Shown: piece after piece, positions 1 through 64,000 of the stretch
Numbering within the stretch: position 1 is the stretch's first letter
How the letters are laid out: the number at the start of each line of letters is the position of its first letter
NCBI GenBank assembly: GCA_964482725.1
Contig: CAYZYT010000008.1
Location: 3,255 to 67,254 of the forward strand
Length of the DNA stretch: 64,000 nucleotides
Direction: 5' to 3'
Source of the DNA: an uncultured bacterium
Lineage (GTDB): Bacteria > Omnitrophota > Omnitrophia > Omnitrophales > Aquincolibacteriaceae
Made by a program: the position numbers and the translations under genes
The notes under the pieces: generated by a model
The model's database searches: none
What the model saw: the letters and a program-made list of their open reading frames with translations, nothing else
Told to the model about the DNA's origin: nothing

Positions 1-52
1 GATCTACAACGAGGCTCAATTCGATAATTCCATAAAGCCCGGTTACCAGATC

Positions 53-3000
53 ATGGATGCGGTCGACAGGTTGTCCGGCGTCGGAGAGGCGACAAAAAAA
101 GAGATCTTCGCATTCTTGAAACAGTGGGGGAGATTCTCAGGGATCTATCAAGAACCCGATGCTGCAAAAGAACCGGTTCTGGAGCCCAAGACGGAGGACT
201 CCGGCGCCGCTCGCTCGGAAATTCGCAGTGCGGGCAAGGTGACAGGGATATCACGTTCGGAATTGCAAACTTCCGTGTTAGCTCAGGGGGGTCCGAAAGA
301 GACAACAACCCGCCAAGAATTGATGGCCGGAGTAATGGAATTCGCGGGGAACATGGCTGCTGACGGAATGGGACGGAGGGTGTCATTTGCGGAAAAATTT
401 CTCAGGCAAAAGGTTGAAAAAACTAAAGGCGAGAATTTTTATGTGGATGTCACCAAAATCCCGATTGATGGGACCGATACGGTGCTTTGGGTCTGTCAAC
501 CTCCCTACGGCGGAAATTTTATGCTTGTCGAATATGGAGTGCTGCAGAGGACTTACACCCTCATCGACACGGGACTCGGATCTTACTATCGGGATACGCT
601 AGGATGGCTTCGCGGCCAGGGTGTTGATCCCAGTGCGATTGAGCAAATTGTCATGTTGCATGCCCATCCGGACCATAACGGTGCTGTAGGGTACTGGCAG
701 GAGGAATTTCCGCATATACGGATCGTTGCCCATCCCCAATGGGAAAGCATTTTTGAGGCCTCGGATCCTTTGCGGGGCGAGACCTTAAGATTTCTTGCCG
801 CCCTGTCGGAAGCCAAAAAACCAAATAAAGTTTTTGCATTCGATGCCTCGGCTCTTTCTGAGACGCACATCGGATCCAAGGTTTTTAATGTTGTCGGGAG
901 GATCACCGTTGGGGCGCTTGAATTTCAGGCGATTTCGTTTCCGGCCCATACGCCGGACAGTGTTCTTTTAGTGGATTTTTCCGAGAAACTCATCATGGCG
1001 GGGGAACCCTTGGTGAGTCCAGACCTTGTCATTGATAAGGATCGATTTGAATTTATTCTGGAGACCGTTCGTCTTTATTGGGAATACGGCGTGCATTCCT
1101 TAGGTGATATGGCTTTTGCAAGGGACAATCTCCGCTTAAAACGGCAGTCGACCCATCGGACCGAAATTTATGGCCATGGAGGGCCTCAGCATCGTAACAA
1201 GAAAGGTGTTTTTGGGCTTATGCCCCAAGTACGTGTTCGGAGAGGAGAAAATTTTTTAAATGGGCGTAATCTCGGTGCTTATTTTTCGGCGGAGGATGTG
1301 GCCGTCGAAGCATTGAAAACTGAGGTTGCTTCTCGAGTGGAAACTCGCAAAGCCGTTCCCGTCCGTGCGGAAGTTCGCGAAAGTAGTGAAAAAGATTTGA
1401 AATACGCTCAGTCTTTTATGGCGGCGGAGGCCCTCGGAAAAGAGCCCTTACGGAGTTTTCCGGCTTCGTTGTCTGGGAAACTGATCCCCTTGCATGCCTG
1501 GGAAAGCGGGGGATCGTTCCGGAACTTTTCGGAAAATCCCGAGGTCCGGTACCGCGCCCATTATGCCGGATTTGAGCATTTTGTGACCCTCAGTCCCGGC
1601 GAGGCCGCTTTCCTGGTTCTTGACGATGGCGAAAAAGGAGCGATCGTTTCCCTTGGGCATCATGAATGTCTTTCCTTGTCAGTCCGTGCCAAGTCCGGTT
1701 CCCGGCACGTGGTCGGACTTTTCCATATTCGGCCGGAGCTTAATTCCGGAAAACCTCAGGACGGCCTATTGCAATTCCGCTCGGCTCTGGATTATGTGAA
1801 GCAACAGGCCGGATGGACGGAGGTTCGGATCGCGATCGCGGAAAATGACCGGTTTGAAGGGTTTCCGGCCAGCACCACGATCCTGGATCTTGAAAAGGAA
1901 GCCGTCGCCCGGGGGATCGGTGTGGAATCTTCCGAGGTTTGGGCCTACGAAAAAGATACCTGGGTTGATACGGTGGTGACCTCTGAAGAAATGGCGATTC
2001 GTTTGCGGCGCTTGTCCGATAAAGTCGAGTTCCGTTCGATCCCGTGGAGCGGACGGTCGCCCAGCGGTATTGACAGGCTTTCTCTCTTCGTGTTTGGAAA
2101 AGGAGAGAATCTTGGCGGGGAAGAGTTGAAAACCGTGATGGCCGAGGTTGGGAAGAATATTTATATTTTTAACGCCCAGGTCTCCGGAAACAATTTGAAA
2201 TTCGGGATCGGCCAGCAGATCAACCGGCAAGGCACGGAAGTGCATCACATGCAGCTTGTTCCTCAACGCGGGCCGGGGAATATCTCGGGATGGATCGGCA
2301 AGGACTCGATGATGATCTTCCAGTATGACCCGAATTTTTCAAAGAACACCGCTGCGGATCTGAACAATCTCCGGGAAGACATGGTTCGCGTGGCACGGTT
2401 CCTGATCGAACAGGGACTCTCGCCGTCGATCAAGCTCGACCCGCAATCCTCAGAGAATTTCAAGTGGTTGACGCAATGGGGCGAGCAATTTGAATATGAG
2501 CAAATAAAGCTCCGGAGCCTTGGTGACCTTGCCCGCCAGCCAATCCAACCTGCCAGGTCGACCTGGCAGGTTGGATTGGCTCAAAGTGACGCAGCCGTGC
2601 GATCTGAAGCACGTTCCTTAACCCAATCCACCTCGGCGGAGGGTGGATCGGTGCGGTATGACCGGGATTGGTTTAAGAAAACGCTGATTCTTTATGATAG
2701 CTCGAATAAGGCTCTTCGAGAGGCTTTGGATCGGATCCTCGGGGAAGGATCCCGTATTTTAACGCCGGCACAAAAAGAAATTATTTCTCAATGGGCCGTC
2801 GGAGGTCTGAGCCTTGGCGCTATTGCACGTCTCAAAGGGATCCATAAATCGGGTGTTGCCGCAAAATTCACAGATGCGCTGAAGCGTATCCACAAAACGC
2901 TTATGGAGGCCGGCCTCGTTCAATACAACATGGGTGCAGATCTTCAAATGTTTCGGCTCGGCCGGGAGGGAAAAATAGGGGGCCCGCAACTCTCGGAGAT

Positions 3001-5854
3001 ACGTCAAATTCCGTCCGGCCGGACGGAATTGCCAACGGTCCGCTCTGAGGCTTCAGGGAAAGGCATAACCGCTTTTAAGTCGTCGCTGGATGCGACGATC
3101 CGTGCGTATGTGTTGCCTTCCGAAAAGGAGGCGCTCCTTCGAGAGTTTCGCGGGCTATTGGTTGAGTGGGTCAGGAAAGCCGTGAGAGAGGCGCTCGGTG
3201 ATCGCCGCTTTAGCAATGATATTGAAGCGATCCTTCCCAAGGGATCTTCAACGCGCGAGACGATGACGGTGCAAGATGCGGACAGGATTGATTTCGATGT
3301 CTGGGCTGTTGTGAAATCCCAGGTAACGGAAAGGAGCTTGAAGGCATTACAGAATCGGTCGGGGAAAGTGATTGAGAGTGTCTATGGTGCTGTGACTGAA
3401 GATATGGAACAGCGCGGGGTTTCCTACCAGTTCCTCAAGGCGTTTTTCAGGACAACCGACGAGGCTCTGAAGCTTGTTCCGAGGGAGAACACGATCTATG
3501 TTGAAGGGGCAACCTTGAAGCCGTTCCAGTGGATTGATTTCTCTTTTGCCCGTCCCAAGCCCTTTGGGAGCAAGGCCGAATATACGCAGGCGTTCTTGCA
3601 GCAACTGGGGGAAAAGGATCCGACGCTTGATGCCCGAAAATGGTCCCGGGCCCAAATTGTTATGATGAAAGATATTACTAAGAAGCTTGGAATCTATTAC
3701 CGCGCAACAGGGGGGCTGCGGAGCGTCGGAGCTGAGCAGCTGATCCTGAGGCTGGGCGGTTTTGATGGGGCTATGGAAAAACTTTATGATCAGGGCATTT
3801 ACGATGATAAGGGATCCTCTTTTTCCATCCGGAGCCAGGACGCGGTGGCTTCGCGGTTGCTTGTTGAAAATCCCGTTTACGACAAGACTGAGCTTTTCTT
3901 CAATGTCCTGAACTTTTTTGATCGCAACAATATGGAAAGCGCTCGGACCGGCAACCAAAACTGGAAGACTTTTATGACTTTGGTCTGGCGATATCATCAG
4001 ATGAAAGAAAAGAACGAGATCTTTAACATTGAACGGCTTGTGAAAGATACCGCCGCCCATCTTAGGACTTTCCGCCGCTCCGAGGCCCGAGCGGATTACA
4101 GAGCGGTTTATGCGTCGTTCGTGGCGGCGCTTCGGGATGTGCCGTTCGAAGAAACTCCCTTGGTGAAATGGTATGGGCCGCTGGCGATCATGAAGATCAT
4201 CCGTAAGGAGGAGGTTCTCTCGCAATCTCTTCTTTCGATCGGCGTCATGAATGATAACGCGGGAGACTGGAACGAGGGACTTGGGATCGCATTCGGCGGT
4301 CGTGTCCAGTATATGATCATGCCGGACGGAAGAGCGGTGAGCTATCCTCGCAATCAGGAGGCTATGGCCGATGATACCTTTAATCTTGCGGTTGAAACGC
4401 TTAAAGCCGCTTTCCGGGACAAGGCTAAAGGCATTTCGAATCAGACGGAGATTGATTTTCTGAGCAAGAAGCAACAAGAAGGCGCTCGGGCGGCGGCAGA
4501 GGCGGAAAAAGCGCGGCTGGATAAAGAGCCCGTCCTTTCCGCGGAAACGATCGCGCGGTTAAAGTCTCTTACGGATGAAGGTCTTGTGCTCGAAGGAAAA
4601 CGGCATTTCATCGAGATCAAATCAAAGTGGGTCGCTCAATCGGACTGGGTGAGACAACTCCTCAGCCGAAAGAATGCTGTCGCTCTCTTGCGCGGCATGA
4701 CGGAAGATTCTCTGGAAGTGGCTGCGACGCGGAGCGATGTTGAGATCTATGAAGAGGGGATCAAGCTTGTCACGCGCGTCCTGGAATTTGCCGCGCCGGA
4801 ACAAAAAACGGGTCTTGAGACCTTGCTCAGGACGCATCAGTTTCGTCTGAATAAGCTGCTCGGCATACCGAACACTCCTTTCAATGCCACGGGAAAAGGG
4901 ACGGTTCTCGGAAAAGGGAGAACCGTCCCTGTCACCCGTTCCGAAACTCGCTTACAGCAGCCTTATACGGGAGTGCTCGATGCGGTGTTGAGGGATAAGC
5001 CGGCGACGGATAATGTGGTTCGCCAATTCACGGAGGAAGTGCAGACGACCGGGGTGGAGCCGGTGACCCGGGGACTTTGGACCACTTTCAATAATATCTT
5101 CCTGCCGGACGCGATGGCGGCCATGGCGACTCGCAGTGATACGAAGGTTCAAGTGGCGACTTTTGATGCTCTTGAAAAGGCTCTGAACCAGAACAAGCTG
5201 AGTCGTGAGGCTTTGGACAGGATCGCAGAACAGCTGTTCACAAAGGAACTCGGGAAGCTTGCCGAGGCGATCGAAAAACATGAGATCGGCGGTATGGCAC
5301 CGGTGGTCTTTTATTCGCCGGAGATGAAGGCCCGGCTTCTCAAATTTATCGATACGGTCCAGACGAGTTTTGGTGCGGCGGGCGATGAAACGGGCAAAGA
5401 GTACCGGATCACACTCGTTTCGGAGAATAAGGCGGAACTTCTGAAATTTAAGACGGAGCTTTCCTCGCGGGGAATGCTCCGCGGCCTTCATTTTATCGGA
5501 GATAAGCGTTCCGGAAATATTTCCGGGGAACTGGCGTCTTCCGTCCTCCGCCATCCCGTCTTTGGCGCGAAGTTCGGTGTTTTCTTTCCCGACAGTGATC
5601 TCGGGCAGAATGTTGCCTGGCAGCGCGTGGTCCGTTCCGAGATCCCTAAAGAGTATGCCATGATCCTTCTCCCTGCTTTGAGTCGGTATTTTGCCACCGT
5701 ATCAACCTCTCAAATTAACGCGACGACTCTACGGCAAGCCTTGCCTGATCTGTTCGCCTCGGCCGGTTTTCGGGTTGGGCGGGGCATTGCCATCGTCGCG
5801 GAATTCCTCGAGCACATCGCCGCTGCGGAACGGCAGCTCTCGGCTTCGGCGTAA
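53..5854 (+). CDS. giant multidomain protein of at least 1933 aa; N-terminal metallo-beta-lactamase fold, internal LuxR/sigma70-region-4-like HTH; function unknown; 5' end probably lies upstream of window
   Basis: Single uninterrupted ORF. The frame is also open from position 2 to 52, so the true start may be outside the window. MBL signature HAHPDHNG (HxHxDH) after a LIDTG motif, and a second His motif AHTPDS. Residues about 880-930 (LTPAQKEIISQWAVGGLSLGAIARLKGIHKSGVAAKFTDALKRI) fit a LuxR/sigma-70 region-4 HTH pattern. No P-loop seen. Confidence 0.6.
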   Translation: MDAVDRLSGVGEATKKEIFAFLKQWGRFSGIYQEPDAAKEPVLEPKTEDSGAARSEIRSAGKVTGISRSELQTSVLAQGGPKETTTRQELMAGVMEFAGNMAADGMGRRVSFAEKFLRQKVEKTKGENFYVDVTKIPIDGTDTVLWVCQPPYGGNFMLVEYGVLQRTYTLIDTGLGSYYRDTLGWLRGQGVDPSAIEQIVMLHAHPDHNGAVGYWQEEFPHIRIVAHPQWESIFEASDPLRGETLRFLAALSEAKKPNKVFAFDASALSETHIGSKVFNVVGRITVGALEFQAISFPAHTPDSVLLVDFSEKLIMAGEPLVSPDLVIDKDRFEFILETVRLYWEYGVHSLGDMAFARDNLRLKRQSTHRTEIYGHGGPQHRNKKGVFGLMPQVRVRRGENFLNGRNLGAYFSAEDVAVEALKTEVASRVETRKAVPVRAEVRESSEKDLKYAQSFMAAEALGKEPLRSFPASLSGKLIPLHAWESGGSFRNFSENPEVRYRAHYAGFEHFVTLSPGEAAFLVLDDGEKGAIVSLGHHECLSLSVRAKSGSRHVVGLFHIRPELNSGKPQDGLLQFRSALDYVKQQAGWTEVRIAIAENDRFEGFPASTTILDLEKEAVARGIGVESSEVWAYEKDTWVDTVVTSEEMAIRLRRLSDKVEFRSIPWSGRSPSGIDRLSLFVFGKGENLGGEELKTVMAEVGKNIYIFNAQVSGNNLKFGIGQQINRQGTEVHHMQLVPQRGPGNISGWIGKDSMMIFQYDPNFSKNTAADLNNLREDMVRVARFLIEQGLSPSIKLDPQSSENFKWLTQWGEQFEYEQIKLRSLGDLARQPIQPARSTWQVGLAQSDAAVRSEARSLTQSTSAEGGSVRYDRDWFKKTLILYDSSNKALREALDRILGEGSRILTPAQKEIISQWAVGGLSLGAIARLKGIHKSGVAAKFTDALKRIHKTLMEAGLVQYNMGADLQMFRLGREGKIGGPQLSEIRQIPSGRTELPTVRSEASGKGITAFKSSLDATIRAYVLPSEKEALLREFRGLLVEWVRKAVREALGDRRFSNDIEAILPKGSSTRETMTVQDADRIDFDVWAVVKSQVTERSLKALQNRSGKVIESVYGAVTEDMEQRGVSYQFLKAFFRTTDEALKLVPRENTIYVEGATLKPFQWIDFSFARPKPFGSKAEYTQAFLQQLGEKDPTLDARKWSRAQIVMMKDITKKLGIYYRATGGLRSVGAEQLILRLGGFDGAMEKLYDQGIYDDKGSSFSIRSQDAVASRLLVENPVYDKTELFFNVLNFFDRNNMESARTGNQNWKTFMTLVWRYHQMKEKNEIFNIERLVKDTAAHLRTFRRSEARADYRAVYASFVAALRDVPFEETPLVKWYGPLAIMKIIRKEEVLSQSLLSIGVMNDNAGDWNEGLGIAFGGRVQYMIMPDGRAVSYPRNQEAMADDTFNLAVETLKAAFRDKAKGISNQTEIDFLSKKQQEGARAAAEAEKARLDKEPVLSAETIARLKSLTDEGLVLEGKRHFIEIKSKWVAQSDWVRQLLSRKNAVALLRGMTEDSLEVAATRSDVEIYEEGIKLVTRVLEFAAPEQKTGLETLLRTHQFRLNKLLGIPNTPFNATGKGTVLGKGRTVPVTRSETRLQQPYTGVLDAVLRDKPATDNVVRQFTEEVQTTGVEPVTRGLWTTFNNIFLPDAMAAMATRSDTKVQVATFDALEKALNQNKLSREALDRIAEQLFTKELGKLAEAIEKHEIGGMAPVVFYSPEMKARLLKFIDTVQTSFGAAGDETGKEYRITLVSENKAELLKFKTELSSRGMLRGLHFIGDKRSGNISGELASSVLRHPVFGAKFGVFFPDSDLGQNVAWQRVVRSEIPKEYAMILLPALSRYFATVSTSQINATTLRQALPDLFASAGFRVGRGIAIVAEFLEHIAAAERQLSASA

Positions 5855-5860
5855 GTTGCC

Positions 5861-5950
5861 GGGAACGGTGAGCGGGTAACGCTTTGTTCTGCGCTTCCCG
5901 AGATTTCCTGCAAGATTTTTTTGTTCTCCGTTTCCCGTTCCCCGTTTCCC
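5861..5950. promoter_or_regulatory. imperfect inverted repeat (GGGAACGGTGAGCGGGTAACG ... CGTTTCCCGTTCCCCGTTTCCC) in the giant-ORF/metH intergenic region, with triplicated CCGTTTCCC words; possible terminator/attenuator or operator
   Basis: Arms 5861-5881 and 5929-5950 are about 17/21 complementary. A TTAATAT -10-like box lies just downstream, before the metH ATG at 5970. Confidence 0.3.
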
Positions 5951-5969
5951 GTGTTAATATATCCGCTCT

Positions 5970-8900
5970 ATGACTCATCCACTCCTTAAAAAACTTAATG
6001 AGAAGGTCCTTGTGTTCGACGGGGCGCTGGGGACGAATCTCCAGACGCTCAATCTCACGAGCCAGGACTTCGGCGGCAAAGACGGCTGCAATGAATATCT
6101 GGTGATCACCAAGCCCGACGCCATCCGGAGCGTCCACGAAAGTTTCCTCAAGGCCGGCTGTGACGTGATCGAGACCGATACGTTCGGCTCCAATCGCATT
6201 GTCCTTTCCGAATACGGTCTCCAGGACCGCGTTGTGGAACTGAATGAAAAGGCCGCGCGCCTTGCCAAAGAACTCGCCCAGAAATATTCCACGCCCGATC
6301 ATCCTCGGTTTGTCATGGGCTCGGTCGGCCCCGGGACGAAGCTTCCGTCGCTCGGGCATATCGGTTTCGAAGAACTCAAGGAATCCTACAAAGAACAATA
6401 CAAGGGGCTCATGGCCGGCGGGGTGGACGGCCTTCTGATCGAGACCTGCCAGGACCTGCTTCAGACCAAGATCGCCATCATTGCCGCAGTGGAATACTTC
6501 AAGGAGGTCGGCCGTCGGCTGCCGCTCATGGCGCAGGTGACTTTGGAACCGACCGGAACGATGCTCCTTGGTACCGATATTCAGGCCGTGATCGCGACAC
6601 TTGAGATGTTCCCGGTGGATGTGATCGGGATGAATTGCGCGACCGGGCCTGCCGAAATGGCCGAGCATGTTCGAACGCTTTGTGAGAGTTCCATCAAGCA
6701 TATCTCCGTGCTGCCGAATGCCGGGCTTCCGGAGAATGTCGGCGGCGTGGCCCATTATCACCTGACGCCCAAGGAGCTCGCGGATTACCACGAGCGCTTT
6801 GTCAAAGAATTCGGAGTCTCGATCGTGGGCGGCTGCTGTGGCACGACGCCCGAGCATTTGAAAGCGGTTGTGGAGCGCGTCGGAAAATGTGTTCCCAAAA
6901 AGCGGACGCCCAAGCATGAACCGGCCTGCGCAAGTCTCTACGGTATCTCGACCTACGCCCAGAAGCCCGCGCCGCTTCTCGTGGGCGAACAGACCAACGC
7001 GAACGGCAGCAAGAAATTCAAGCAGCTCCTGGAACGTGAAGATTATGATGCGATCGTGGGCGTGGCGCGCGAAGCCGTGAAAGAGGGCGCGCATCTTGTA
7101 GATCTTTGTGTGGCCTATGTCGGGAGAGATGAGAAAAGGGATATGATCGAATCCATCAGCCGCTTCAACCAGCAGGTGACGGTGCCGGTGATGATCGATT
7201 CGACGGAGTACGCCGTGATCGAAGAGGCGCTGAAGCATATCGCGGGAAAGCCCATCATCAACTCGATTAATCTCGAGGACGGAGGCGAACGGCTGCGCAA
7301 GATCTGCCCCATGGCGAAAAAATACGGGGCAGCGCTCGTGGCCCTTACGATTGATGAAAAGGGGATGGCGAAGACGCGCGAAGAAAAGCTCCGCGTCGCC
7401 AAGCGCATCTATCAGATCGTCACCCAGCAATACGGCATCCGGCCGGAAGATATTTTCTTTGATCTGCTGACCTTTACGCTCGGGAGCGGCGCCGAAGAGT
7501 TCCGCAATGCTGCGCCCGAGACGATCGGGGCCATTCGGCGGCTCAAGAAAGATCTGCCCGGCGTTCAAACCATTCTCGGAGTCAGCAATATCTCGTTTGG
7601 CCTTGCGCCGCATGCCCGGCAGGTTTTGAACAGTGTTTTTCTTCATGAATGTCTGGAGGCGGGACTCGATGCCGCGATCGTGCATGCCAAGAAGATCGTG
7701 CCGCTTTTCAAGATCGCGGCCGATGATCTGGAGGCGGCGAAGAGACTTTTGCATAACAAATGGATCGACGGGAAAGATCCTCTTCAGGAATATATTGCGC
7801 ATTTTTCGAAGAAACAGGGAACGGTCGAGGGACCCCGCGAGCGGGCGGGAACGGTCGAGGACCGGGTGAAGAACCATATTCTTGACGGGAATTCGGACGG
7901 CCTTGTCGAGGATCTGGAGGAGGCTCTTAAAAAATACAAGCCGCTTGAGATCATCAATGAATTCCTCCTGGGCGGCATGAAAGTGGTCGGGGAGCTTTTC
8001 GGTGCGGGGAAGATGCAGCTTCCGTTCGTGCTTCAGTCGGCGGAGGTCATGAAAAAGGCCGTCGCGCATCTTGAAAAATTCATGGAGAAAAAAGACGGCC
8101 AGGATCGAGGCCGGATCGTGCTGGCGACCGTCAAAGGCGACGTCCATGACATCGGGAAAAATTTAGTCGACATCATTCTGACCAACAACGGTTACAAGGT
8201 TTTCAATATCGGGATCAAGCAGCCGGTCGAGGCGATCATCAAAGCGGCGATCGAGAACAAAGCGGACGCGATAGGGCTTTCCGGATTGCTCGTGAAGTCG
8301 ACCCTGATCATGAAAGAAGATCTTGAGGAGATGCACCGGCGCGGGATCAAGATCCCGGTGATCTGCGGGGGTGCCGCGCTTACGGAACGCTTCGTGGAGC
8401 GTGATCTCACGCAGGCCTATCAGGGCCCGGTTCATTACGGGCGCGATGCCTTTTCAGGTCTCAAGATCATGGAAAGTCTTAAAAGTCCTGTTGTGGTATC
8501 TTCCAAAGAATTGCCGAAAGTCGTTGAGAAGATCGTCCCCGTGCCTTCGGTTGCGGCAAAACCTGCCCCGGTCGCTCCTCCAGTTCAGCCCGCTCCGCCT
8601 GTCTCCACACCGCGGCGAGTGGACGGAGTTCCGCATAGTGAGCCGAGGCCGCGAGGCCCTTCATTCCATGTCCACCGGGATAATCCGATCCCTCAGCCGC
8701 CGTTCTTTGGCTACCGGATCCTCAAGAGTCTCCGGATGCTGGATATTTTCCCATGGACCAACAAGATCGCACTTTACCGGGCGCAGTGGCAGTTCAAGCA
8801 GGGGGACAGGACGCCGAGGGAATTTGAACTTTATCTTCAGGAGAATGTCGAACCCATTTTTGAGCGGTTCAAGGCCCAGACGATCCGTGAAAAGATCCTG

Positions 8901-9476
8901 GAGCCGAAGATCATCTATGGCTATTACAAATGCTATTCCGATAAGAATGATCTTGTTGTGCTCGATGCCTCCGGCCAAAATGAGCTCAGCCGCTTTACGT
9001 TTCCCCGGCAATCACGCGAGCCTTTCCAATGCATCGCAGACTTTTTCAGGCCGAAGGGCGGCGAGTTGGATGTCGTGGCGCTTCATGCCGTGACTCTGGG
9101 CAAGAGGGCCAGCGAAGTTGAGCAGAAGCTTTTCAAGACGAATAAATACACGGAATATCTTTATCTGCACGGTCTTTCCGTGGAGGCCACCGAGGCTCTT
9201 GCCGAGTACGCGCATCTTTTGATCCGCCGGGATCTGGGGATCGACAAGCAGGATAAGCGTTCAAGAGAGGAGATCTTCCGGCAGGGGTATCAGGGTTCGC
9301 GTTACAGCTTCGGGTATCCGGCCTGCCCGGATCTTGAGGAACAGAAAAAACTTTTCTATCTTCTTCCGGCGGAGAAGATCGGGATCACTCTAAGCGAAAC
9401 CTTCCAGATGCATCCCGAGCAATCCACGTCCGCCATCATCGTCCATCACCCTCAGGCGAAGTACTTTTCCGTTTAA
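5970..9476 (+). CDS. metH: cobalamin-dependent methionine synthase
   Basis: 1168 aa. N-terminal homocysteine S-methyltransferase region (GALGTNLQ), pterin-binding domain, B12-binding motif DVHDIGKNLV, and a C-terminal SAM-dependent reactivation domain. Confidence 0.95.
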   Translation: MTHPLLKKLNEKVLVFDGALGTNLQTLNLTSQDFGGKDGCNEYLVITKPDAIRSVHESFLKAGCDVIETDTFGSNRIVLSEYGLQDRVVELNEKAARLAKELAQKYSTPDHPRFVMGSVGPGTKLPSLGHIGFEELKESYKEQYKGLMAGGVDGLLIETCQDLLQTKIAIIAAVEYFKEVGRRLPLMAQVTLEPTGTMLLGTDIQAVIATLEMFPVDVIGMNCATGPAEMAEHVRTLCESSIKHISVLPNAGLPENVGGVAHYHLTPKELADYHERFVKEFGVSIVGGCCGTTPEHLKAVVERVGKCVPKKRTPKHEPACASLYGISTYAQKPAPLLVGEQTNANGSKKFKQLLEREDYDAIVGVAREAVKEGAHLVDLCVAYVGRDEKRDMIESISRFNQQVTVPVMIDSTEYAVIEEALKHIAGKPIINSINLEDGGERLRKICPMAKKYGAALVALTIDEKGMAKTREEKLRVAKRIYQIVTQQYGIRPEDIFFDLLTFTLGSGAEEFRNAAPETIGAIRRLKKDLPGVQTILGVSNISFGLAPHARQVLNSVFLHECLEAGLDAAIVHAKKIVPLFKIAADDLEAAKRLLHNKWIDGKDPLQEYIAHFSKKQGTVEGPRERAGTVEDRVKNHILDGNSDGLVEDLEEALKKYKPLEIINEFLLGGMKVVGELFGAGKMQLPFVLQSAEVMKKAVAHLEKFMEKKDGQDRGRIVLATVKGDVHDIGKNLVDIILTNNGYKVFNIGIKQPVEAIIKAAIENKADAIGLSGLLVKSTLIMKEDLEEMHRRGIKIPVICGGAALTERFVERDLTQAYQGPVHYGRDAFSGLKIMESLKSPVVVSSKELPKVVEKIVPVPSVAAKPAPVAPPVQPAPPVSTPRRVDGVPHSEPRPRGPSFHVHRDNPIPQPPFFGYRILKSLRMLDIFPWTNKIALYRAQWQFKQGDRTPREFELYLQENVEPIFERFKAQTIREKILEPKIIYGYYKCYSDKNDLVVLDASGQNELSRFTFPRQSREPFQCIADFFRPKGGELDVVALHAVTLGKRASEVEQKLFKTNKYTEYLYLHGLSVEATEALAEYAHLLIRRDLGIDKQDKRSREEIFRQGYQGSRYSFGYPACPDLEEQKKLFYLLPAEKIGITLSETFQMHPEQSTSAIIVHHPQAKYFSV

Positions 9477-9580
9477 GAAATCTACGCTTTTTAAAACGGA
9501 GCTCATAGCCTCTCGCCCCTAGCTTAAAATTCAAAAAAGAAATTTGTCTTTACGCCAAGGGAGCCGGCATTTCTTCGCAG

Positions 9581-9621
9581 AAAAAAAAGGACGGTTCTCT
9601 TTTGGAGAACCGTCCCTTTTG
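9581..9621. terminator. bidirectional Rho-independent terminator between convergent metH and pckG
   Basis: A-run, then perfect hairpin GGACGGTTCTC-TTTT-GGAGAACCGTCC, then a T-run. Confidence 0.65.
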
Positions 9622-9643
9622 ACTACGAGTTATCGGCTCGGGG

Positions 9644-11431
9644 CTATTTTTTTGCCGCAGCCGCGAGTTTATCCGCAAGCGTTCGGTATTCCTGCCAGAT
9701 CGCCTCGGGCATATGGGAGCCGAACTGCTCAAGGTATTTCTCGATCTCCTTGAGTTCGTCGGCCCATTCCGAAGGGTTCACGGAAAAAAGCTGCTCGATC
9801 TTATCCTGCGGGATGTTGAGCCCCGAGAGATCGAAGTCCTGGGTCTCCGGGATGATCCCGATCGGTGTTTCTTTGGCGCCTCCCTTGCCGTCAATGCGGT
9901 CGATGATCCACTTCATGACGCGGATATTATCCCCGAAGCCCGGCCAAATGAATTTGCCGTTCTCGTCGGTGCGGAACCAGTTGATGGAGTAGATCTTGGG
10001 CGCGTGCTTGAGCTTTTTCCCGAAATTGAGCCAGTGCGCGAAATAGTCGCCCATGTTGTAACCGCAGAAGGGAAGCATCGCCATGGGATCGCGGCGCGTG
10101 GCGCCGACCGTAAGCGCCGAAGCGGCGGCAGTGATCTCCGAGCCCATGCGGGTTCCGATAAAAACACCCTGCTGCCAGTTCAGGGCTTCAGCGACGAGCG
10201 GGACGAGTTTCGCGCGCTTTCCGCCAAAAAGGATCGCCGAGATGGGAACCCCTTGCGGGTTGTCGACTTCTTTGGAAAGGCTGGGGCAGTTATACATGGA
10301 GACCGTGAACCGGGAATTGGGATGTGCGGCCTTGGTTCCTTTGGAAGCGTCCCAAGGATCCCCTTTCCAATCCTCGACATTTTTTGGGACGGCGCCGTCG
10401 AGTCCTTCCCACCAAGGTTCGTTCGTGTCCTTATCGATCGCGGTGTTCGTGAAAAGCGTCGGGAAGAATTTGTTATTCTTGAGAGTTTCCACCATTTTTG
10501 GATTTGTCTTAAGCGATGTCCCCGGAGCGACCCCGAAGAATCCGGCCTCGGGATTGATCGCGTAGAGCCGTCCATCCGGACCGATGTTGAGCCAGGCGAT
10601 ATCATCGCCGACGGTCCAGACCTTGTAACCCGGGAGCGCGGACTGCATGAGCGCCAGATTCGTTTTCCCGCAAGCTGAGGGGAGTGCTGCTGCGATATAA
10701 GTGACTTTGCCCTTGGGGTCTTCGATCCCCATGATGAGCATGTGCTCGGCGAGCCAGCCTTCTTTTTGTCCGAGGCAGGACGCGATGCGAAGCGCAAAGC
10801 ATTTCTTCCCGAGAAGCGCGTTTCCGCCGTAGCCGGAGCCGAAGCTTTGAACAAGGTTCTCTTGGGGATAATGCATGATGAAACGGCGTTCAGGATTGAG
10901 ATCGCCGATCGAGTGGAGACCGCGCACGAAATTTTCGGTGTTCCCGATACGCTCAAGCGCTTCGTTGCCCATGCGGGTCATGATGCGCATGCTGACGGCG
11001 ACGTAGCAGTTGTCCGTCAACTGGACACAGGCTTTGGCGTAAGGGGATTTCGGATGTCCCATCATGTAAGGCATGACATACATCGTGCGGCCTTTCATGC
11101 AGCCGTCGAAGAGGCCGGCCATTTTGGCCTTGGCTTCTTTCGGGTCCATCCAGTTGTTGTTGGGTCCCGCCATTTCTTTGTCGGGATGGCAGATAAAAGT
11201 CAGCTGCTCTGTTCGCGCGACGTCATTGGGATGAGAATGATGATAATAAGCATTCGGCCAGGTCTTGTCGTTCAACTTTTCGAAAATGGGTTTTCCATTG
11301 AGTCGCTCTTCCTTGATGCCGACCTCGATCAGTCTCTTGGCTTCGGCTTCCGTGCCGTCGCACCAGTAGATCTTGGAAGGCTTGGTCAGTTTGGCTTGTT
11401 CTTCTACCCATTTTTCAAGCGGCGTCGTCAT
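9644..11431 (-). CDS. pckG: phosphoenolpyruvate carboxykinase (GTP)
   Basis: Motifs GSGYGGNALLGKKC and PSACGKTNLAM typical of GTP-PEPCK. Start placed at MTTPLEKW, preceded by GGAG, rather than at the longer ORF start at 11635. Confidence 0.9.
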   Translation of the reverse strand: MTTPLEKWVEEQAKLTKPSKIYWCDGTEAEAKRLIEVGIKEERLNGKPIFEKLNDKTWPNAYYHHSHPNDVARTEQLTFICHPDKEMAGPNNNWMDPKEAKAKMAGLFDGCMKGRTMYVMPYMMGHPKSPYAKACVQLTDNCYVAVSMRIMTRMGNEALERIGNTENFVRGLHSIGDLNPERRFIMHYPQENLVQSFGSGYGGNALLGKKCFALRIASCLGQKEGWLAEHMLIMGIEDPKGKVTYIAAALPSACGKTNLALMQSALPGYKVWTVGDDIAWLNIGPDGRLYAINPEAGFFGVAPGTSLKTNPKMVETLKNNKFFPTLFTNTAIDKDTNEPWWEGLDGAVPKNVEDWKGDPWDASKGTKAAHPNSRFTVSMYNCPSLSKEVDNPQGVPISAILFGGKRAKLVPLVAEALNWQQGVFIGTRMGSEITAAASALTVGATRRDPMAMLPFCGYNMGDYFAHWLNFGKKLKHAPKIYSINWFRTDENGKFIWPGFGDNIRVMKWIIDRIDGKGGAKETPIGIIPETQDFDLSGLNIPQDKIEQLFSVNPSEWADELKEIEKYLEQFGSHMPEAIWQEYRTLADKLAAAAKK

Positions 11432-11440
11432 TTTAAAGCT

Positions 11441-11570
11441 CCTTTTAGAGGGAATTGGACCTTGGACGCGGTCCCAATACCAATCCATCGAAGGGAAACT
11501 GAGATTGGGGCCGTCCCAATTATCATTTAGAAAACGAAATGTGAAATTTGGACGGATGAAGTCTACCGAT
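11441..11570. repeat. intergenic repeat element (GCGGTCCCAATACC core plus hairpin), copy R3, in the pckG 5' region
   Basis: Shares GCGGTCCCAATACCAATC, ATTGGGGCCGTCCCAA and TTGGACGG words with the copies at 26690-26763, 34246-34372 and 41180-41235. Confidence 0.55.
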
Positions 11571-11618
11571 GTAGAGTGATTTTGCAAGCGGTTTTTAACA
11601 AGAAGTGAGTTTGTGAGA

Positions 11619-12395
11619 TCAACCGTTTTCTTCAAGAAAACGTGTTACCCGGATCACCAGCCTTCGGGGGAATAAACGGACCAGGATCACCGTCAGTTTG
11701 TTCATAAATCCCGGGATGACAAGCCGTTTGCCTTTCATCAATCCGCGATAAGCTGCTGCGACTGCAGGCGCGGCTTCCATCGCAAAAGCATTTTCCCGGA
11801 TGTTCTCGGTGTTCGACTGCTTCTGGAATTGTGTCCGGGTGGGCCCGGGGCAAAAAGCCGTGACCGTGACGCCGGTTCCCGCGAGCTCTTCCGCAAGGGC
11901 TTCGGTGAAGGAAAGGACATACGCCTTGGAGGCAAAGTAGCAGGCCATGAAGGGGCCGGGTTGGAAGGCCGCCGTCGACGCGACGTTTAGGATCATGCCC
12001 CGGCCTTTCTGGAGCATCTCAGGAAGAAAGAGGCGTGTCAAATGGGTCACAGTCATTATGTTGAGTCTGAGCATGTCTTCGGTGGTTTTCCAGTCGGTCT
12101 CGGGGAAAAATCCGTGAACGCCAAAGCCGGCATTGTTCACCAGGATCTCGATAGCGATCTTTTGCTCATCCATCGCGGCTCGGAGTTCCGCCGCAGCCGC
12201 GGGAAGACTCAGGTCTTTAAAGATCGTTCTTACGTCGACGCCTCCCGCCGAACTTAATTCTTGGGCGAGTGCGCCTAAACGGGGTTCATTGCGGTCGACG
12301 AGAACGACGGGATATCCGTCTCGGACAAAAAGCCGGGCGAATTCCCGGCCCAAGCCCTCGGCGGCCCCGGTGATGAGCGCGTATTCTTTTTTCAT
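11619..12395 (-). CDS. short-chain dehydrogenase/reductase with hydrophobic C-terminal tail; candidate 3-ketodihydrosphingosine reductase (by context)
   Basis: TGAAEGLG Rossmann motif and YFASKAY (YxxxK). Start at MKKEY (12395), 25 nt downstream of the Spt-like gene stop. C-terminal LVIPGFMNKLTVILVRLFPRRLVI is hydrophobic. Confidence 0.75.
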   Translation of the reverse strand: MKKEYALITGAAEGLGREFARLFVRDGYPVVLVDRNEPRLGALAQELSSAGGVDVRTIFKDLSLPAAAAELRAAMDEQKIAIEILVNNAGFGVHGFFPETDWKTTEDMLRLNIMTVTHLTRLFLPEMLQKGRGMILNVASTAAFQPGPFMACYFASKAYVLSFTEALAEELAGTGVTVTAFCPGPTRTQFQKQSNTENIRENAFAMEAAPAVAAAYRGLMKGKRLVIPGFMNKLTVILVRLFPRRLVIRVTRFLEENG

Positions 12396-12420
12396 GATCG
12401 TTTCCCGGAGGGTTCTCAGA

Positions 12421-13647
12421 TCAGGAGCGTATAACGCCGAGCGATTTCGCGATCCTTGCAAAAACGTTGATGGCGCGTTCGATCTCTTGCAAAGAATGGC
12501 CCGCGGTCACGGTGGTGCGGATCCGGGTGGTGTTGGGCTGGACGGCGGGGGGAAGAATCGGCACAATGAAAATTCCCTCCTGTCTTGCGATGCGGGTCAT
12601 CTCCAAAGCTTTTGCATCGTTGCCGATGATGATCGGGACAATGGGGCTTTGGCTTTTTAAAGTGTCAAAGCCGTTTGCGTGGAGCGTTTTGATGAAGTAG
12701 TGCATGTTTTCATGAAGCTTTTTTACGCGCCATGTTTCTTCCTCAATGACCTCAAAAGAGGCCTTGGCGGCCGCGGCGGAGGCCGGAGGCAGGGAGGCGG
12801 AAAAAATAAAGGGACGGATCGAATGGCGCAGATAGTTGATGAGTTTGGAATTCCCGGCGATATAACCGCCGATCGAAGGGATCGTTTTGCTCAAGGTTCC
12901 CATTTTGATATCGATGAGGCCTTCCGCCGGATCGATCCCGAAATGTTCCTCGATGCCGGTGCCTTTTTTCCCGAGAACGCCCAGCGAATGAGCTTCATCG
13001 ATCATGAGAAGGGCTTTGTATTTCCGGCAAAGGCGGATCACTTCCGGGAGGTTGATGATATCGCCGTCCATGCTGAAGACGGCATCGGCCACCACGAGTT
13101 TGGCCCCTTTCTTGGGGGCCTCGCTGAGGGTCTTTTCAAGGGATTCCATATCATTGTGCTCAAACCTCAGAAAATGAGCCCTTGAGAGGATGCAGCCGTC
13201 CACGATGCTCGCATGGTTGACCTTGTCAGAAATAACCACATCGTTACGACCGAGAAGAGCGGAGATCGTCCCGGAATTGGCGCCGTAACCCGTCGAAAGA
13301 GCGATCGCCTCCTCGGTTTTCTTGAAAGAAGCGATCTTTTTTTCGAGTTCCAGATGAATGCGGGTGGTTCCCGTCAGGAACCGGACCCCGTGAGTGCCGG
13401 TCCCGAATTCTTCAATGGCTTTTTTGGCGGCGGCATTGATCTTCGGATGTCCCAAAAGATCTAGATAAGAATAGGATGAAAATTGAAGCAGGGGGCGGCC
13501 CTGGATCGTGATGTGAACGCCGTCCACGGCGTCTGAAGAATGCATGTAGGGATACACATCCTGTTCCTTAGCTTTCCGAATGCGGGTGTTCAGCATCTCG
13601 ATCCGGGCGAGGAAAGTTCTTTGACCAAAATTTTCGGATTTATTCAT
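12421..13647 (-). CDS. alpha-oxoamine synthase family PLP enzyme, most similar to serine palmitoyltransferase (Kbl/BioF alternatives not excluded)
   Basis: FSSYSYL, TLSKTIPSIGGY (PLP lysine) and RPFIFSASLPPA resemble Sphingomonas Spt (RPYIFTASLPPS, TFSKSVG). The C-terminus also resembles Kbl. 408 aa with an N-terminal extension of about 45 aa. Confidence 0.8.
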   Translation of the reverse strand: MNKSENFGQRTFLARIEMLNTRIRKAKEQDVYPYMHSSDAVDGVHITIQGRPLLQFSSYSYLDLLGHPKINAAAKKAIEEFGTGTHGVRFLTGTTRIHLELEKKIASFKKTEEAIALSTGYGANSGTISALLGRNDVVISDKVNHASIVDGCILSRAHFLRFEHNDMESLEKTLSEAPKKGAKLVVADAVFSMDGDIINLPEVIRLCRKYKALLMIDEAHSLGVLGKKGTGIEEHFGIDPAEGLIDIKMGTLSKTIPSIGGYIAGNSKLINYLRHSIRPFIFSASLPPASAAAAKASFEVIEEETWRVKKLHENMHYFIKTLHANGFDTLKSQSPIVPIIIGNDAKALEMTRIARQEGIFIVPILPPAVQPNTTRIRTTVTAGHSLQEIERAINVFARIAKSLGVIRS

Positions 13648-13652
13648 GAGAT

Positions 13653-14210
13653 TTATTCCTTCACTAAGAAAAGTTGACTGTTGTGAACTTTATAGAACAT
13701 GGGCGCGACTTTAACTTTAGGGTAACGAAGACGAAGCCGCTTCACCTCGCTTAAGACGAAATCCGTTTCATTGCCGATCTCGAAGAGGTGGGAAGAGATC
13801 CTGAAATGTTCTTCAGCGTCCTTTTTCTTCCAACCACCTTTTTTGACGAGCCCTTTGATGAACAGGTCTTTGCGCGCGGGGAGGTTGACCATCCCGCAGT
13901 GGTCGTGGGTGATCAGCGCGATATGAGAAACACCGCCAACCGCGATCGCATAAGAGACTTTGAACTCGCTGTAACGGAGATTCGCACCGCCCGTTCGCAG
14001 CACGAAAGCGAAATTGTCGGGGATATGCAGAAGCTTGCGGCTGTCCATGCACATGCCGATGAGCAGTTGCGCTTGAGAATAGGGCTTGAAAGGGCGGCCA
14101 AGATTCTGGTATTCCAGGAGACGTCCGATCGGAGTGTTCCTGTATTTGGTCGGGATGTCCGAGATTTTTTGGATCGAAATAAGACGGCGCATGTATTTCC
14201 AATAATCCAT
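13653..14210 (-). CDS. beta-class carbonic anhydrase-like protein
   Basis: CMDSR (CxDSR) and HDHCGM (HxxCG) zinc-ligand motifs. Stop lies 5 nt before the Spt-like start, so it is probably co-transcribed. Confidence 0.65.
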   Translation of the reverse strand: MDYWKYMRRLISIQKISDIPTKYRNTPIGRLLEYQNLGRPFKPYSQAQLLIGMCMDSRKLLHIPDNFAFVLRTGGANLRYSEFKVSYAIAVGGVSHIALITHDHCGMVNLPARKDLFIKGLVKKGGWKKKDAEEHFRISSHLFEIGNETDFVLSEVKRLRLRYPKVKVAPMFYKVHNSQLFLVKE

Positions 14211-14516
14211 TCTTGAACCGCTGCAAAAAAACGAGTGAGAAAATCGAGCCCCTGACCCCTAATCGCCGCAATCAGGCTCTTGAGTTCGACAAAGTTTATC
14301 CATCTTTGACCGAGATGTCCATAAAATCTAAGGGTTTGTCCGGCCCAAGAAGTTTTTTACAACAGCGGGTGTAGAAAAGCATAGATAGCTGCTTGGGGGT
14401 TGGGGGAGGTAGAATGGGTTTGTGAGAAAAAGGACAAAGGTGGGAAGGTCGTTTTCGTTTTTTTCCTTCTCCAACAGAAGGATTTAAGATAGACTTTTGC
14501 GCGAAAGTGGCCTTGA

Positions 14517-15974
14517 ATGACGGAGAGAAATGTCGTGAGCGAAAGAACTTCTGTTCCTGTGGATGTCAACGCGATCATGGAAAAAGCGGCCTGTGCGGCG
14601 GCCGTTTTTAGCCAGTTGGACCAAGCGCACACTGACCGGATCGTCCGGGCGGTGTATGAAGCGGGCTTTAATAATCGCGTTCGATTGGCCAAGCATGCCG
14701 TGGAAGAGACGGGGGTCGGGAACTGGCAGGACAAGGTTCTTAAAAACGTAGTGGCCACCCAGCTTGTCTACGATGATATCAAGGATCATAAAACCGTCGG
14801 GATCATTTCCGAGGACAAGGAGCGCGGGATCACGGAGATCGCCCAGCCGCTCGGCCCCATTTTTGCGGTGATCCCGGTGACGAACCCGACCTCGACGGTG
14901 ATGTTCAAGATCCTGATCGCGCTGAAGACGAGAAACCCCATTATTATTCATCCTCACTCGCGTGCCCTGCAATGTTCCCAAGAGGCCGCCCGTATTTGCT
15001 ATAACGCGGCGCTTGCGGAAGATGCTCCGGAAGATTGCATCCAGTGGCTGGATAAAACGTCGCGCGAAGAAACCCATAAGCTGATGCAGCATCCCAAGCT
15101 GGCGCTGATCCTGGCGACCGGCGGCGGAAGCCTTGTCAATGCCGCCTACAGCTCGGGAACGCCGGCGCTCGGAGTCGGTGCCGGGAACGTGCCGGTCTTT
15201 ATTGAAAGAAGCGCGGACATCTCCTTCGCCGTAGAACAGATCCTCATTTCAAAAACATTCGACAACGGGACGGTCTGCGCCAGCGAGCAAGCCCTTGTTG
15301 TGGAGCGGCCGCTTGCCGAAAAAGTGATCGAGGAATTCAAGAAAAGAAACGCCCGCGTGCTTTCCGATGACGAGGTCCGGCGCCTTGAAAAAATAGCGTA
15401 TGACCCGGAGCGCATGATCATGACCATGGCCGTGGTGGGAAAAACGGCGCCGGAGATTGCAAAGCTTGCGGGGATCGATGTCCCGCCCCAAACAACACTT
15501 CTCATTGCGCCGCTTGAGGGGATCGGAAGGGCCCATCCTCTTTCGGCGGAGATCCTGGCGCCTATTCTTGCGTTCTATGTCGCCGAAGATTTCGAGCATG
15601 CGGTCAACCTGTGCATCGACCTCAACTATTTTGGCGGGATCGGGCATACGGTGAGCTTGTTTTCCAATGACGAGGCGAAGATCAAAAAATTTGCCTCGGT
15701 CATGAACGCGGGCCGCGTGGTCGTGAATTTGCCTTCATCCCAGGGAGCGGTCGGCGGGATCTATAACACGCTTCACCCGTCATTTACGCTGGGCTGCGGC
15801 ACCGGCGGCAAGAACATCACGACAGACAACATCACGACGAAGCATCTGCTGAATATCCAGCGTATCAGCCGGCGCCGTGTGAACCGGCGCCTCGAGAGCT
15901 TCGACAAAGCGCATTATCTGGATGAATCCCTGGATGCCAAAGCCATTGAAAAGGAATTTAACCGGAACTTCTGA
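14517..15974 (+). CDS. CoA-acylating aldehyde dehydrogenase (EutE/PduP/AdhE-N family)
   Basis: 485 aa. Catalytic-Cys motif FDNGTVCASEQ and overall ALDH-fold pattern. Confidence 0.85.
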   Translation: MTERNVVSERTSVPVDVNAIMEKAACAAAVFSQLDQAHTDRIVRAVYEAGFNNRVRLAKHAVEETGVGNWQDKVLKNVVATQLVYDDIKDHKTVGIISEDKERGITEIAQPLGPIFAVIPVTNPTSTVMFKILIALKTRNPIIIHPHSRALQCSQEAARICYNAALAEDAPEDCIQWLDKTSREETHKLMQHPKLALILATGGGSLVNAAYSSGTPALGVGAGNVPVFIERSADISFAVEQILISKTFDNGTVCASEQALVVERPLAEKVIEEFKKRNARVLSDDEVRRLEKIAYDPERMIMTMAVVGKTAPEIAKLAGIDVPPQTTLLIAPLEGIGRAHPLSAEILAPILAFYVAEDFEHAVNLCIDLNYFGGIGHTVSLFSNDEAKIKKFASVMNAGRVVVNLPSSQGAVGGIYNTLHPSFTLGCGTGGKNITTDNITTKHLLNIQRISRRRVNRRLESFDKAHYLDESLDAKAIEKEFNRNF

Positions 15975-16043
15975 AAGCCTCTAACGAAATGCGTCATGCT
16001 GTTCGGCGCTCGAGGCGCATTGCCAACGGAACGGGAGGAATGC

Positions 16044-16337
16044 ATGGTCAACTACATCGACGGGACGGAGAAGCTCATCTGCTGCTTTGAAGACCGGATG
16101 GATACGGTCCAATGCCTGGCCGTCGAAAAAGAGATCTTTGAGAAGATCCAGGGCGTGGGGATTCCCGTTGTTTTTGATCTCGAGAAAGTCGTTTATATCG
16201 CATCTTCGTTCTTGCGTATTTGCATCCGGGCCTGCAAAACGGTCGGTGCGGAAAGATTTTCATTGGTCCATGTGTGCCCCGAGATCAAAAAGGTTTTTAA
16301 AATCGCGGGTTTCGACAGGCAGATCAATATTCAGTGA
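16044..16337 (+). CDS. STAS-domain anti-sigma-factor antagonist (RsbV/SpoIIAA-like) 1
   Basis: About 97 aa. VVFDLEKVVYIASSFL segment with the conserved Ser. GGAGG RBS before the ATG at 16044. Confidence 0.7.
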   Translation: MVNYIDGTEKLICCFEDRMDTVQCLAVEKEIFEKIQGVGIPVVFDLEKVVYIASSFLRICIRACKTVGAERFSLVHVCPEIKKVFKIAGFDRQINIQ

Positions 16338-16391
16338 TCGCACCGTTAATCTTTCCGGAAATGAGACCGGTTTAAACAAAGGAGGAATTCC

Positions 16392-16787
16392 ATGGCATTC
16401 AGCGTTAAGATCGAGAACCGTGAAGCAGGCACGTGCGTGATGGCTCTTGAGGGCCGGCTGGACGCCACGACGTACCTTTCCCTTGAAGAAAAGATGAATA
16501 CTCTCCCGGGAACCAAAATCAAGGCGTTGGTACTGGACTTGGGGAAACTGGCTTATATTTCGAGCGCCGGCGTGCGCGTGATCCTGAAAGCCCGGAAAAT
16601 GATGGCAGCCGTCAGCGGCACCCTTCTGATGACGAACCCCCAGCCGCAGATCCGGAAAGTTTTCGAGATCGTCAATGCGCTTCCCGATACGCCGATCTTT
16701 GAAAGTGTCGAGGAGGCCGATCAGTATCTCGATACCATGCAGAGGGAAGAAATTGAAAAGCAAAGGCGTCTTTCGGATCCGCAATAG
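16392..16787 (+). CDS. STAS-domain anti-sigma-factor antagonist (RsbV/SpoIIAA-like) 2
   Basis: LVLDLGKLAYISSAGVRVIL with a phosphorylatable Ser. AAAGGAGG RBS. Confidence 0.8.
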   Translation: MAFSVKIENREAGTCVMALEGRLDATTYLSLEEKMNTLPGTKIKALVLDLGKLAYISSAGVRVILKARKMMAAVSGTLLMTNPQPQIRKVFEIVNALPDTPIFESVEEADQYLDTMQREEIEKQRRLSDPQ

Positions 16788-16797
16788 ACCTTCCTTG

Positions 16798-17820
16798 ATG
16801 CCTCCGACCCACCGGGGTTCTTTAACGAAGCTTCTTACGGCCTTTTTTTTTGTCGCCGTCCTTCTGTCCTTCGTCCCCCCCTCACTTTTTGCCGAGGAGA
16901 ACGTTTCTCTTAAAAAAGTAACCTTCATGACCTTGTGGCTTCCTCAGGCGCAATTCGCCGGTTTCTATGCCGCGCAGAAGAAGGGGATCTATAAGAAATA
17001 CGGTCTTGATGTCACGATCCTTCACGGGGGGCCGAGCCGGTCTCCGTACGATTTTCTTGAGAAGGGCAGGGTCTCTCTGGCGATGCTGTGGCTGGCCACC
17101 GGGATCGAGAAACGCGCACAGGGAGCGAAGATCGTCAATGTCGCCCAGTTGTCACAAAAAGCGGCGTTGATGCTCGTCGCTAAAAAAGAGAGCGGGATCA
17201 AAGAACCCAAGGATCTTGAGGGGAAGAAGGTCGGGCTTTGGGACGAGATCTACCAGGTCCAGCCGCGCGCGTTCTTCGAGAAATTCGGACTTCACGTGAA
17301 AGTGGTTCCGCAGTCCTATTCCGTCAACATGTTCCTGCGGGGTGGCGTTGACGTGGCTTCTGCGATGTGGTTCAACGAATATCACACGATCCTGGCGTCG
17401 GGCGTGGACCCGGAAGAGCTCACGACGATCTTTTTTTCTGAGCATAGTCTGAACTTTCCTGAAGACGGGCTTTACGTCCTGGAAGCGACGCTGGCAAAAG
17501 ATCCCGAGCGCGTCGCCGCGTTCGTGAAGGCGTCCCTGGAAGGATGGCAGTATGCGTTCGACCACCCGGAGGAAGTGCTGGTCCTGGTGATGCGGAACAT
17601 GAAAGAAGCGCATGTCCCCGCGAGTCTCGCGCATCAGAAATGGATGCTCGCGCGGATGAAGGACCTTATGCAGCCGGCCGGAGGAAAGCGCCTGCCGGGA
17701 ACGCTTGCCGAGGAAGATTTTAAGCGGACGGGCGAGGCCTTGAAAAAGAGCGGACTGATCGCCACGGTTCCGCGCTTCGAGGAATTCTACAAGTTCGGGG
17801 GGATCCGGGATGAAGGATAA
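16798..17820 (+). CDS. periplasmic substrate-binding protein, NMT1/THI5 (NitT/TauT) family
   Basis: Signal peptide LLTAFFFVAVLLSFVPPSLFA followed by an NMT1-like fold pattern (LPQAQFAGFYAAQKKG...). Start at the internal ATG is uncertain. Confidence 0.7.
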   Translation: MPPTHRGSLTKLLTAFFFVAVLLSFVPPSLFAEENVSLKKVTFMTLWLPQAQFAGFYAAQKKGIYKKYGLDVTILHGGPSRSPYDFLEKGRVSLAMLWLATGIEKRAQGAKIVNVAQLSQKAALMLVAKKESGIKEPKDLEGKKVGLWDEIYQVQPRAFFEKFGLHVKVVPQSYSVNMFLRGGVDVASAMWFNEYHTILASGVDPEELTTIFFSEHSLNFPEDGLYVLEATLAKDPERVAAFVKASLEGWQYAFDHPEEVLVLVMRNMKEAHVPASLAHQKWMLARMKDLMQPAGGKRLPGTLAEEDFKRTGEALKKSGLIATVPRFEEFYKFGGIRDEG

Positions 17821-20173
17821 AAGCATTGCCTTCAAGCTCAGCTTTTTCGTTCTGACCTTTACGGGCCTTATTTTTGCCGGTATTTTCGGATACAACTATT
17901 TTGTTTCTCGCCAGATGATCCTGAAGAACATCGAGGAGAACGCGCGAAACCTTTCGGTTGCGACCGCCCAGCGCATTGAGACGGTCCTGCGTTCTGTCCA
18001 GGAAGTTCCGGAAACTGTCGCCGAAGTGTTGCAGGAGATCTCTTACGACAAGGCGGTCCTGAACCGGCTTTTAAGCACGGCGGTCGAGAATAATCCCGCG
18101 ATTTACGGCTCCACGGCGGCGTTCGAGCCGGGTTCTTTCGAAAAAGGCGCGCAGTTCTTTGCGCCGTACTTTTATAAAAGCGGCGGCGGGATCCAATTTA
18201 CCCATCTCGGAGGGAATGACTACCGGTATTTTTTCTTTGACTGGTATCAGATTCCCAAAGAGCTCGGTCGCCCGTCGTGGACGGAGCCCTATTACGACGA
18301 AGGCGGCGGCAATGTCATTATGTCCACGTATTCGGCCCCTTTTTACCGGCGCGAAGGGGGAGAAAGAAAATTCGCGGGCGTGGTGACGGCGGACGTGTCC
18401 CTCGGATGGCTTCAGAAAATGGTCTCCGAGATCAGGATCGCCAAAACCGGCTACGCCTTTCTTATCTCCCGGAACGGGACGTTCGTGACGCATCCCCATA
18501 AATCGCTGATCATGAACGAAACCCTTTTTAGCACGGCAGAGGTCCGGGGAGACCGGCATTTGCGGGAGGTCGGAAGAGATATGATCCGAGGTCACTCCGG
18601 GTTTGTTCCGTTCACCTCCCTTGTTTCGGGCCAGGCGTGCTGGATGGGGTATGCGCCGGTCCCGTCCACGGGATGGTCGGTCGGCGTTATTTTTCCCAAG
18701 GACGAACTTTTGGCGGATGTTCAGCGTTTGGGCCGGATCGATCTTGCCTTAGCGTTCTGCGGGTTTCTGATCCTTTTTTCGGTCATCGTTCTGATCTCGG
18801 GTTCCATCACGCGTCCTTTGAGAGCCCTCGCGGATGCGGCGAAGGCTCTTGCAAAAGGGAATTGGGAGATCGAGCTTCCTCCCGCGAGATCAAAAGATGA
18901 AGTCGGGACCCTCTCCGCTTCCTTCCTATATATGAAGGAAGCCCTGAAAAAATACATCCGGGAACTCACGGAAACGACGGCGGCCAAGGAGCGCATGGAA
19001 GGTGAGCTCAAGGTCGCTCACGAGATCCAGATGAGCCTCGTCCCAAAAGTTTTCCCGCCTTTTCCGAAAAGACCGGAGCTGGATATTTATGCCGTGCTGG
19101 AGCCCGCCCGAGAAGTGGGCGGGGATCTTTATGATTTTTTCTTTATCGACGAGAACCGGCTTTGCTTCGTGATCGGTGATGTCTCCGGGAAGGGGGTTCC
19201 CGCCGCTCTTTTCATGGCGATGACCAAAACGCTGATCAAGACGAACGCCAAAATGTGTACGAGCCCGGAGGAGATCCTGGAGAAGGTCAATGTCGAGATC
19301 TCGGAGGGCAACGATGCGTGCATGTTTGTCACGGTGTTCTGCGGCATCCTGGACACCCGGACAGGAGAGGTTTGCTATTCGAACGGCGGCCACAATCCCC
19401 CGTTTATTCTCCGGAAAGGGCAGGCGCCCGAATTTTTGCGCGGCGGCCACAGTCCGGCTGTCGGCGTCCTGGAAGACGCTGTGTTTGAAAAGGCCGGTCT
19501 CAAGATGGAGCCGGGAGATGCCCTTTATCTTTATACCGACGGAGTGACAGAAGCGTGCGATGATCAAGACGAGCTTTTTTCCGAAGAGCGATTGCAGGAG
19601 ATGCTTTCCGGGCCGGTCCCGGGATCTCTCAAGGGACTCGTGGAAAAAACGCTTCAAGAGGTTCGTTCCTTTTCGGGCGCGATGCCTCAAGCCGATGATA
19701 TTACTCTCCTGGTGTTGAGATATTATGGCGCTCGCGGAGAAGAAAAAGAGGGGGGCAAAATGAAATTGATGCTTGAGAATAAACTCACCGAGCTTTCGAA
19801 ACTTCAGGGAGCGCTCGCAGAGTTCTCGGGAAAAGTCGGTCTGTCCCAAGAAGTCCTTCATGACCTGCAGCTGGTTTTGGAAGAGATCGTGGTCAATGTC
19901 ATTTCCTATGCCTATGCGGACACCGCGAGGCATGAGATCGTCGTCTCTCTTGAAAAAGAGGGGAGTGAGCTCGCCGTCCGGGTGCAGGACGAAGGCCGGG
20001 CATTCGACCCGCTCAAGGTTCCCGAACCGGACCTGGACGTGCCTGTGGAAGAGAGGCCCATCGGAGGTCTCGGGATGCACCTGGTCCGCAATCTGGCGCG
20101 GGAAGTGAACTATGAAAGAGTCCAGGGCAAGAATATTCTCACCTTGAAGATCTCTCTTCCCACTGCTTCCTGA
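17810..20173 (+). CDS. membrane sensor-HAMP-PP2C phosphatase (RsbU/SpoIIE-like) fused to RsbW-like anti-sigma serine kinase (HATPase)
   Basis: N-terminal TM, periplasmic region of about 280 aa, second TM and a HAMP domain. PP2C motifs GGDLYDFF and IGDVSGKGVPAALFMA. C-terminal HATPase_c_2-like region (EEIVVNVISYAYAD...GGLGMHLVRNLA). Confidence 0.85.
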   Translation: MKDKSIAFKLSFFVLTFTGLIFAGIFGYNYFVSRQMILKNIEENARNLSVATAQRIETVLRSVQEVPETVAEVLQEISYDKAVLNRLLSTAVENNPAIYGSTAAFEPGSFEKGAQFFAPYFYKSGGGIQFTHLGGNDYRYFFFDWYQIPKELGRPSWTEPYYDEGGGNVIMSTYSAPFYRREGGERKFAGVVTADVSLGWLQKMVSEIRIAKTGYAFLISRNGTFVTHPHKSLIMNETLFSTAEVRGDRHLREVGRDMIRGHSGFVPFTSLVSGQACWMGYAPVPSTGWSVGVIFPKDELLADVQRLGRIDLALAFCGFLILFSVIVLISGSITRPLRALADAAKALAKGNWEIELPPARSKDEVGTLSASFLYMKEALKKYIRELTETTAAKERMEGELKVAHEIQMSLVPKVFPPFPKRPELDIYAVLEPAREVGGDLYDFFFIDENRLCFVIGDVSGKGVPAALFMAMTKTLIKTNAKMCTSPEEILEKVNVEISEGNDACMFVTVFCGILDTRTGEVCYSNGGHNPPFILRKGQAPEFLRGGHSPAVGVLEDAVFEKAGLKMEPGDALYLYTDGVTEACDDQDELFSEERLQEMLSGPVPGSLKGLVEKTLQEVRSFSGAMPQADDITLLVLRYYGARGEEKEGGKMKLMLENKLTELSKLQGALAEFSGKVGLSQEVLHDLQLVLEEIVVNVISYAYADTARHEIVVSLEKEGSELAVRVQDEGRAFDPLKVPEPDLDVPVEERPIGGLGMHLVRNLAREVNYERVQGKNILTLKISLPTAS

Positions 20174-20396
20174 TCTTTTTTAAACGAAGCGCGGAAAACG
20201 GCGGTGATCGCCGAGCGTTCTGAGGGCCCAGTCTTTAGTTTCTTTTTATAAAGGACGATGCATCTTCCGTGCTCTGAAGGGTTCCTCGAAAACAGGGGCC
20301 TTTAGCATCCTTCCGGCGCTGGCGCTCATTGAAGCATTGTTGTTTTCAGGGGGCCGGATTTTCAGCAGGGCTCCAGAAGCATTGAGGTGTGGAAAA

Positions 20397-22031
20397 ATGA
20401 AAAAAAGAAATCGGACGCTAATTAAATCAGGGGCGGTGGCCACCGTCGTTTTTTTCTTTTTTTTATCGACGGCAACGGCTTCGGTCGAATTGATCGGCCC
20501 CGAAGGAAAGCTGAAGCGTCCTGAAAACAAAGATTTTACCGTGACGACCGACGGGTATTGGGCGACCGATTTTGTGGCGTCCAAGAACACCGTCGATCTT
20601 GACAGCAAGCAGAAGAAAGATAAATACGGCTACATCGGTATGGCCTATCGCCTCAACGTGGACGCGACTTATAAAGACGACGTTGAGGTTTTTTTAGGCT
20701 TTGAGCGCAATGGACCGTATGGCTATGACGTGCCCGTTCTGGGGCGGAAGTCCCTGCCCTCCATTTATGGCGATTTGGAGCATTATCGCAACCGGGAGTT
20801 TCTCCCGGAGCTCAAGGAATGGTTTTTGGACGTCAAATCCCCTTGGACGGAGGCCTATCCCGTTCGTGCGAAGGTCGGTCTTTTTCCGCTCGAGATCGGG
20901 AACGGCTTTGCGGTCACCGGCCTCTACCAAAATTATGGGGTCCAGCTCTATCATCCCGGGGAAATTCTCGCCTGGCATTTCAATTACATTAAACCGAACT
21001 GGAGTAATTACGCCATTTTGGGTCCGACCCTCCCGCAGGAGAAATTTCTGGGACGCGGGTATTTCCACACCCAGGCCGACCTTTTTTCGCTCGACGCGGT
21101 TTATCATTGGAAAAAGCCCGAAGGCGCGTCCTGGATCATTCCGGGAGGCTCGCTCCAGCCCTATGTCAGTTTTCTCTCGGACCGGACGGGGGACCTGAAG
21201 CGCAAGAACCTTTTTGAGACTCAGACGCATCAGGATCTTTTGGGAACTCTGGGGGCGGACCTGAATCTGGAGTTCGGTCGGCTTTCGCTCGGCTTTGAAG
21301 CCGCAAGAAATTTCGGAAGGGCCAAAGCCACTGAGGGGGATGCCCCGTTTGACCCCGCGACCGGGGCGTCCATCGCCGGTGATAAGGACGTTATCCACAA
21401 AGGGTATCTTCTCTATGCGGACGCCGCGTTCGATCTGAAAGAATATTGGCTCACGCCGCGCACCAAGGTGATCGTGACCTCAGGGAATAAAAACAATGAT
21501 TCCTCCGACGGCCTTCTTCACGGCTCCACGAACCGGGCCTTCAGTGTTTTCTCGCCGATGAACACCCATTTGTCGTACAGTGTTTATCCTCCTCAAAAAT
21601 TAGCCCCGCTCCTTTTTATGGGAAATGCGTTGGGGAATAACTACGGGGTTCTCCGGCCGGGGACTTTTAATGATCCGGTTCTTTTCGAGAACATCATCAC
21701 GCCTAATGTCGGTGTGAACATCACGCCCCATCCCAAGGTCATCCTCACGATCGATTGGTGGTATTTTTCATCGTTCGAGCAGGGCGTGGGGTCCTGGGAC
21801 GGGGTCTCCAAAAAACTTTCGAGAGATCTTGGGAACGAGTTTGATTTTGGCGCGACGATCGACGCGACGAAATGGCTGACCCTGAATTTCGGCCTAGGCT
21901 ATTTCATCCCCGGGGATTATTACCGGGCAGAGCGGAATGACGATGGGACCGTTTTCAGCCCCCGCGCCAACACAGACGGAGTTGCGAACAAAGCCATTTA
22001 TTTCGAGAACCGAATCACGGTAAAGTTTTAA
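20397..22031 (+). CDS. outer-membrane beta-barrel protein, unknown family
   Basis: Signal peptide after MKKRNRT with GAGGTG RBS. Alternating amphipathic pattern and a C-terminal ...ITVKF ending in an aromatic residue. Confidence 0.55.
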   Translation: MKKRNRTLIKSGAVATVVFFFFLSTATASVELIGPEGKLKRPENKDFTVTTDGYWATDFVASKNTVDLDSKQKKDKYGYIGMAYRLNVDATYKDDVEVFLGFERNGPYGYDVPVLGRKSLPSIYGDLEHYRNREFLPELKEWFLDVKSPWTEAYPVRAKVGLFPLEIGNGFAVTGLYQNYGVQLYHPGEILAWHFNYIKPNWSNYAILGPTLPQEKFLGRGYFHTQADLFSLDAVYHWKKPEGASWIIPGGSLQPYVSFLSDRTGDLKRKNLFETQTHQDLLGTLGADLNLEFGRLSLGFEAARNFGRAKATEGDAPFDPATGASIAGDKDVIHKGYLLYADAAFDLKEYWLTPRTKVIVTSGNKNNDSSDGLLHGSTNRAFSVFSPMNTHLSYSVYPPQKLAPLLFMGNALGNNYGVLRPGTFNDPVLFENIITPNVGVNITPHPKVILTIDWWYFSSFEQGVGSWDGVSKKLSRDLGNEFDFGATIDATKWLTLNFGLGYFIPGDYYRAERNDDGTVFSPRANTDGVANKAIYFENRITVKF

Positions 22032-22084
22032 AACCGAAAACCAGAACCCGACGCCGTCCGGTAACGGGTAACGTCAAATTAAAA

Positions 22085-22118
22085 AAAAGCCACCGATATC
22101 CCTATCGATGGCTTTGAG
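22085..22118 (-). terminator. Rho-independent terminator on minus strand, just downstream (minus sense) of repeat C1
   Basis: GCCATCGATAGGGATATCGGTGGC hairpin followed by T8 when read on the minus strand. Confidence 0.5.
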
Positions 22119-22126
22119 TGTTAACT

Positions 22127-22244
22127 GGGGCGGTCGACGGGAATTGGCGCCCTGCGCGGGACTTCGTCTCCGCTGCGGGTCGGCCACCCGCCCCGCCGTA
22201 CAATGCTCCGAAGGTCGCATTGGCGGGGCTCCCTTCAATTCCCT
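22127..22244 (-). repeat. C element copy 1: tRNA-His 3'-terminal 19 nt fused to a roughly 100-nt GC-rich hairpin domain
   Basis: Near-identical to the copies at 25033-25150 and 25204-25320. Begins GGGCGGTCGACGGGAATTG, matching the tRNA-His 3' end. GGGAATTG...CAATTCCC closes a hairpin containing GCCCCGCC/GGCGGGGC and CAATGC/GCATTG stems. Confidence 0.8.
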
Positions 22245-22296
22245 AAATCTTCGAATCAACTTTCTCTTTGAACGGGTGGTCCAAAAAGAAAGTTGG

Positions 22297-22335
22297 GGCG
22301 GTCGACGGGAATTGAACCCGCGACCCCAAGATTCG
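22297..22335 (-). repeat. 38-nt partial copy of the tRNA-His 3' part (acceptor 3' strand through anticodon-stem 3' strand); att-like direct repeat
   Basis: GGGCGGTCGACGGGAATTGAACCCGCGACCCCAAGAT is identical to 25374-25411 of the intact tRNA gene and diverges immediately after. Confidence 0.8.
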
Positions 22336-22745
22336 CAATTATGTCCCCAAGATTGACCATGTTTATCCATCCTTATCCACCCAAAGCGCTATCAAGTCGT
22401 GCTATCACCGAGGAAGGGGGGCCTATAGCCTGGAAATGACGGCACCCACTGATTCTGAATCTGGTCGAAAGAAAATTTAATTCAAAAATTAAAAGGGACC
22501 CTCTCTCTGGTAGCGGCCCTGCATTGCCCAAAGATTGCCCCGTACGGCTCTCCATGGCGGCTGGAACCTCTGACATAGCCACGGTTAGCGTCACGGGCGT
22601 CATGCTGTCATTGGATCGATTATCTGCTTTGAAACTTGCATAGCCAAGTCCATACCAGCGGAGGTATAATTATCTGTCTTTAAACCATGCCCCAAAAGCT
22701 CGGACGATATGCACCTTCGCATGAGTCGGTAGTAGGGAGCGCTGA

Positions 22746-24221
22746 ATGAATCTCAATAAATTCCCTCAAAGCATTCGCCGGTTTTGGTCGCTTTGGCTTG
22801 TCATTGCCGCTTCAACGCTCGTCACCATCGGCTTCGTCATCGCCTGCTTCGCCTCCGGCTTTTTCATCATTGTTCAAAATCTCTTTTACATTCCCATTAT
22901 CCTCGCCTGCCTCTATTACACAAAACGTGGGTTCGTATTCTCTCTGGCCATTGCAGGCATCTATGTTTTTCTCACCTTCGCCTTTACACATGAACATACG
23001 GTAATCCTGCAGGCTTTTGTCCGGGCCGGCATCTTCGTGCTCATTGCAGGTATCATTACCACCCTGTCATTAGAGCGTAAGCGGGCCGAGGAGTCGCTGC
23101 GGGAGAGTGAGAACAGGTATCGAAATATCTTTCAGTCGTCTCGTGATGCCATTATGACGATCGAGCCGCCGTCCTGGAGATTCACTTCCGGAAACCCGGC
23201 AACCATAAAAATGTTTAAGGCGAAGGATGAAGCGGAGTTTTTGGCCTGCGTCCCCTGGCAATTATCTCCCGAACGGCAGCCGGATGGGAGACCCTCGGAT
23301 GAGAAGTCGAAAGAGATGATAGAAACGGCTATGCGTGAAGGCTCCAATTTCTTTGAGTGGACGCACAAACGGACGAGTGGCGAGGTCTTCCCTGCAGAGG
23401 TGTTGTTGTCGAAAATGGAACTGGACGGAAACGTATTTCTTCATGCAGTTGTCCGGGATATCACCGAGCGCAAGACAGCCGAGGCGGAGATCATGAAGGC
23501 GGAGCTTCTCAGGACCCATGCGGAGATCAAATCCAAGTTCGCTTCAATGGTTTCGCATGAACTCCGGAGCCCGCTGGCTATTATCCAGGGGAGCGTCTCT
23601 CTCGTTAAAGACGGTTTGGTAGGGCCGGTCAATGAGGAGCAAAAAGGGATTCTGGGGACGGGGCTCAAGGGCGTCGAGCGACTGGGGCGCTTGATCAATA
23701 ATGTTTTAGATTTCCAGAAGATCGAGTCTGGGAAAATGGAGTACGACATGCGTGAGAATGATATCAAGGAAACAGTTCTTGAGGCCTCTCAAGGCTTGCG
23801 GTTTCTATCGGAACCCAAGGGCCTGGATCTCCGGGTGCAGCCCCGGGATATCTTGCCCAGGATAAAATTTGACAAGGATAAGATCATCCAGGTGCTTATT
23901 AACTTGATCAGCAATGCCATAAAATTTACCTCCCAAGGGAGTGTCACGATCAACATTCAACGGGAAAATAATACGGCGCATGTGGAGATCCGGGATACCG
24001 GGCCGGGGATCAAGGCCGAAGATATCCCCAGGCTTTTTCAGCCCTTTGAACAGCTCGACAAAGGAAGAGGCAGGGCTAAGGGCGGTACGGGCTTAGGGTT
24101 AGCTATTTCAAAAGAGATCGTTCTCGCTCATGGCGGAAAGATATGGGCCGAGTCAGAGATCGGCAAAGGAAGCGCTTTTCACTTTACACTGCCTGTTCTG
24201 GAAAACAGGAGACCGGTATGA
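22746..24221 (+). CDS. membrane sensor histidine kinase (4-TM, PAS, HisKA, HATPase)
   Basis: H-box SHELRSPL and G2 box [14 protein letters not shown]. Paralogous, at about 60% identity in the kinase core, to the HK at 43049-46090. Confidence 0.85.
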
Positions 24222-24580
24222 CAAAGAAGATCCTGGTGGCCGATGACGAACCCGAGTTGCTTGAACTGACTTTGCTCCGGCTGAAAAAGACGGGTTATGA
24301 TGTATTCGGGTCGGCGGACGGCCGGGAGGTCCTGGAGCTGGTTCGCCAACAAATGCCCGATCTGATTATCCTGGATGTCTACCTTCCGGTAATCGACGGC
24401 GATGAGATCGCCAAGCTATTCAAGAAAGATGAAAAGATGAAACACATTCCGGTCATTCTGATTTCGGCGACCACCCAGACCCTCGAAGAGAGGGCCAAAG
24501 AATGCGGCGCGGTCGGTTATTTTTCAAAGCCGTTCGACCCTGGAGACCTGGTCACTATGGTCAAGAAGCATATTGGCTAA
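24218..24580 (+). CDS. single-domain response regulator (CheY-like receiver)
   Basis: DDEPELLEL...[10 protein letters not shown]...K. About 65% identical to the RR at 46103-46468. Confidence 0.85.
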
Positions 24581-25032
24581 CAAAGATGTGAGTGGTTTTT
24601 AAAGAAACAGCCAGAGAATGGAGCCATTGAGCGGAAAAGAAAACGGGCCGGGGTTGTGGAATGAGTGAAGCCGCGCCTTAGAATTGCTGGGAGTTCGCAA
24701 GCTCTTTTAAAGGAAAAGGCTGCGCCAAGGCGCAGGAGGCAGATGGTTTTCGGTACTGCATAAGGGAATGCGCTTGGTTTCAGAAGTTAAACCCAGAATA
24801 TTACGGCAACGACGGAAACCTCAAGCCGTTCTGAAACCAAACCCCAAGCCAATAGAGTGTTTCATGCGTAATTAACGGCTATCCAAAGTGCTATCACCCC
24901 TATAAAACCCACCCGAAATAAAAAAGAGCAAGTACCGTAGACGACGGCTGTTCAAAAGCCGTCACGGGATAGTGCTTGGCCATAAAGGCCAAGCCAATCA
25001 GCGCAAGTGCCGACTGCTCTTTGAGATAAAGA

Positions 25033-25150
25033 AGGGCGGTCGACGGGAATTGGCGCCCTGCGCGGGACTTCGTCTCCGCTGCGGGTCGGCCACCCGCCCC
25101 GCCGTACAATGCTCCGAAGGTCGCATTGGCGGGGCTCCCTTCAATTCCCT
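25033..25150 (-). repeat. C element copy 2
   Basis: Identical architecture to C1; see 22127-22244. Confidence 0.8.
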
Positions 25151-25154
25151 TGAG

Positions 25155-25198
25155 CCATCAACAAAAAATCCCTTTCCGGAATAAATCCGAAAAGGGAT
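25155..25198. terminator. bidirectional terminator hairpin AAAAAATCCCTTTCCGGA-ATAAA-TCCGAAAAGGGATTTT
   Basis: Perfect 14-bp stem flanked by A and T runs. The identical copy is at 25325-25368. Confidence 0.6.
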
Positions 25199-25203
25199 TT
25201 TAA

Positions 25204-25320
25204 GGGCGGTCGACGGGAATTGGCGCCCTGCGCGGGACTTCGTCTCCGCTGCGGGTCGGCCACCCGCCCCGCCGTACAATGCTCCGAAGGTCGCATTGGC
25301 GGGGCTCCCTTCAATTCCCT
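25204..25320 (-). repeat. C element copy 3
   Basis: As above. Tandem with C2, separated by an identical 53-nt terminator-containing spacer. Confidence 0.8.
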
Positions 25321-25324
25321 TGAG

Positions 25325-25368
25325 CCATCAACAAAAAATCCCTTTCCGGAATAAATCCGAAAAGGGAT
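25325..25368. terminator. second copy of the bidirectional terminator hairpin, immediately 3' of tRNA-His
   Basis: Same sequence as 25155-25198. Confidence 0.6.
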
Positions 25369-25373
25369 TTTAA

Positions 25374-25449
25374 GGGCGGTCGACGGGAATTGAACCCGCG
25401 ACCCCAAGATCCACAATCTTGTGCTCTAACCAACTGAGCTACGACCGCC
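25374..25449 (-). tRNA. tRNA-His (anticodon GTG) with genomically encoded G-1 and C73; CCA not fully encoded
   Basis: Reverse complement folds as G-1 + GCGGTCG / TA / GCTC-AGTTGGTTA-GAGC / A / CAAGA-TTGTGGA-TCTTG / GGGTC / GCGGG-TTCAATT-CCCGT / CGACCGC / C. Confidence 0.9.
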
Positions 25450-25552
25450 ATGATACTTTTCAATGCCAGAACGTTGCGATCTTACAATCTTTCCAACTGT
25501 ATCAAACCCCCATGGTTTGATATGGCTTCGGCAGGCACTGGATGTGCCTGTC

Positions 25553-25575
25553 CGATCCAAGCTACGACCGCCACG
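25553..25575. repeat. duplicate of the tRNA-His 5'-end region (AGCTACGACCGCCAYGATA), about 115 nt upstream of the tRNA on its own strand
   Basis: Near-identical 20-mer to 25436-25455. Confidence 0.5.
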
Positions 25576-25689
25576 ATATTTGTGAATGAAACAGGCTCGC
25601 ATTATAACGAAAAAAGTGTTTTAGGGAAGGATAAAGCATATAATAACAGCCTCTACGATGAAGTTCCGCGAACTTTTTGGGAGGTGCTC

Positions 25690-25902
25690 ATGAAAGAATT
25701 TCTGGCGGGAGTGTTGGTGGTCGTGATGGCACTGGTTCTTTCCGGGATCGGGGTTCTTTTGCTGCCTCTATTGCTTGTGCTGGGCATTTTCCTTCGTCTG
25801 GCTATCGGGCTGATCGTTCTGATTCTTGCGATATGGCTGATCGGGAAGGTAACGCTTTTTCTGTTCGACCTTCTCAAGAAGAAGGAAAATAATCAAGTCT
25901 GA
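25690..25902 (+). CDS. small (70 aa) membrane protein, hypothetical
   Basis: GGGAGG RBS and an entirely hydrophobic two-helix sequence. Confidence 0.4.
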   Translation: MKEFLAGVLVVVMALVLSGIGVLLLPLLLVLGIFLRLAIGLIVLILAIWLIGKVTLFLFDLLKKKENNQV

Positions 25903-25912
25903 AGGAGCGATC

Positions 25913-26164
25913 ATGGAACGGTTGATGACAGCGAAACAGGTCAGCGAATTGATCGAGGTGAAGCCTTCCACGGTTTATCAATGGGTGCACCTCGGGCTTA
26001 TTCCCTACGTGAAGCTCGGCAAATGCGTACGTTTCAAGAAGGTGGAGCTTTTTCGCTGGATCGACAAGAATTTTCGCAAGGAACGCATTTCCTTCCGATC
26101 GGCTGAGAAGACGCTTGCCAAACTTCCCTCCGCGAAGCAAAAGGATTTCTTTTCGTTGGAATGA
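25913..26164 (+). CDS. excisionase/AlpA-like HTH DNA-binding protein
   Basis: MTAKQVSELIEVKPSTVYQWVHLGLIPYVKLGKCVRFKKVELFRWI matches the excisionase/MerR-type HTH pattern. GAAGGAG RBS. Confidence 0.6.
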   Translation: MERLMTAKQVSELIEVKPSTVYQWVHLGLIPYVKLGKCVRFKKVELFRWIDKNFRKERISFRSAEKTLAKLPSAKQKDFFSLE

Positions 26165-26215
26165 TTCCTGCGCAACGCGCAACGAAATAATCCTGTTTCT
26201 TACGTTGCGCGAAGT
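26165..26215. repeat. iteron-like GCGCAACG direct/inverted repeats (set 1)
   Basis: GCGCAACGCGCAACG ... CGTTGCGCG. Confidence 0.5.
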
Positions 26216-26349
26216 ATTGATTTCTACCTTCAGGGGGTCTAGACTAAAGCCGTAGATAGAAGTGGCCGAAGGTTCGGTCTCGTTGGTTTGCACCCTAGGG
26301 CCTGATTTATCATTTAAGATTGATTGGGACGGCAACTCGGAGGTGTGCT

Positions 26350-26538
26350 ATGACAGAGCCCCAGAGACATAAGCTGGTCGCCGGCGGCGCCTTAGCGGTG
26401 ACTGTCTGCTTGATCCTTTATTTGATCGTCTTCGGATTCCATGCTTTTGATCCGAAGAGCCTGATCCTTTTTGTCGGATTTTTTGCGGTGGCCGCAAAGC
26501 TTTCTACGGTCAAGCATAAACACAATCCGATGGTTTGA
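26350..26538 (+). CDS. small (62 aa) membrane protein, hypothetical
   Basis: GGAGGTG RBS and two hydrophobic helices. Confidence 0.35.
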   Translation: MTEPQRHKLVAGGALAVTVCLILYLIVFGFHAFDPKSLILFVGFFAVAAKLSTVKHKHNPMV

Positions 26539-26605
26539 GCGCAACGCACAACGCGCAACGATTTGTTTTTTTTGCGTGGAGCGTTGAGCTTTGCGCGTTG
26601 CGAGC
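26538..26605. repeat. iteron-like GCGCAACG direct/inverted repeats (set 2)
   Basis: GCGCAACGCACAACGCGCAACG ... GCGTGGAGCGTTGAGCTTTGCGCGTTGCGAGCG. Confidence 0.5.
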
Positions 26606-26644
26606 GTTCTCCCTTGTAAATCCCCACCTCATTCAGTAGACTAC

Positions 26645-26763
26645 GCAACCATCCCAACTTTATATTTTCCATATGAAGGGTAGTTGGGATGGCCCCAATC
26701 ACAGCAAAGCTGTGATTGATCGGTATTGGGATCGCTTCGTTTAAATTGATAGGTATTTGGGAC
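26645..26763. repeat. intergenic repeat element copy R1 (inverted orientation relative to R2), directly upstream of prfB
   Basis: The reverse complement aligns with 34246-34328 over the GGTCCCAATACC core and the CAATCACAGC-loop-GCTGTGATTG hairpin. Also has a 10-bp CATCCCAACT/AGTTGGGATG hairpin. Confidence 0.6.
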
Positions 26764-26764
26764 C

Positions 26765-27875
26765 ATGAAAGAAGAAATTGCCGCGATCAAGGACCGCATT
26801 ACGGATCTCAAGGAAAAACTCCGAGAGATAAGGGGGTATCTTTGACCTGGAGGCTCAGGAGCGCGAGATCTCGAACATCAACATAAAGATGACCGCGGCG
26901 GATTTCTGGGATCGTCCGCAGGATGCCCAGGCCACGGTCGAGCGTCTGAAAGTCCTCAAGAAAGTCGTGGATCCCTGGCACAAAGCCCATCAAACTTCCG
27001 TCGATCTTCTGGAACTCATCGGGATGATGGATGAAAATCAGGGGGAATCCCTGAAGGAATTTCAGGACGACGTAGCGAAACTTTCCCGGGAAGTCGAACT
27101 GCTGGAATTCCAGAGGCTTTTGTCGGGTCCCTTTGATCCAAACAATGCGATCGTAAGTATTAACTCCGGCGCCGGCGGGACTGAGGCCTGTGACTGGGCT
27201 CAGATGCTCTATCGCATGTACACGCGCTGGGCCGAGCAACATGGTTATGCGGTGCAGATGGTCGATCTGATGCAGGGGGAGGAGGCGGGGATCAAAAGTG
27301 CGACTTTTATCGTGCAGGGCGCTTATGCGTATGGTTATTTAAAAGCGGAATCAGGGGTGCACCGGCTCGTGAGGATCTCGCCTTTTGACGCAAATAAACG
27401 CCGCCATACATCTTTCGCGTCCATGGATGTGATCGCGGAAGTGGATGATATCCCGGAGATCGAGATCAAAGATGACGATATCCGGATCGATGCCTTCCGG
27501 GCCGGCGGTGCGGGAGGTCAGCATGTGAACAAAACCTCGAGCGCGATCCGTATCACGCATCTTGCAACCGGGATCGTTACTCAGTGCCAGAATGAGCGTT
27601 CTCAGACTCAGAACAAACAGGTGGCGATGAAGGTTTTGAAGGCGCGGCTTTATGAAAGGCTGCTGCAGGAAAAAGAAGCGGCGCTTGCGACGCAATATGG
27701 GCCCAAAAAAAAGATCGAGTGGGGTTCTCAGATCCGCTCTTATGTTTTTCATCCCTATACGATGGTGAAGGACCACCGCACGGATTTCGAGACCTCGAAC
27801 GGGGATGCGGTGATGGACGGCAAGTTAGATGAATTTATCGAAGCTTATTTGAAACAGAATGTAACGAAAAGCTAG
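26765..27875 (+). CDS. prfB: peptide chain release factor 2, with programmed +1 ribosomal frameshift at codon 26/27 (CUU UGA C, 26840-26846)
   Basis: Frame 0 reads MKEEIAAIKDRITDLKEKLREIRGYL then UGA. The shift site has the canonical SD-like AGGGGG, a 3-nt spacer, then CTT TGA C. The +1 frame continues DLEAQERE... into the RF2 body (GGQHVNKTSSAIRITH, SPF). Confidence 0.9.
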
Positions 27876-27950
27876 GATAGAGGATAGCGGATGGAGGATG
27901 GCGAGAAACTTGATTTGCGCCTTCCGCCCTCCTCCCTCCGATATCCGGAA
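27876..27950. repeat. GGAGG-rich imperfect palindrome (E1) between prfB and the SPFH gene
   Basis: GGATAGCGGATGGAGG ... CCTCCCTCCGATATCC. Shares CCCTCCTCCCTCCGATATCCG with E2. Confidence 0.5.
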
Positions 27951-27968
27951 TAGTTTAAGGAGATTAAA

Positions 27969-28772
27969 ATGAAAAAGTTTGCGCAACTCTTTATGGTTGT
28001 CGTCGCGTGTTGCATGCTTTCCGGCTGCGTCGTGCAGGTTGAGGACGGTCAGGTCGGTGTGAAGAATGATTTTGGGCACATCCACGATGAAGTGCTGAAC
28101 GCCGGATGGCATTTCTTTGTGCCGGCGATCACTCAGATCGAATTATGGAACGTCAAGTTGCAGGAGCTCAAAGAAACCGCCGAAGTCCCTTCCTCGGAAG
28201 GGTTGATCTCGCAGCTGGATATTTCGATCATGTACCATGTGCCGGCCGACAAGGCGAGCTTTGTCCGCAAAAAGATCGGTCCTTATTACGTCTCGGTGGT
28301 CCTGGAGCCTTATGTCCGGGAGTCGATCCGGAACGTGGCGAGTGGTTACGCGGTGAAAGCCCTTTATAGCGAGGCGGGGCGTAAGGAGATCGGCAAGAAT
28401 ATCCTTTCCTTTCTTCAGGGAAAACTGGATGAGAAGGGGATCATGATCCAGGATGTGCTTTTGCGGGATGTGAAGCTTCCCCCCTCGTTCTCACAGAGCA
28501 TTGAATTGAAATTGAAGGCCGAACAGGAAGCCCTTCAGAAAGAATTTGAATTGCTGAAGGCCAAGAAAGATGCCGAGATCGAAGTGGCGAAGGCGGAAGG
28601 GGTCGCCAAAGCCAACCAGATCATCGGAGATTCTCTGAAAAGCAATGACTCCTATTTAAAGTATCTATGGATCCGGGGTCTTAAGGATACCAAGGGCCAG
28701 GTCATTTATGTGCCCACCGAAGCCGGGCTTCCGATCCTTGAAGCCTCGAGGAATCAAACCAAATCAACATAG
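27969..28772 (+). CDS. SPFH/band-7 (prohibitin/HflC-like) lipoprotein
   Basis: Lipobox LSGC, SPFH-domain pattern, and a coiled-coil C-terminal region. Confidence 0.75.
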   Translation: MKKFAQLFMVVVACCMLSGCVVQVEDGQVGVKNDFGHIHDEVLNAGWHFFVPAITQIELWNVKLQELKETAEVPSSEGLISQLDISIMYHVPADKASFVRKKIGPYYVSVVLEPYVRESIRNVASGYAVKALYSEAGRKEIGKNILSFLQGKLDEKGIMIQDVLLRDVKLPPSFSQSIELKLKAEQEALQKEFELLKAKKDAEIEVAKAEGVAKANQIIGDSLKSNDSYLKYLWIRGLKDTKGQVIYVPTEAGLPILEASRNQTKST

Positions 28773-28845
28773 GATGGCGGAAGGCGGAGGGAGGATGGCA
28801 GCAGCGTTGCGCCATCCACCCTCCTCCCTCCGAGATCCGATAGGG
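28773..28845. repeat. GGAGG-rich imperfect palindrome (E2) between the SPFH gene and secA
   Basis: GGAGGGAGGATGGC ... GCCATCCACCCTCCTCCCTCCGAGATCCG. Confidence 0.5.
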
Positions 28846-28849
28846 AAAT

Positions 28850-31531
28850 ATGCTCAACTTTATCTTAAAAAAGATCTTTGGAACTCAGAACACCCGAACC
28901 TTGAAACTGCTATGGCCGGTCGTGGCCCAGGTGAATGCTCTGGAGCCTGACATTCAAAAACTAACGGATGCGGAGCTTCGGGCCAAGACCGATGAGTTCC
29001 GGAAACGACTCGCGGAAGGGGCCACGCTCGATGATATCCTCCCGGAAGCTTTCGCGGTGGTACGCGAAGCCTCGAAGCGGACGACTAAAATGCGTCATTT
29101 TGATGTCCAGATCCTCGGCGGGCTCGTGCTTCATAAGGGAAAGATTGCTGAAATGTCCACTGGTGAAGGAAAGACCCTTGTGGCCACGCTTCCGGTCTAT
29201 CTCAATGCGCTCGAAGGCAAAGGCGTGCATCTTGTGACCGTGAACGATTACCTGGCTCGCCGCGACCGGAACTGGATGGGGCCGATCTATGAATTTCTCG
29301 GACTCACGGTAGGCGTGATCCAACATGATATCCCGCAGGAAGAACGTCAACAAGCCTATGCTTCGGACATCACATTCGGCACGAACAACGAATTTGGGTT
29401 TGATTATCTGCGTGACAACATGGTCACCCAGATCGAAATGCGCGTTCAGCGGCCGCTTCATTACGCGATCGTCGACGAAGTGGATTCGATCCTGATCGAT
29501 GAGGCTCGCACCCCGCTCATCATCTCCGGTCCCGCGGAAGATTCGACGGATAAATACTATAAAGCTCAGCGCGCGGCGCTTGCGCTCAAGGAGCACAGGA
29601 TCGTAAAGGAAGAGGTTGACCCCGAGTGGAAGGCTAAGCTTGAAGAGATCAAAAAGACGGTGGATTACATTGCCGATGAAAAGGCCAAGACGATCCGTAT
29701 GACGGAGCAGGGGGAAACCAAGGCCGCGAAGCTTATGGGTGTGAACAACATGCATGATTCGGATACGGTTGCGGAGCGGCATCACATCATGACCGCCTTG
29801 CGGGCCAAAGAGTTTTTTGAGAAGGACGTGGATTATGTGATCAAGGATGACGAGATCCTGATCGTCGATGAATTCACGGGCCGCCTCATGCCGGGCCGTC
29901 GTTTTTCAGACGGGTTGCATCAGGCGCTTGAAGCCAAAGAGGGCGTGGAGATCCGCCGCGAGAACCAGACGCTTGCGACCGTGACGTTCCAGAATTATTT
30001 CCGTATGTACAAAAAACTAGGCGGGATGACCGGGACCGCCGCGACCGAGGCGCTCGAGTTCGATAAGATCTATAAACTGGATGTGGTGGTGATGCCGCCG
30101 AACCGTCCGTGCGTGCGCATCGATTCGGCGGATTGTATTTACAGGACCGAGAAAGAAAAATTCGATGCGGTCGTGCGCGAAGTTGCGGAAGAACATAAAA
30201 AAGGAAGGCCGGTGCTGGTCGGGACGATCTCGATCGAAAAGTCCGAACGCCTGAGCCGCATGCTGCAGAAGATCAATCTTCCGCATGTTGTCTTGAATGC
30301 CAAGTATCACGAAAAAGAAGCCGAGATCGTGGCGCAGGCCGGACAGCCGGCCGTGGTGACGATCGCGACGAATATGGCGGGTCGCGGAACGGATATCGTG
30401 CTCGGGCCTGGGGTGGCGGATAAGGGCGGGCTGACGGTGATCGGGACCCAACGACATGAGGCCCGGCGTATCGATAATCAGTTGCGGGGCCGGTGCGGAC
30501 GCCAGGGCGATCCAGGCTCTTCGAAATTCTTTATCTCGATGGAAGATGAACTGATGCGTCTTTTTGGGTCGGACCGGATCTCGTCTATGATGCAGCGCCT
30601 CGGGATGCAGGAAGGCGACGAGATCCAGCATCCGCTCGTGAGCCGGGCCATGGAAACGGCGCAAAAGCGCGTGGAGGCGCACAACTTCGAGATCCGCAAA
30701 CACTTGCTTGAGTATGATGACGTGATGAACCGTCAGCGCGAACTGATCTATGGCGAGCGCGATCTGGTCTTGAAGGGTTCTCCGGAAGAACTGAAGAAGC
30801 ATGTTCTTTTGATGGTCGAGAATGTGGTGGAGAGCCTGGTGTTGACCTATGTCAATCCGGATATTCGGGAAGAGGACAAGAATCCCGAAGGCCTGATCTC
30901 GGCATTGAGTGAAAAATTCGGTGCGGGTTTCCGCGAAGTCGTAGAAAAGAATCTGGACGATATGGACGGGCTGCTCGAGGCCTTGGAGGAAAAAGTGGGT
31001 GAGCAGCTGAATCGCCGGGAACAGGAGTTCGGGCCGGAACGCATGCAATATCTGGTGCGGTACATCCTTCTTCAGGTGATCGACACGAAATGGAAGGAAC
31101 ATCTCTATGGGCTCGACAATCTTCGCGAGGGGATCGGGCTTAGGGCCTATGGACAGCGCGACCCGCTTGTGGAATACAAGCGCGAAGCTTTTGATATGTT
31201 CGATCAAATGACAGACCGTGTGAAGGAAGAAGCCGTCGAACTTCTTTTTCGGGTCCAGCAGGTCCATGAGACCAAGCTTGCGAACCCGATCGAGGATTCC
31301 AAGGCCCAGTATCTGCATCCCGAAGCGGGATTGTCAGAAAGCAAAGGGCCGTCTTCCTCAAAATTGCCCCGGGGCATGGGCGCTCCGTCGCCTTTTTCTC
31401 CGCGCAATGAGGCTCCGGACGATCAAGCGCCGGCTCCCATCAAGCGGGTTCATGATAAAGTCGGTCGCAACGATCCTTGTCCCTGCGGCAGCGGCCAAAA
31501 ATATAAAAAGTGCTGCGGAATTAACGAATAG
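28850..31531 (+). CDS. secA: preprotein translocase ATPase SecA
   Basis: 893 aa with Walker/DEAD-like motifs and a C-terminal zinc-binding tail [14 protein letters not shown]. Confidence 0.95.
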
Positions 31532-31612
31532 AGACAAAGATGCATAGACGCACAGAAGCAAAGAATTTTAGAGTTCTAAGGTTCTCTGTTTCTTGTTTCT
31601 TGGCTTCTGCAG
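31532..31612. repeat. AGAAGCAAAGA-rich imperfect palindrome upstream of lnt
   Basis: CAGAAGCAAAGAA ... TTCTTGGCTTCTG. Related words recur at 33170-33360. Confidence 0.45.
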
Positions 31613-31616
31613 TTTC

Positions 31617-33212
31617 ATGAAGCCTTCTGCCGAACGAAGTGTCCCGTATTCCTTTCTTCGCACGCCCTATCTCTATCAAATCGTTTCCGGTCTGCTCCTG
31701 GCGCTCTGCTATCCCTCCACGGGCTGGGGGTTCCTGGCCTGGTTTGCTCTCGTGCCGCTTCTTGCCTCCCTGCATCATGCTCAGAATCATTCTCAGGCCC
31801 TGGGTTTTGGGCTGATCACCGGGATCGTCTTCTTTGTTTTCTCTATTCATTGGCTGACTTATGTGTCGACCGTGGGCTGGCTCCTCGTGGTGCTGATGGA
31901 ATCGGTTTATCTCATGGCGTTCTCGTGGCTCGCGTATCTGGGGATCCGGTCCCCAAAATCCGTCCCCTTCAAGATCTTATGGATCGCGCTTGCGTGGACG
32001 GTGATGGAGATCCTTCGCTCCGAAATGCCGGTGTTCGGCTTCGGATGGAATCTGCTGGCCTATGCCCAGTCTCCTTATGTTTCTCTCATCCAGTTCGCCA
32101 ATGTTCTGGGTTCTTATGGCCTTGGTTTCTTGATCGTGTGTGTGAACGCATCCCTGATGTACGCCTGGTTCAGGCGCAAAGACTGGGGGGTGGCACTGAG
32201 TTTGGTCGCGGTCATTGTTTTGATTTTTGGCGGGCTTTGGAGCTACGGAACTACAGTTCTTGCAAAACCGGCGGCGCCTATGGAATATTTACGTGTCTCC
32301 GTGGTGCAGGGGAATATCCCGCAGTCCGTGAAATGGGAAATCATGGCCAAGGAGAAGATCCTTGAGATTTACGAGAAACTCACCCAGCTCGCGGCGCTTG
32401 AACAGCCGGACTTGATCCTTTGGCCGGAGGCTGCTTTCCCGGGTTATTTCAACCGGGACCTCCAGGCGGAACGGATCTCCCGGCTCGCGCAAGAGATCCA
32501 AACGCCGCTTTTGCTCGGCGGGCTTGAATGGGAAAGTGAAAGAGAATCCTATAACAGTGCTTATTTTCTAAAAAAAGATGGCGCCTCCGGACAGCGTTAC
32601 GACAAGCTTCGGCTGGTTCCCTTCGGAGAATACATTCCGCTCAAAGCTGTTTTTGGATGGCTGACACCGATTGCCGACGCGTTCGGGATCAGTGATTTTA
32701 ACGCCGGGAAAGATCCCGTGGTCTTCCGCTGGGCGCGCGAGGCCTGGCCCTTCGGGGTCCTGATCTGTTTCGAGGACGTCTTTCCGGATCTTGCGCGGGA
32801 GCTTGCGGATCGCGATGCGAAATTCCTTGTTGTGATCACGAATGATGCCTGGTTCGGGAAGACCGGCGCGCCTTTCCAGCATCTTCAGGCCTCGATCTTC
32901 CGTGCGGTGGAAAATGGCGTGGCGGTCATCCGGGCGGCCAATACCGGCGTTTCGGGGTTCATCTCTCATCAAGGGCGCGTCCTTGCAACTCTGAAAGATC
33001 CCAAAGGCGAAGCGACTTTTGTGATGGGGCAGAAGACGCTCGACTTGCCGCTGATCGCGGAGCGGACGCTTTTCCGGCAAGGCGGATTTTTATTTCCGTA
33101 TTTTGCGGTGGCTCTCTTTTTGATCATGGGGTTATTCTTATTCAGAAAAAGGCTCGCTAATGAGAAGCAGAGAATCAAAGAGACAGAGATGCCGAGAGAC
33201 AGAGACGCATAG
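31617..33212 (+). CDS. lnt: apolipoprotein N-acyltransferase
   Basis: N-terminal multi-TM region followed by a CN-hydrolase domain (EAAFPGY, ICFED, NDAWFG). Start could be 31593 or 31617. Confidence 0.85.
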   Translation: MKPSAERSVPYSFLRTPYLYQIVSGLLLALCYPSTGWGFLAWFALVPLLASLHHAQNHSQALGFGLITGIVFFVFSIHWLTYVSTVGWLLVVLMESVYLMAFSWLAYLGIRSPKSVPFKILWIALAWTVMEILRSEMPVFGFGWNLLAYAQSPYVSLIQFANVLGSYGLGFLIVCVNASLMYAWFRRKDWGVALSLVAVIVLIFGGLWSYGTTVLAKPAAPMEYLRVSVVQGNIPQSVKWEIMAKEKILEIYEKLTQLAALEQPDLILWPEAAFPGYFNRDLQAERISRLAQEIQTPLLLGGLEWESERESYNSAYFLKKDGASGQRYDKLRLVPFGEYIPLKAVFGWLTPIADAFGISDFNAGKDPVVFRWAREAWPFGVLICFEDVFPDLARELADRDAKFLVVITNDAWFGKTGAPFQHLQASIFRAVENGVAVIRAANTGVSGFISHQGRVLATLKDPKGEATFVMGQKTLDLPLIAERTLFRQGGFLFPYFAVALFLIMGLFLFRKRLANEKQRIKETEMPRDRDA

Positions 33213-33360
33213 AAACAAAGAAGCCAAGGGGCGTAGAGGTGAAGATGCATAGAAACAAAGAAGCAAAGAGGCATAGAAGCATAGAAAGGAGCAGGATTTT
33301 CTTCTGCTTTTTCTTGAGTCTCTGCTTCTCTGCGTCTTGTGTGTTTTCCGGTTGCGTCCG
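33170..33360. repeat. AGAAGCAAAGA / CATAGAAACAAAGAAGC low-complexity direct and inverted repeats downstream of lnt
   Basis: GCATAGAAACAAAGAAGC occurs three times, with complementary TTCTGCTTTTTCTTG and CTGCTTCTCTGCGTCT arms. Confidence 0.45.
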
Positions 33361-33486
33361 CGTCGGCGCAGGGGCCGGCTATTGGCATACCCACCCGGAC
33401 GGCGGTACGACCGTGAAACAGGCAGGCTTCGACACGGCCCATTTGATTCCCGGGGATTCGACGGCAGGAAAAATTACGGTTTAAAG

Positions 33487-34245
33487 CTAGATCAGGGAAA
33501 GGCCACCGTCGGCAATCACTGTTTGGCCGACGATCCATGAGGATTCGGGGGAGCAGAGGAATGCCACGACGCGCGCAAGGTCTTCGGGCTTTCCGATCCT
33601 GCCGCCCGGAGTTCTTTTTAGCACCTCCGCTTTGAAATCGTCAAAAAACGGGAACATTTTCAACGCGTCCGTATCCACCAACCCGCCTGAGACGCAATTC
33701 ACGCGGATCCCTTTAGGCATCAATTCTACGGCCAAGTAGCGCATCGTGGCTTCGATCGCGGCTTTGGAGATGCCGATGGCGCCGTAATTGGGAATAAAAT
33801 GGTGTGCGCCCAAACTTGAGAGGGCGATGATGATGCCTTCTTTTTTGGCCTCCATGATCGGAAGGGCCTTTTGCGCAAGGGCGAGGAACGCTTTGGCATT
33901 GATGTTCATCGAAAGGTCCCAGTGGTTCATCTTGAGCCGGTGGACGGCTTTGAATGCGCCCAGGGCGGCATTGTGGATCAGGATATCGAGGGTTCCAAAG
34001 GTTTTGAGGATGTCTTCAAAGAGAGCTTTGTGCGAATCGAGGTCTCCGACATTCGCCTGGAATGCGGCAGCTTTCACGCCTTTGGCGAGGAGTTCGTCGA
34101 CCGTTTTCCGGGCAGCGTCTTCATTTTGGAGATAATTGACCGCGATATGGACGCCATCGTCGGCTAAACGGAGGGCGATGGCCCGTCCGATCCCTCGGGA
34201 AGCTCCGGTGATGAGTGCAACTTTGCCTTTCATAGAATTTAGCAT
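33487..34245 (-). CDS. fabL: enoyl-ACP reductase, FabL (ENR III) type SDR
   Basis: Strong similarity to B. subtilis FabL: TGASRGIGRA, WDLSMNINAKAF, and SSLGAHHFIPNYGAIGISKAA (Tyr-x6-Lys) ... YLAVELMPKGIRVNCVSGGLVDTDALKMFP. Confidence 0.8.
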   Translation of the reverse strand: MLNSMKGKVALITGASRGIGRAIALRLADDGVHIAVNYLQNEDAARKTVDELLAKGVKAAAFQANVGDLDSHKALFEDILKTFGTLDILIHNAALGAFKAVHRLKMNHWDLSMNINAKAFLALAQKALPIMEAKKEGIIIALSSLGAHHFIPNYGAIGISKAAIEATMRYLAVELMPKGIRVNCVSGGLVDTDALKMFPFFDDFKAEVLKRTPGGRIGKPEDLARVVAFLCSPESSWIVGQTVIADGGLSLI

Positions 34246-34372
34246 AGTCCCAATACCTTTCAATTTTAACGAAGCGGTCCCAATACCAATCAATCACAGC
34301 TTTCTGTGATTGGCGCCGTCCAAGTCGCCGTCCCAAAAAATAAAGACTTGGACGGAAATTGGGGCAATCCCG
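34246..34372. repeat. intergenic repeat element copy R2 (GCGGTCCCAATACC core, CAATCACAGC/GCTGTGATTG hairpin, GTCCAAGTC/GACTTGGAC hairpin)
   Basis: Aligns with R1 (inverted), R3 and R4. Overlaps the first codons of fabL. Confidence 0.6.
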
Positions 34373-34517
34373 GCAGCCATTGATGATATGAAAATAAATA
34401 CAAGATGGGCGATAAGATAACAGATAATAGAGCAAATCCAAAAGAAAAAAAGATTCTTGGGGCTCCTCGAAGGGCTATGCTATAATTTCCCGCTCAAAAA
34501 CCACAACGAACGAGATC

Positions 34518-35138
34518 GTGAATTCTATCAAGAATTATCTGCAGGTCTTTCAGCGCCGGGTACTGGACGGGATCGTCAAACATTTCGCCCACGGCGCGCT
34601 TGAGGCTCGGGCGGAAAAGATCGTTCAGCTTTTTGAAAATCAGATCCCGAGGGGAAGCCGGATCCTGGATTTGGGAGGCGGGTGGGGTTTTTACGCAGAG
34701 CCTCTCAAAAAGAGAGGGCACGAGCATCTCGTTTTGGACGTCGTGAACCCGGGCTATCAGAAGGCCCCTGTGGTGCTGTATGACGGCCTGAAGATCCCGT
34801 TCCCGGATCAAAGTTTTGATGTCACGATCCTCATGACCATGTTGCACCACGTGCCGGACCCGCAGGCGCTTTTTAAAGAAGTGCTCAGGGTGACGCGCCA
34901 CAAGGTCGTAGTCGTCGAGGATCTCTATTGCCACGCAGCGGGGCGGTTCTGGACCATTTGTAGAGATCGTTTTTTAAATGTAGAGTTCACAACTCATCCG
35001 CACCAGTTCCGTTCGGATGGTGGCTGGCGGGATTTTTTTAAAGCTTCGGGTTTTGAGGTCAGCTCTTTTAAAAGTTTTTATACTTGGCTTTCAGGATTTC
35101 GCATCCTGAATGGTGTTTACGTTTTGGAGAAATCGTAA
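34518..35138 (+). CDS. class I SAM-dependent methyltransferase
   Basis: Motif I ILDLGGGWGFY and post-I acidic residue. GTG start. A TATAAT box lies at about 34477. Confidence 0.75.
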   Translation: MNSIKNYLQVFQRRVLDGIVKHFAHGALEARAEKIVQLFENQIPRGSRILDLGGGWGFYAEPLKKRGHEHLVLDVVNPGYQKAPVVLYDGLKIPFPDQSFDVTILMTMLHHVPDPQALFKEVLRVTRHKVVVVEDLYCHAAGRFWTICRDRFLNVEFTTHPHQFRSDGGWRDFFKASGFEVSSFKSFYTWLSGFRILNGVYVLEKS

Positions 35139-35170
35139 CCAAATGTCATCCCCGCTGGAAGCATTCAGGG

Positions 35171-35602
35171 ATGACAAAGGGAAGATATCGAACGATGACA
35201 CGGCTTGCGATCGAAAAGATACTCTGGATCAAAGAAGGTGAGGGCATTACGGCCTGTGGCCGTATCCCAGAGGATTCCGAATTTTTTAAGGACCATTTCC
35301 CGGGGTTCCCCGTGTTGCCGGGGGTGTTGGCGCTTGAGATGCTTAAGCAGACTGCGGAGCGGTATCTGGCGTCCCTTCCGAGCGGTGAAGGACAGCATTA
35401 TTTCTTGAAGCAGATCCGAGCGACCCGGTTTACGAAATATCTCAGGCCCGGCGATGAATGGGAAAGTCGTCTCATGCTCACGCAAAGCGAGGGAGAGGAA
35501 ACGACCTGGGACGCTAAATTGTTTTATCACGGCGATGTCGCCGTATCGGCCAAGTTGACGTTGGCCAAAGTTAAGAACCCGCAATCATCAGCAGTGTCAT
35601 AG
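35171..35602 (+). CDS. FabA/FabZ-like hotdog 3-hydroxyacyl-ACP dehydratase (DH1)
   Basis: FPGFPVLPGVLALEMLKQ active-site region. Confidence 0.75.
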   Translation: MTKGRYRTMTRLAIEKILWIKEGEGITACGRIPEDSEFFKDHFPGFPVLPGVLALEMLKQTAERYLASLPSGEGQHYFLKQIRATRFTKYLRPGDEWESRLMLTQSEGEETTWDAKLFYHGDVAVSAKLTLAKVKNPQSSAVS

Positions 35603-35624
35603 ACAACTTAGGAAGGACGATAGA

Positions 35625-36038
35625 ATGATCATGGAGAAAGAACTCTTTACGAAAGTTCAGCAAACACTTGCCGGCGCCCTCGGCGTCGATGAGGCGGATA
35701 TCGTGCCGGAAGCTTCCTTGAAGCGGGATCTTGGCGCAGAGTCCATCGATTTCATTGATATCGTTTTCCGTCTTGAGAAGGCGTTTGATCTCAAGATCCC
35801 GGCCGGAGATCTTTTTCCGAGCCATCTTCTGAACGATGAGCGCTTCGTGAAGGAAGGCATGGTCACGCCGGAGGGGCTCGCGGAGCTTCGTACAAAGCTG
35901 CCTTACCTCGAACTCGAAGAATTCACCAAAGATCCTCAGATCACAAAGCTGGCGGATTGTTTTACGGTGAAGATGCTGCTTCGTTATCTGAACGACCGCT
36001 TGGGCAAGAGTTCCTGCGACGATCAATGCTGCTCGTAA
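35625..36038 (+). CDS. acyl carrier protein with unusual C-terminal extension of about 50 aa (ends ...SSCDDQCCS)
   Basis: Phosphopantetheine-site context DLGAESIDFIDIVFRLEKAF. GGAAGGA RBS. 137 aa versus about 80 aa for a typical ACP. Confidence 0.75.
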   Translation: MIMEKELFTKVQQTLAGALGVDEADIVPEASLKRDLGAESIDFIDIVFRLEKAFDLKIPAGDLFPSHLLNDERFVKEGMVTPEGLAELRTKLPYLELEEFTKDPQITKLADCFTVKMLLRYLNDRLGKSSCDDQCCS

Positions 36039-36607
36039 AACAAAAAACCGCCAGCTCAAAACACAGAGCGAGGCTCGCCCCAGCTTCCAATTACAGTCGA
36101 GGGGCGGCCACGCTGTGCGGCGTGGGTGTGGATCTGGTGTCCTGCCACCGCGTGAGGCAATTTCTTTCGCGCCACCGGGATTATGTTCGCGAACGTTTCC
36201 TGAATCCCTCGGAGCGTCGGTCCTTCAAACGTCTTTCCCTCCAAGCCTTTGCGGAACTTTTTACGGCCAAGGAAGCCTTTTTCAAGGCGTGCGGCGAGTC
36301 GTGGATGGGGCTCGAAGGGTTCCAGGGCATGCGGATGAAACGATGCGAGGGTGATCATTTTGAGATGGAATGGCGGACCGGGCGCACCCAGAAGCTCTAT
36401 CGCGGGGAAGGGCATTTTTTCCGAAGCGGGGACCTGGTAGGCGCGCAGGCCATGATCTGGAGATGGAGCCCCACGGCTTTACGATCGCGGTCCCCACATG
36501 TTTTAGCGACATCCCGCCGCCGAAGTATCCACGCCAAAATGCGGCGGGATTATCCCGCGTCTTCATTGCCGGCTTTACAGCCGGTGCCTTCGGCGAAGGC
36601 GGGATAA
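36017..36607 (+). CDS. acpS: holo-ACP synthase (AcpS-type 4'-phosphopantetheinyl transferase); start uncertain (ATG 36017 overlapping the ACP stop, or GTG about 36122)
   Basis: GVGVDLV ... FLNPSERRSF ... FTAKEAFFKACG aligns with the AcpS motifs GIGxDI and FAAKEAxxKAxG. C-terminal extension of about 40 aa is non-conserved. Confidence 0.65.
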   Translation, partial: RRSMLLVKQKTASSKHRARLAPASNYSRGAATLCGVGVDLVSCHRVRQFLSRHRDYVRERFLNPSERRSFKRLSLQAFAELFTAKEAFFKACGESWMGLEGFQGMRMKRCEGDHFEMEWRTGRTQKLYRGEGHFFRSGDLVGAQAMIWRWSPTALRSRSPHVLATSRRRSIHAKMRRDYPASSLPALQPVPSAKAG

Positions 36608-36608
36608 C

Positions 36609-37076
36609 ATGCGCTGGCTTCTTCTTGAAAAAGTCCATTCGATCCACAAGGGAAAAAAGGCCGTTGCTTCTGCGAAGGTTCCCCAAGCTCCTTACAGTTC
36701 GGAAGTTCTTTTTATTGAAATGATGGCGCAGACCGGCGGTCTTTTGGTCGGTGCGGAAAGCGATTACCAAAAAGATCTCATCTTCGCGAAGATCGAATGC
36801 GCGACCATCTCAAAGGTTCCGAAGTCCGGCACCGCGATTCAAATCGAGGCTTGGTCCGAAAGTCTCGGGACCGAAGGAGGTTGGCTTGAGGCGACGATCA
36901 CTTGTGCCGAAGGATTGGTCGCGAGCGCGAAGCTCCTGCTGATGGCCGTGAGCGGACTTTCCGCGGAACAGACGAAGTCCATCACATTCCACGAGGCTTT
37001 CATGAATCATTTTAACGTCCGCGAGAAGATCCTTCCATCCCTGCCTGGCGGGGAGCCCGGCGCAACGCAGGGCTGA
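36609..37076 (+). CDS. second FabZ-like hotdog dehydratase (DH2); possible heterodimer partner of DH1 (ApeI/ApeP-like arrangement)
   Basis: EVLFIEMMAQTGGLL hotdog active-site-like region. 155 aa. Confidence 0.6.
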   Translation: MRWLLLEKVHSIHKGKKAVASAKVPQAPYSSEVLFIEMMAQTGGLLVGAESDYQKDLIFAKIECATISKVPKSGTAIQIEAWSESLGTEGGWLEATITCAEGLVASAKLLLMAVSGLSAEQTKSITFHEAFMNHFNVREKILPSLPGGEPGATQG

Positions 37077-37081
37077 TCTTC

Positions 37082-38368
37082 ATGACCGAAAAACGCCGTG
37101 TTGTGATCACAGGTTTTGGGGTTATCACGCCGTGCGGGAACGGCTGGGAACCTTATTGGGAGGCCGCTCTTCACGGGCGGTCCGCGATCCGAAGTGCCGA
37201 TCCCCTCAAGATGAATTGCCCCTCTTTTAAATATGCCGGGATGCTGTCCGGGTTCGAACCGAAAGAATTTATTGAGAACCGGAAATCCATCAAGTTGATG
37301 TCCCGCGAGATCCAGATGGCGGTTGCGGCAAGTCGTCTGGCGCTTCAGGACGCCAAACTTTCTCCGGAGCATTATGACCCCACGCGGGTTGGCGTCACGC
37401 TCGGCACCGGGATCATCAATAACGATCTCGATGAGATCGGCATGGGCTTTAGGAACGGGCTGGATGAGAACGGGCATTTTTCCATGACCAAGTTCGGGCA
37501 AGAGGGCGTTCGCTCGCTTTTTCCTCTTTGGTTCCTGAAGTATCTTCCGAACATGCCGGCCTGTCATGTCTCCGTTGCGAATCATCTTCGGGGCCCGAAC
37601 AATACCATCACGACGTCCTCCGCGGCGAGCACCCAGGCGATCGGGGAAGCCTACCGTGTGATCGAGCGTGGAGATGCGGATATTATGTTGGCGGGCGGCA
37701 CGGACTCGAAACTTAATGCGATGGGGATCTCACGTTTCCAGCTCCTCGGGCTTCTTTCAACAAGAGAAGCCTCTCCCGAGAAGGTTTACTGTCCTTTTGA
37801 CAAAAAACATGACGGAATAGTCCTGGGCGAAGGTTCGGGGATCCTGGTGCTGGAATCCCTCGCGAGTGCAAAAAAACGCGGGGCCTCGATCTACGCGGAG
37901 ATCGCCGGCTACGGATCTTCCTCTGATTTTAATTATGATCCGCGGGATCCGGATGATTTTACGGGCAAGCGCGTGGCGATTCGCCGGGCGCTTGAAGATG
38001 CCGCGATCGAGCCCGCGGATGTCGATGTTCTTGTGGCGAATGGCAGCGGTATTCCCCAAGAAGATGCTCAGGAGTCGCTCGCGGTCCATTCCTTTTATGC
38101 GTCGACTTTCAAAAAACTTCACGTCACTGCCGTGAAACCTGTGACGGGGAATCTGGTTTACGGGACCGGAAGTATCGAGGCGGTGGTTGCAGCCTTGACC
38201 ACGAAAAAAGGACAAGTGCCGCCGGTCACGAATCTTGAAAATCCGGATCCGGAGTGCTCGCTTCCGTTCGTCAAAGATAAAGCGAAATCTTGCCAAGTCA
38301 ACGTGGCCGTCCTGAACACCTTCGGGCTGGGCGGCCAAAACGCATCCCTGGTGTTTAAAAAATGCTAA
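37082..38368 (+). CDS. ketosynthase-like chain-length-factor (CLF) paralog lacking the catalytic triad
   Basis: KAS fold with TTSSAAS in place of TACxSG (Cys to Ser), ANGSG in place of AHGTS (His to Asn) and TGN in place of GH (His to Asn). Confidence 0.8.
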   Translation: MTEKRRVVITGFGVITPCGNGWEPYWEAALHGRSAIRSADPLKMNCPSFKYAGMLSGFEPKEFIENRKSIKLMSREIQMAVAASRLALQDAKLSPEHYDPTRVGVTLGTGIINNDLDEIGMGFRNGLDENGHFSMTKFGQEGVRSLFPLWFLKYLPNMPACHVSVANHLRGPNNTITTSSAASTQAIGEAYRVIERGDADIMLAGGTDSKLNAMGISRFQLLGLLSTREASPEKVYCPFDKKHDGIVLGEGSGILVLESLASAKKRGASIYAEIAGYGSSSDFNYDPRDPDDFTGKRVAIRRALEDAAIEPADVDVLVANGSGIPQEDAQESLAVHSFYASTFKKLHVTAVKPVTGNLVYGTGSIEAVVAALTTKKGQVPPVTNLENPDPECSLPFVKDKAKSCQVNVAVLNTFGLGGQNASLVFKKC

Positions 38369-39660
38369 AACGTAGAGTGGTCGTCACAGGGATGGGCGCC
38401 GTGACGCCTCTTGGAAATTCCGTGCGTGATACCTGGCTTCGTTTGACGCAGGGGAAGTCGGGGATCGGGCCCATCACGCTCTTTGATGCGAGCCGTTTTC
38501 CGACGCGCATTGCGGCTGAGGTGAAAGGGTTCCAATTCGAGAAATGGCTTGAGCGCAATCCACCGCTTAGTTGCGCGGGCCGGAGCACTTTTTTTGCGCT
38601 TCAGGCCGCAGCGGAAGCCTACAAGGGCGCGAGGCTCGAGCCTCTTGCCGTGAATCCGAATCGCTTTGGTATTTATTTTGGAGCGGGTGACAGCGGGATC
38701 GATTTTGCTCCCTTTATCAAGACCATGGTCGCGTCTTTTACGAAGGAAGGCACGGAGATTGTGGATAAAGGAAAATACCTCCAACATGCCGCCGAGAATA
38801 TGAGCGCTTTGCGAGAGCTTGAAAACCAGCCCTTCATGACCGTGACACATCTGACGCGTCTTTTTGATATACGCGGGCCGGTTTCGAATTGTTTGACGGC
38901 GTGCGCGGCGTCGTCCCAGGCGATCGGGGAGGCTTTTGAATGGATACGGCGCGGGGATGCCGATGTGATGATGGCCGGTGGTTCCCACTCCATGATCTAT
39001 CCGATGGGGGTCGCCGGGTTCAGCTTATTGACGGCTCTTTCCACTCGAAACGATGATCCTGAAAAAGCCTCGAGGCCGTTCGATAAAAAACGGGACGGAT
39101 TTGTGATCGGCGAAGGCGCCGGGGTGCTCATCCTTGAAGATCTGGAACACGCGAGGAAGCGCAAGGCGCCGATCCATGGCGAAGTCGTGGGATATGGCTC
39201 GACCGCGGACGCGTATCGCCTCACGGATATGGACCCGGAAGGCCGTGGCGCGGCGCGCGCTATGGAGATTGCGATGGAAAAAGCTTGCGTTGGGCCTCAA
39301 AATATTGATTATATCAATGCGCACGGCACTTCCACCGCAGTGAATGACTCGCTGGAAACCCTCGTCATCAAAAAAGTGATGGGCGATTGTGCTCCGAAGA
39401 TCCCGGTCAGCTCGACCAAATCCATGCTCGGGCATATGATCGCGGCGGCCGGCGGGGTTGAAGCAATTATTTGTTTGATGGCCATGCGCGATTCGATGAT
39501 CCCGCCGACGATCAATTATGAAGAACCGGATCCTGAGTGCGATCTGGATTATGTGCCGAACACGGCGCGGCGCTCGGGCGTGAATTTGGCGCTTTCGAAC
39601 TCGTTCGGGTTCGGGGGGCAGAACATTTGTTTAGCTTTAAGGAGATATGATGGCGCATAA
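38362..39660 (+). CDS. beta-ketoacyl-ACP synthase (FabF-like KS) with intact Cys-His-His triad
   Basis: CLTACAASSQAIGEA, YINAHGTSTAVND and SSTKSMLGHMIAAAG. Overlaps the CLF gene by 7 nt. Confidence 0.85.
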   Translation: MLKRRVVVTGMGAVTPLGNSVRDTWLRLTQGKSGIGPITLFDASRFPTRIAAEVKGFQFEKWLERNPPLSCAGRSTFFALQAAAEAYKGARLEPLAVNPNRFGIYFGAGDSGIDFAPFIKTMVASFTKEGTEIVDKGKYLQHAAENMSALRELENQPFMTVTHLTRLFDIRGPVSNCLTACAASSQAIGEAFEWIRRGDADVMMAGGSHSMIYPMGVAGFSLLTALSTRNDDPEKASRPFDKKRDGFVIGEGAGVLILEDLEHARKRKAPIHGEVVGYGSTADAYRLTDMDPEGRGAARAMEIAMEKACVGPQNIDYINAHGTSTAVNDSLETLVIKKVMGDCAPKIPVSSTKSMLGHMIAAAGGVEAIICLMAMRDSMIPPTINYEEPDPECDLDYVPNTARRSGVNLALSNSFGFGGQNICLALRRYDGA

Positions 39661-40744
39661 CTTGATTTTTATGACCGGTGCGACCGGTGTGTTGGGGCAG
39701 GACCTTGTGAAGGAATTGCTCCGGACCACGAACGCAGAAATTGCGCTCCTGGCCCGTGCGAAAAACCGCGCCACCCATTCGGACCGGGTCAAAAAGATCC
39801 TTACTTCGATTGGTATCGATTCTCATCTGGGTTCCCGCGTCCATGTGATCGAAGGGGATGTGACGCATCATAAATTCGGCATCAAAAAAGCCGACCTCGA
39901 AACTCTGGAGCGTGAGTGCAAGGTGTTCTATCACATCGCAGCGCTTACGGCTTTGAACGGGACGGAGAAGGAATGCCAGCAGATCAATGTGGGAGGCACC
40001 GAGCACGCTTTGGAGCTGGCCTGGGACCTTCGTAAAAAAGGAAAACTCGAGCGGTTCATCTATTTCAGCACGGCGTTCGTCGCCGGAAGCGTGTGGGACC
40101 ATTGTTCTAAGGAAGATGAGCTTCCGGCCAAGCCTGTGTTTGCGAACTATTACGAGTCGAGCAAATACAAGGCCGAGACCAAAGTTCGCGAGGCGATGGC
40201 CAAGGGACTTCCGGTCACGATCATTCGTCCGAGCATCGTGGTGGGGCATTCGGAGACCGGCGTGGTCTCGGATTTCAATGTGATCTACCCTTTCATCAAG
40301 CTCTTCGCTCACGGAGTGCTTTCCAAGATCCCCACGCATCGTGAGAACACGTTCAATATTGTGCCCATTGATTTTGTGATCCAGGCGACCTGCGCGATCG
40401 TCAAGGACCCGCGGAGCATCAATAAGGCTTTTCATGTGGTAGCGCCCAAACCGCCTTCGATCGGCATGCTCCTTAGGGTGGGGGAAGAGGAATATTCGGC
40501 CATCCCTCCGATCGAGGTGATCGATCCCCTGCACTTCAAAAAAAACAAGATGGGCGCGCAGGAGCAAATGGTCTTCGCGATGCTGGAGCCTTATCTGGGA
40601 TATTTGAACGGGCGCCTCACCTTCGATACTTCCAATACGCGTGAGATCCTACGCGGCACCGGGATCCCGATGCCAAAAACCGATCATGCTTTTCTCAAGA
40701 CCCTGATCCGTTATGCCGTTAAGGTCGGGTACCTAGCCATTTAA
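39647..40744 (+). CDS. stand-alone thioester reductase / fatty-acyl reductase (NAD_binding_4, 'male sterility' family)
   Basis: FMTGATGVLGQDL Rossmann motif and YYESSKYKAE (YxxxK). 365 aa. Overlaps the KS gene stop. Confidence 0.75.
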   Translation: MMAHNLIFMTGATGVLGQDLVKELLRTTNAEIALLARAKNRATHSDRVKKILTSIGIDSHLGSRVHVIEGDVTHHKFGIKKADLETLERECKVFYHIAALTALNGTEKECQQINVGGTEHALELAWDLRKKGKLERFIYFSTAFVAGSVWDHCSKEDELPAKPVFANYYESSKYKAETKVREAMAKGLPVTIIRPSIVVGHSETGVVSDFNVIYPFIKLFAHGVLSKIPTHRENTFNIVPIDFVIQATCAIVKDPRSINKAFHVVAPKPPSIGMLLRVGEEEYSAIPPIEVIDPLHFKKNKMGAQEQMVFAMLEPYLGYLNGRLTFDTSNTREILRGTGIPMPKTDHAFLKTLIRYAVKVGYLAI

Positions 40745-40785
40745 AATTGTTGTTATCGTCATTCAACTATCCAAGGGGTCCCACA

Positions 40786-41115
40786 ATGAAAAGAGCTATA
40801 GCTTCGATCTTGATTTTGGCAGTGCTGAGTTTCTGGATCCCTTGCGCGTGCGCGGAGATCTCTCAGGATCTGGATCCGATGGTGCCTGTGGATGCGCAAG
40901 CGACTGTGGTGGAAGAAGCCTCGATGAATGGTGCCTCGACCGGCCAGGTCAGTAACGTGGTGAGCACCGCGGATGCAACGGTTGGCGAGAAGAAAAAAGT
41001 AGAAGAGACGAAGCATGCGAAGTCGAAAAAGTCCTCAAAAAAGAAATCTTCCGAAAAGAAAAACAAGAAGTCTGGTCCCCAGAAGTCCAAGGCGAGCAAG
41101 AAAAGCTCTAGTTAA
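40786..41115 (+). CDS. small secreted Lys/Ser-rich protein, hypothetical
   Basis: Signal peptide MKRAIASILILAVLSFWIPCACA, then a KKSSKKKSSEKKNKK low-complexity tail. AAGGGG RBS. Confidence 0.5.
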   Translation: MKRAIASILILAVLSFWIPCACAEISQDLDPMVPVDAQATVVEEASMNGASTGQVSNVVSTADATVGEKKKVEETKHAKSKKSSKKKSSEKKNKKSGPQKSKASKKSSS

Positions 41116-41179
41116 AGATCTCTGACAGAATGAAGCTTACCCTCCCCACAAAAGCAGGGATCCGGGGAGTGGATTCCCG

Positions 41180-41235
41180 ACCGGTCCGAAGCGCGGTATT
41201 GGGAATGGCGTTTTGTTGGAAATTCTAGGAACCGT
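41180..41235. repeat. degenerate copy R4 of the GCGGTCCCAATACC repeat family (inverted)
   Basis: GGTCCGAAGCGCGGTATTGGGAATGGCG. Its reverse complement matches the CGAAGCGGTCCCAATACC core region. Confidence 0.4.
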
Positions 41236-41319
41236 TTGCTTTCATAAAGCGTTGCTTTGGGTTCGTCCCCGGGGTAACGCTTTATTTATTAAAACGATCG
41301 GTGACTGTCTCTATTGCTT

Positions 41320-42486
41320 TTATCGCCAGTGGGTCTGGCGCCTGAAGCAGGCCATTTGAAAGGCGTCGAAAAGAATGGCTGTGAAGATGAGCGCCGCGAG
41401 CGGGTGCAGGAGCGCGTAACGTTTCCTGGATTTGACGATCCCATAGGCCGTGAACGCAGTAGCGAAAATGATCCCAAGGATCAAGAAACAAAGAAACAGC
41501 GAAAGATTTGATTGGCCCGGGAGCATGATCAAGACCGCGAACGGGAAGACGGAAAAGAAGAAAACGCTCAGAGCGCATTTCAGGATCGGCGCCGGTCTTT
41601 GATCGAAAGCGTGAAGGTAGATCCGACGCCAACCCCGCCAAAGGGCGTCAAAAGAATCGTACATCCGCGTGCCGTAGACGTCCATGCCAAATGCGGACAT
41701 GCTTCGCGCGCCGATTTCCTTCGTTTTTTTCATCAACGCAAAGTCCTCGAGGAATGCTTCCTTTACGGCATCGTGCCCGCCGATCTTCCGGTAATGGTCC
41801 GCGCGCAGCAACAGGTATTGTCCGTTCCCGAAATAGACCTTCGACTTTGGATCATTGATCTTTCGGATGGGGAACCACAGCCCCATATAGCTCATGGCGC
41901 AGGGCTGAATAAGAAGTTCCCAAAAACCGTGGGCGAGACAGCGGGGCAGGAGCGTTAAAAGATCAAGTTTGTTCGCCTCCGCGAAGGTCAAGGAGGCATC
42001 CACGCTGCCGGGTTCGTGGCGAGTATCCGCATCCGTGAAGAGAAGCCAGTCGCCCGAGGCGTGCTCGATCCCGAGATGGAGCGCGAAATTCTTACCGGTC
42101 CATCCTTTCGGGGTAGGGGGTGTGTTGAGGTATCCGAAAAAAGGAGTAGGCAGGTTTTCCCTCAAAGCCAACCTTTCCTCTTTAATTTCCATGGCGCCTA
42201 GTTCCTTTAAAATCGCCTCAGTGCGGTCCGTGGAACAATTATTGATGACGATGATCTCGTCACCGTTTCGGAGCTGGGTGAGGAACGGCCTGACGCAATC
42301 CGCGATGTTTTTCTCTTCATTCTTGGCGGGAATGAGGATCGAGACTTTGCCTTGGCGGGAGACAGGTGCTGTGAGCTTCAACGTGGGGGCTTGTTTGATT
42401 TCGGATAACGAACGCCAACTGCGATAAATCCAGCCGGCCAGCAGAAATACGAGAATTAAGAAAACAATAGGGGCAGGGATCTCCAT
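41320..42486 (-). CDS. membrane-embedded family-2 glycosyltransferase (N-terminal TM, GT-A domain, C-terminal TM bundle)
   Basis: ILIPAKNEE, LFTDADT (DxD) and a C-terminal hydrophobic region. Architecture resembles lipid-directed GT2/GT21 enzymes. Confidence 0.75.
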   Translation of the reverse strand: MEIPAPIVFLILVFLLAGWIYRSWRSLSEIKQAPTLKLTAPVSRQGKVSILIPAKNEEKNIADCVRPFLTQLRNGDEIIVINNCSTDRTEAILKELGAMEIKEERLALRENLPTPFFGYLNTPPTPKGWTGKNFALHLGIEHASGDWLLFTDADTRHEPGSVDASLTFAEANKLDLLTLLPRCLAHGFWELLIQPCAMSYMGLWFPIRKINDPKSKVYFGNGQYLLLRADHYRKIGGHDAVKEAFLEDFALMKKTKEIGARSMSAFGMDVYGTRMYDSFDALWRGWRRIYLHAFDQRPAPILKCALSVFFFSVFPFAVLIMLPGQSNLSLFLCFLILGIIFATAFTAYGIVKSRKRYALLHPLAALIFTAILFDAFQMACFRRQTHWR

Positions 42487-42630
42487 AGGCGTGGAATCAT
42501 AACAAATGCCCCGTCCCAGTCAACTTTTAAAAGGGGAGCGTGACGGCGCCGGGGAGGTGGAGACTCTGCTTGTCTGTAGCCTTGAGAGGAGTAGACTATA
42601 GACGAGAAGCGTGACGAAAGGGGGTGTCCC

Positions 42631-43008
42631 TTGCAAGAAGAAACGCAGCTAGTATCCCAGGTAAGAATGCTCCTGGTGGATGATGACCCCGACTTCGCGA
42701 GGATCTTCCAGACCTCCTTACGGGCCGATAAGAGGGTTTCATCTGAGGGCGAAAACGCCAGCACGCTTGAGTCCGCTTTAAAGATTCTCCAAGAAAAAAC
42801 CTTCCAGTTGATCCTTAAGCTGTCATTTTTAGATCCCCTGTCCCAGCTGCTTAATCGCCGCAGACTCCAGCGCATGGTCTCCCGGGAGCTTGAGATCTCC
42901 GGCCGCGGGGGTGCGAATCTTTCCGTGATCCTTCTGGACCTGGATAATTTCAAACCGATCAATGATACCTTCGGCCACGCGGTCGGGGATCCATGGATTC
43001 CCGCTTGA
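42631..43008 (+). pseudogene. truncated response-regulator/GGDEF (diguanylate cyclase) remnant
   Basis: Degenerate receiver-like N-terminus, then the GGDEF domain start DPLSQLLNRRRLQ...LSVILLDLDNFKPINDTFGHAVGD. It terminates before the GGDEF active site and abuts the HK gene. Confidence 0.6.
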
Positions 43009-43048
43009 AGCACGCGGGAATGACATGGGGGAGTTAAGAGGAGCAGTC

Positions 43049-46000
43049 ATGAGTTCCATTAAGCCAGAAAAGACGAACCCCGGAAATGGTGTCTCGTTCG
43101 TTTGGGGTTCGAAACCCAGAGGGATATTGTCGTTCTTCCTGATCGCTCTCGTGCTGATCTTTGCGGGGTTTTATTTCTACATGACCGAAGCGGAGCAAGT
43201 TTTGCGCGTAAAGGCCTCCGAGTTGAGTTCTATCGGAAAAATGAAGGTGGATCAGATCCTCCGATGGCACAAGGAACGGAGCGATGATGCGGTGAGACTG
43301 GCGGATTCTGTGATGATTGAAAAGTCCGTAGGAGAGTGGCTTCGTGATCCGGACCGGCTCCTCCATAAAGAAGACTTGATCGAGCGCTTGAGGCTTGAAC
43401 AGGATCTCGGAGTTTATTTTCAAGCGCTTTTGGTGAGCCCGGATCAAAAGATCCTTCTCTCGGCGACTTCCTCGCCCGCTGAGATGGAGACCGACAGCTG
43501 GGCGGCGGTGAAGAAGGCTTTGACGGAGCCTGAGCCTGTCTTTAGCCAATTGCATTACACGCCCTCCGGGAAGGTCCATGTCGATATCGCGAAGGCCATT
43601 CGGGATGACGCAGGTCAAGTGATGGCCGTTCTTGTGCTGACCACGAATGCGAACGAATTTCTTTTTCCCATGATCCGTGTTTGGCCGACGTCCAGCCCGA
43701 GCGGGGAGTCCATTCTGGTACGCCGTCAGGGCGACGAAGTTCTTTTTATGAACATGCTCCGGCACCGGGAAGACACGGCCCTTAGGATGCATCTTCCTAT
43801 CTCAAGGCCTCTATTCCCGGCCGCTCAGGCGGTGCAGGGGAGGACCGGGATCGTCTTTGGCGTGGATTATTCCGGGACAAAGGTTGTCGCCGATTTGCGG
43901 CCCATTCCAGACACAGACTGGTTCCTGGAGACCAAGCAAAATGAATCGGAGGTCGAAGGAGAAGTGCGTCTTCGTGCCCTCGTGGCTTTCGTCGTGGTAT
44001 TGCTGTTAGTGCTAGGCATCGCGGGCGGGATGGCCATCCGTTACCAGTCTTGGCAGATTAAGGAAAGTAAGAAAATGGAGGCGGCAACCGCTTTGAGCGC
44101 CCATCGCACGCAAGCGCTGCTTAAGCTGAACCAGATGACCGAGGCCTCACTGAAGGAAATTACAGATTTTGCCCTGGAGGAGGCCGTACGGTTGACCCAA
44201 AGTAAGATCGGCTATCTGGCGTTCCTCAACGAAGATGAAAGCGTGCTCACCATGCACTCGTGGTCGAAAAGTGCCATGGCGGAGTGCGCCATTAGCCAGA
44301 AACCGATCGTGTATCCAGTCGAGACTACCGGACTTTGGGGCGAGGCGGTTCGGCAGCGCCGAGCCGTTATTACTAACAATTATGCTGCTGCCAACCCGCT
44401 CAAAAAAGGCTGCCCCAAGGGGCATGTGGCTGTGAAACGTCACATGAATACTCCCGTGTTCGATGGCTCCAGAATCGTTATCGTTGCGGGCGTAGGCAAT
44501 AAAGAAGAAGAGTACAATCAAAGTGATGTTGAGCAGTTAACGCTGCTTATGGAAGGTATGTGGAGGCTGCTCGAACGTAAGCGCTTGGAAGAGGAATTAG
44601 TGAAGTCGAAGGAGATGCAGTTCAAAACGCTTATCGAGACACTGCCTTCTAAGGTGTTTCTCAAGGATAAGAACTCTGTCTATATTTCCTGTAATGAGAG
44701 TTTTGCCAGCGACTTGGGGATCAAGGTAAAGGAGATCATCGGGAAAACGGACTATGATCTTTTCCCCACGCCTTTAGCTGAAAAGAGGAGGGAAGAAGAT
44801 AAGCGGATCATGGAATCAGGGAAAGCCGAAAGCCGGGAAGAAGAATACCATCTGATTAATGATTATCTCAAGGGTTCTCAGACGTCTTATGTCGATATCG
44901 TCAAAGCTCCTGTTCGGGACAACGAGGGCAACGTAACGGGAATCCTCGGTATTTTTTGGGACATTACCGAACGCAAGGAAGCAGAGAATGCGCTGCGAAG
45001 AAATCGAGAGCTGCTCTTTGAAATGACATCGCAGGTTCCGGGTGTTGTCTATCAGTTCTATGCCAGGCCGAACGGGGAAAGAGGTCTTTATTTTGTGAGT
45101 CCAAAGGCGGAACAGATCTTCGGCCTAAAATCGGATCAGGAGGATTTTTTCGAAAAGTTTACCGCCTTGGTGGCCCCCGAGAACAGGGAAGACTTTTTGA
45201 ATTCCATAGAGAAATCTGTGCGGGAGGTGAGCGAATGGAAATTTGAGGGAATGATCGAGAAGCCTTCGGGAGAAAAAATCTGGTTTTCCGGAAACTCGAT
45301 TCCGTTTTTAGGTAAAAATGAAATTATTTTTAATGGAATATTGTTAGACATCACCGAGTGGAAAAAAGCGGAAGTGGAAAAAAAGCGCGTGGAGGTTCTG
45401 GCGTCTACCGCGGAGACAAAATCCAGGTTTGCTTCGATGGTCTCCCACGAGCTCCGTAGCCCGATGGCGGTGATCAAGGAAGCACTGGATATTGTTTTGG
45501 AGGGGATGGTCGGAAGTATCAATGACGAGCAAAAGAATGTTCTGGATATGGCCAAAACCAATATCACCCGGTTGGGGCGTTTGATTAATAATGTGCTGGA
45601 TTTTCAGAAAGTCGAATCGGGAAAAATGGAGTTCGATATCCAGGAAAACGACCTCAAGGAAGTGATGAGGGAAGTCCATGAGAGCATGAGCGTCCTGGCG
45701 AAAAGGGCGGGTTTGAACCTAGCGATGGAGTTGGACGAGGGGCTGCCGATCCTAAAGTTCGATAGGGACAGGATCATCCAGGTTCTTACGAATCTGGTAA
45801 GTAATGCCGTTAAAAATACCGAAAAAGGGGGCGTTACGATCGCCGCAAAAAAGGAAGCGGATGTCGTGCATTTGAGTGTGCAGGATGCGGGCAGAGGCAT
45901 TCCGGCTCAGGATATTGGAAAGCTCTTTCATGCGTTTGAGCAGGTGGACAGCCTTCGGAGCAAACCCAAAGGCGGCACGGGTTTGGGCCTGGCGATCTCC

Positions 46001-46090
46001 AAGGAGATCGTTCTCGCGCATCACGGAAAGATCTGGGCCGAGTCCGAAGTGGGCAAGGGCAGTACCTTTCATGTCACATTACCTCTATAA
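43049..46090 (+). CDS. large sensor histidine kinase (periplasmic sensor, GAF, PAS x2, HisKA, HATPase)
   Basis: TTAAGAGGAG RBS. H-box SHELRSPM and [22 protein letters not shown]. Paralog of the HK at 22746-24221. Confidence 0.85.
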   Translation: MSSIKPEKTNPGNGVSFVWGSKPRGILSFFLIALVLIFAGFYFYMTEAEQVLRVKASELSSIGKMKVDQILRWHKERSDDAVRLADSVMIEKSVGEWLRDPDRLLHKEDLIERLRLEQDLGVYFQALLVSPDQKILLSATSSPAEMETDSWAAVKKALTEPEPVFSQLHYTPSGKVHVDIAKAIRDDAGQVMAVLVLTTNANEFLFPMIRVWPTSSPSGESILVRRQGDEVLFMNMLRHREDTALRMHLPISRPLFPAAQAVQGRTGIVFGVDYSGTKVVADLRPIPDTDWFLETKQNESEVEGEVRLRALVAFVVVLLLVLGIAGGMAIRYQSWQIKESKKMEAATALSAHRTQALLKLNQMTEASLKEITDFALEEAVRLTQSKIGYLAFLNEDESVLTMHSWSKSAMAECAISQKPIVYPVETTGLWGEAVRQRRAVITNNYAAANPLKKGCPKGHVAVKRHMNTPVFDGSRIVIVAGVGNKEEEYNQSDVEQLTLLMEGMWRLLERKRLEEELVKSKEMQFKTLIETLPSKVFLKDKNSVYISCNESFASDLGIKVKEIIGKTDYDLFPTPLAEKRREEDKRIMESGKAESREEEYHLINDYLKGSQTSYVDIVKAPVRDNEGNVTGILGIFWDITERKEAENALRRNRELLFEMTSQVPGVVYQFYARPNGERGLYFVSPKAEQIFGLKSDQEDFFEKFTALVAPENREDFLNSIEKSVREVSEWKFEGMIEKPSGEKIWFSGNSIPFLGKNEIIFNGILLDITEWKKAEVEKKRVEVLASTAETKSRFASMVSHELRSPMAVIKEALDIVLEGMVGSINDEQKNVLDMAKTNITRLGRLINNVLDFQKVESGKMEFDIQENDLKEVMREVHESMSVLAKRAGLNLAMELDEGLPILKFDRDRIIQVLTNLVSNAVKNTEKGGVTIAAKKEADVVHLSVQDAGRGIPAQDIGKLFHAFEQVDSLRSKPKGGTGLGLAISKEIVLAHHGKIWAESEVGKGSTFHVTLPL

Positions 46091-46102
46091 GGCGGGTGAA
46101 CG

Positions 46103-46468
46103 ATGACAAAGAAGATCTTGTTTGTGGATGATGAGCCGGACCTTCTAAGGGTTTCGTCGATCCGGCTCAAGAAAACAGGCTATGAGGTTTTTGAGGCGAT
46201 CGACGGTCAAACGGCCCTGGAACAGGCGCGCTCAAAAATGCCCGATCTGATCGTGCTCGATGTCTTTCTTCCGGTGATGAATGGCGATGAGGTTGCCAAG
46301 ATATTGAAAAGGGATGAGAAGCTGAAAAGCATTCCTATCATTCTGATCTCGGCCGATGCCAAGACTCTTGAGGAAAGAGCCAAGACGAGTGGTGCTGACG
46401 ACTATCTTGCCAAGGTATTTGATTCAGGAGCCTTGGTTTCCATGGTGAAAAAGTACGCCCCCCTTTGA
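46103..46468 (+). CDS. single-domain response regulator (receiver only)
   Basis: MTKKILFVDDEPDLL...DLIVLDVFLP. Paralog of the RR at 24218-24580. Confidence 0.85.
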   Translation: MTKKILFVDDEPDLLRVSSIRLKKTGYEVFEAIDGQTALEQARSKMPDLIVLDVFLPVMNGDEVAKILKRDEKLKSIPIILISADAKTLEERAKTSGADDYLAKVFDSGALVSMVKKYAPL

Positions 46469-46567
46469 TCCCCTTGGACGTTGATTGACCCTGCCTGAAA
46501 ACTAACATATAATAACCGCCTGAAACGTCTTAAATCATTCTGCATCAAGGAATAAGGACTATTCTTC

Positions 46568-47965
46568 ATGAGCACATCGGATTACGGGCATAGGTTTCTT
46601 CCCAAGGATTCTCTGGAGGAGATTCGCGCGAACTTCAAAGAGGGGCGAAGGGTGCGCGTGGCAGGGCGTCTCATGACGCGCCGGGATATGGGGAAGAGCG
46701 CGTTCGCGGACCTGAAGGACGAAGGTGCTCGTATGCAGATCTACGCGAAGAAGGATATCCTGGGAGAAGAAAATTATAAGTTCTTCACGGGGCTGTCTCT
46801 TGGGGACATTATCGGGCTTGAAGGAGAACTTTTTAATTCCAAAACCGGAGAGCCTACGATCAAGGTTGAGAAATTCGAGCGGCTCTCCAAGATCGTTCGC
46901 ACGCTTCCCGAAAAATGGCATGGGTTGAAAGATGTCGAGACCCGTTATCGCCACCGCTATGTGGATCTGATCTCTAACGACGAAGTGCGCGCGACCTTCA
47001 AGGCGCGAAGCCGGATCATCCGCGAGATCCGCGCATTCCTGGACCAGAGGGATTTTATGGAAGTGGAGACGCCGATGATGCAACCTTTGGCCGGTGGCGC
47101 CCGGGCGAAACCTTTCGTGACGCACCACCACACGCTCCACACCGATCTTTTTCTTCGCGTGGCGCCGGAGCTTTACCTCAAGCGACTTCTTGTCGGCGGT
47201 TTTGAAAAAGTTTATGAGATTAATCGTAATTTCCGTAATGAGGGAATTTCTGTTCGCCATAATCCGGAATTTACGATGATGGAGCTTTATCAGTCGTATG
47301 CGGATTATGAAGATATGATGAATATTACAGAAGAACTGACGCATCACCTCGTGACGATGCTCTATGGAAAAGATGAGATCCCCTATGGCGACAAAACCTT
47401 GAACTTCAAGCGACCCTGGAAGCGTATTTCTTTTTATGGTGCGCTTGAAGCGGCGACGGGCATGGATTTCCGGAAGGTGGATGTGCGTGAAGCCGCGAAG
47501 AAGCTACACGTGGAGATCTCAGAAAAAATGGAAGATATCGATATCTTAAACGAGATCTTCGGTGAGAAGGTCGAGAAGGACTTCTGGGATCCTGTTTTTG
47601 TGATCGACTATCCCACGGTCATGACGCCTTTGGCAAAGGCCAAGACCGAAGATCCGGAACTCGTTTATCGCTTCGAACTCTTTGTGGCCAAGATGGAGAT
47701 CGCCAACGCTTTTTCGGAGCTGAACGATCCTACGATCCAGCGGGAGCGTCTTATGGAACAAAAAGAGCTTATCGGAGAGTCCAAAGAGGTCGATGAAGAT
47801 TTCTTGATGGCACTCGAGTATGGGATGCCGCCGGCAGGGGGCTTGGGGATCGGCATTGATCGCCTGGTCATGCTTCTGACGAATCAGGCGTCCATAAGGG
47901 ATGTGATCTTATTCCCTCAGCTCAAGCCGGAACGAAAGGCTGAAGAGGCTGAAAAGGCAGAATAG
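46568..47965 (+). CDS. lysS: lysyl-tRNA synthetase (class II)
   Basis: N-terminal OB anticodon-binding domain plus class II motifs (FMEVETPMMQ, GGLGIGIDRLVMLLT). Confidence 0.95.
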   Translation: MSTSDYGHRFLPKDSLEEIRANFKEGRRVRVAGRLMTRRDMGKSAFADLKDEGARMQIYAKKDILGEENYKFFTGLSLGDIIGLEGELFNSKTGEPTIKVEKFERLSKIVRTLPEKWHGLKDVETRYRHRYVDLISNDEVRATFKARSRIIREIRAFLDQRDFMEVETPMMQPLAGGARAKPFVTHHHTLHTDLFLRVAPELYLKRLLVGGFEKVYEINRNFRNEGISVRHNPEFTMMELYQSYADYEDMMNITEELTHHLVTMLYGKDEIPYGDKTLNFKRPWKRISFYGALEAATGMDFRKVDVREAAKKLHVEISEKMEDIDILNEIFGEKVEKDFWDPVFVIDYPTVMTPLAKAKTEDPELVYRFELFVAKMEIANAFSELNDPTIQRERLMEQKELIGESKEVDEDFLMALEYGMPPAGGLGIGIDRLVMLLTNQASIRDVILFPQLKPERKAEEAEKAE

Positions 47966-47973
47966 GCTAAAAA

Positions 47974-48063
47974 GGCAACGGTCACGAAGCCCGTATCGGT
48001 TAGGGCGACGGTGACGTGGCCGAATGACGAAACGGGCATCGTAACCGTGACCGAAAACGGTGG
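47974..48063 (+). ncRNA. candidate structured cis-regulatory RNA motif, copy A (5' leader of lolE)
   Basis: About 90 nt sharing GGCAACGGTNNCGAANNCCGTATCG...ACGRRACGGGCATCGTWACCG...CCGAA with 51087-51195. Helix CGGTCACG/CGTGACCG here versus CGGTTGCG/CGCAGCCG in copy B (compensatory changes). Second helix GCCCGT/ACGGGC. Confidence 0.45.
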
Positions 48064-48082
48064 TACAAAGGGAGCATCTCTC

Positions 48083-49390
48083 ATGGGATTTGAAACTTTT
48101 ATTGCTGGAAGACATCTGACGCGGCGTCGCAAAACCGGGTTCATTTCACTCATCTCTATGATCTCAGTGGGTGGCGTGGCGATCGGAGTGATGGCCCTGA
48201 TCGTCGTGCTTGCGGTGATGAGCGGTTTTGACCGTGAGTTGAAAAATAAGATCGTAGGTGTTCAGCCGCATCTGAGGATCGAAAAGGTAGATGGGATCGA
48301 GGATGCGGAGCGTGATCTTGCCTCGATCCGCCGGCATAACATCCCCGGGCTTGTTTCCGCGTCAAGGTTTATCGAAGGACAAGCGATCCTTCGCAGCACC
48401 AAGAACGCCACAGGGGTCGTGGTCAAGGGGATCGATCCCCAAACCGAAGACCTTAGTATCTTTGAAAAGAATATGGTTTCCGGGACTTTGAATTTCAAGG
48501 ATTCCGTTCAGGTGGAGCGCAAACGGTTTCTTTTGTTTTTCAAACACAAGATCGAGACGATTCGCGGCAGCGTTTTTATTGGGGAGAATTTGGCGGCTTC
48601 TCTGGGCGCCCAAGTGGGGGATGTGATCTACATGATCACGCCGATCCCGGAGCCTGAGAATCCGTTCGTGCCGCTTCCGATGCACGTCCGGACGTGGCCC
48701 TTCCTGGTGCGCGGGATCTATCGCGTGGGGATGAACGATTTTGACACATCCCTCGCACTCGTGACGATCGATCAGGCGCAGAAGGTCTATCAAATGGGGT
48801 CCAAAGTTTCCGGGATCAGTATGCGCTTTAAGAATGTGGATGATGCTGAGAAATGGAAATGGGTGATCGCCGGGGATTTTTCGAATCAATATTATTTCCG
48901 TTCCTGGTATGACATGAACCAGAATTTCTTTCAAGCGCTCAAGGTCGAAAAAAGCGTGATGACGATCCTTTTGGCGCTGATCATCCTGGTGGCGTCGTTC
49001 AATATCATTTCGACCCTGACCATGGTCGTGATGGAAAAGACCAAAGATATCGGGATCCTGCGGGCGCTGGGCGCGACACGCATGAGTATTCGCAAGATCT
49101 TTGTAATGGAGGGGTTCAGCATCGGATTTCTTGGAATAGTGCTAGGGGCGGTGGCGGGGCTTGCGCTTGCGTACAATCTGAATCCCGTCGCGGATTTCCT
49201 GAAAAAAACCACAGGCCTTGATGTGTTCCCCAGTGATATTTATCTTTTTGATAAGATTCCGTCCGAAGTCCATATGCCGGATGTTGTGACCATCGTCGGG
49301 TTTGCGCTGGTGGTGGCGGTGGTGGCCGGTTTTTACCCCGCGCATCGGGCGGCGAACCTGAATCCTGTGGAGGCGCTCCGCTATGAGTAA
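48083..49390 (+). CDS. lolE: lipoprotein-releasing system permease (LolC/LolE, FtsX-MacB fold)
   Basis: N-terminal TM, periplasmic domain and 3 C-terminal TMs, ending ...[19 protein letters not shown]. Confidence 0.85.
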   Translation: MGFETFIAGRHLTRRRKTGFISLISMISVGGVAIGVMALIVVLAVMSGFDRELKNKIVGVQPHLRIEKVDGIEDAERDLASIRRHNIPGLVSASRFIEGQAILRSTKNATGVVVKGIDPQTEDLSIFEKNMVSGTLNFKDSVQVERKRFLLFFKHKIETIRGSVFIGENLAASLGAQVGDVIYMITPIPEPENPFVPLPMHVRTWPFLVRGIYRVGMNDFDTSLALVTIDQAQKVYQMGSKVSGISMRFKNVDDAEKWKWVIAGDFSNQYYFRSWYDMNQNFFQALKVEKSVMTILLALIILVASFNIISTLTMVVMEKTKDIGILRALGATRMSIRKIFVMEGFSIGFLGIVLGAVAGLALAYNLNPVADFLKKTTGLDVFPSDIYLFDKIPSEVHMPDVVTIVGFALVVAVVAGFYPAHRAANLNPVEALRYE

Positions 49391-50117
49391 TGTTGTCGAA
49401 GCTCCGCTTCTTAGCGCGTTCGATGTTCGGAAGGAATATGAAACACCCGCCGGGACCCTGGAGATCTTACGGTCGGTCCAGCTGATCGTCCGCAAGGGGG
49501 AAATGGTCTTTATCACGGGGAAGTCCGGCTGCGGGAAATCAACACTGCTTCATATCCTGGGCGGCCTGGACCGGGCAACGGACGGGAAGATCTTTTTTGA
49601 GGGTAAGGACATGGTCGAGATGTCGGAGAAGGAACTGGCGCGTTTACGCAGCCATCAGGTGGGCTTCGTATTTCAGTTCTATCATTTACTCCCGGAATTG
49701 ACCGCTTATGAAAATGTGCTTCTGCCGACCCTGATCGCGGGAAAGGCCAACAAGCCCTGGGTCAAAGAAGTGCTGAAGCGCGTGCGTCTTTGGAACCGGA
49801 GAACTCATTATCCGTCCGAGCTTTCCGGCGGAGAGCAGCAGCGTGTGGCGATCGCGCGAGCGCTTGTGAACCATCCGGCCGTGGTGCTTTGTGATGAGCC
49901 CACCGGGAATCTGGATCCTGAGACCGCGGGTTCGGTGATGACTCTCTTGAACGAACTGAATCAACAGGAAGGTCAGGCGTTCTTGGTCGTGACGCATGAT
50001 GAGGAAATGGCGTCGCGTTATGCGCGCTCGTACCGTTTGCAAGACGGAGTTCTTTTGCCCGGGCAGTCGAAGGTCCCGGCTCCGGAGACGATCATTAACC
50101 ATAAACCGGTTTTATAA
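49383..50117 (+). CDS. lolD: lipoprotein-releasing system ATP-binding protein
   Basis: Walker [10 protein letters not shown], signature [15 protein letters not shown], and Walker [11 protein letters not shown]. Confidence 0.9.
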
Positions 50118-51046
50118 TGGCAAGAACTCAGGAGAAAAAAATGGAACTGCAGATCTATCTTGATGGCAAATGGTATCCGAAAAGTGAAGCCAAGATCTCG
50201 ATCTTTGATCACGGACTTTTGTATGGCGATGGTGTCTTTGAAGGGATCCGCGCGTACAGCGGCTTGGTCTTCAAATTGGACGAACATCTGAAACGTCTTT
50301 GGGAATCGGCGCATACCCTGATGCTCACGATCCCCATGGATGTGAAGGCGATGAAAGCGGCTATCATCGAAACCCTCAAAAGAAACAAGCTGACGGATGC
50401 TTATATTCGTGTGGTGGTGACGCGTGGAGTGGGGGATCTGGGTCTTTCGCCCTGGCTTTGCAAAAAAGCCACAGTGTTCATTATTACGGACAAGATCACG
50501 CTCTACCCCAAGAGCCTTTATCAAAAGGGTCTGGAGATCATTACGGTTCCGACGGTGCGGAATCTTCCGGAGGCCGTCAATCCTTCGATCAAGAGTCTGA
50601 ACTATCTTAACAATATCATGGCGAAGATCGAAGCCAAGAACGGCGGATGCATGGAAGCGCTCATGCTCAATCATCAAGGGTATGTGGCGGAATGTACCGG
50701 TGATAACGTGTTTATGATCAAGAAGACCGGCAAGGGTCAGACGGTGAAAGATTATATCCTGCTCACGCCGCCCACTTATCTGGGGGCTCTCAAGGGCATC
50801 ACCCGCCAAGCGATCATCGAGATCGCGGAAACGATCAAGCTGCCTTTTGAGGAGCGCATCATCACCCGCCACGACCTTTTTAATGCGAACGAGGTCTTTC
50901 TGACCGGCACGGCGGCGGAAGTCATCCCCGTCGTGAAGATCGATGGCCGCGGGATTGGCGAGGGGAGCCCCGGGAAGATCACGAACCTGCTTCTCAAGAA
51001 TTTTCAGGCTCTGACCCACAAGGATGGCGTGAGATATACCCTCTAA
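50117..51046 (+). CDS. ilvE: branched-chain-amino-acid aminotransferase (fold-type IV PLP)
   Basis: KISIFDHGLLYGDGVFEGIRAY and class IV aminotransferase pattern. Confidence 0.85.
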   Translation: MARTQEKKMELQIYLDGKWYPKSEAKISIFDHGLLYGDGVFEGIRAYSGLVFKLDEHLKRLWESAHTLMLTIPMDVKAMKAAIIETLKRNKLTDAYIRVVVTRGVGDLGLSPWLCKKATVFIITDKITLYPKSLYQKGLEIITVPTVRNLPEAVNPSIKSLNYLNNIMAKIEAKNGGCMEALMLNHQGYVAECTGDNVFMIKKTGKGQTVKDYILLTPPTYLGALKGITRQAIIEIAETIKLPFEERIITRHDLFNANEVFLTGTAAEVIPVVKIDGRGIGEGSPGKITNLLLKNFQALTHKDGVRYTL

Positions 51047-51086
51047 AGCAATCTGAAATTCGAAACAATCCATAAAATTCAGTAAT

Positions 51087-51195
51087 GGCAACGGTTGCGA
51101 AATCCGTATCGATAGGTGATGGTAACGTCCAGACAATGGACGAAGGCCGTAACCGTAAGACGAGACGGGCATCGTTACCGCAGCCGAACGACAGG
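51087..51195 (+). ncRNA. candidate structured cis-regulatory RNA motif, copy B (5' leader of mcsA)
   Basis: See copy A. Contains an extra internal hairpin GTCCA-GACAA-TGGAC. Confidence 0.45.
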
Positions 51196-51203
51196 ATTTC
51201 AAG

Positions 51204-51725
51204 GTGATCTGTAACGTCTGCGGGACCAAAGAGGCGACCATCCATCTGACCGAGATCGTCAACGGCAAGATGGCCGAGGTCCATATCTGCGAAGCCTGTG
51301 CCGAAGAAAAAGGGACGGAGTTCAAGACCTATTTTAATTTCGGGGATCTTCTCTCGGGCGCGACGGGCCTTGAAAAGGCTCTGGGGGCCTCTGGCAAGAA
51401 AACGCCTCTTGTGTGCAAGGATTGCGGCATGAATTATGAGGATTTTGCGAAGAACGGGCGCCTCGGTTGCGCGGGATGCTATGTCTCTTTCCAAAAACCG
51501 CTTGCGACCGTGATCAAATCTGTCCAGCGCTCGGGCTCTCATGTCGGTAAAAAACCTTCCCGTATCCCCAAGGAAACGCGCAGCGTTCATGATCTTCGCC
51601 AGCTCCAAGAAAAACTTCGCAAGAGCATTCAAGAGGAAGCTTTCGAGGAAGCGGCGCACTTGCGGGATGAGATCAAACAGGCTTTGGACAAGCTGAAAAA
51701 AACAAAGAGGCCGAAAAATGGGTGA
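51204..51725 (+). CDS. mcsA: McsA-like zinc-finger/UVR-domain activator of protein arginine kinase
   Basis: MICNVCGTKEATIHLTEIVNGKMAEVHICEACA closely parallels the B. subtilis McsA N-terminus. Four CxxC pairs and a C-terminal UVR-like helix. GTG start. Confidence 0.8.
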   Translation: MICNVCGTKEATIHLTEIVNGKMAEVHICEACAEEKGTEFKTYFNFGDLLSGATGLEKALGASGKKTPLVCKDCGMNYEDFAKNGRLGCAGCYVSFQKPLATVIKSVQRSGSHVGKKPSRIPKETRSVHDLRQLQEKLRKSIQEEAFEEAAHLRDEIKQALDKLKKTKRPKNG

Positions 51726-52782
51726 GATCGACCGTTTTATCGACCAGCCGGTGAATTGGCTCCGGGCGACCGGTCCCGAGAGCGATGTGGTCATCAGTTC
51801 GCGTCTGCGCATGGCGCGTAACCTTGCGACGTATCCTTTTTTGAGCCGCCTTGCGCCTGCCCAGCGGGATGCGATCATCCAAGAGGTTGGGGAAGCGGTC
51901 AAGAACTCGAATTTTCTTAAAAGTGCTTATTTTATAGCGTCGACGGAACTTCCTGAACTCGACCGACAATTCCTTCTAGAACGCCATCTGGTCAGCCGGG
52001 AACTTTTTCTCGAGGAAGGCAAGAGCGCGGTGGTGATCACCCCGGATGAAATGGTGAGTTTGATGGTGATCGAAGAAGACCATTTGCGGCTTCAAGTGTT
52101 CCAGTCAGGCCTCAATCTCGTCGAGACCTGGCGCATTGCCGATGAGATCGACAGTGAACTTGAAAAGGACCTGGATTACGCGTTTGACGGGACGCTGGGG
52201 TATCTGACGGCGTGTCCCACGAATGTCGGGACGGGCATCCGGGCCTCGTGCATGTTGCATCTCCCGAGTCTTGTGCTGACCAAGCAGGTCCACAAAGTCT
52301 TGCAGGCGCTTTCCAAGCTTAACCTTGCGGTGCGCGGACTTTACGGCGAAGGGACCCAGGCGAGCGGGAATTTTTTCCAATTTTCCAATCAGATCACTTT
52401 GGGCCAGCCGGAAGAGGAGATCATCTCGAACCTTGAGGGAGTGATCCGGCAGGTGATCACGCATGAACGTGAGGCTCGGGAGTATCTGAAGAAAAAACGT
52501 AAAGCCAAGATGGAAGATCAGATCTGGCGCGCTCTGGCGGCACTCAAGGCCGCGCGCATGATGTCTTCTTCAGAGGCCGTCCAGCTTTTGTCGCTTGTCC
52601 AGGTGGGGATCGATGTCGGGGTTCTGGAAGGACAAGTGACCCATACCGATCTGAATCAGCTGTTCCTTTTGATCCAGCCGGCGCATCTCCAGAAGATGAC
52701 CGGCAAGGAGCTCAGCACGACGGAGCGTGATGCCCGCCGCGCCTTGCGTATTCGCGATTATTTTTCAAAGGTCATCCTTTAA
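51718..52782 (+). CDS. mcsB: protein arginine kinase (ATP:guanido phosphotransferase)
   Basis: Phosphagen-kinase signature CPTNVGTGIRASCMLHLPSL. Confidence 0.9.
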   Translation: MGEIDRFIDQPVNWLRATGPESDVVISSRLRMARNLATYPFLSRLAPAQRDAIIQEVGEAVKNSNFLKSAYFIASTELPELDRQFLLERHLVSRELFLEEGKSAVVITPDEMVSLMVIEEDHLRLQVFQSGLNLVETWRIADEIDSELEKDLDYAFDGTLGYLTACPTNVGTGIRASCMLHLPSLVLTKQVHKVLQALSKLNLAVRGLYGEGTQASGNFFQFSNQITLGQPEEEIISNLEGVIRQVITHEREAREYLKKKRKAKMEDQIWRALAALKAARMMSSSEAVQLLSLVQVGIDVGVLEGQVTHTDLNQLFLLIQPAHLQKMTGKELSTTERDARRALRIRDYFSKVIL

Positions 52783-52795
52783 CGGAGGAAAGAAC

Positions 52796-54490
52796 ATGAA
52801 AAAAATATTTTGGGTCATCAGTTTTATGCTTTTGGCGAGCAGCCCGATTTTTGCTTCAGATGTCAAGGCCCTCTCTCATATCAGCGAAGTGACGGTCTAT
52901 GCCTCAAGCGCTTTTGTGACCCGGTCTGCCCCGGTGGAATTGAAGACGGGGGACACGAAGGTGACTTTTTCCGATATTCTTCCTGAAATCGATGAAGATT
53001 CGATAAGGGTTAAAGGCAAGGGGACCGCGGAAGTTAAGATCCTTGGAGCTCAAATGAAACGGGAGTATACCGAAGACGCTCCTGTGGCGCGGGTCGAGCA
53101 GCTGGAGGCAGAGATCCAGGCGATCGGGGACCAGAATGCAAGATCGGAAAATGAAAAAAGAGTCCTTGCGGAAGAAAAGCAATATTTGGATTCGATCCGG
53201 CTCTTCGCCAATCAGAAGATCCCTGAAGAGCTTGTGACTAAGATGCCGTCCGCTCAGGATCTGGAGGCGACGCTTGTTTTTCTGGACACGAAATTGAAGG
53301 CGAATTTCGCGCGCGTTCAGGAACTTGATATCGCCGTTCGCGAAAGCCAAAAAAAGCTGGAGGTGTTGCGCCGCGAGCTTGGGGAGATCTCGGGGGCGGG
53401 CCGTAAGCTCAAGCGTTCGGTCGTCGTGGAGATCGAAGTTGTGAAAGACGGATCTCTCATGCTGGATCTTTCCTATAGTGTGAATGGCGCCTCCTGGAAT
53501 GCGGTCTATGATGCGCGTGCCGATTTTGAAAAGTCCGAAGTCGAATTGGTTTCCTACGCGGTCGTGCGCCAGAATTCCGGGGAGAGCTGGGAGGATGTGG
53601 ACATGACGCTTTCCACGGCTCAGGTGACTTCCGGCGGGAATATGCCGGAGGCGAATTCCTGGTTCATTCGTCCTGAACAGCCACGGATGGCGATGCAGAT
53701 GGCCGCAGGGCCCAGGGCTGCTAAACGGGCCGAAATGCGTATGAGGGAGATGAATGATTCTCTCGGGGGGGGGCCGGCCGATGGGGTGATGATGCAGGCG
53801 GCGGCTCCAACGATGATGGTGGCGGAGAATGCCTATGCTCAGGCGGAGGCGAAGGGCGTTTCCGTGGCTTACAAACTATCCCGTAAAGCGACGGTCAAGA
53901 CCGATGGCTCGGATTATAAACTTCCGATCACATCGCAAGCGCTGGCGTCGAGTTTTGAGTATTCGGCTTATCCTCGCGTTGCCGCGATGGCGTATCTCAA
54001 GAGCCTTGTGACGAACGCCAAAGACCTGCAGCTATTGGGCGGGCGCGTGAATGTGTTCTTCGACGGGGATTTTGTCGGGACCTCCAGTTTTGAAAGCATC
54101 GCTCCGGGCCAGGAATTCGATCTCTATATGGGGGCGGATGAGAATGTGAAGGTCAAGCGCGAGCTCCTGGAGAAGAAATCCGATGACGTGTTCTTGGGCG
54201 GGATTCCTTCCCCCACAAAGAAAATGATTTATAAATACAAACTATCGGTCGAAAATTACAAGACAAAAGTCAGCAAGGTAAACCTCTTCGACGCGATCCC
54301 TGTTTCGGAGGACGAGCGTATCAAGGTGAAGGTTTCGGGGCTCAGCGTGGAGCCGAAACAAAAGGATTGGAAAGATCGCAAAGGGATCTGGCTTTGGGCG
54401 CTTGAACTGGAACCCAAGGGAAAGCAGGAGATCTTTTACACATGCACCGTGGAGTTTCCGCGCGACATGCGTGTCGAGGGGCTTGATTAA
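52796..54490 (+). CDS. secreted DUF4139/DUF4140-like protein inserted between mcsB and clpC
   Basis: Signal peptide MKKIFWVISFMLLASSPIFA. Long coiled-coil-prone middle region and a beta-rich C-terminus. ACGGAGGAAAG RBS. Family assignment is tentative. Confidence 0.5.
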   Translation: MKKIFWVISFMLLASSPIFASDVKALSHISEVTVYASSAFVTRSAPVELKTGDTKVTFSDILPEIDEDSIRVKGKGTAEVKILGAQMKREYTEDAPVARVEQLEAEIQAIGDQNARSENEKRVLAEEKQYLDSIRLFANQKIPEELVTKMPSAQDLEATLVFLDTKLKANFARVQELDIAVRESQKKLEVLRRELGEISGAGRKLKRSVVVEIEVVKDGSLMLDLSYSVNGASWNAVYDARADFEKSEVELVSYAVVRQNSGESWEDVDMTLSTAQVTSGGNMPEANSWFIRPEQPRMAMQMAAGPRAAKRAEMRMREMNDSLGGGPADGVMMQAAAPTMMVAENAYAQAEAKGVSVAYKLSRKATVKTDGSDYKLPITSQALASSFEYSAYPRVAAMAYLKSLVTNAKDLQLLGGRVNVFFDGDFVGTSSFESIAPGQEFDLYMGADENVKVKRELLEKKSDDVFLGGIPSPTKKMIYKYKLSVENYKTKVSKVNLFDAIPVSEDERIKVKVSGLSVEPKQKDWKDRKGIWLWALELEPKGKQEIFYTCTVEFPRDMRVEGLD

Positions 54491-54530
54491 ATAAACCATT
54501 CATTGTCATTGTTTTAATCCGGAGGTCACT

Positions 54531-56999
54531 ATGTTCGATCGTTTTACGGAAAGAGCTCGCAAAGTCATTATTCTTGCCAAGGAAGAAGCCAAGCGATTCA
54601 ATCACGATTACATCGGGACGGAGCATATTTTGCTCGGGCTTATCAAAGAAGGGGAAAGTGTCGCGGCGGCCGTGCTTCAGAACCTCGGCCTGTCGCTGGA
54701 TACGATCCGCCTGGAAGTCGAGAAGCTTGTCCAGTTCGGGCCGAGCACCGTAGTCTCCGGAGACATCCCGTTCACACCCAAAGCCAAGAAAGTGATCGAG
54801 CTTGCAATGGATGAAGCGCGCCGTCTCGGGCATAACTATATCGGGACGGAACATTTGCTTTTGGGGCTCATTAAGGAAGGCGAAGGCGTGGCAAGCCATG
54901 TGCTCATGAACGTGGGCCTTGATCTCAATAAGGTGCGCTCTGAGGTGATCAAACTTTTGGGTTCTACGACGCCGAATACGGAACCTGGCGCTCCGTCATC
55001 GCCCACGATGGGCGGTCCCGGAGGTGGAGTCGGTGGGAAGTCGAAGACAAAAACACCGGCGCTGGATGCGTTCGGGCGCGATCTTTCGCAGCTTGCGCGT
55101 GATGGAAAGCTGGACCCGGTCGTCGGACGGGCGGATGAGATCCAGCGCGTGATCCAGATCCTTGCACGCCGCACGAAGAATAACCCTGTCCTTTTGGGAG
55201 AAGCGGGAGTGGGAAAGACTGCGATCGTGGAAGGTCTTGCTCAGATGATCATCGCCGGGGATGTGCCGGAGATCCTGGCGGACAAGCGCATCGTGGTGCT
55301 TGATCTGGCGCTCATGGTGGCGGGAACGAAATACCGCGGCCAATTTGAAGAGCGTATCAAAGCCGTGATGGACGAGATCCGTCGCACGGAAAATGTCATG
55401 ATCTTCATTGATGAGTTGCATACTTTGGTCGGTGCCGGGGGTGCGGAAGGAGCGATCGATGCGTCGAATATCCTGAAGCCGTCTCTGTCTCGCGGCGAGA
55501 TCCAGTGTATCGGAGCCACGACGCTTGACGAATACCGCAAATACATCGAAAAAGACGCGGCGCTCGCCCGTCGTTTTCAAACCGTGGTTGTGGAACCTCC
55601 GTCCGTGGACGATACGATCCAGATCCTGAAAGGATTGCGCGACAAATACGAGGCCCATCACCGGGTGAAGATCCTGGACGAGGCTCTTGAGGCTGCGGCC
55701 AAACTTTCCGATCGTTACATCTCGGGACGGTTTCTCCCGGACAAAGCGATCGATATCATCGATGAGGCGGCTTCTCGCGCGAGGTTATCGGTGACGACCA
55801 TGCCCAAGGATCTGAAGAAGGTTGAGACCGAGATCGAGTCCCTTCGTCGTGAGAAAGAGTCTTCGATCAAGGCCCAGGATTTCGAGAAGGCCGCGAAGAT
55901 GCGCGATGACGAGCGTAAGGCCAAAGAAGAACTCCAAAAAATGAAAAAGAGCTGGAAAGAATCCAAGTCCGAGGTCGAGGTTCAGGTGACGGAGGAGGAT
56001 ATCGCGTTTGTGGTCTCCAAATGGACCGGCGTGCCGCTTGCGCGTCTCGAAGAAAAAGAGACGGCGAGACTTCTTAAGATGGAAGAATCCCTTCATAAAA
56101 GGATCATTGGCCAGGACGAGGCGATCCGCGCGATCTCTCACGCGGTGCGCCGTTCCCGTTCCGGTCTCCGAAACCCGCGTCGTCCGATAGGTTCTTTCAT
56201 CTTTTTGGGACCCACCGGGGTTGGGAAAACGCTTCTTGCTCGTGCGCTTGCAGATTTCATGTTCGGCAATGAGGATTCCGTGATCGTGGTGGATTGCTCC
56301 GAGTATGGCGAGAAATTCAACGTTTCCCGTCTTGTGGGGGCGCCTCCGGGCTACGTGGGCTATGAGGAAGGCGGGCAGCTTACCGAGAAAGTACGCCGTC
56401 GTCCGTATTCTGTGGTGCTCTTGGATGAGATCGAAAAAGCGCATCCGGATGTCTTCAATATCCTCCTCCAACTTATGGAAGAGGGGCGTTTGACGGATTC
56501 TTTCGGACGCAAGGTGGATTTCCGCAACACGGTCGTGATCATGACTTCCAATGTCGGAGCGGATCTTGTCCGGAAGCAAGGCGATCTTGGCTTTGCACCT
56601 AAAAAAGACGAGATGAATTATGAGGGGCTGAAGCAGAAACTCCTGGATGAAACGAAAAGAGTTTTCCGTCCTGAATTTTTGAATCGGGTTGATGACACCA
56701 TCGTCTTCCATCCGCTGACGCGCCAGGACCTGGAGCAGATCATCCACATTGAGCTGAAGGAAGTGCACGACCGCCTCAAAGACAAGAAGATTGAGCTGAT
56801 CCTTTCGGAGGAGGTCCTGAAGTTCCTGATCGACCAGGGGTATGATCCTGTTTTTGGTGCCCGGCCGCTCAAGCGGACGATCCAGCGTTATATCGAGAAT
56901 GTCCTGGCCGAAGAGATCCTTGAGGGGAAGTTTTTGGAAGGGGACAAGATCAGGGCGGAGATCCGGGGGGAACGGATCTCTTTTGAAAAAGCGACCTAG
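54531..56999 (+). CDS. clpC: ATP-dependent Clp protease ATP-binding subunit ClpC
   Basis: Two Clp_N repeats, two AAA+ modules ([17 protein letters not shown]), a UVR-like linker, and ClpB/C C-terminal signatures. Confidence 0.95.
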
Positions 57000-57017
57000 C
57001 GCGAGAGACCCGCGCGC

Positions 57018-58943
57018 ATGCGCCCTTTTCTAAAGGCCGTTCTTTTTTTTATTGCGATCACGTTGGGGGTCGGCGCTCTCCTTTTTAATTTCCTGCTGAA
57101 CCGTATCGCACATTCCGAGGATTTTAAGCGCTTTGCCGAGCAAAAGGTCGGCGAATATCTTAAGGCCACGGTCCATATCGGTGAGATACGGCCTTACCAT
57201 TTGAACCAGCTTGCCCTAGAAAAGATCCTTATTGAAACCCCTTCCTCAGAGGGGGGCTCTCAATTGATCCGTGCCGACCGCCTTCTTTTCCGCTACGACC
57301 TGGAGCAGCTCTGGAACCGGAAGTTCAATGCTCCTGCCGGTGTGGTGTTAAAGAATCCCGCGATCCTGATCGAACAGGATCAATTTCCTTATCGATATTT
57401 TGCGAATACTTCCGGGGGATCGGCCGGTCTTTCGATGCCATCCCTCGATTTCAAGGGAGGCGAGATCCGTTATCTCCTGTCGTCGCTCGGGAAGGAAGTC
57501 CTGCTCAAAGACGTGGAGGGCAAGATCCAGCCGTCGGTTGATAAAAAAGTCCTGGTGGATGTGCGCGCTCGCGCGACCGGGATCGTGGACGGTCGTGTCC
57601 ATATCTATGGCACGGTGGATCCTTCCAAAAGCACGCATGATCTTTGGCTCGAATTGGATTCCATGAATCTCTCACAGGATATCCCTCTGCCGTTCAAAGC
57701 GCTGGAGGGAAAGGTCCATTGGGTAGGAAGCGATCTTTTTTTTGAAGGGATCCAGGGGATTTTGTATGGATGGCAAGCCGAACTCTCCGGTTCTTTTTTG
57801 AATCGTGAGGGGCAGCCGGAGGTCAACGCGCATGTTCAAATCGGGAAGGGTCCCCCCGGCATGAAACTGGATTTTGCGTTGAGCCTTCCGCACCAGACGC
57901 TCGAGGGAGCTTTTCAGCTCATGGAGGGTCGGGTTTTTGATTTTCGCGGAAAAGTCCATCAGGATCGGAAGCGTTTCGTGATGGATTCTCTGGCTCTGTC
58001 TTCAGGACATCAGGGGCGCGGAGAATTTGATTTTGCCAGCGGAAATTATGAACTTAGTTTTGAAAAAGGCTCGAAACGGATGGCGATTCACTCCAATCTC
58101 CGGGGGCTGGACTTTGTGCTGAATTTTCATCTGGATCACGTGAAAGCTTTTGGAATGGATCTCGTGACGCAGGGGAAACTTTTTCTTCATTCTGTCTCGC
58201 CTCGTTGGAAAGGCCGCGATCTTTTCTTTAAGGGGGAATTTGAGACGGATTATTTTATTTTGGACCGCCAGCCGTTCGAGGACTTGAAAGGGGTTTTCGA
58301 ATTAAGCCCTGCGGGGATCACGGGGATCCGGAGCGCGTGGGGGAATAAATTCCAAATGACGGGACAAGCGACACGGCCCGGGAAAAACCCGCATTTAAAA
58401 CTTCTACTCCGCGTGGCGGACTTTGATCTTGCAACGGTGCACCAGTTCGCGGCAAGACCTTTGCCTAAGGCGCTCGGGGGGCGCCTCGAGGGGACGCTTT
58501 CCGTGGAGGGGGATTTCTCCAAGCCCGAGGTCTCGGGGGTTTTCAATATTCATGACGGAAAATGGGGGCAACTTGATTACGACCGTGGTATCATTCAACT
58601 TCGTGGATTTCTTCCATATCTGCCGTTAAAGGATTCCAAGATCTGGAAAGGCCGGACGGTTTTTTCCTTGAACGGGGCTCTGGATCTGAAGCTGGACAAT
58701 ATATTCGCAGGAATAAAAATACAGACCCCGGACAATTTGGTGATCTGGAAGGGTGTCGAAGCGATCCTCCATGAAAAGGACGGTAGCCTGGAGCTGAACA
58801 CCTCAAAGCTCGGCCAGTGGGGAGAATTTTCGGTATTGGAAGCGAAATCGCCTGAGACGATGAGGGGACAGAGGGCGCTCGAGGTTCCAGATGACGAAGA
58901 AGATGAAACAACGGTTAAGTTCGGTCCCAAGTTGAAGTTCTGA
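57018..58943 (+). CDS. AsmA/TamB-like membrane-anchored envelope protein (tentative)
   Basis: N-terminal TM anchor and a long beta-rich periplasmic region. Positioned immediately upstream of mlaEFD. Confidence 0.45.
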   Translation: MRPFLKAVLFFIAITLGVGALLFNFLLNRIAHSEDFKRFAEQKVGEYLKATVHIGEIRPYHLNQLALEKILIETPSSEGGSQLIRADRLLFRYDLEQLWNRKFNAPAGVVLKNPAILIEQDQFPYRYFANTSGGSAGLSMPSLDFKGGEIRYLLSSLGKEVLLKDVEGKIQPSVDKKVLVDVRARATGIVDGRVHIYGTVDPSKSTHDLWLELDSMNLSQDIPLPFKALEGKVHWVGSDLFFEGIQGILYGWQAELSGSFLNREGQPEVNAHVQIGKGPPGMKLDFALSLPHQTLEGAFQLMEGRVFDFRGKVHQDRKRFVMDSLALSSGHQGRGEFDFASGNYELSFEKGSKRMAIHSNLRGLDFVLNFHLDHVKAFGMDLVTQGKLFLHSVSPRWKGRDLFFKGEFETDYFILDRQPFEDLKGVFELSPAGITGIRSAWGNKFQMTGQATRPGKNPHLKLLLRVADFDLATVHQFAARPLPKALGGRLEGTLSVEGDFSKPEVSGVFNIHDGKWGQLDYDRGIIQLRGFLPYLPLKDSKIWKGRTVFSLNGALDLKLDNIFAGIKIQTPDNLVIWKGVEAILHEKDGSLELNTSKLGQWGEFSVLEAKSPETMRGQRALEVPDDEEDETTVKFGPKLKF

Positions 58944-58964
58944 TGGTTTGCGAAGGGGAGATTT

Positions 58965-59777
58965 ATGTCGGATTGGAATGATCTGAAACGGACTGTGTCG
59001 GTGCGGTCATGGCTGAAAGATTTCGGGACCGGTTGCCTGGACATCTTTCAAGGCGCTGGCGGCATTGCGCTTCTTTTTAGGGACGCCTGTGTTTTATTGA
59101 CCTCCAAAAAGATCCGTTGGAAGGCGACGCTCGACCAGATGAATAAGATCGGCGTCCAGTCGCTCCCCCTGGTTTTCCTTACGGCGTTCTTTACGGGCAT
59201 GGTCCTGGCCTTACAATCGGCTTATCAGTTAAAACTTTTTTCTGCGGAGAAATTTACGGCCGATCTGATCTCGGTTTCGCTTTGCCGTGAGCTCGGCCCG
59301 GTGCTGACGGCTATGGTGGTGGCGGGTCGGGTGGGGGCTTCCATTGCTGCGGAGCTTGGGACTATGAAGGTGACCGAGCAGATTGATGCTCTGAAGTCGC
59401 TTGCCATGAATCCTGTTCAATATCTTGTGGTTCCGAGGTTTATCGCGGCGTTGTTTATGCTTTTTTTGCTGACGATCTATGCGGATGTGATCGGAATGTT
59501 CGGGGGGTATCTGATCTCTGTTTTCAAGCTTGGGATGAGTTCTCATATGTACATCAAACGAGGGATCGATGCGTTGGTGGTCAAGGATGTCGTGACCGGT
59601 CTCATCAAGGCTTTTTTCTTTGGGGGGATCATTTCGGTCGTGGGATGTTATTTCGGGTTTACGGCTCGCGGAGGAGCCGAAGGCGTGGGGCGAGCCACCA
59701 CGCTCGCGGTCGTGGTTTCTCTTATCATGGTCATTGCTTCAGACGCTCTTTTTTCTGCGATCTTTTATTTTTTCTAA
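58965..59777 (+). CDS. mlaE: phospholipid ABC transporter permease MlaE
   Basis: MlaE-family multi-TM pattern. Confidence 0.8.
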   Translation: MSDWNDLKRTVSVRSWLKDFGTGCLDIFQGAGGIALLFRDACVLLTSKKIRWKATLDQMNKIGVQSLPLVFLTAFFTGMVLALQSAYQLKLFSAEKFTADLISVSLCRELGPVLTAMVVAGRVGASIAAELGTMKVTEQIDALKSLAMNPVQYLVVPRFIAALFMLFLLTIYADVIGMFGGYLISVFKLGMSSHMYIKRGIDALVVKDVVTGLIKAFFFGGIISVVGCYFGFTARGGAEGVGRATTLAVVVSLIMVIASDALFSAIFYFF

Positions 59778-59795
59778 ACGAAAGAACGGTACTTT

Positions 59796-60566
59796 GTGAT
59801 CAAGATCCAAGGCATTCACAAGTGGTTCGGACCGCATCATGTCTTGCGGGGGGTCGACCTGACCATCAAGGAAGGGGAGACGATCGTGATCATCGGTCGT
59901 TCGGGATGCGGGAAGAGCGTCCTTTTGAAACATATTATGGCGATTCTGGAGCCTGATGAAGGGGATATCCAGATCGACGGACGCTCCATGTTCTCCATGC
60001 TTCCGGACGAGCAGGATCAGTGCCGGTTGCAACTCGGGATGCTTTTTCAGGGGGCGGCTCTTTTTGATTCTCTGACGGTCCTGGAGAATGTCGGCTTTTC
60101 GCTTTTTGAACACACCCGTCTTACCGAAGAAGTGATCAGTCAAAAAGTTTTTGAGAAACTGCGCATGGTGGGGCTCGAAGGGATCGAGGATCTGATGCCG
60201 GCCAGCCTTTCAGGGGGCATGAAAAAAAGAGTGGGTTTGGCGCGGGCGATTTGCAATGAGCCGAAGATCATTCTTTACGATGAACCCACGACGGGCCTTG
60301 ATCCGATCAACGCGGATGTTATTAACGAGCTTATCTTGAGAATGCAGAAGCAACTCAAAGTGGTTTCGATCGTGGTGACCCACGACATGACAAGCGCGTA
60401 CAAAGTGGCGGACCGGATCGCCATGCTTTACGAAGGGCGGATCATTGGTATCGGAACACCCGAGGAGATCAGGAATTCCCCCGATCCGGTCATTCAGCAA
60501 TTCATTACCGGATCGGCGCGGGGCCCGATCACGGATAAGCAGCAAAAGGAGACGGAGTCATTATGA
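59796..60566 (+). CDS. mlaF: phospholipid ABC transporter ATP-binding protein MlaF
   Basis: Walker A GRSGCGKS, signature LSGGMKKRVGLARA, and Walker B ILYDEPTTGLD. Confidence 0.85.
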   Translation: MIKIQGIHKWFGPHHVLRGVDLTIKEGETIVIIGRSGCGKSVLLKHIMAILEPDEGDIQIDGRSMFSMLPDEQDQCRLQLGMLFQGAALFDSLTVLENVGFSLFEHTRLTEEVISQKVFEKLRMVGLEGIEDLMPASLSGGMKKRVGLARAICNEPKIILYDEPTTGLDPINADVINELILRMQKQLKVVSIVVTHDMTSAYKVADRIAMLYEGRIIGIGTPEEIRNSPDPVIQQFITGSARGPITDKQQKETESL

Positions 60567-61294
60567 AAAAGAAAAGTAATGAAGTTTCGGTGGGGGTTTT
60601 TGTAATCGTCGGATTCATCTTTTTGACGTTGGTGCTTTTTTTTGTCAGCGGGGTTTATTTGTTCCGTTCGGGATATGCCGTCGATGTGATGTTTAACTAT
60701 GTCAGCATTCTCAACAAGGGGGCGCCGGTACGTATGGCGGGGGTCCGGATCGGGGAAGTAAGCCAAGTGGACATTGTTTATGACGAAGTGAAGCAGAACA
60801 ATCGCGTGAAGGTCAAACTTTTCATTGAAAAGGGTGCGGAAATCAGAGAAAATTACGATTTCACGATACGGGGAACCCATGTTTTGAGCGAACCCCATGT
60901 GGAGATCTCGCCGAAACCCGGGACTTTTCCTCTGCTCCATAAAGGTGCCTTGGTGGAAGGCGTGCCTTTGGTTGCGGTGGAAGAACTGATCGACCGGGCC
61001 CATGAGGTCCTGAACAATCTTTCGTCTCTGACCGGTGAGTTGAATACTTCTTTCAAGACTTCGGACGGAGATTTGCATCAAAGTCTCAAGAATATCGAGG
61101 CCTCAAGCGCTTCCTTGAGCAATATTCTTGGGAAAGTCGAAAAAGGGGACGGGACGCTCGGAAAGCTTTTGGTGGAGGACGACCTTTACGAGGAGATGAA
61201 TGCGTTCGCGAAGGATGTCCGGGAGCATCCCTGGAAGCTTATCCGTAAGAGTTCTCAACATAAGAGGAAGTGGTACTTTCTCTATCTAGCATAA
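60563..61294 (+). CDS. mlaD: MCE-domain periplasmic protein MlaD
   Basis: N-terminal TM followed by an MCE domain. Start overlaps the mlaF stop. Confidence 0.8.
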   Translation: MKKKSNEVSVGVFVIVGFIFLTLVLFFVSGVYLFRSGYAVDVMFNYVSILNKGAPVRMAGVRIGEVSQVDIVYDEVKQNNRVKVKLFIEKGAEIRENYDFTIRGTHVLSEPHVEISPKPGTFPLLHKGALVEGVPLVAVEELIDRAHEVLNNLSSLTGELNTSFKTSDGDLHQSLKNIEASSASLSNILGKVEKGDGTLGKLLVEDDLYEEMNAFAKDVREHPWKLIRKSSQHKRKWYFLYLA

Positions 61295-61366
61295 CTGATT
61301 CATAAAAACCAGCGAAGGCTGTCCTTCCTTGGATTAACTTTTCATACCAGTATTACCAAAGGAGCT

Positions 61367-62536
61367 TTGATCATGATAATTTTTATACGGTTTCTTTTTC
61401 TTCTCGGGTGCGCCGCATTTGGCTACTTCGCTCCATTTCAGTCTCTGGTGGAACTTCCCATTGCGCACAGCGATTGGATCTCTGCCGTGGTCTGGGTTTT
61501 GGGAGGTGCGGTCATCATTCTGCTCGACATCTTTTTCAAGCAGCACACGGTTCGGAACATTCTCGCAGTGATCCTCGGATTGGCACTGGGACTTGTGACC
61601 CACAAGCTTTTTATGACGGTGGTGGGCTACGCACATTTTTCCGCGGATTTGAGTAATAAATTCGGCGTTCTCACGGCGATCATTTTTTCCTACCTTGGCA
61701 TCATTACGATCCTTCGAGGACAAGACGAATTCAGTTTGATGATCCCGTTCGTGCATCTGGATTCCAAAGGTCCGGGTGAGGAAATGATCCTTTTGGATAC
61801 AAGTGTGATCATTGATGGCCGCATCGCAGATATCGCTAATACGCATTTCCTCTCCAGTAAGCTGATCCTTCCGCGCTTTGTTTTAAAGGAGCTGCAGTTG
61901 ATCGCCGATTCGTCGGATCCGCTGAAGCGTGCTCGCGGACGTCGCGGCCTTGATGTCCTGAACGCGATCCAGTCCAATCCGAATATCACGGTCAAGATCC
62001 ATGAGCTGGATTTTCCGGAATTCAACACCGTAGATGCGAAGCTGGTCAAAATGGGCCAGGTGCTTCAGGCCAAGGTTTTTACGAATGATTACAACCTGAA
62101 TAAGGTTGCCGAATTGCAGGGAGTGAAAGTTCTTAATATCAATGATCTCGCGAATGCTCTCAAACCCGTTGTCATGCCGGGGGAAGAGATGGAGATCAAG
62201 ATCCTCAAAGAAGGCAAGGAGCATGAGCAAGGCGTGGCGTATCTCGACGACGGGACGATGGTTGTCGTGGATAACGGCAAACGACGTTTGGGCCATTCGG
62301 TGAAGGTCACGATCACCAGCGTGCTTCAGACCCAGGCCGGGCGCATGATCTTTGCAAAACTTTCTGATGATAATGGTCACCATCCGGATCGCGGTGCAGA
62401 GCGCTGGCGTGATAGCCGGGGTGGTCAAGGAGCTGATGCCCGCCGTCCGAGGAACGGGCATGACCGGCCGATCCATCAGGCTTATCAGAATCCACCGAAC
62501 CCGCATAGCTCCCAGATGCACGAGGGAGGGAGATAG
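61367..62536 (+). CDS. yacL: membrane-anchored PIN plus TRAM domain protein (YacL-like)
   Basis: Four N-terminal TMs, a PIN domain ([12 protein letters not shown]...FVLKELQ) and a TRAM domain ([23 protein letters not shown]). Sits upstream of ispDF as in Bacillus. Confidence 0.75.
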
Positions 62537-62559
62537 GGCCTGCCCCGCTAGAAATTCCA

Positions 62560-63804
62560 ATGCGAGTCTCCCTCATCATTCCAGCCGCCGGGCTCGGTAG
62601 CCGTTTTCAACAAAGCCTGATTCGTTCTGACAAGGCGGTCGCACTGGGCCGTCTTGGGAACCCGGCGAGCCACGCCGGATTACACGTGGGCCATTCCAAG
62701 CTTTTCTATCAGCTGAATGGAGAGCCTGTGCTTCTCAGGACACTGCGGGCGTTCAACGAGATTCCCGAGATCTGTGAGACGATCGTCGCTCTCAGTCCTG
62801 AAATGCGGCCGGAAGTCAAGGGGTGGAAGTGCTTACTCAAAGGATCGAAGGTCCGCTGGATTTTAGGCGGCATGACCCGTGCCGAGTCGGTATGGAACGC
62901 ACTAAAAAAAACTTCCCCGCGCTCCGACTGGATTATGGTGCATGACGGTGCGAGGCCGCTTGTTACGTCTCAGGCGGTTCGACAGGTTCTGAAAGCCAGT
63001 CAAGGTTGGGATGGCGTGATCCTGGCCCGTAAAGTGGTGCCGACCATCAAGCGTGTGTTAACGGGGGATGGGCATGTTCGTGAGACTGTGGATCGCAGCT
63101 CTCTTTATGAGGCCGAGACGCCGCAGCTTGTGAGGCGTGAGGTGCTTTTAAAGGCCTATCGGCAGAATCCCAAAGCGTTTGAGGCGACCGACGAAGCCGG
63201 TCTTTTGGAAGCGATCGGCGCTCGCGTGCGCGTGGTGTCACACGAGGGTTGGAACCCGAAACTCACCATCATGACAGATCTGAATCTTGCTAAAGCTATG
63301 ACGGAAAAGAACAGCGCTCCCGAAACGCGTGTGGGCATCGGCTTTGACACGCACCGGCTGGTCAAGGATCGTAAACTCTATCTCGGCGGCATCGTGATCC
63401 CCTCACCGAAGGGCTCTCTCGGGCACTCCGATGGGGATGCCCTCCTGCATGCCATTACGGATGCGATCCTGGGGGCGATCGGGGCTGGGGATATCGGCGA
63501 ATGGTTTTCGGATCGCGATCCAAAATTTAAAAATATCCGCAGCCCAAAGATCCTTGGGGCCATTCTCTCTGAAGCGAAGCGGCAAGGTTGGCAACCTTAT
63601 CACGCGGATACGAACATTATTCTGGAATCCCCGAAGCTCTACGCTTATAAAGCCAAGATCCGCAAGAGTGTCGCAAAATGTCTCGAACTTCCTGAAAAGG
63701 ACGTTTCCATCAAGGCTCGCACCCGGGAAGGGCTTGGCCCTGAAGGCGAAGGTCTGGCCGTGACCTGCCAGGCTGTGGTCAGTATGAGAAAAGTGAATTT
63801 GTGA
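62560..63804 (+). CDS. ispDF: bifunctional MEP cytidylyltransferase / MEcPP synthase IspDF
   Basis: IspD N-terminal half ([11 protein letters not shown]) and IspF C-terminal half (GIGFDTHRL...[18 protein letters not shown]). Confidence 0.9.
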
Positions 63805-64000
63805 TCCAATTCCATAACACCCTTTCGGGAAAACTCGAAGAATTCAAACCCCTTAACGCCGGCGACGTGACGTTCTACGCCTGCGGTCCTACGGTCTATC
63901 ATTACGCTCATATCGGCAATTTCAGGACCTTTGTGTTCGAGGATCTCTTGCGCAGGTTCCTGGAGTACAAAGGTTTCAAGGTCCGGCACGTGATGAATAT
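63801..64000 (+). CDS. cysS: cysteinyl-tRNA synthetase, 5' portion (continues beyond window)
   Basis: GTG start overlapping the ispDF stop (GTGA). Translation [46 protein letters not shown] shows the class I HIGH motif (HIGN). Confidence 0.8.

Follow-up and report, generated by a model that had tools for sequence, protein, structure and literature searches.

The window analysed here, a stretch of 64,000 nucleotides from an uncultured bacterium of the Omnitrophota, carries on its forward strand an operon in the order methyltransferase, FabZ-like dehydratase (DH1), long acyl carrier protein (ACP), AcpS-type transferase, hot-dog protein without the catalytic His (DH2), KSx, KS and MxaA-like thioester reductase. 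The first gene (34518–35138) encodes a class I SAM methyltransferase (Methyltransf_11/23/25) that is present in all Omnitrophota loci examined; it matched no NCBIfam equivalog and no informative relative in the PDB. DH1 (35171–35602; the start is approximate, the longest open reading frame beginning at 35084) is a 3-hydroxyacyl-ACP dehydratase of the FabZ/FabA type with a FabA domain, and alignment to FabZ gives His54 and Glu68 (HFPG...LEMLKQ) as catalytic residues; the His and the Glu are found in 31/31 Omnitrophota orthologs. The ACP (35625–36038) has 137 aa, with a canonical core (PP-binding, residues 10–64) and a C-terminal extension of ~70 aa. ACPs in the PDB align to residues 3–65 only, none of the solved ones with special similarity, and the orthologs have 128–142 aa. 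The AcpS-type 4′-phosphopantetheinyl transferase (36026–36607, start uncertain; PF01648 ACPS, 5.2e-14; TIGR00556/acpS models) is encoded in most Omnitrophota loci examined. DH2 (36609–37076) is a FabZ-like protein of the hot-dog fold that has a Lys in place of the catalytic His and retains the Glu (IEMMAQ); in 32/32 Omnitrophota orthologs the His segment is missing and the Glu is kept. It has no Pfam match and matches FabZ models weakly. The top Foldseek matches of its AF2 model (pLDDT 83.6) are FabZs, headed by a small margin by amxFabZ of Kuenenia (8ayd, E 1.9e-06), and DH2 is a candidate non-catalytic partner of DH1.

The operon ends with a stand-alone thioester reductase of the NAD_binding_4/'male sterility' type (39647–40744, forward strand; PF07993, 2.5e-56; TIGR01746, 173 bits), with an AGGAG upstream of its start and an overlap of 14 nt with the KS stop; its best relative in the PDB is the MxaA reductase 4u7w (108.9 bits). 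Convergent to it lies the gene of a GT2 glycosyltransferase (41320–42486, reverse strand; Glycos_transf_2) with HpnB (137 bits) and CruG (119 bits) as best NCBIfam models, each under its cutoff, and its place next to the reductase is conserved in Omnitrophota loci. Upstream of the operon an SDR gene is transcribed divergently (33487–34293, reverse strand; adh_short_C2, 4.9e-69). With FabL as the best NCBIfam model (NF005975, 315.5 bits, cutoff 328) versus 176.8 bits to FabG, the product is a candidate for a FabL-like enoyl-ACP reductase; position and strand are retained in Omnitrophota loci. Genes for KR, FabD, FabH and FabG were not found in the Omnitrophota operon, nor was a B12-radical SAM or phytoene-desaturase-like gene found in or near it; the Planctomycetota version of the operon contains an in-line FabG. 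A scan for promoters and terminators between 33200 and 42600 gave nothing beyond shuffled expectation. In every Omnitrophota locus examined (~30) the operon has a fixed place in a housekeeping setting (prfB-secA-lnt ... lysS-lolCD). A homologous core is found beside lipid-tailoring genes in Kolteria, a planctomycete with a large genome (7.6 Mb; L035), and in other planctomycetes.

KSx (37082–38368, forward strand) is a full-length FabF-fold paralog of 428 aa that has lost the catalytic triad and may serve as a CLF-like partner. The N and C domains of ketoacyl-synt (Pfam) are complete in KSx and likewise in KS, and the two proteins are 35% identical. In phmmer alignments without gaps to FabF of T. 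thermophilus and E. coli, and in a MAFFT alignment, Ser180 (codon 37619–37621, within ITTSSAAS), Asn320 (38039–38041, within VANGSG) and Asn357 (38150–38152, within TGN) take the positions of Cys163, His303 and His340 (E. coli FabF numbering). This bears out an earlier note on this DNA, which had read the upstream gene as a KAS-fold protein with the Cys replaced by Ser and both His by Asn; a Cys at the nucleophile position, sought in the alignment to E. coli FabF, was found in none of the alignments. The Cys nearest to that position, Cys161, aligns with FabF Gly144, and the pair Cys161-His162 is invariant in 79/79 KSx sequences from two phyla. The gatekeeper Phe400 of FabF has become Leu416; Lys335, Asp311 and Glu314 of FabF are retained and invariant among orthologs (n = 120). 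Trp150 and Tyr154 occupy the places of Phe133 and Thr137 in FabF. The signature PLWxLKxLPNMPACH is conserved in the KSx family, as is Arg218, which adjoins the back-gate Phe and is specific to KSx, a Gly being found there in KS and FabF. KSx scored below both FabF models of NCBIfam (355.9 for TIGR03150, cutoff 493.75; 353.6 for NF005589, cutoff 387). Its best sequence relatives are FabFs, led by that of T. thermophilus (279 bits), and not known CLFs. The AF2 model (pLDDT 87.6) has B. subtilis FabF as top structural match, and its only segments of low confidence, 112–118 and 152–156, lie in the region aligned with the helix-loop-helix of FabF (~105–145).

KS (38362–39660, forward strand; 432 aa) is, judged by its residues, an active FabF-type β-ketoacyl-ACP synthase. 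Alignment to FabF gives Cys181, His321, His358, Lys353 and Phe417 as catalytic and gating residues, in line with the CLTACAAS, NAHGTS and LGH that the earlier note had read in the downstream gene, and the set C-H-H-K-F is found in 42/42 partner KS proteins examined. All other catalytic and gating residues of FabF are kept apart from the back-gate Ile108, which is replaced by Asp110; this position is Asp in 27/28 partner KS from Omnitrophota and Glu in 13/14 from Planctomycetota. KS falls just under the cutoff of TIGR03150 (493.4 versus 493.75) and passes the subfamily model NF005589 (484.6, cutoff 387), and its top match in the PDB is B. subtilis FabF (391 bits). For APE, PUFA, cispentacin and other specialised KS families of NCBIfam, KSx and KS both stayed far below every cutoff.

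The two reading frames share seven nucleotides (38362–38368, forward strand; ATGCTAA), the ATG of KS starting at 38362 and the TAA of KSx occupying 38366–38368; frames and overlap are thus as first described. This geometry suggests translational coupling. Stop and start overlap or abut (−14 to +1 nt) in 28/30 related loci, and the two genes lie strictly side by side in ~30 species of Omnitrophota and several Planctomycetota.

The loss of the triad is a property of the family. Among 120 KSx orthologs, all from Omnitrophota and 56–95% identical to KSx, the position of Cys163 is occupied by S (103), A (15), T (1) or C (1), that of His303 by N (117) or Y (3) and that of His340 by H (89), N (30) or D (1); the triad S-N-H is found in 71/120. 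Since the substitutions are seen across these orthologs, the pattern in KSx is neither chance nor a sequencing error, and the 15 Ala at the position of Ser180 argue against a role of this residue as nucleophile. In sister lineages the nucleophile position is Val, Asp or Glu. An alignment of 64 orthologs has 84 invariant columns, and dN/dS is 0.04–0.07 for KSx versus 0.03–0.08 for KS: purifying selection on KSx is as strong as on KS. In a neighbour-joining tree calculated without the anammox, Iga, Ape and act sequences, KSx and KS form clades with 100% and 98% bootstrap, respectively, with mirrored internal branching of Omnitrophota and Planctomycetota, which points to an old duplication passed on as a pair. 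Compared with FabF, both proteins have an insertion of 14–16 aa in the helix-loop-helix motif. KS carries Glu151 and Glu153 in 28/28 Omnitrophota and 13/14 Planctomycetota proteins, versus a conserved Lys153 in KSx that, together with Arg218, gives a charge asymmetry; these conserved differences are located at dimer-contact segments. The mean net charge of the helix-loop-helix is negative in both (KSx −1.7, KS −3.2). No KS lies within 10 kb of about 33 related Planctomycetota genes for KSx of the Asp/Glu type, and members of the family can therefore occur without a neighbouring partner gene.

Type II polyketide synthases set the length of their product through a KS and a dead paralog, and the earlier note had called the two proteins a KS/CLF pair. 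The name holds in the functional sense only. As in the actinorhodin system (PDB 1TQY), whose KS and CLF form a heterodimer, a KS paralog without the Cys adjoins a KS, and the neighbouring genes are probably translationally coupled. The act CLF, however, has a Gln where the KS has its nucleophile Cys, whereas KSx has Ser180 and its family S, A, T, V, D or E, with no Gln in 120 + 79 sequences; by this residue KSx is not a CLF of the actinorhodin type. In addition, the classical order is KS then CLF, whereas KSx lies upstream of KS, and its neighbours are genes for DH, ACP, PPTase, thioester reductase, methyltransferase and GT2, without cyclase/aromatase genes at the locus. KSx scored only 166 bits to 1tqy_B, versus the 279 bits to the FabF of T. 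thermophilus. In aromatic type II systems, the tunnel is closed off by bulky residues of the CLF (PMC9006962).

Highly reducing type II polyketide synthases (Iga11/Iga12 of ishigamide, ApeO/ApeC of aryl polyenes) likewise pair an active KS with a protein of the KS fold that is inactive, and share with the KSx/KS operon the stand-alone ACP and the hot-dog dehydratases. In such systems an acidic residue in the acyl pocket of the KS, Asp113 in Iga11, expels the β-ketoacyl product; Asp110 in the acyl pocket region of KS recalls it, a likeness that is one of description and not of alignment to Iga11. They have a stand-alone ACP, KR and DH and no ER; the KSx/KS operon has the ACP and two hot-dog proteins, no KR in Omnitrophota but an in-line FabG in Planctomycetota, and a FabL-like SDR adjacent to it; an adenylating enzyme, a thioesterase and a LolA-like gene were, unlike in these systems, not found in the locus. 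KSx and KS scored well under their FabF values against 6smo_B and 6kxd_A. Of these, 6smo_B bears only the name 'PKS_KS domain-containing protein', with 6SMP cited as AntD-AntE, and 6kxd_A ('Ketosynthase') belongs to the Iga11-Iga12 entry series. DH1 orthologs also match the ApeI-like Pfam family PF22818, a further likeness to aryl polyene (APE) synthesis, for which a heteromeric dehydratase pair was reported. ApeC is a half-size CLF made of one thiolase half (PMC8358021), whereas KSx is full length, with 428 aa and both ketoacyl-synt domains. The best sequence and structure matches of both proteins are to canonical homodimeric FabF (KAS II). From it, KSx differs in the missing triad, KS in the Asp at Ile108 and both in the insertion into the helix-loop-helix motif at the dimer interface and in being inherited as a pair. 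That the closest relatives of KSx in sequence and structure are homodimers was weighed against a heterodimer.

The closest precedent is, in our best reading, the amxFabF2/amxFabFmut pair of anammox Cluster I described by Granatino et al. in 2026 (bioRxiv 10.64898/2026.05.19.726425). The two proteins co-purify, are active only together and were crystallised as a heterodimer; Phe135 and Val139 of amxFabFmut tune the substrate length, the helix-loop-helix segment shows disorder in the homodimer of amxFabFmut and order in the heterodimer, and the charges of this motif show a clear positive/negative split; amxFabFmut of S. brodae can crystallise as a homodimer (bioRxiv 10.64898/2026.05.19.726425). 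As in the Omnitrophota, two full-length FabF homologs are adjacent, the mutated copy lies upstream with its Cys-His-His replaced, the pair is encoded together with its own ACP and a dehydratase of the FabZ type, and the organisms belong to the PVC superphylum. For either dead subunit, B. subtilis FabF is the nearest relative in structure. Trp150 and Tyr154, both invariant in KSx, would correspond to Phe135 and Val139 of amxFabFmut, as presumed from the numbering offset and not from an alignment. However, KSx has Ser/Asn/Asn where the replacements in amxFabFmut are Val or Thr, combined with Asn, Glu or Cys; the Omnitrophota locus lacks radical SAM and desaturase genes and encodes a methyltransferase, a glycosyltransferase and an enzyme for reductive release; and the net electrostatic asymmetry is not reproduced in KSx/KS, for which the differences at single positions (Glu151 and Glu153 of KS, Lys153 and Arg218 of KSx) are nonetheless suggestive. 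FabFs also outscore the chains of 9s5h for both proteins, so there is no specific sequence affinity. We take PDB 9s5h/9s5i to be the anammox pair from date and chain composition, the entry naming no organism. KSx/KS is best read as a FabF-derived KS/pseudo-KS heterodimer whose orthology to the anammox pair is not demonstrable. Against a heterodimer we also weighed the negative helix-loop-helix charge of both proteins, the lone KSx genes of Planctomycetota and the homodimer crystals from S. brodae.

KSx is a strongly conserved, catalytically dead FabF paralog that most likely, with a probability of roughly 0.7, is an obligate dimer partner of the active KS downstream. The retained loss of the triad, purifying selection, the overlap in 28/30 loci, adjacency, the congruent KSx and KS phylogenies and the anammox precedent all support an active KS and a partner of the KS fold without activity, the two being translationally coupled and probably joined in a heterodimer, a reading that agrees with every test run. 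Coupled translation would provide KSx and KS in similar amounts, and the two would form a pseudo-symmetric heterodimer with one working site, Cys181-His321-His358 of KS, at which the acyl chain would be loaded from ACP and extended with malonyl-ACP. KSx would contribute the second half of the dimer interface, and its invariant Ile111/Ile112, Trp150, Tyr154 and Arg218 are candidates for lining and limiting the acyl tunnel and for docking of ACP; its role would be that of a chain-length factor. We infer that the chain is primed by decarboxylation of malonyl-ACP. The MxaA-like thioester reductase most likely releases the acyl-ACP as aldehyde or alcohol, the HpnB/CruG-like GT2 probably glycosylates the released product and a HAE3/MMPL transporter, encoded in sister genomes, probably exports it. 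The product is likely a reductively released acyl chain for an envelope lipid. Weighed against this reading were the invariant Cys161-His162 of KSx and the operon without KR, FabD and FabH.

Could KSx be an enzyme in its own right, with Ser180 or Cys161-His162 as nucleophile in the manner of DpsC, or prime the chain as a KSQ-like decarboxylase of malonyl-ACP? A Ser nucleophile is known from enzymes of the thiolase fold (DpsC, a Ser-His-Asp acyltransferase), most orthologs keep the Ser and the second His, and Cys161-His162 as well as Lys335, Asp311 and Glu314 are invariant. Yet Ala replaces the Ser in 15 orthologs, as do Val, Asp or Glu in sister lineages, the position of His303 is Asn or Tyr in 120/120, the gatekeeper Phe is Leu, and the lineage of the window, with Asn for both His, is left without a general base; a KS needs both His for decarboxylation. 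We consider an activity of its own very unlikely, and Ser180 as nucleophile was rejected on account of the Ala variants and the missing His in the window lineage. A homodimer of KSx apart from KS, which would bind or sequester acyl-ACP or act as scaffold for reductase or dehydratase, the adjacency merely reflecting a shared pathway, would suit the S. brodae crystals, the lone genes in Planctomycetota and net charges without complementarity; with the conserved stop/start overlap, the co-diversification of KSx and KS, the conserved charge differences at dimer-contact segments and the inactivity of each anammox protein alone speaking against it, it appears quite improbable. The loss of all three catalytic residues would also be expected of a decaying duplicate without function, but the intact frame of 428 codons, the low dN/dS (0.04–0.07) and the 84 invariant columns, with conservation over two phyla, reduce the chance of a pseudogene to practically nil, and this candidate was rejected on the selection and conservation data.

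The purpose of the system is a separate question. The operon may be the housekeeping type II fatty acid synthase (FAS) of Omnitrophota, with KS as the FabF of the cell and KSx as a lineage-specific accessory subunit, which fits a heterodimer too but alters what the system is for. KS all but reaches the FabF equivalog cutoff and passes the FabF subfamily model; ACP, AcpS, a FabZ-like protein and a FabL-like reductase are encoded in the operon or locus, and the prfB-secA-lnt ... lysS-lolCD setting is fixed in every Omnitrophota locus examined. FabD, FabH and FabG are, however, missing from the locus, the ACP is atypical with its 137 aa, the operon ends with a thioester reductase, and the planctomycete core beside lipid-tailoring genes (Kolteria, others) suggests a second system; a housekeeping role is unlikely in our view. 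Orthology of KSx/KS to the Cluster I pair of anammox ladderane synthesis, combined with ladderane-like lipids as the product of the operon, is extremely unlikely, despite the identical gene order with the mutated copy upstream, the common PVC superphylum, the slim lead of amxFabZ among the matches of DH2, and antiSMASH-based surveys that call 'ladderane' clusters in Omnitrophota MAGs (PMC9902471). For KSx, the 279 bits with the FabF of T. thermophilus stand against only 219 (9s5h_B) and 175 (9s5h_C), and for KS the 391 bits with B. subtilis FabF against 307 (9s5h_B); the ACP has no special similarity to any solved ACP, and B12-radical SAM and phytoene-desaturase-like genes are absent in and near the operon.

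To our knowledge, Omnitrophota have neither a cultured representative nor a described lipid chemistry. A search of the literature on Omnitrophota lipids or a KSx-KS operon returned nothing save the antiSMASH calls, and the operon of ~6 kb offers a compact and testable handle on the envelope lipids of this phylum. For FabF homologs, the use of the device known from type II polyketide synthases was shown in 2026, in a putative anammox ladderane cluster. The ~30 Omnitrophota loci, conserved, strongly selected and housekeeping in location, and the related Planctomycetota module indicate that a KS with a dead paralog is peculiar neither to secondary metabolism nor to anammox. It is conceivable, if rather doubtful, that KSx, KS, long ACP, DH1 and degenerate DH2 represent an ancient, vertically inherited 'half-dead' FAS module of the PVC superphylum for lineage-defining envelope lipids. 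Release would then have been adapted in each phylum, by reductase, glycosyltransferase and MMPL exporter in Omnitrophota and by an OlsI/OlsH-like hydrolase with a GH3 amido synthetase in Planctomycetota, and the ladderane pair of anammox bacteria might have branched off from this module and evolved fast. The functional core, for chain length or partner recognition, would be the PLWxLKxLPNMPACH/Arg218 signature and not the drifting 'nucleophile' residue. At the dead site, the residues found in nature (Ser, Ala, Val, Asp, Glu) form a series that bears on what a chain-length factor needs.

The genes of KSx, the FabF-fold paralog without a catalytic triad (37082-38368, plus strand, ORF of 428 aa), and of KS, the active ketosynthase (38362-39660, plus strand, ORF of 432 aa), overlap by seven nucleotides, as the earlier note had stated: the junction reads ...AAA AAA TGC TAA, the ATG of KS is at 38362 and the shared stretch is ATGCTAA. 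The KS start is well placed because the N-terminus MLKRRVVVTGMG agrees with that of FabF. The N- and C-terminal ketoacyl-synt domains are complete in both proteins, which are 35% identical to each other. Catalytic positions were mapped by gap-free phmmer alignments to the FabFs of T. thermophilus and E. coli and by a MAFFT alignment; residue numbers of the reference are those of E. coli FabF. The nucleophile Cys163 corresponds to Ser180 in KSx and Cys181 in KS, His303 to Asn320 and His321, His340 to Asn357 and His358, Lys335 to Lys352 and Lys353, and the gatekeeper Phe400 to Leu416 and Phe417. The exchanges of Cys to Ser and of both His to Asn in the upstream paralog and the intact triad of the downstream enzyme, first noticed as motifs, were thus borne out by alignment, and a Cys at the nucleophile position of KSx was looked for in the FabF alignments but is not there.

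KSx is not decaying. Its dN/dS against six orthologs is 0.04-0.07, next to 0.03-0.08 for KS and 0.03-0.05 for the reductase encoded at the end of the operon, and 84 columns are invariant in an alignment of 64 orthologs. The best 120 database relatives are 56-95% identical and, wherever the source is named, come from Candidatus Omnitrophota MAGs; a scan of species-representative genomes found an ortholog with 95% identity in an Omnitrophota MAG. In these 120 orthologs the Cys163 position is occupied by Ser (103), Ala (15), Thr (1) or Cys (1), the His303 position by Asn (117) or Tyr (3) and the His340 position by His (89), Asn (30) or Asp (1), whereas the positions of Lys335, Asp311 and Glu314 are invariant. 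With its S-N-N combination, KSx of the window falls into a subgroup of 29 among the 120. From the variants with Ala it follows that the Ser of KSx is dispensable as a nucleophile. The AlphaFold model calculated on the 64-ortholog alignment is confident (pLDDT 87.6, pTM 0.87), with weak segments only at 112-118 and 152-156, both within the helix-loop-helix dimerisation motif, and among known structures it is most similar to homodimeric FabFs, that of B. subtilis first.

What unites the KSx proteins is a motif, P-L-W150-x-L-K153-x-L-P-N-M-P-A-C161-H162 (residues 148-162, 37523-37567), which is invariant in 31/31 sequences from Omnitrophota and in 47-48 of 48 from Planctomycetota. Cys161-His162 is kept in all 79 KSx sequences from the two phyla, while the "nucleophile" residue drifts by comparison. 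This PLWxLKxLPNMPACH motif, and not the dead triad, is the common mark of the family.

Several lines of evidence argue that KSx and KS work as a pair. The order methyltransferase, DH1 (a FabZ-like dehydratase), ACP, PPTase, DH2 (a hot-dog protein without the His), KSx, KS and reductase, followed by a GT2 gene on the minus strand, is found in 33 loci of Omnitrophota-type genomes, with an SDR gene upstream of the operon, also on the minus strand. Roughly 45 loci with a KSx/KS pair were identified in total. With the KS starts re-anchored by means of the conserved N-terminus, 28 of 30 loci showed an overlap or abutment (-14 to +1 nt) of the stop of KSx with the start of KS, and every partner KS examined has the residues C-H-H-K-F. 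In a neighbour-joining tree (100 bootstraps) all KSx sequences group together with 100% support, and all partner KS sequences with 98%. The branching inside the two clades is mirrored, with an Omnitrophota group, locus L034 basal to it and a Planctomycetota group, and L035 is paired with L038 in both. This is evidence for an old duplication, after which the pair was inherited together. Comparative evidence from sequence therefore supports a KS/CLF-like interpretation, in which KSx and KS would form a heterodimer and KSx may take part in the control of chain length.

The closest precedent is Cluster I of anammox bacteria, described in a 2026 preprint: amxFabFmut, upstream and with the triad lost, and the active amxFabF2 purify together, show activity only in combination and form a KS/CLF-like heterodimer in the crystal (bioRxiv 10.64898/2026.05.19.726425). 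The architecture is the same, but orthology is not demonstrable, and neither radical SAM nor desaturase genes are present at the KSx/KS locus. For KSx as well as KS, canonical FabFs give higher scores than the chains of PDB entry 9s5h, which is presumably the anammox heterodimer (the PDB rows name no organism). KSx and KS share an insertion of 14-16 aa relative to FabF in the helix-loop-helix motif. This motif carries a negative net charge in either protein and thus does not show the clear-cut difference in charge described for the anammox pair. There is, however, a conserved asymmetry per position, with Glu151 and Glu153 in KS against Lys153 in KSx, and Arg218 (37733-37735) is specific to KSx, with Gly at that position in KS and FabF. 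Trp150 and Tyr154 of KSx align with Phe133 and Thr137 of FabF; going by a numbering offset of +2 rather than an alignment to the anammox sequences, they would occupy the positions of Phe135 and Val139 in amxFabFmut. The latter line the tunnel of the active subunit, and their mutation shifts the preference for substrate length (bioRxiv 10.64898/2026.05.19.726425). At the position of the FabF back-gate residue Ile108 (PMC9006962), the partner KS has Asp in 27 of 28 Omnitrophota and Glu in 13 of 14 Planctomycetota sequences. In the window this is Asp110 (38689-38691), which recalls Asp113 of Iga11 from a highly reducing type II PKS and may be a parallel, if the two positions are equivalent.

The KS/CLF label of the earlier note holds for a CLF-like pair but not for a CLF of the actinorhodin type, since Gln is missing from KSx, the two genes stand in the opposite order and there are no cyclases. 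An ApeC-type CLF is excluded as well, because ApeC is only half-size (PMC8358021). The operon may encode a specialised pathway or else the housekeeping FAS of Omnitrophota. The principle is widespread: many of the nearest relatives (representatives at 50% clustering) are Cys-less, and there are also KS-pseudoKS fusions of about 800 aa. In these natural fusions (P0125, P0127, P0134, P0138, P0184 and others) an intact KS (CHHKF) is joined to a degenerate KS half, which comes first in two of them; they may be taken as Rosetta-stone-type hints that the halves work together.

DH1 (about 35171-35602) has both the His and the Glu of FabZ. In DH2 (36609-37076) the Glu is present but the His segment is missing, as in all 32 Omnitrophota orthologs; DH2 has no Pfam match, and its model is a hot-dog fold with FabZs as best structural matches. 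The operon therefore contains an intact as well as a degenerate version of the condensing enzyme, and likewise of the dehydratase. The ACP (35625-36038, 137 aa; orthologs of 128-142 aa in both phyla) has a canonical core to about residue 65; the C-terminal extension beyond it, about 70 aa long and conserved, finishes with a Cys-rich tail (SSCDDQCCS). The PPTase is of the AcpS type. The divergent SDR is nearest to the enoyl reductase FabL (315.5 bits, cutoff 328; 176.8 bits for FabG), and the convergent GT2 to HpnB and CruG, with both scores under their cutoffs. The last gene of the operon encodes a stand-alone thioester reductase. Of the proteins with solved structures, its best relative is MxaA reductase, an enzyme that converts a thioester to the alcohol. 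We infer that the product is an acyl chain released reductively and probably destined for a glycosylated envelope lipid.

KSx homologs in which Asp or Glu replaces the Cys occur in Planctomycetota (Kolteria novifilia, Gemmataceae, Sedimentisphaerales and others), within a core of the order DH1, FabG, ACP, DH2, KSx, KS. In L037 (7395-15495), L039, L050 and L079 the genes of an alpha/beta-hydrolase and a GH3 amido synthetase come immediately after the core, a pair that resembles OlsI/OlsH of the planctomycete ornithine-lipid pathway (PMC12493201); the match of the GH3 protein to OlsH is weak (130 bits versus a cutoff of 620). This suggests that the core supplies acyl chains specifically to an amino lipid. 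In L042-L082 (Planctomycetaceae, Pirellulaceae and relatives; about 10001-11300 in each) about 33 KSx-family genes are "lone", with no partner KS found within 10 kb. They have D/E-H-N/H/Q at the triad positions and unrelated neighbours, and still keep the PLWxLKxLPNMPACH signature.

The operon lies between lnt (apolipoprotein N-acyltransferase; 31593-33212) and lysS-lolC-lolD (48011-50117), a synteny kept across Omnitrophota, so that genes of envelope lipids and lipoprotein trafficking are found on both sides. Sister genomes carry an additional aldo-keto reductase upstream, for which the window has no counterpart, and an HAE3/MMPL exporter after GT2 (L001:18279-20615, L002:14894-17185), in whose place the window has a Cache/GAF/PAS histidine kinase and a response regulator (42962-46468). 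Just 3' of the reductase, a 122-aa ORF (40747-41115), whose product has a signal peptide, or perhaps a lipobox, and a tail rich in Lys and Ser, has no family match and is absent from this position in L001 and L002. Elsewhere in the window, the sole match of a 1933-aa ORF (53-5854) is a weak metallo-beta-lactamase domain. In prfB (RF2; 26765-27875) the N-terminal codons are missing from the frame of the main PCRF/RF-1 ORF (26889-27875), and a classical programmed +1 frameshift site, AGGGGGTATCTTTGAC, is located at about 26831-26846.
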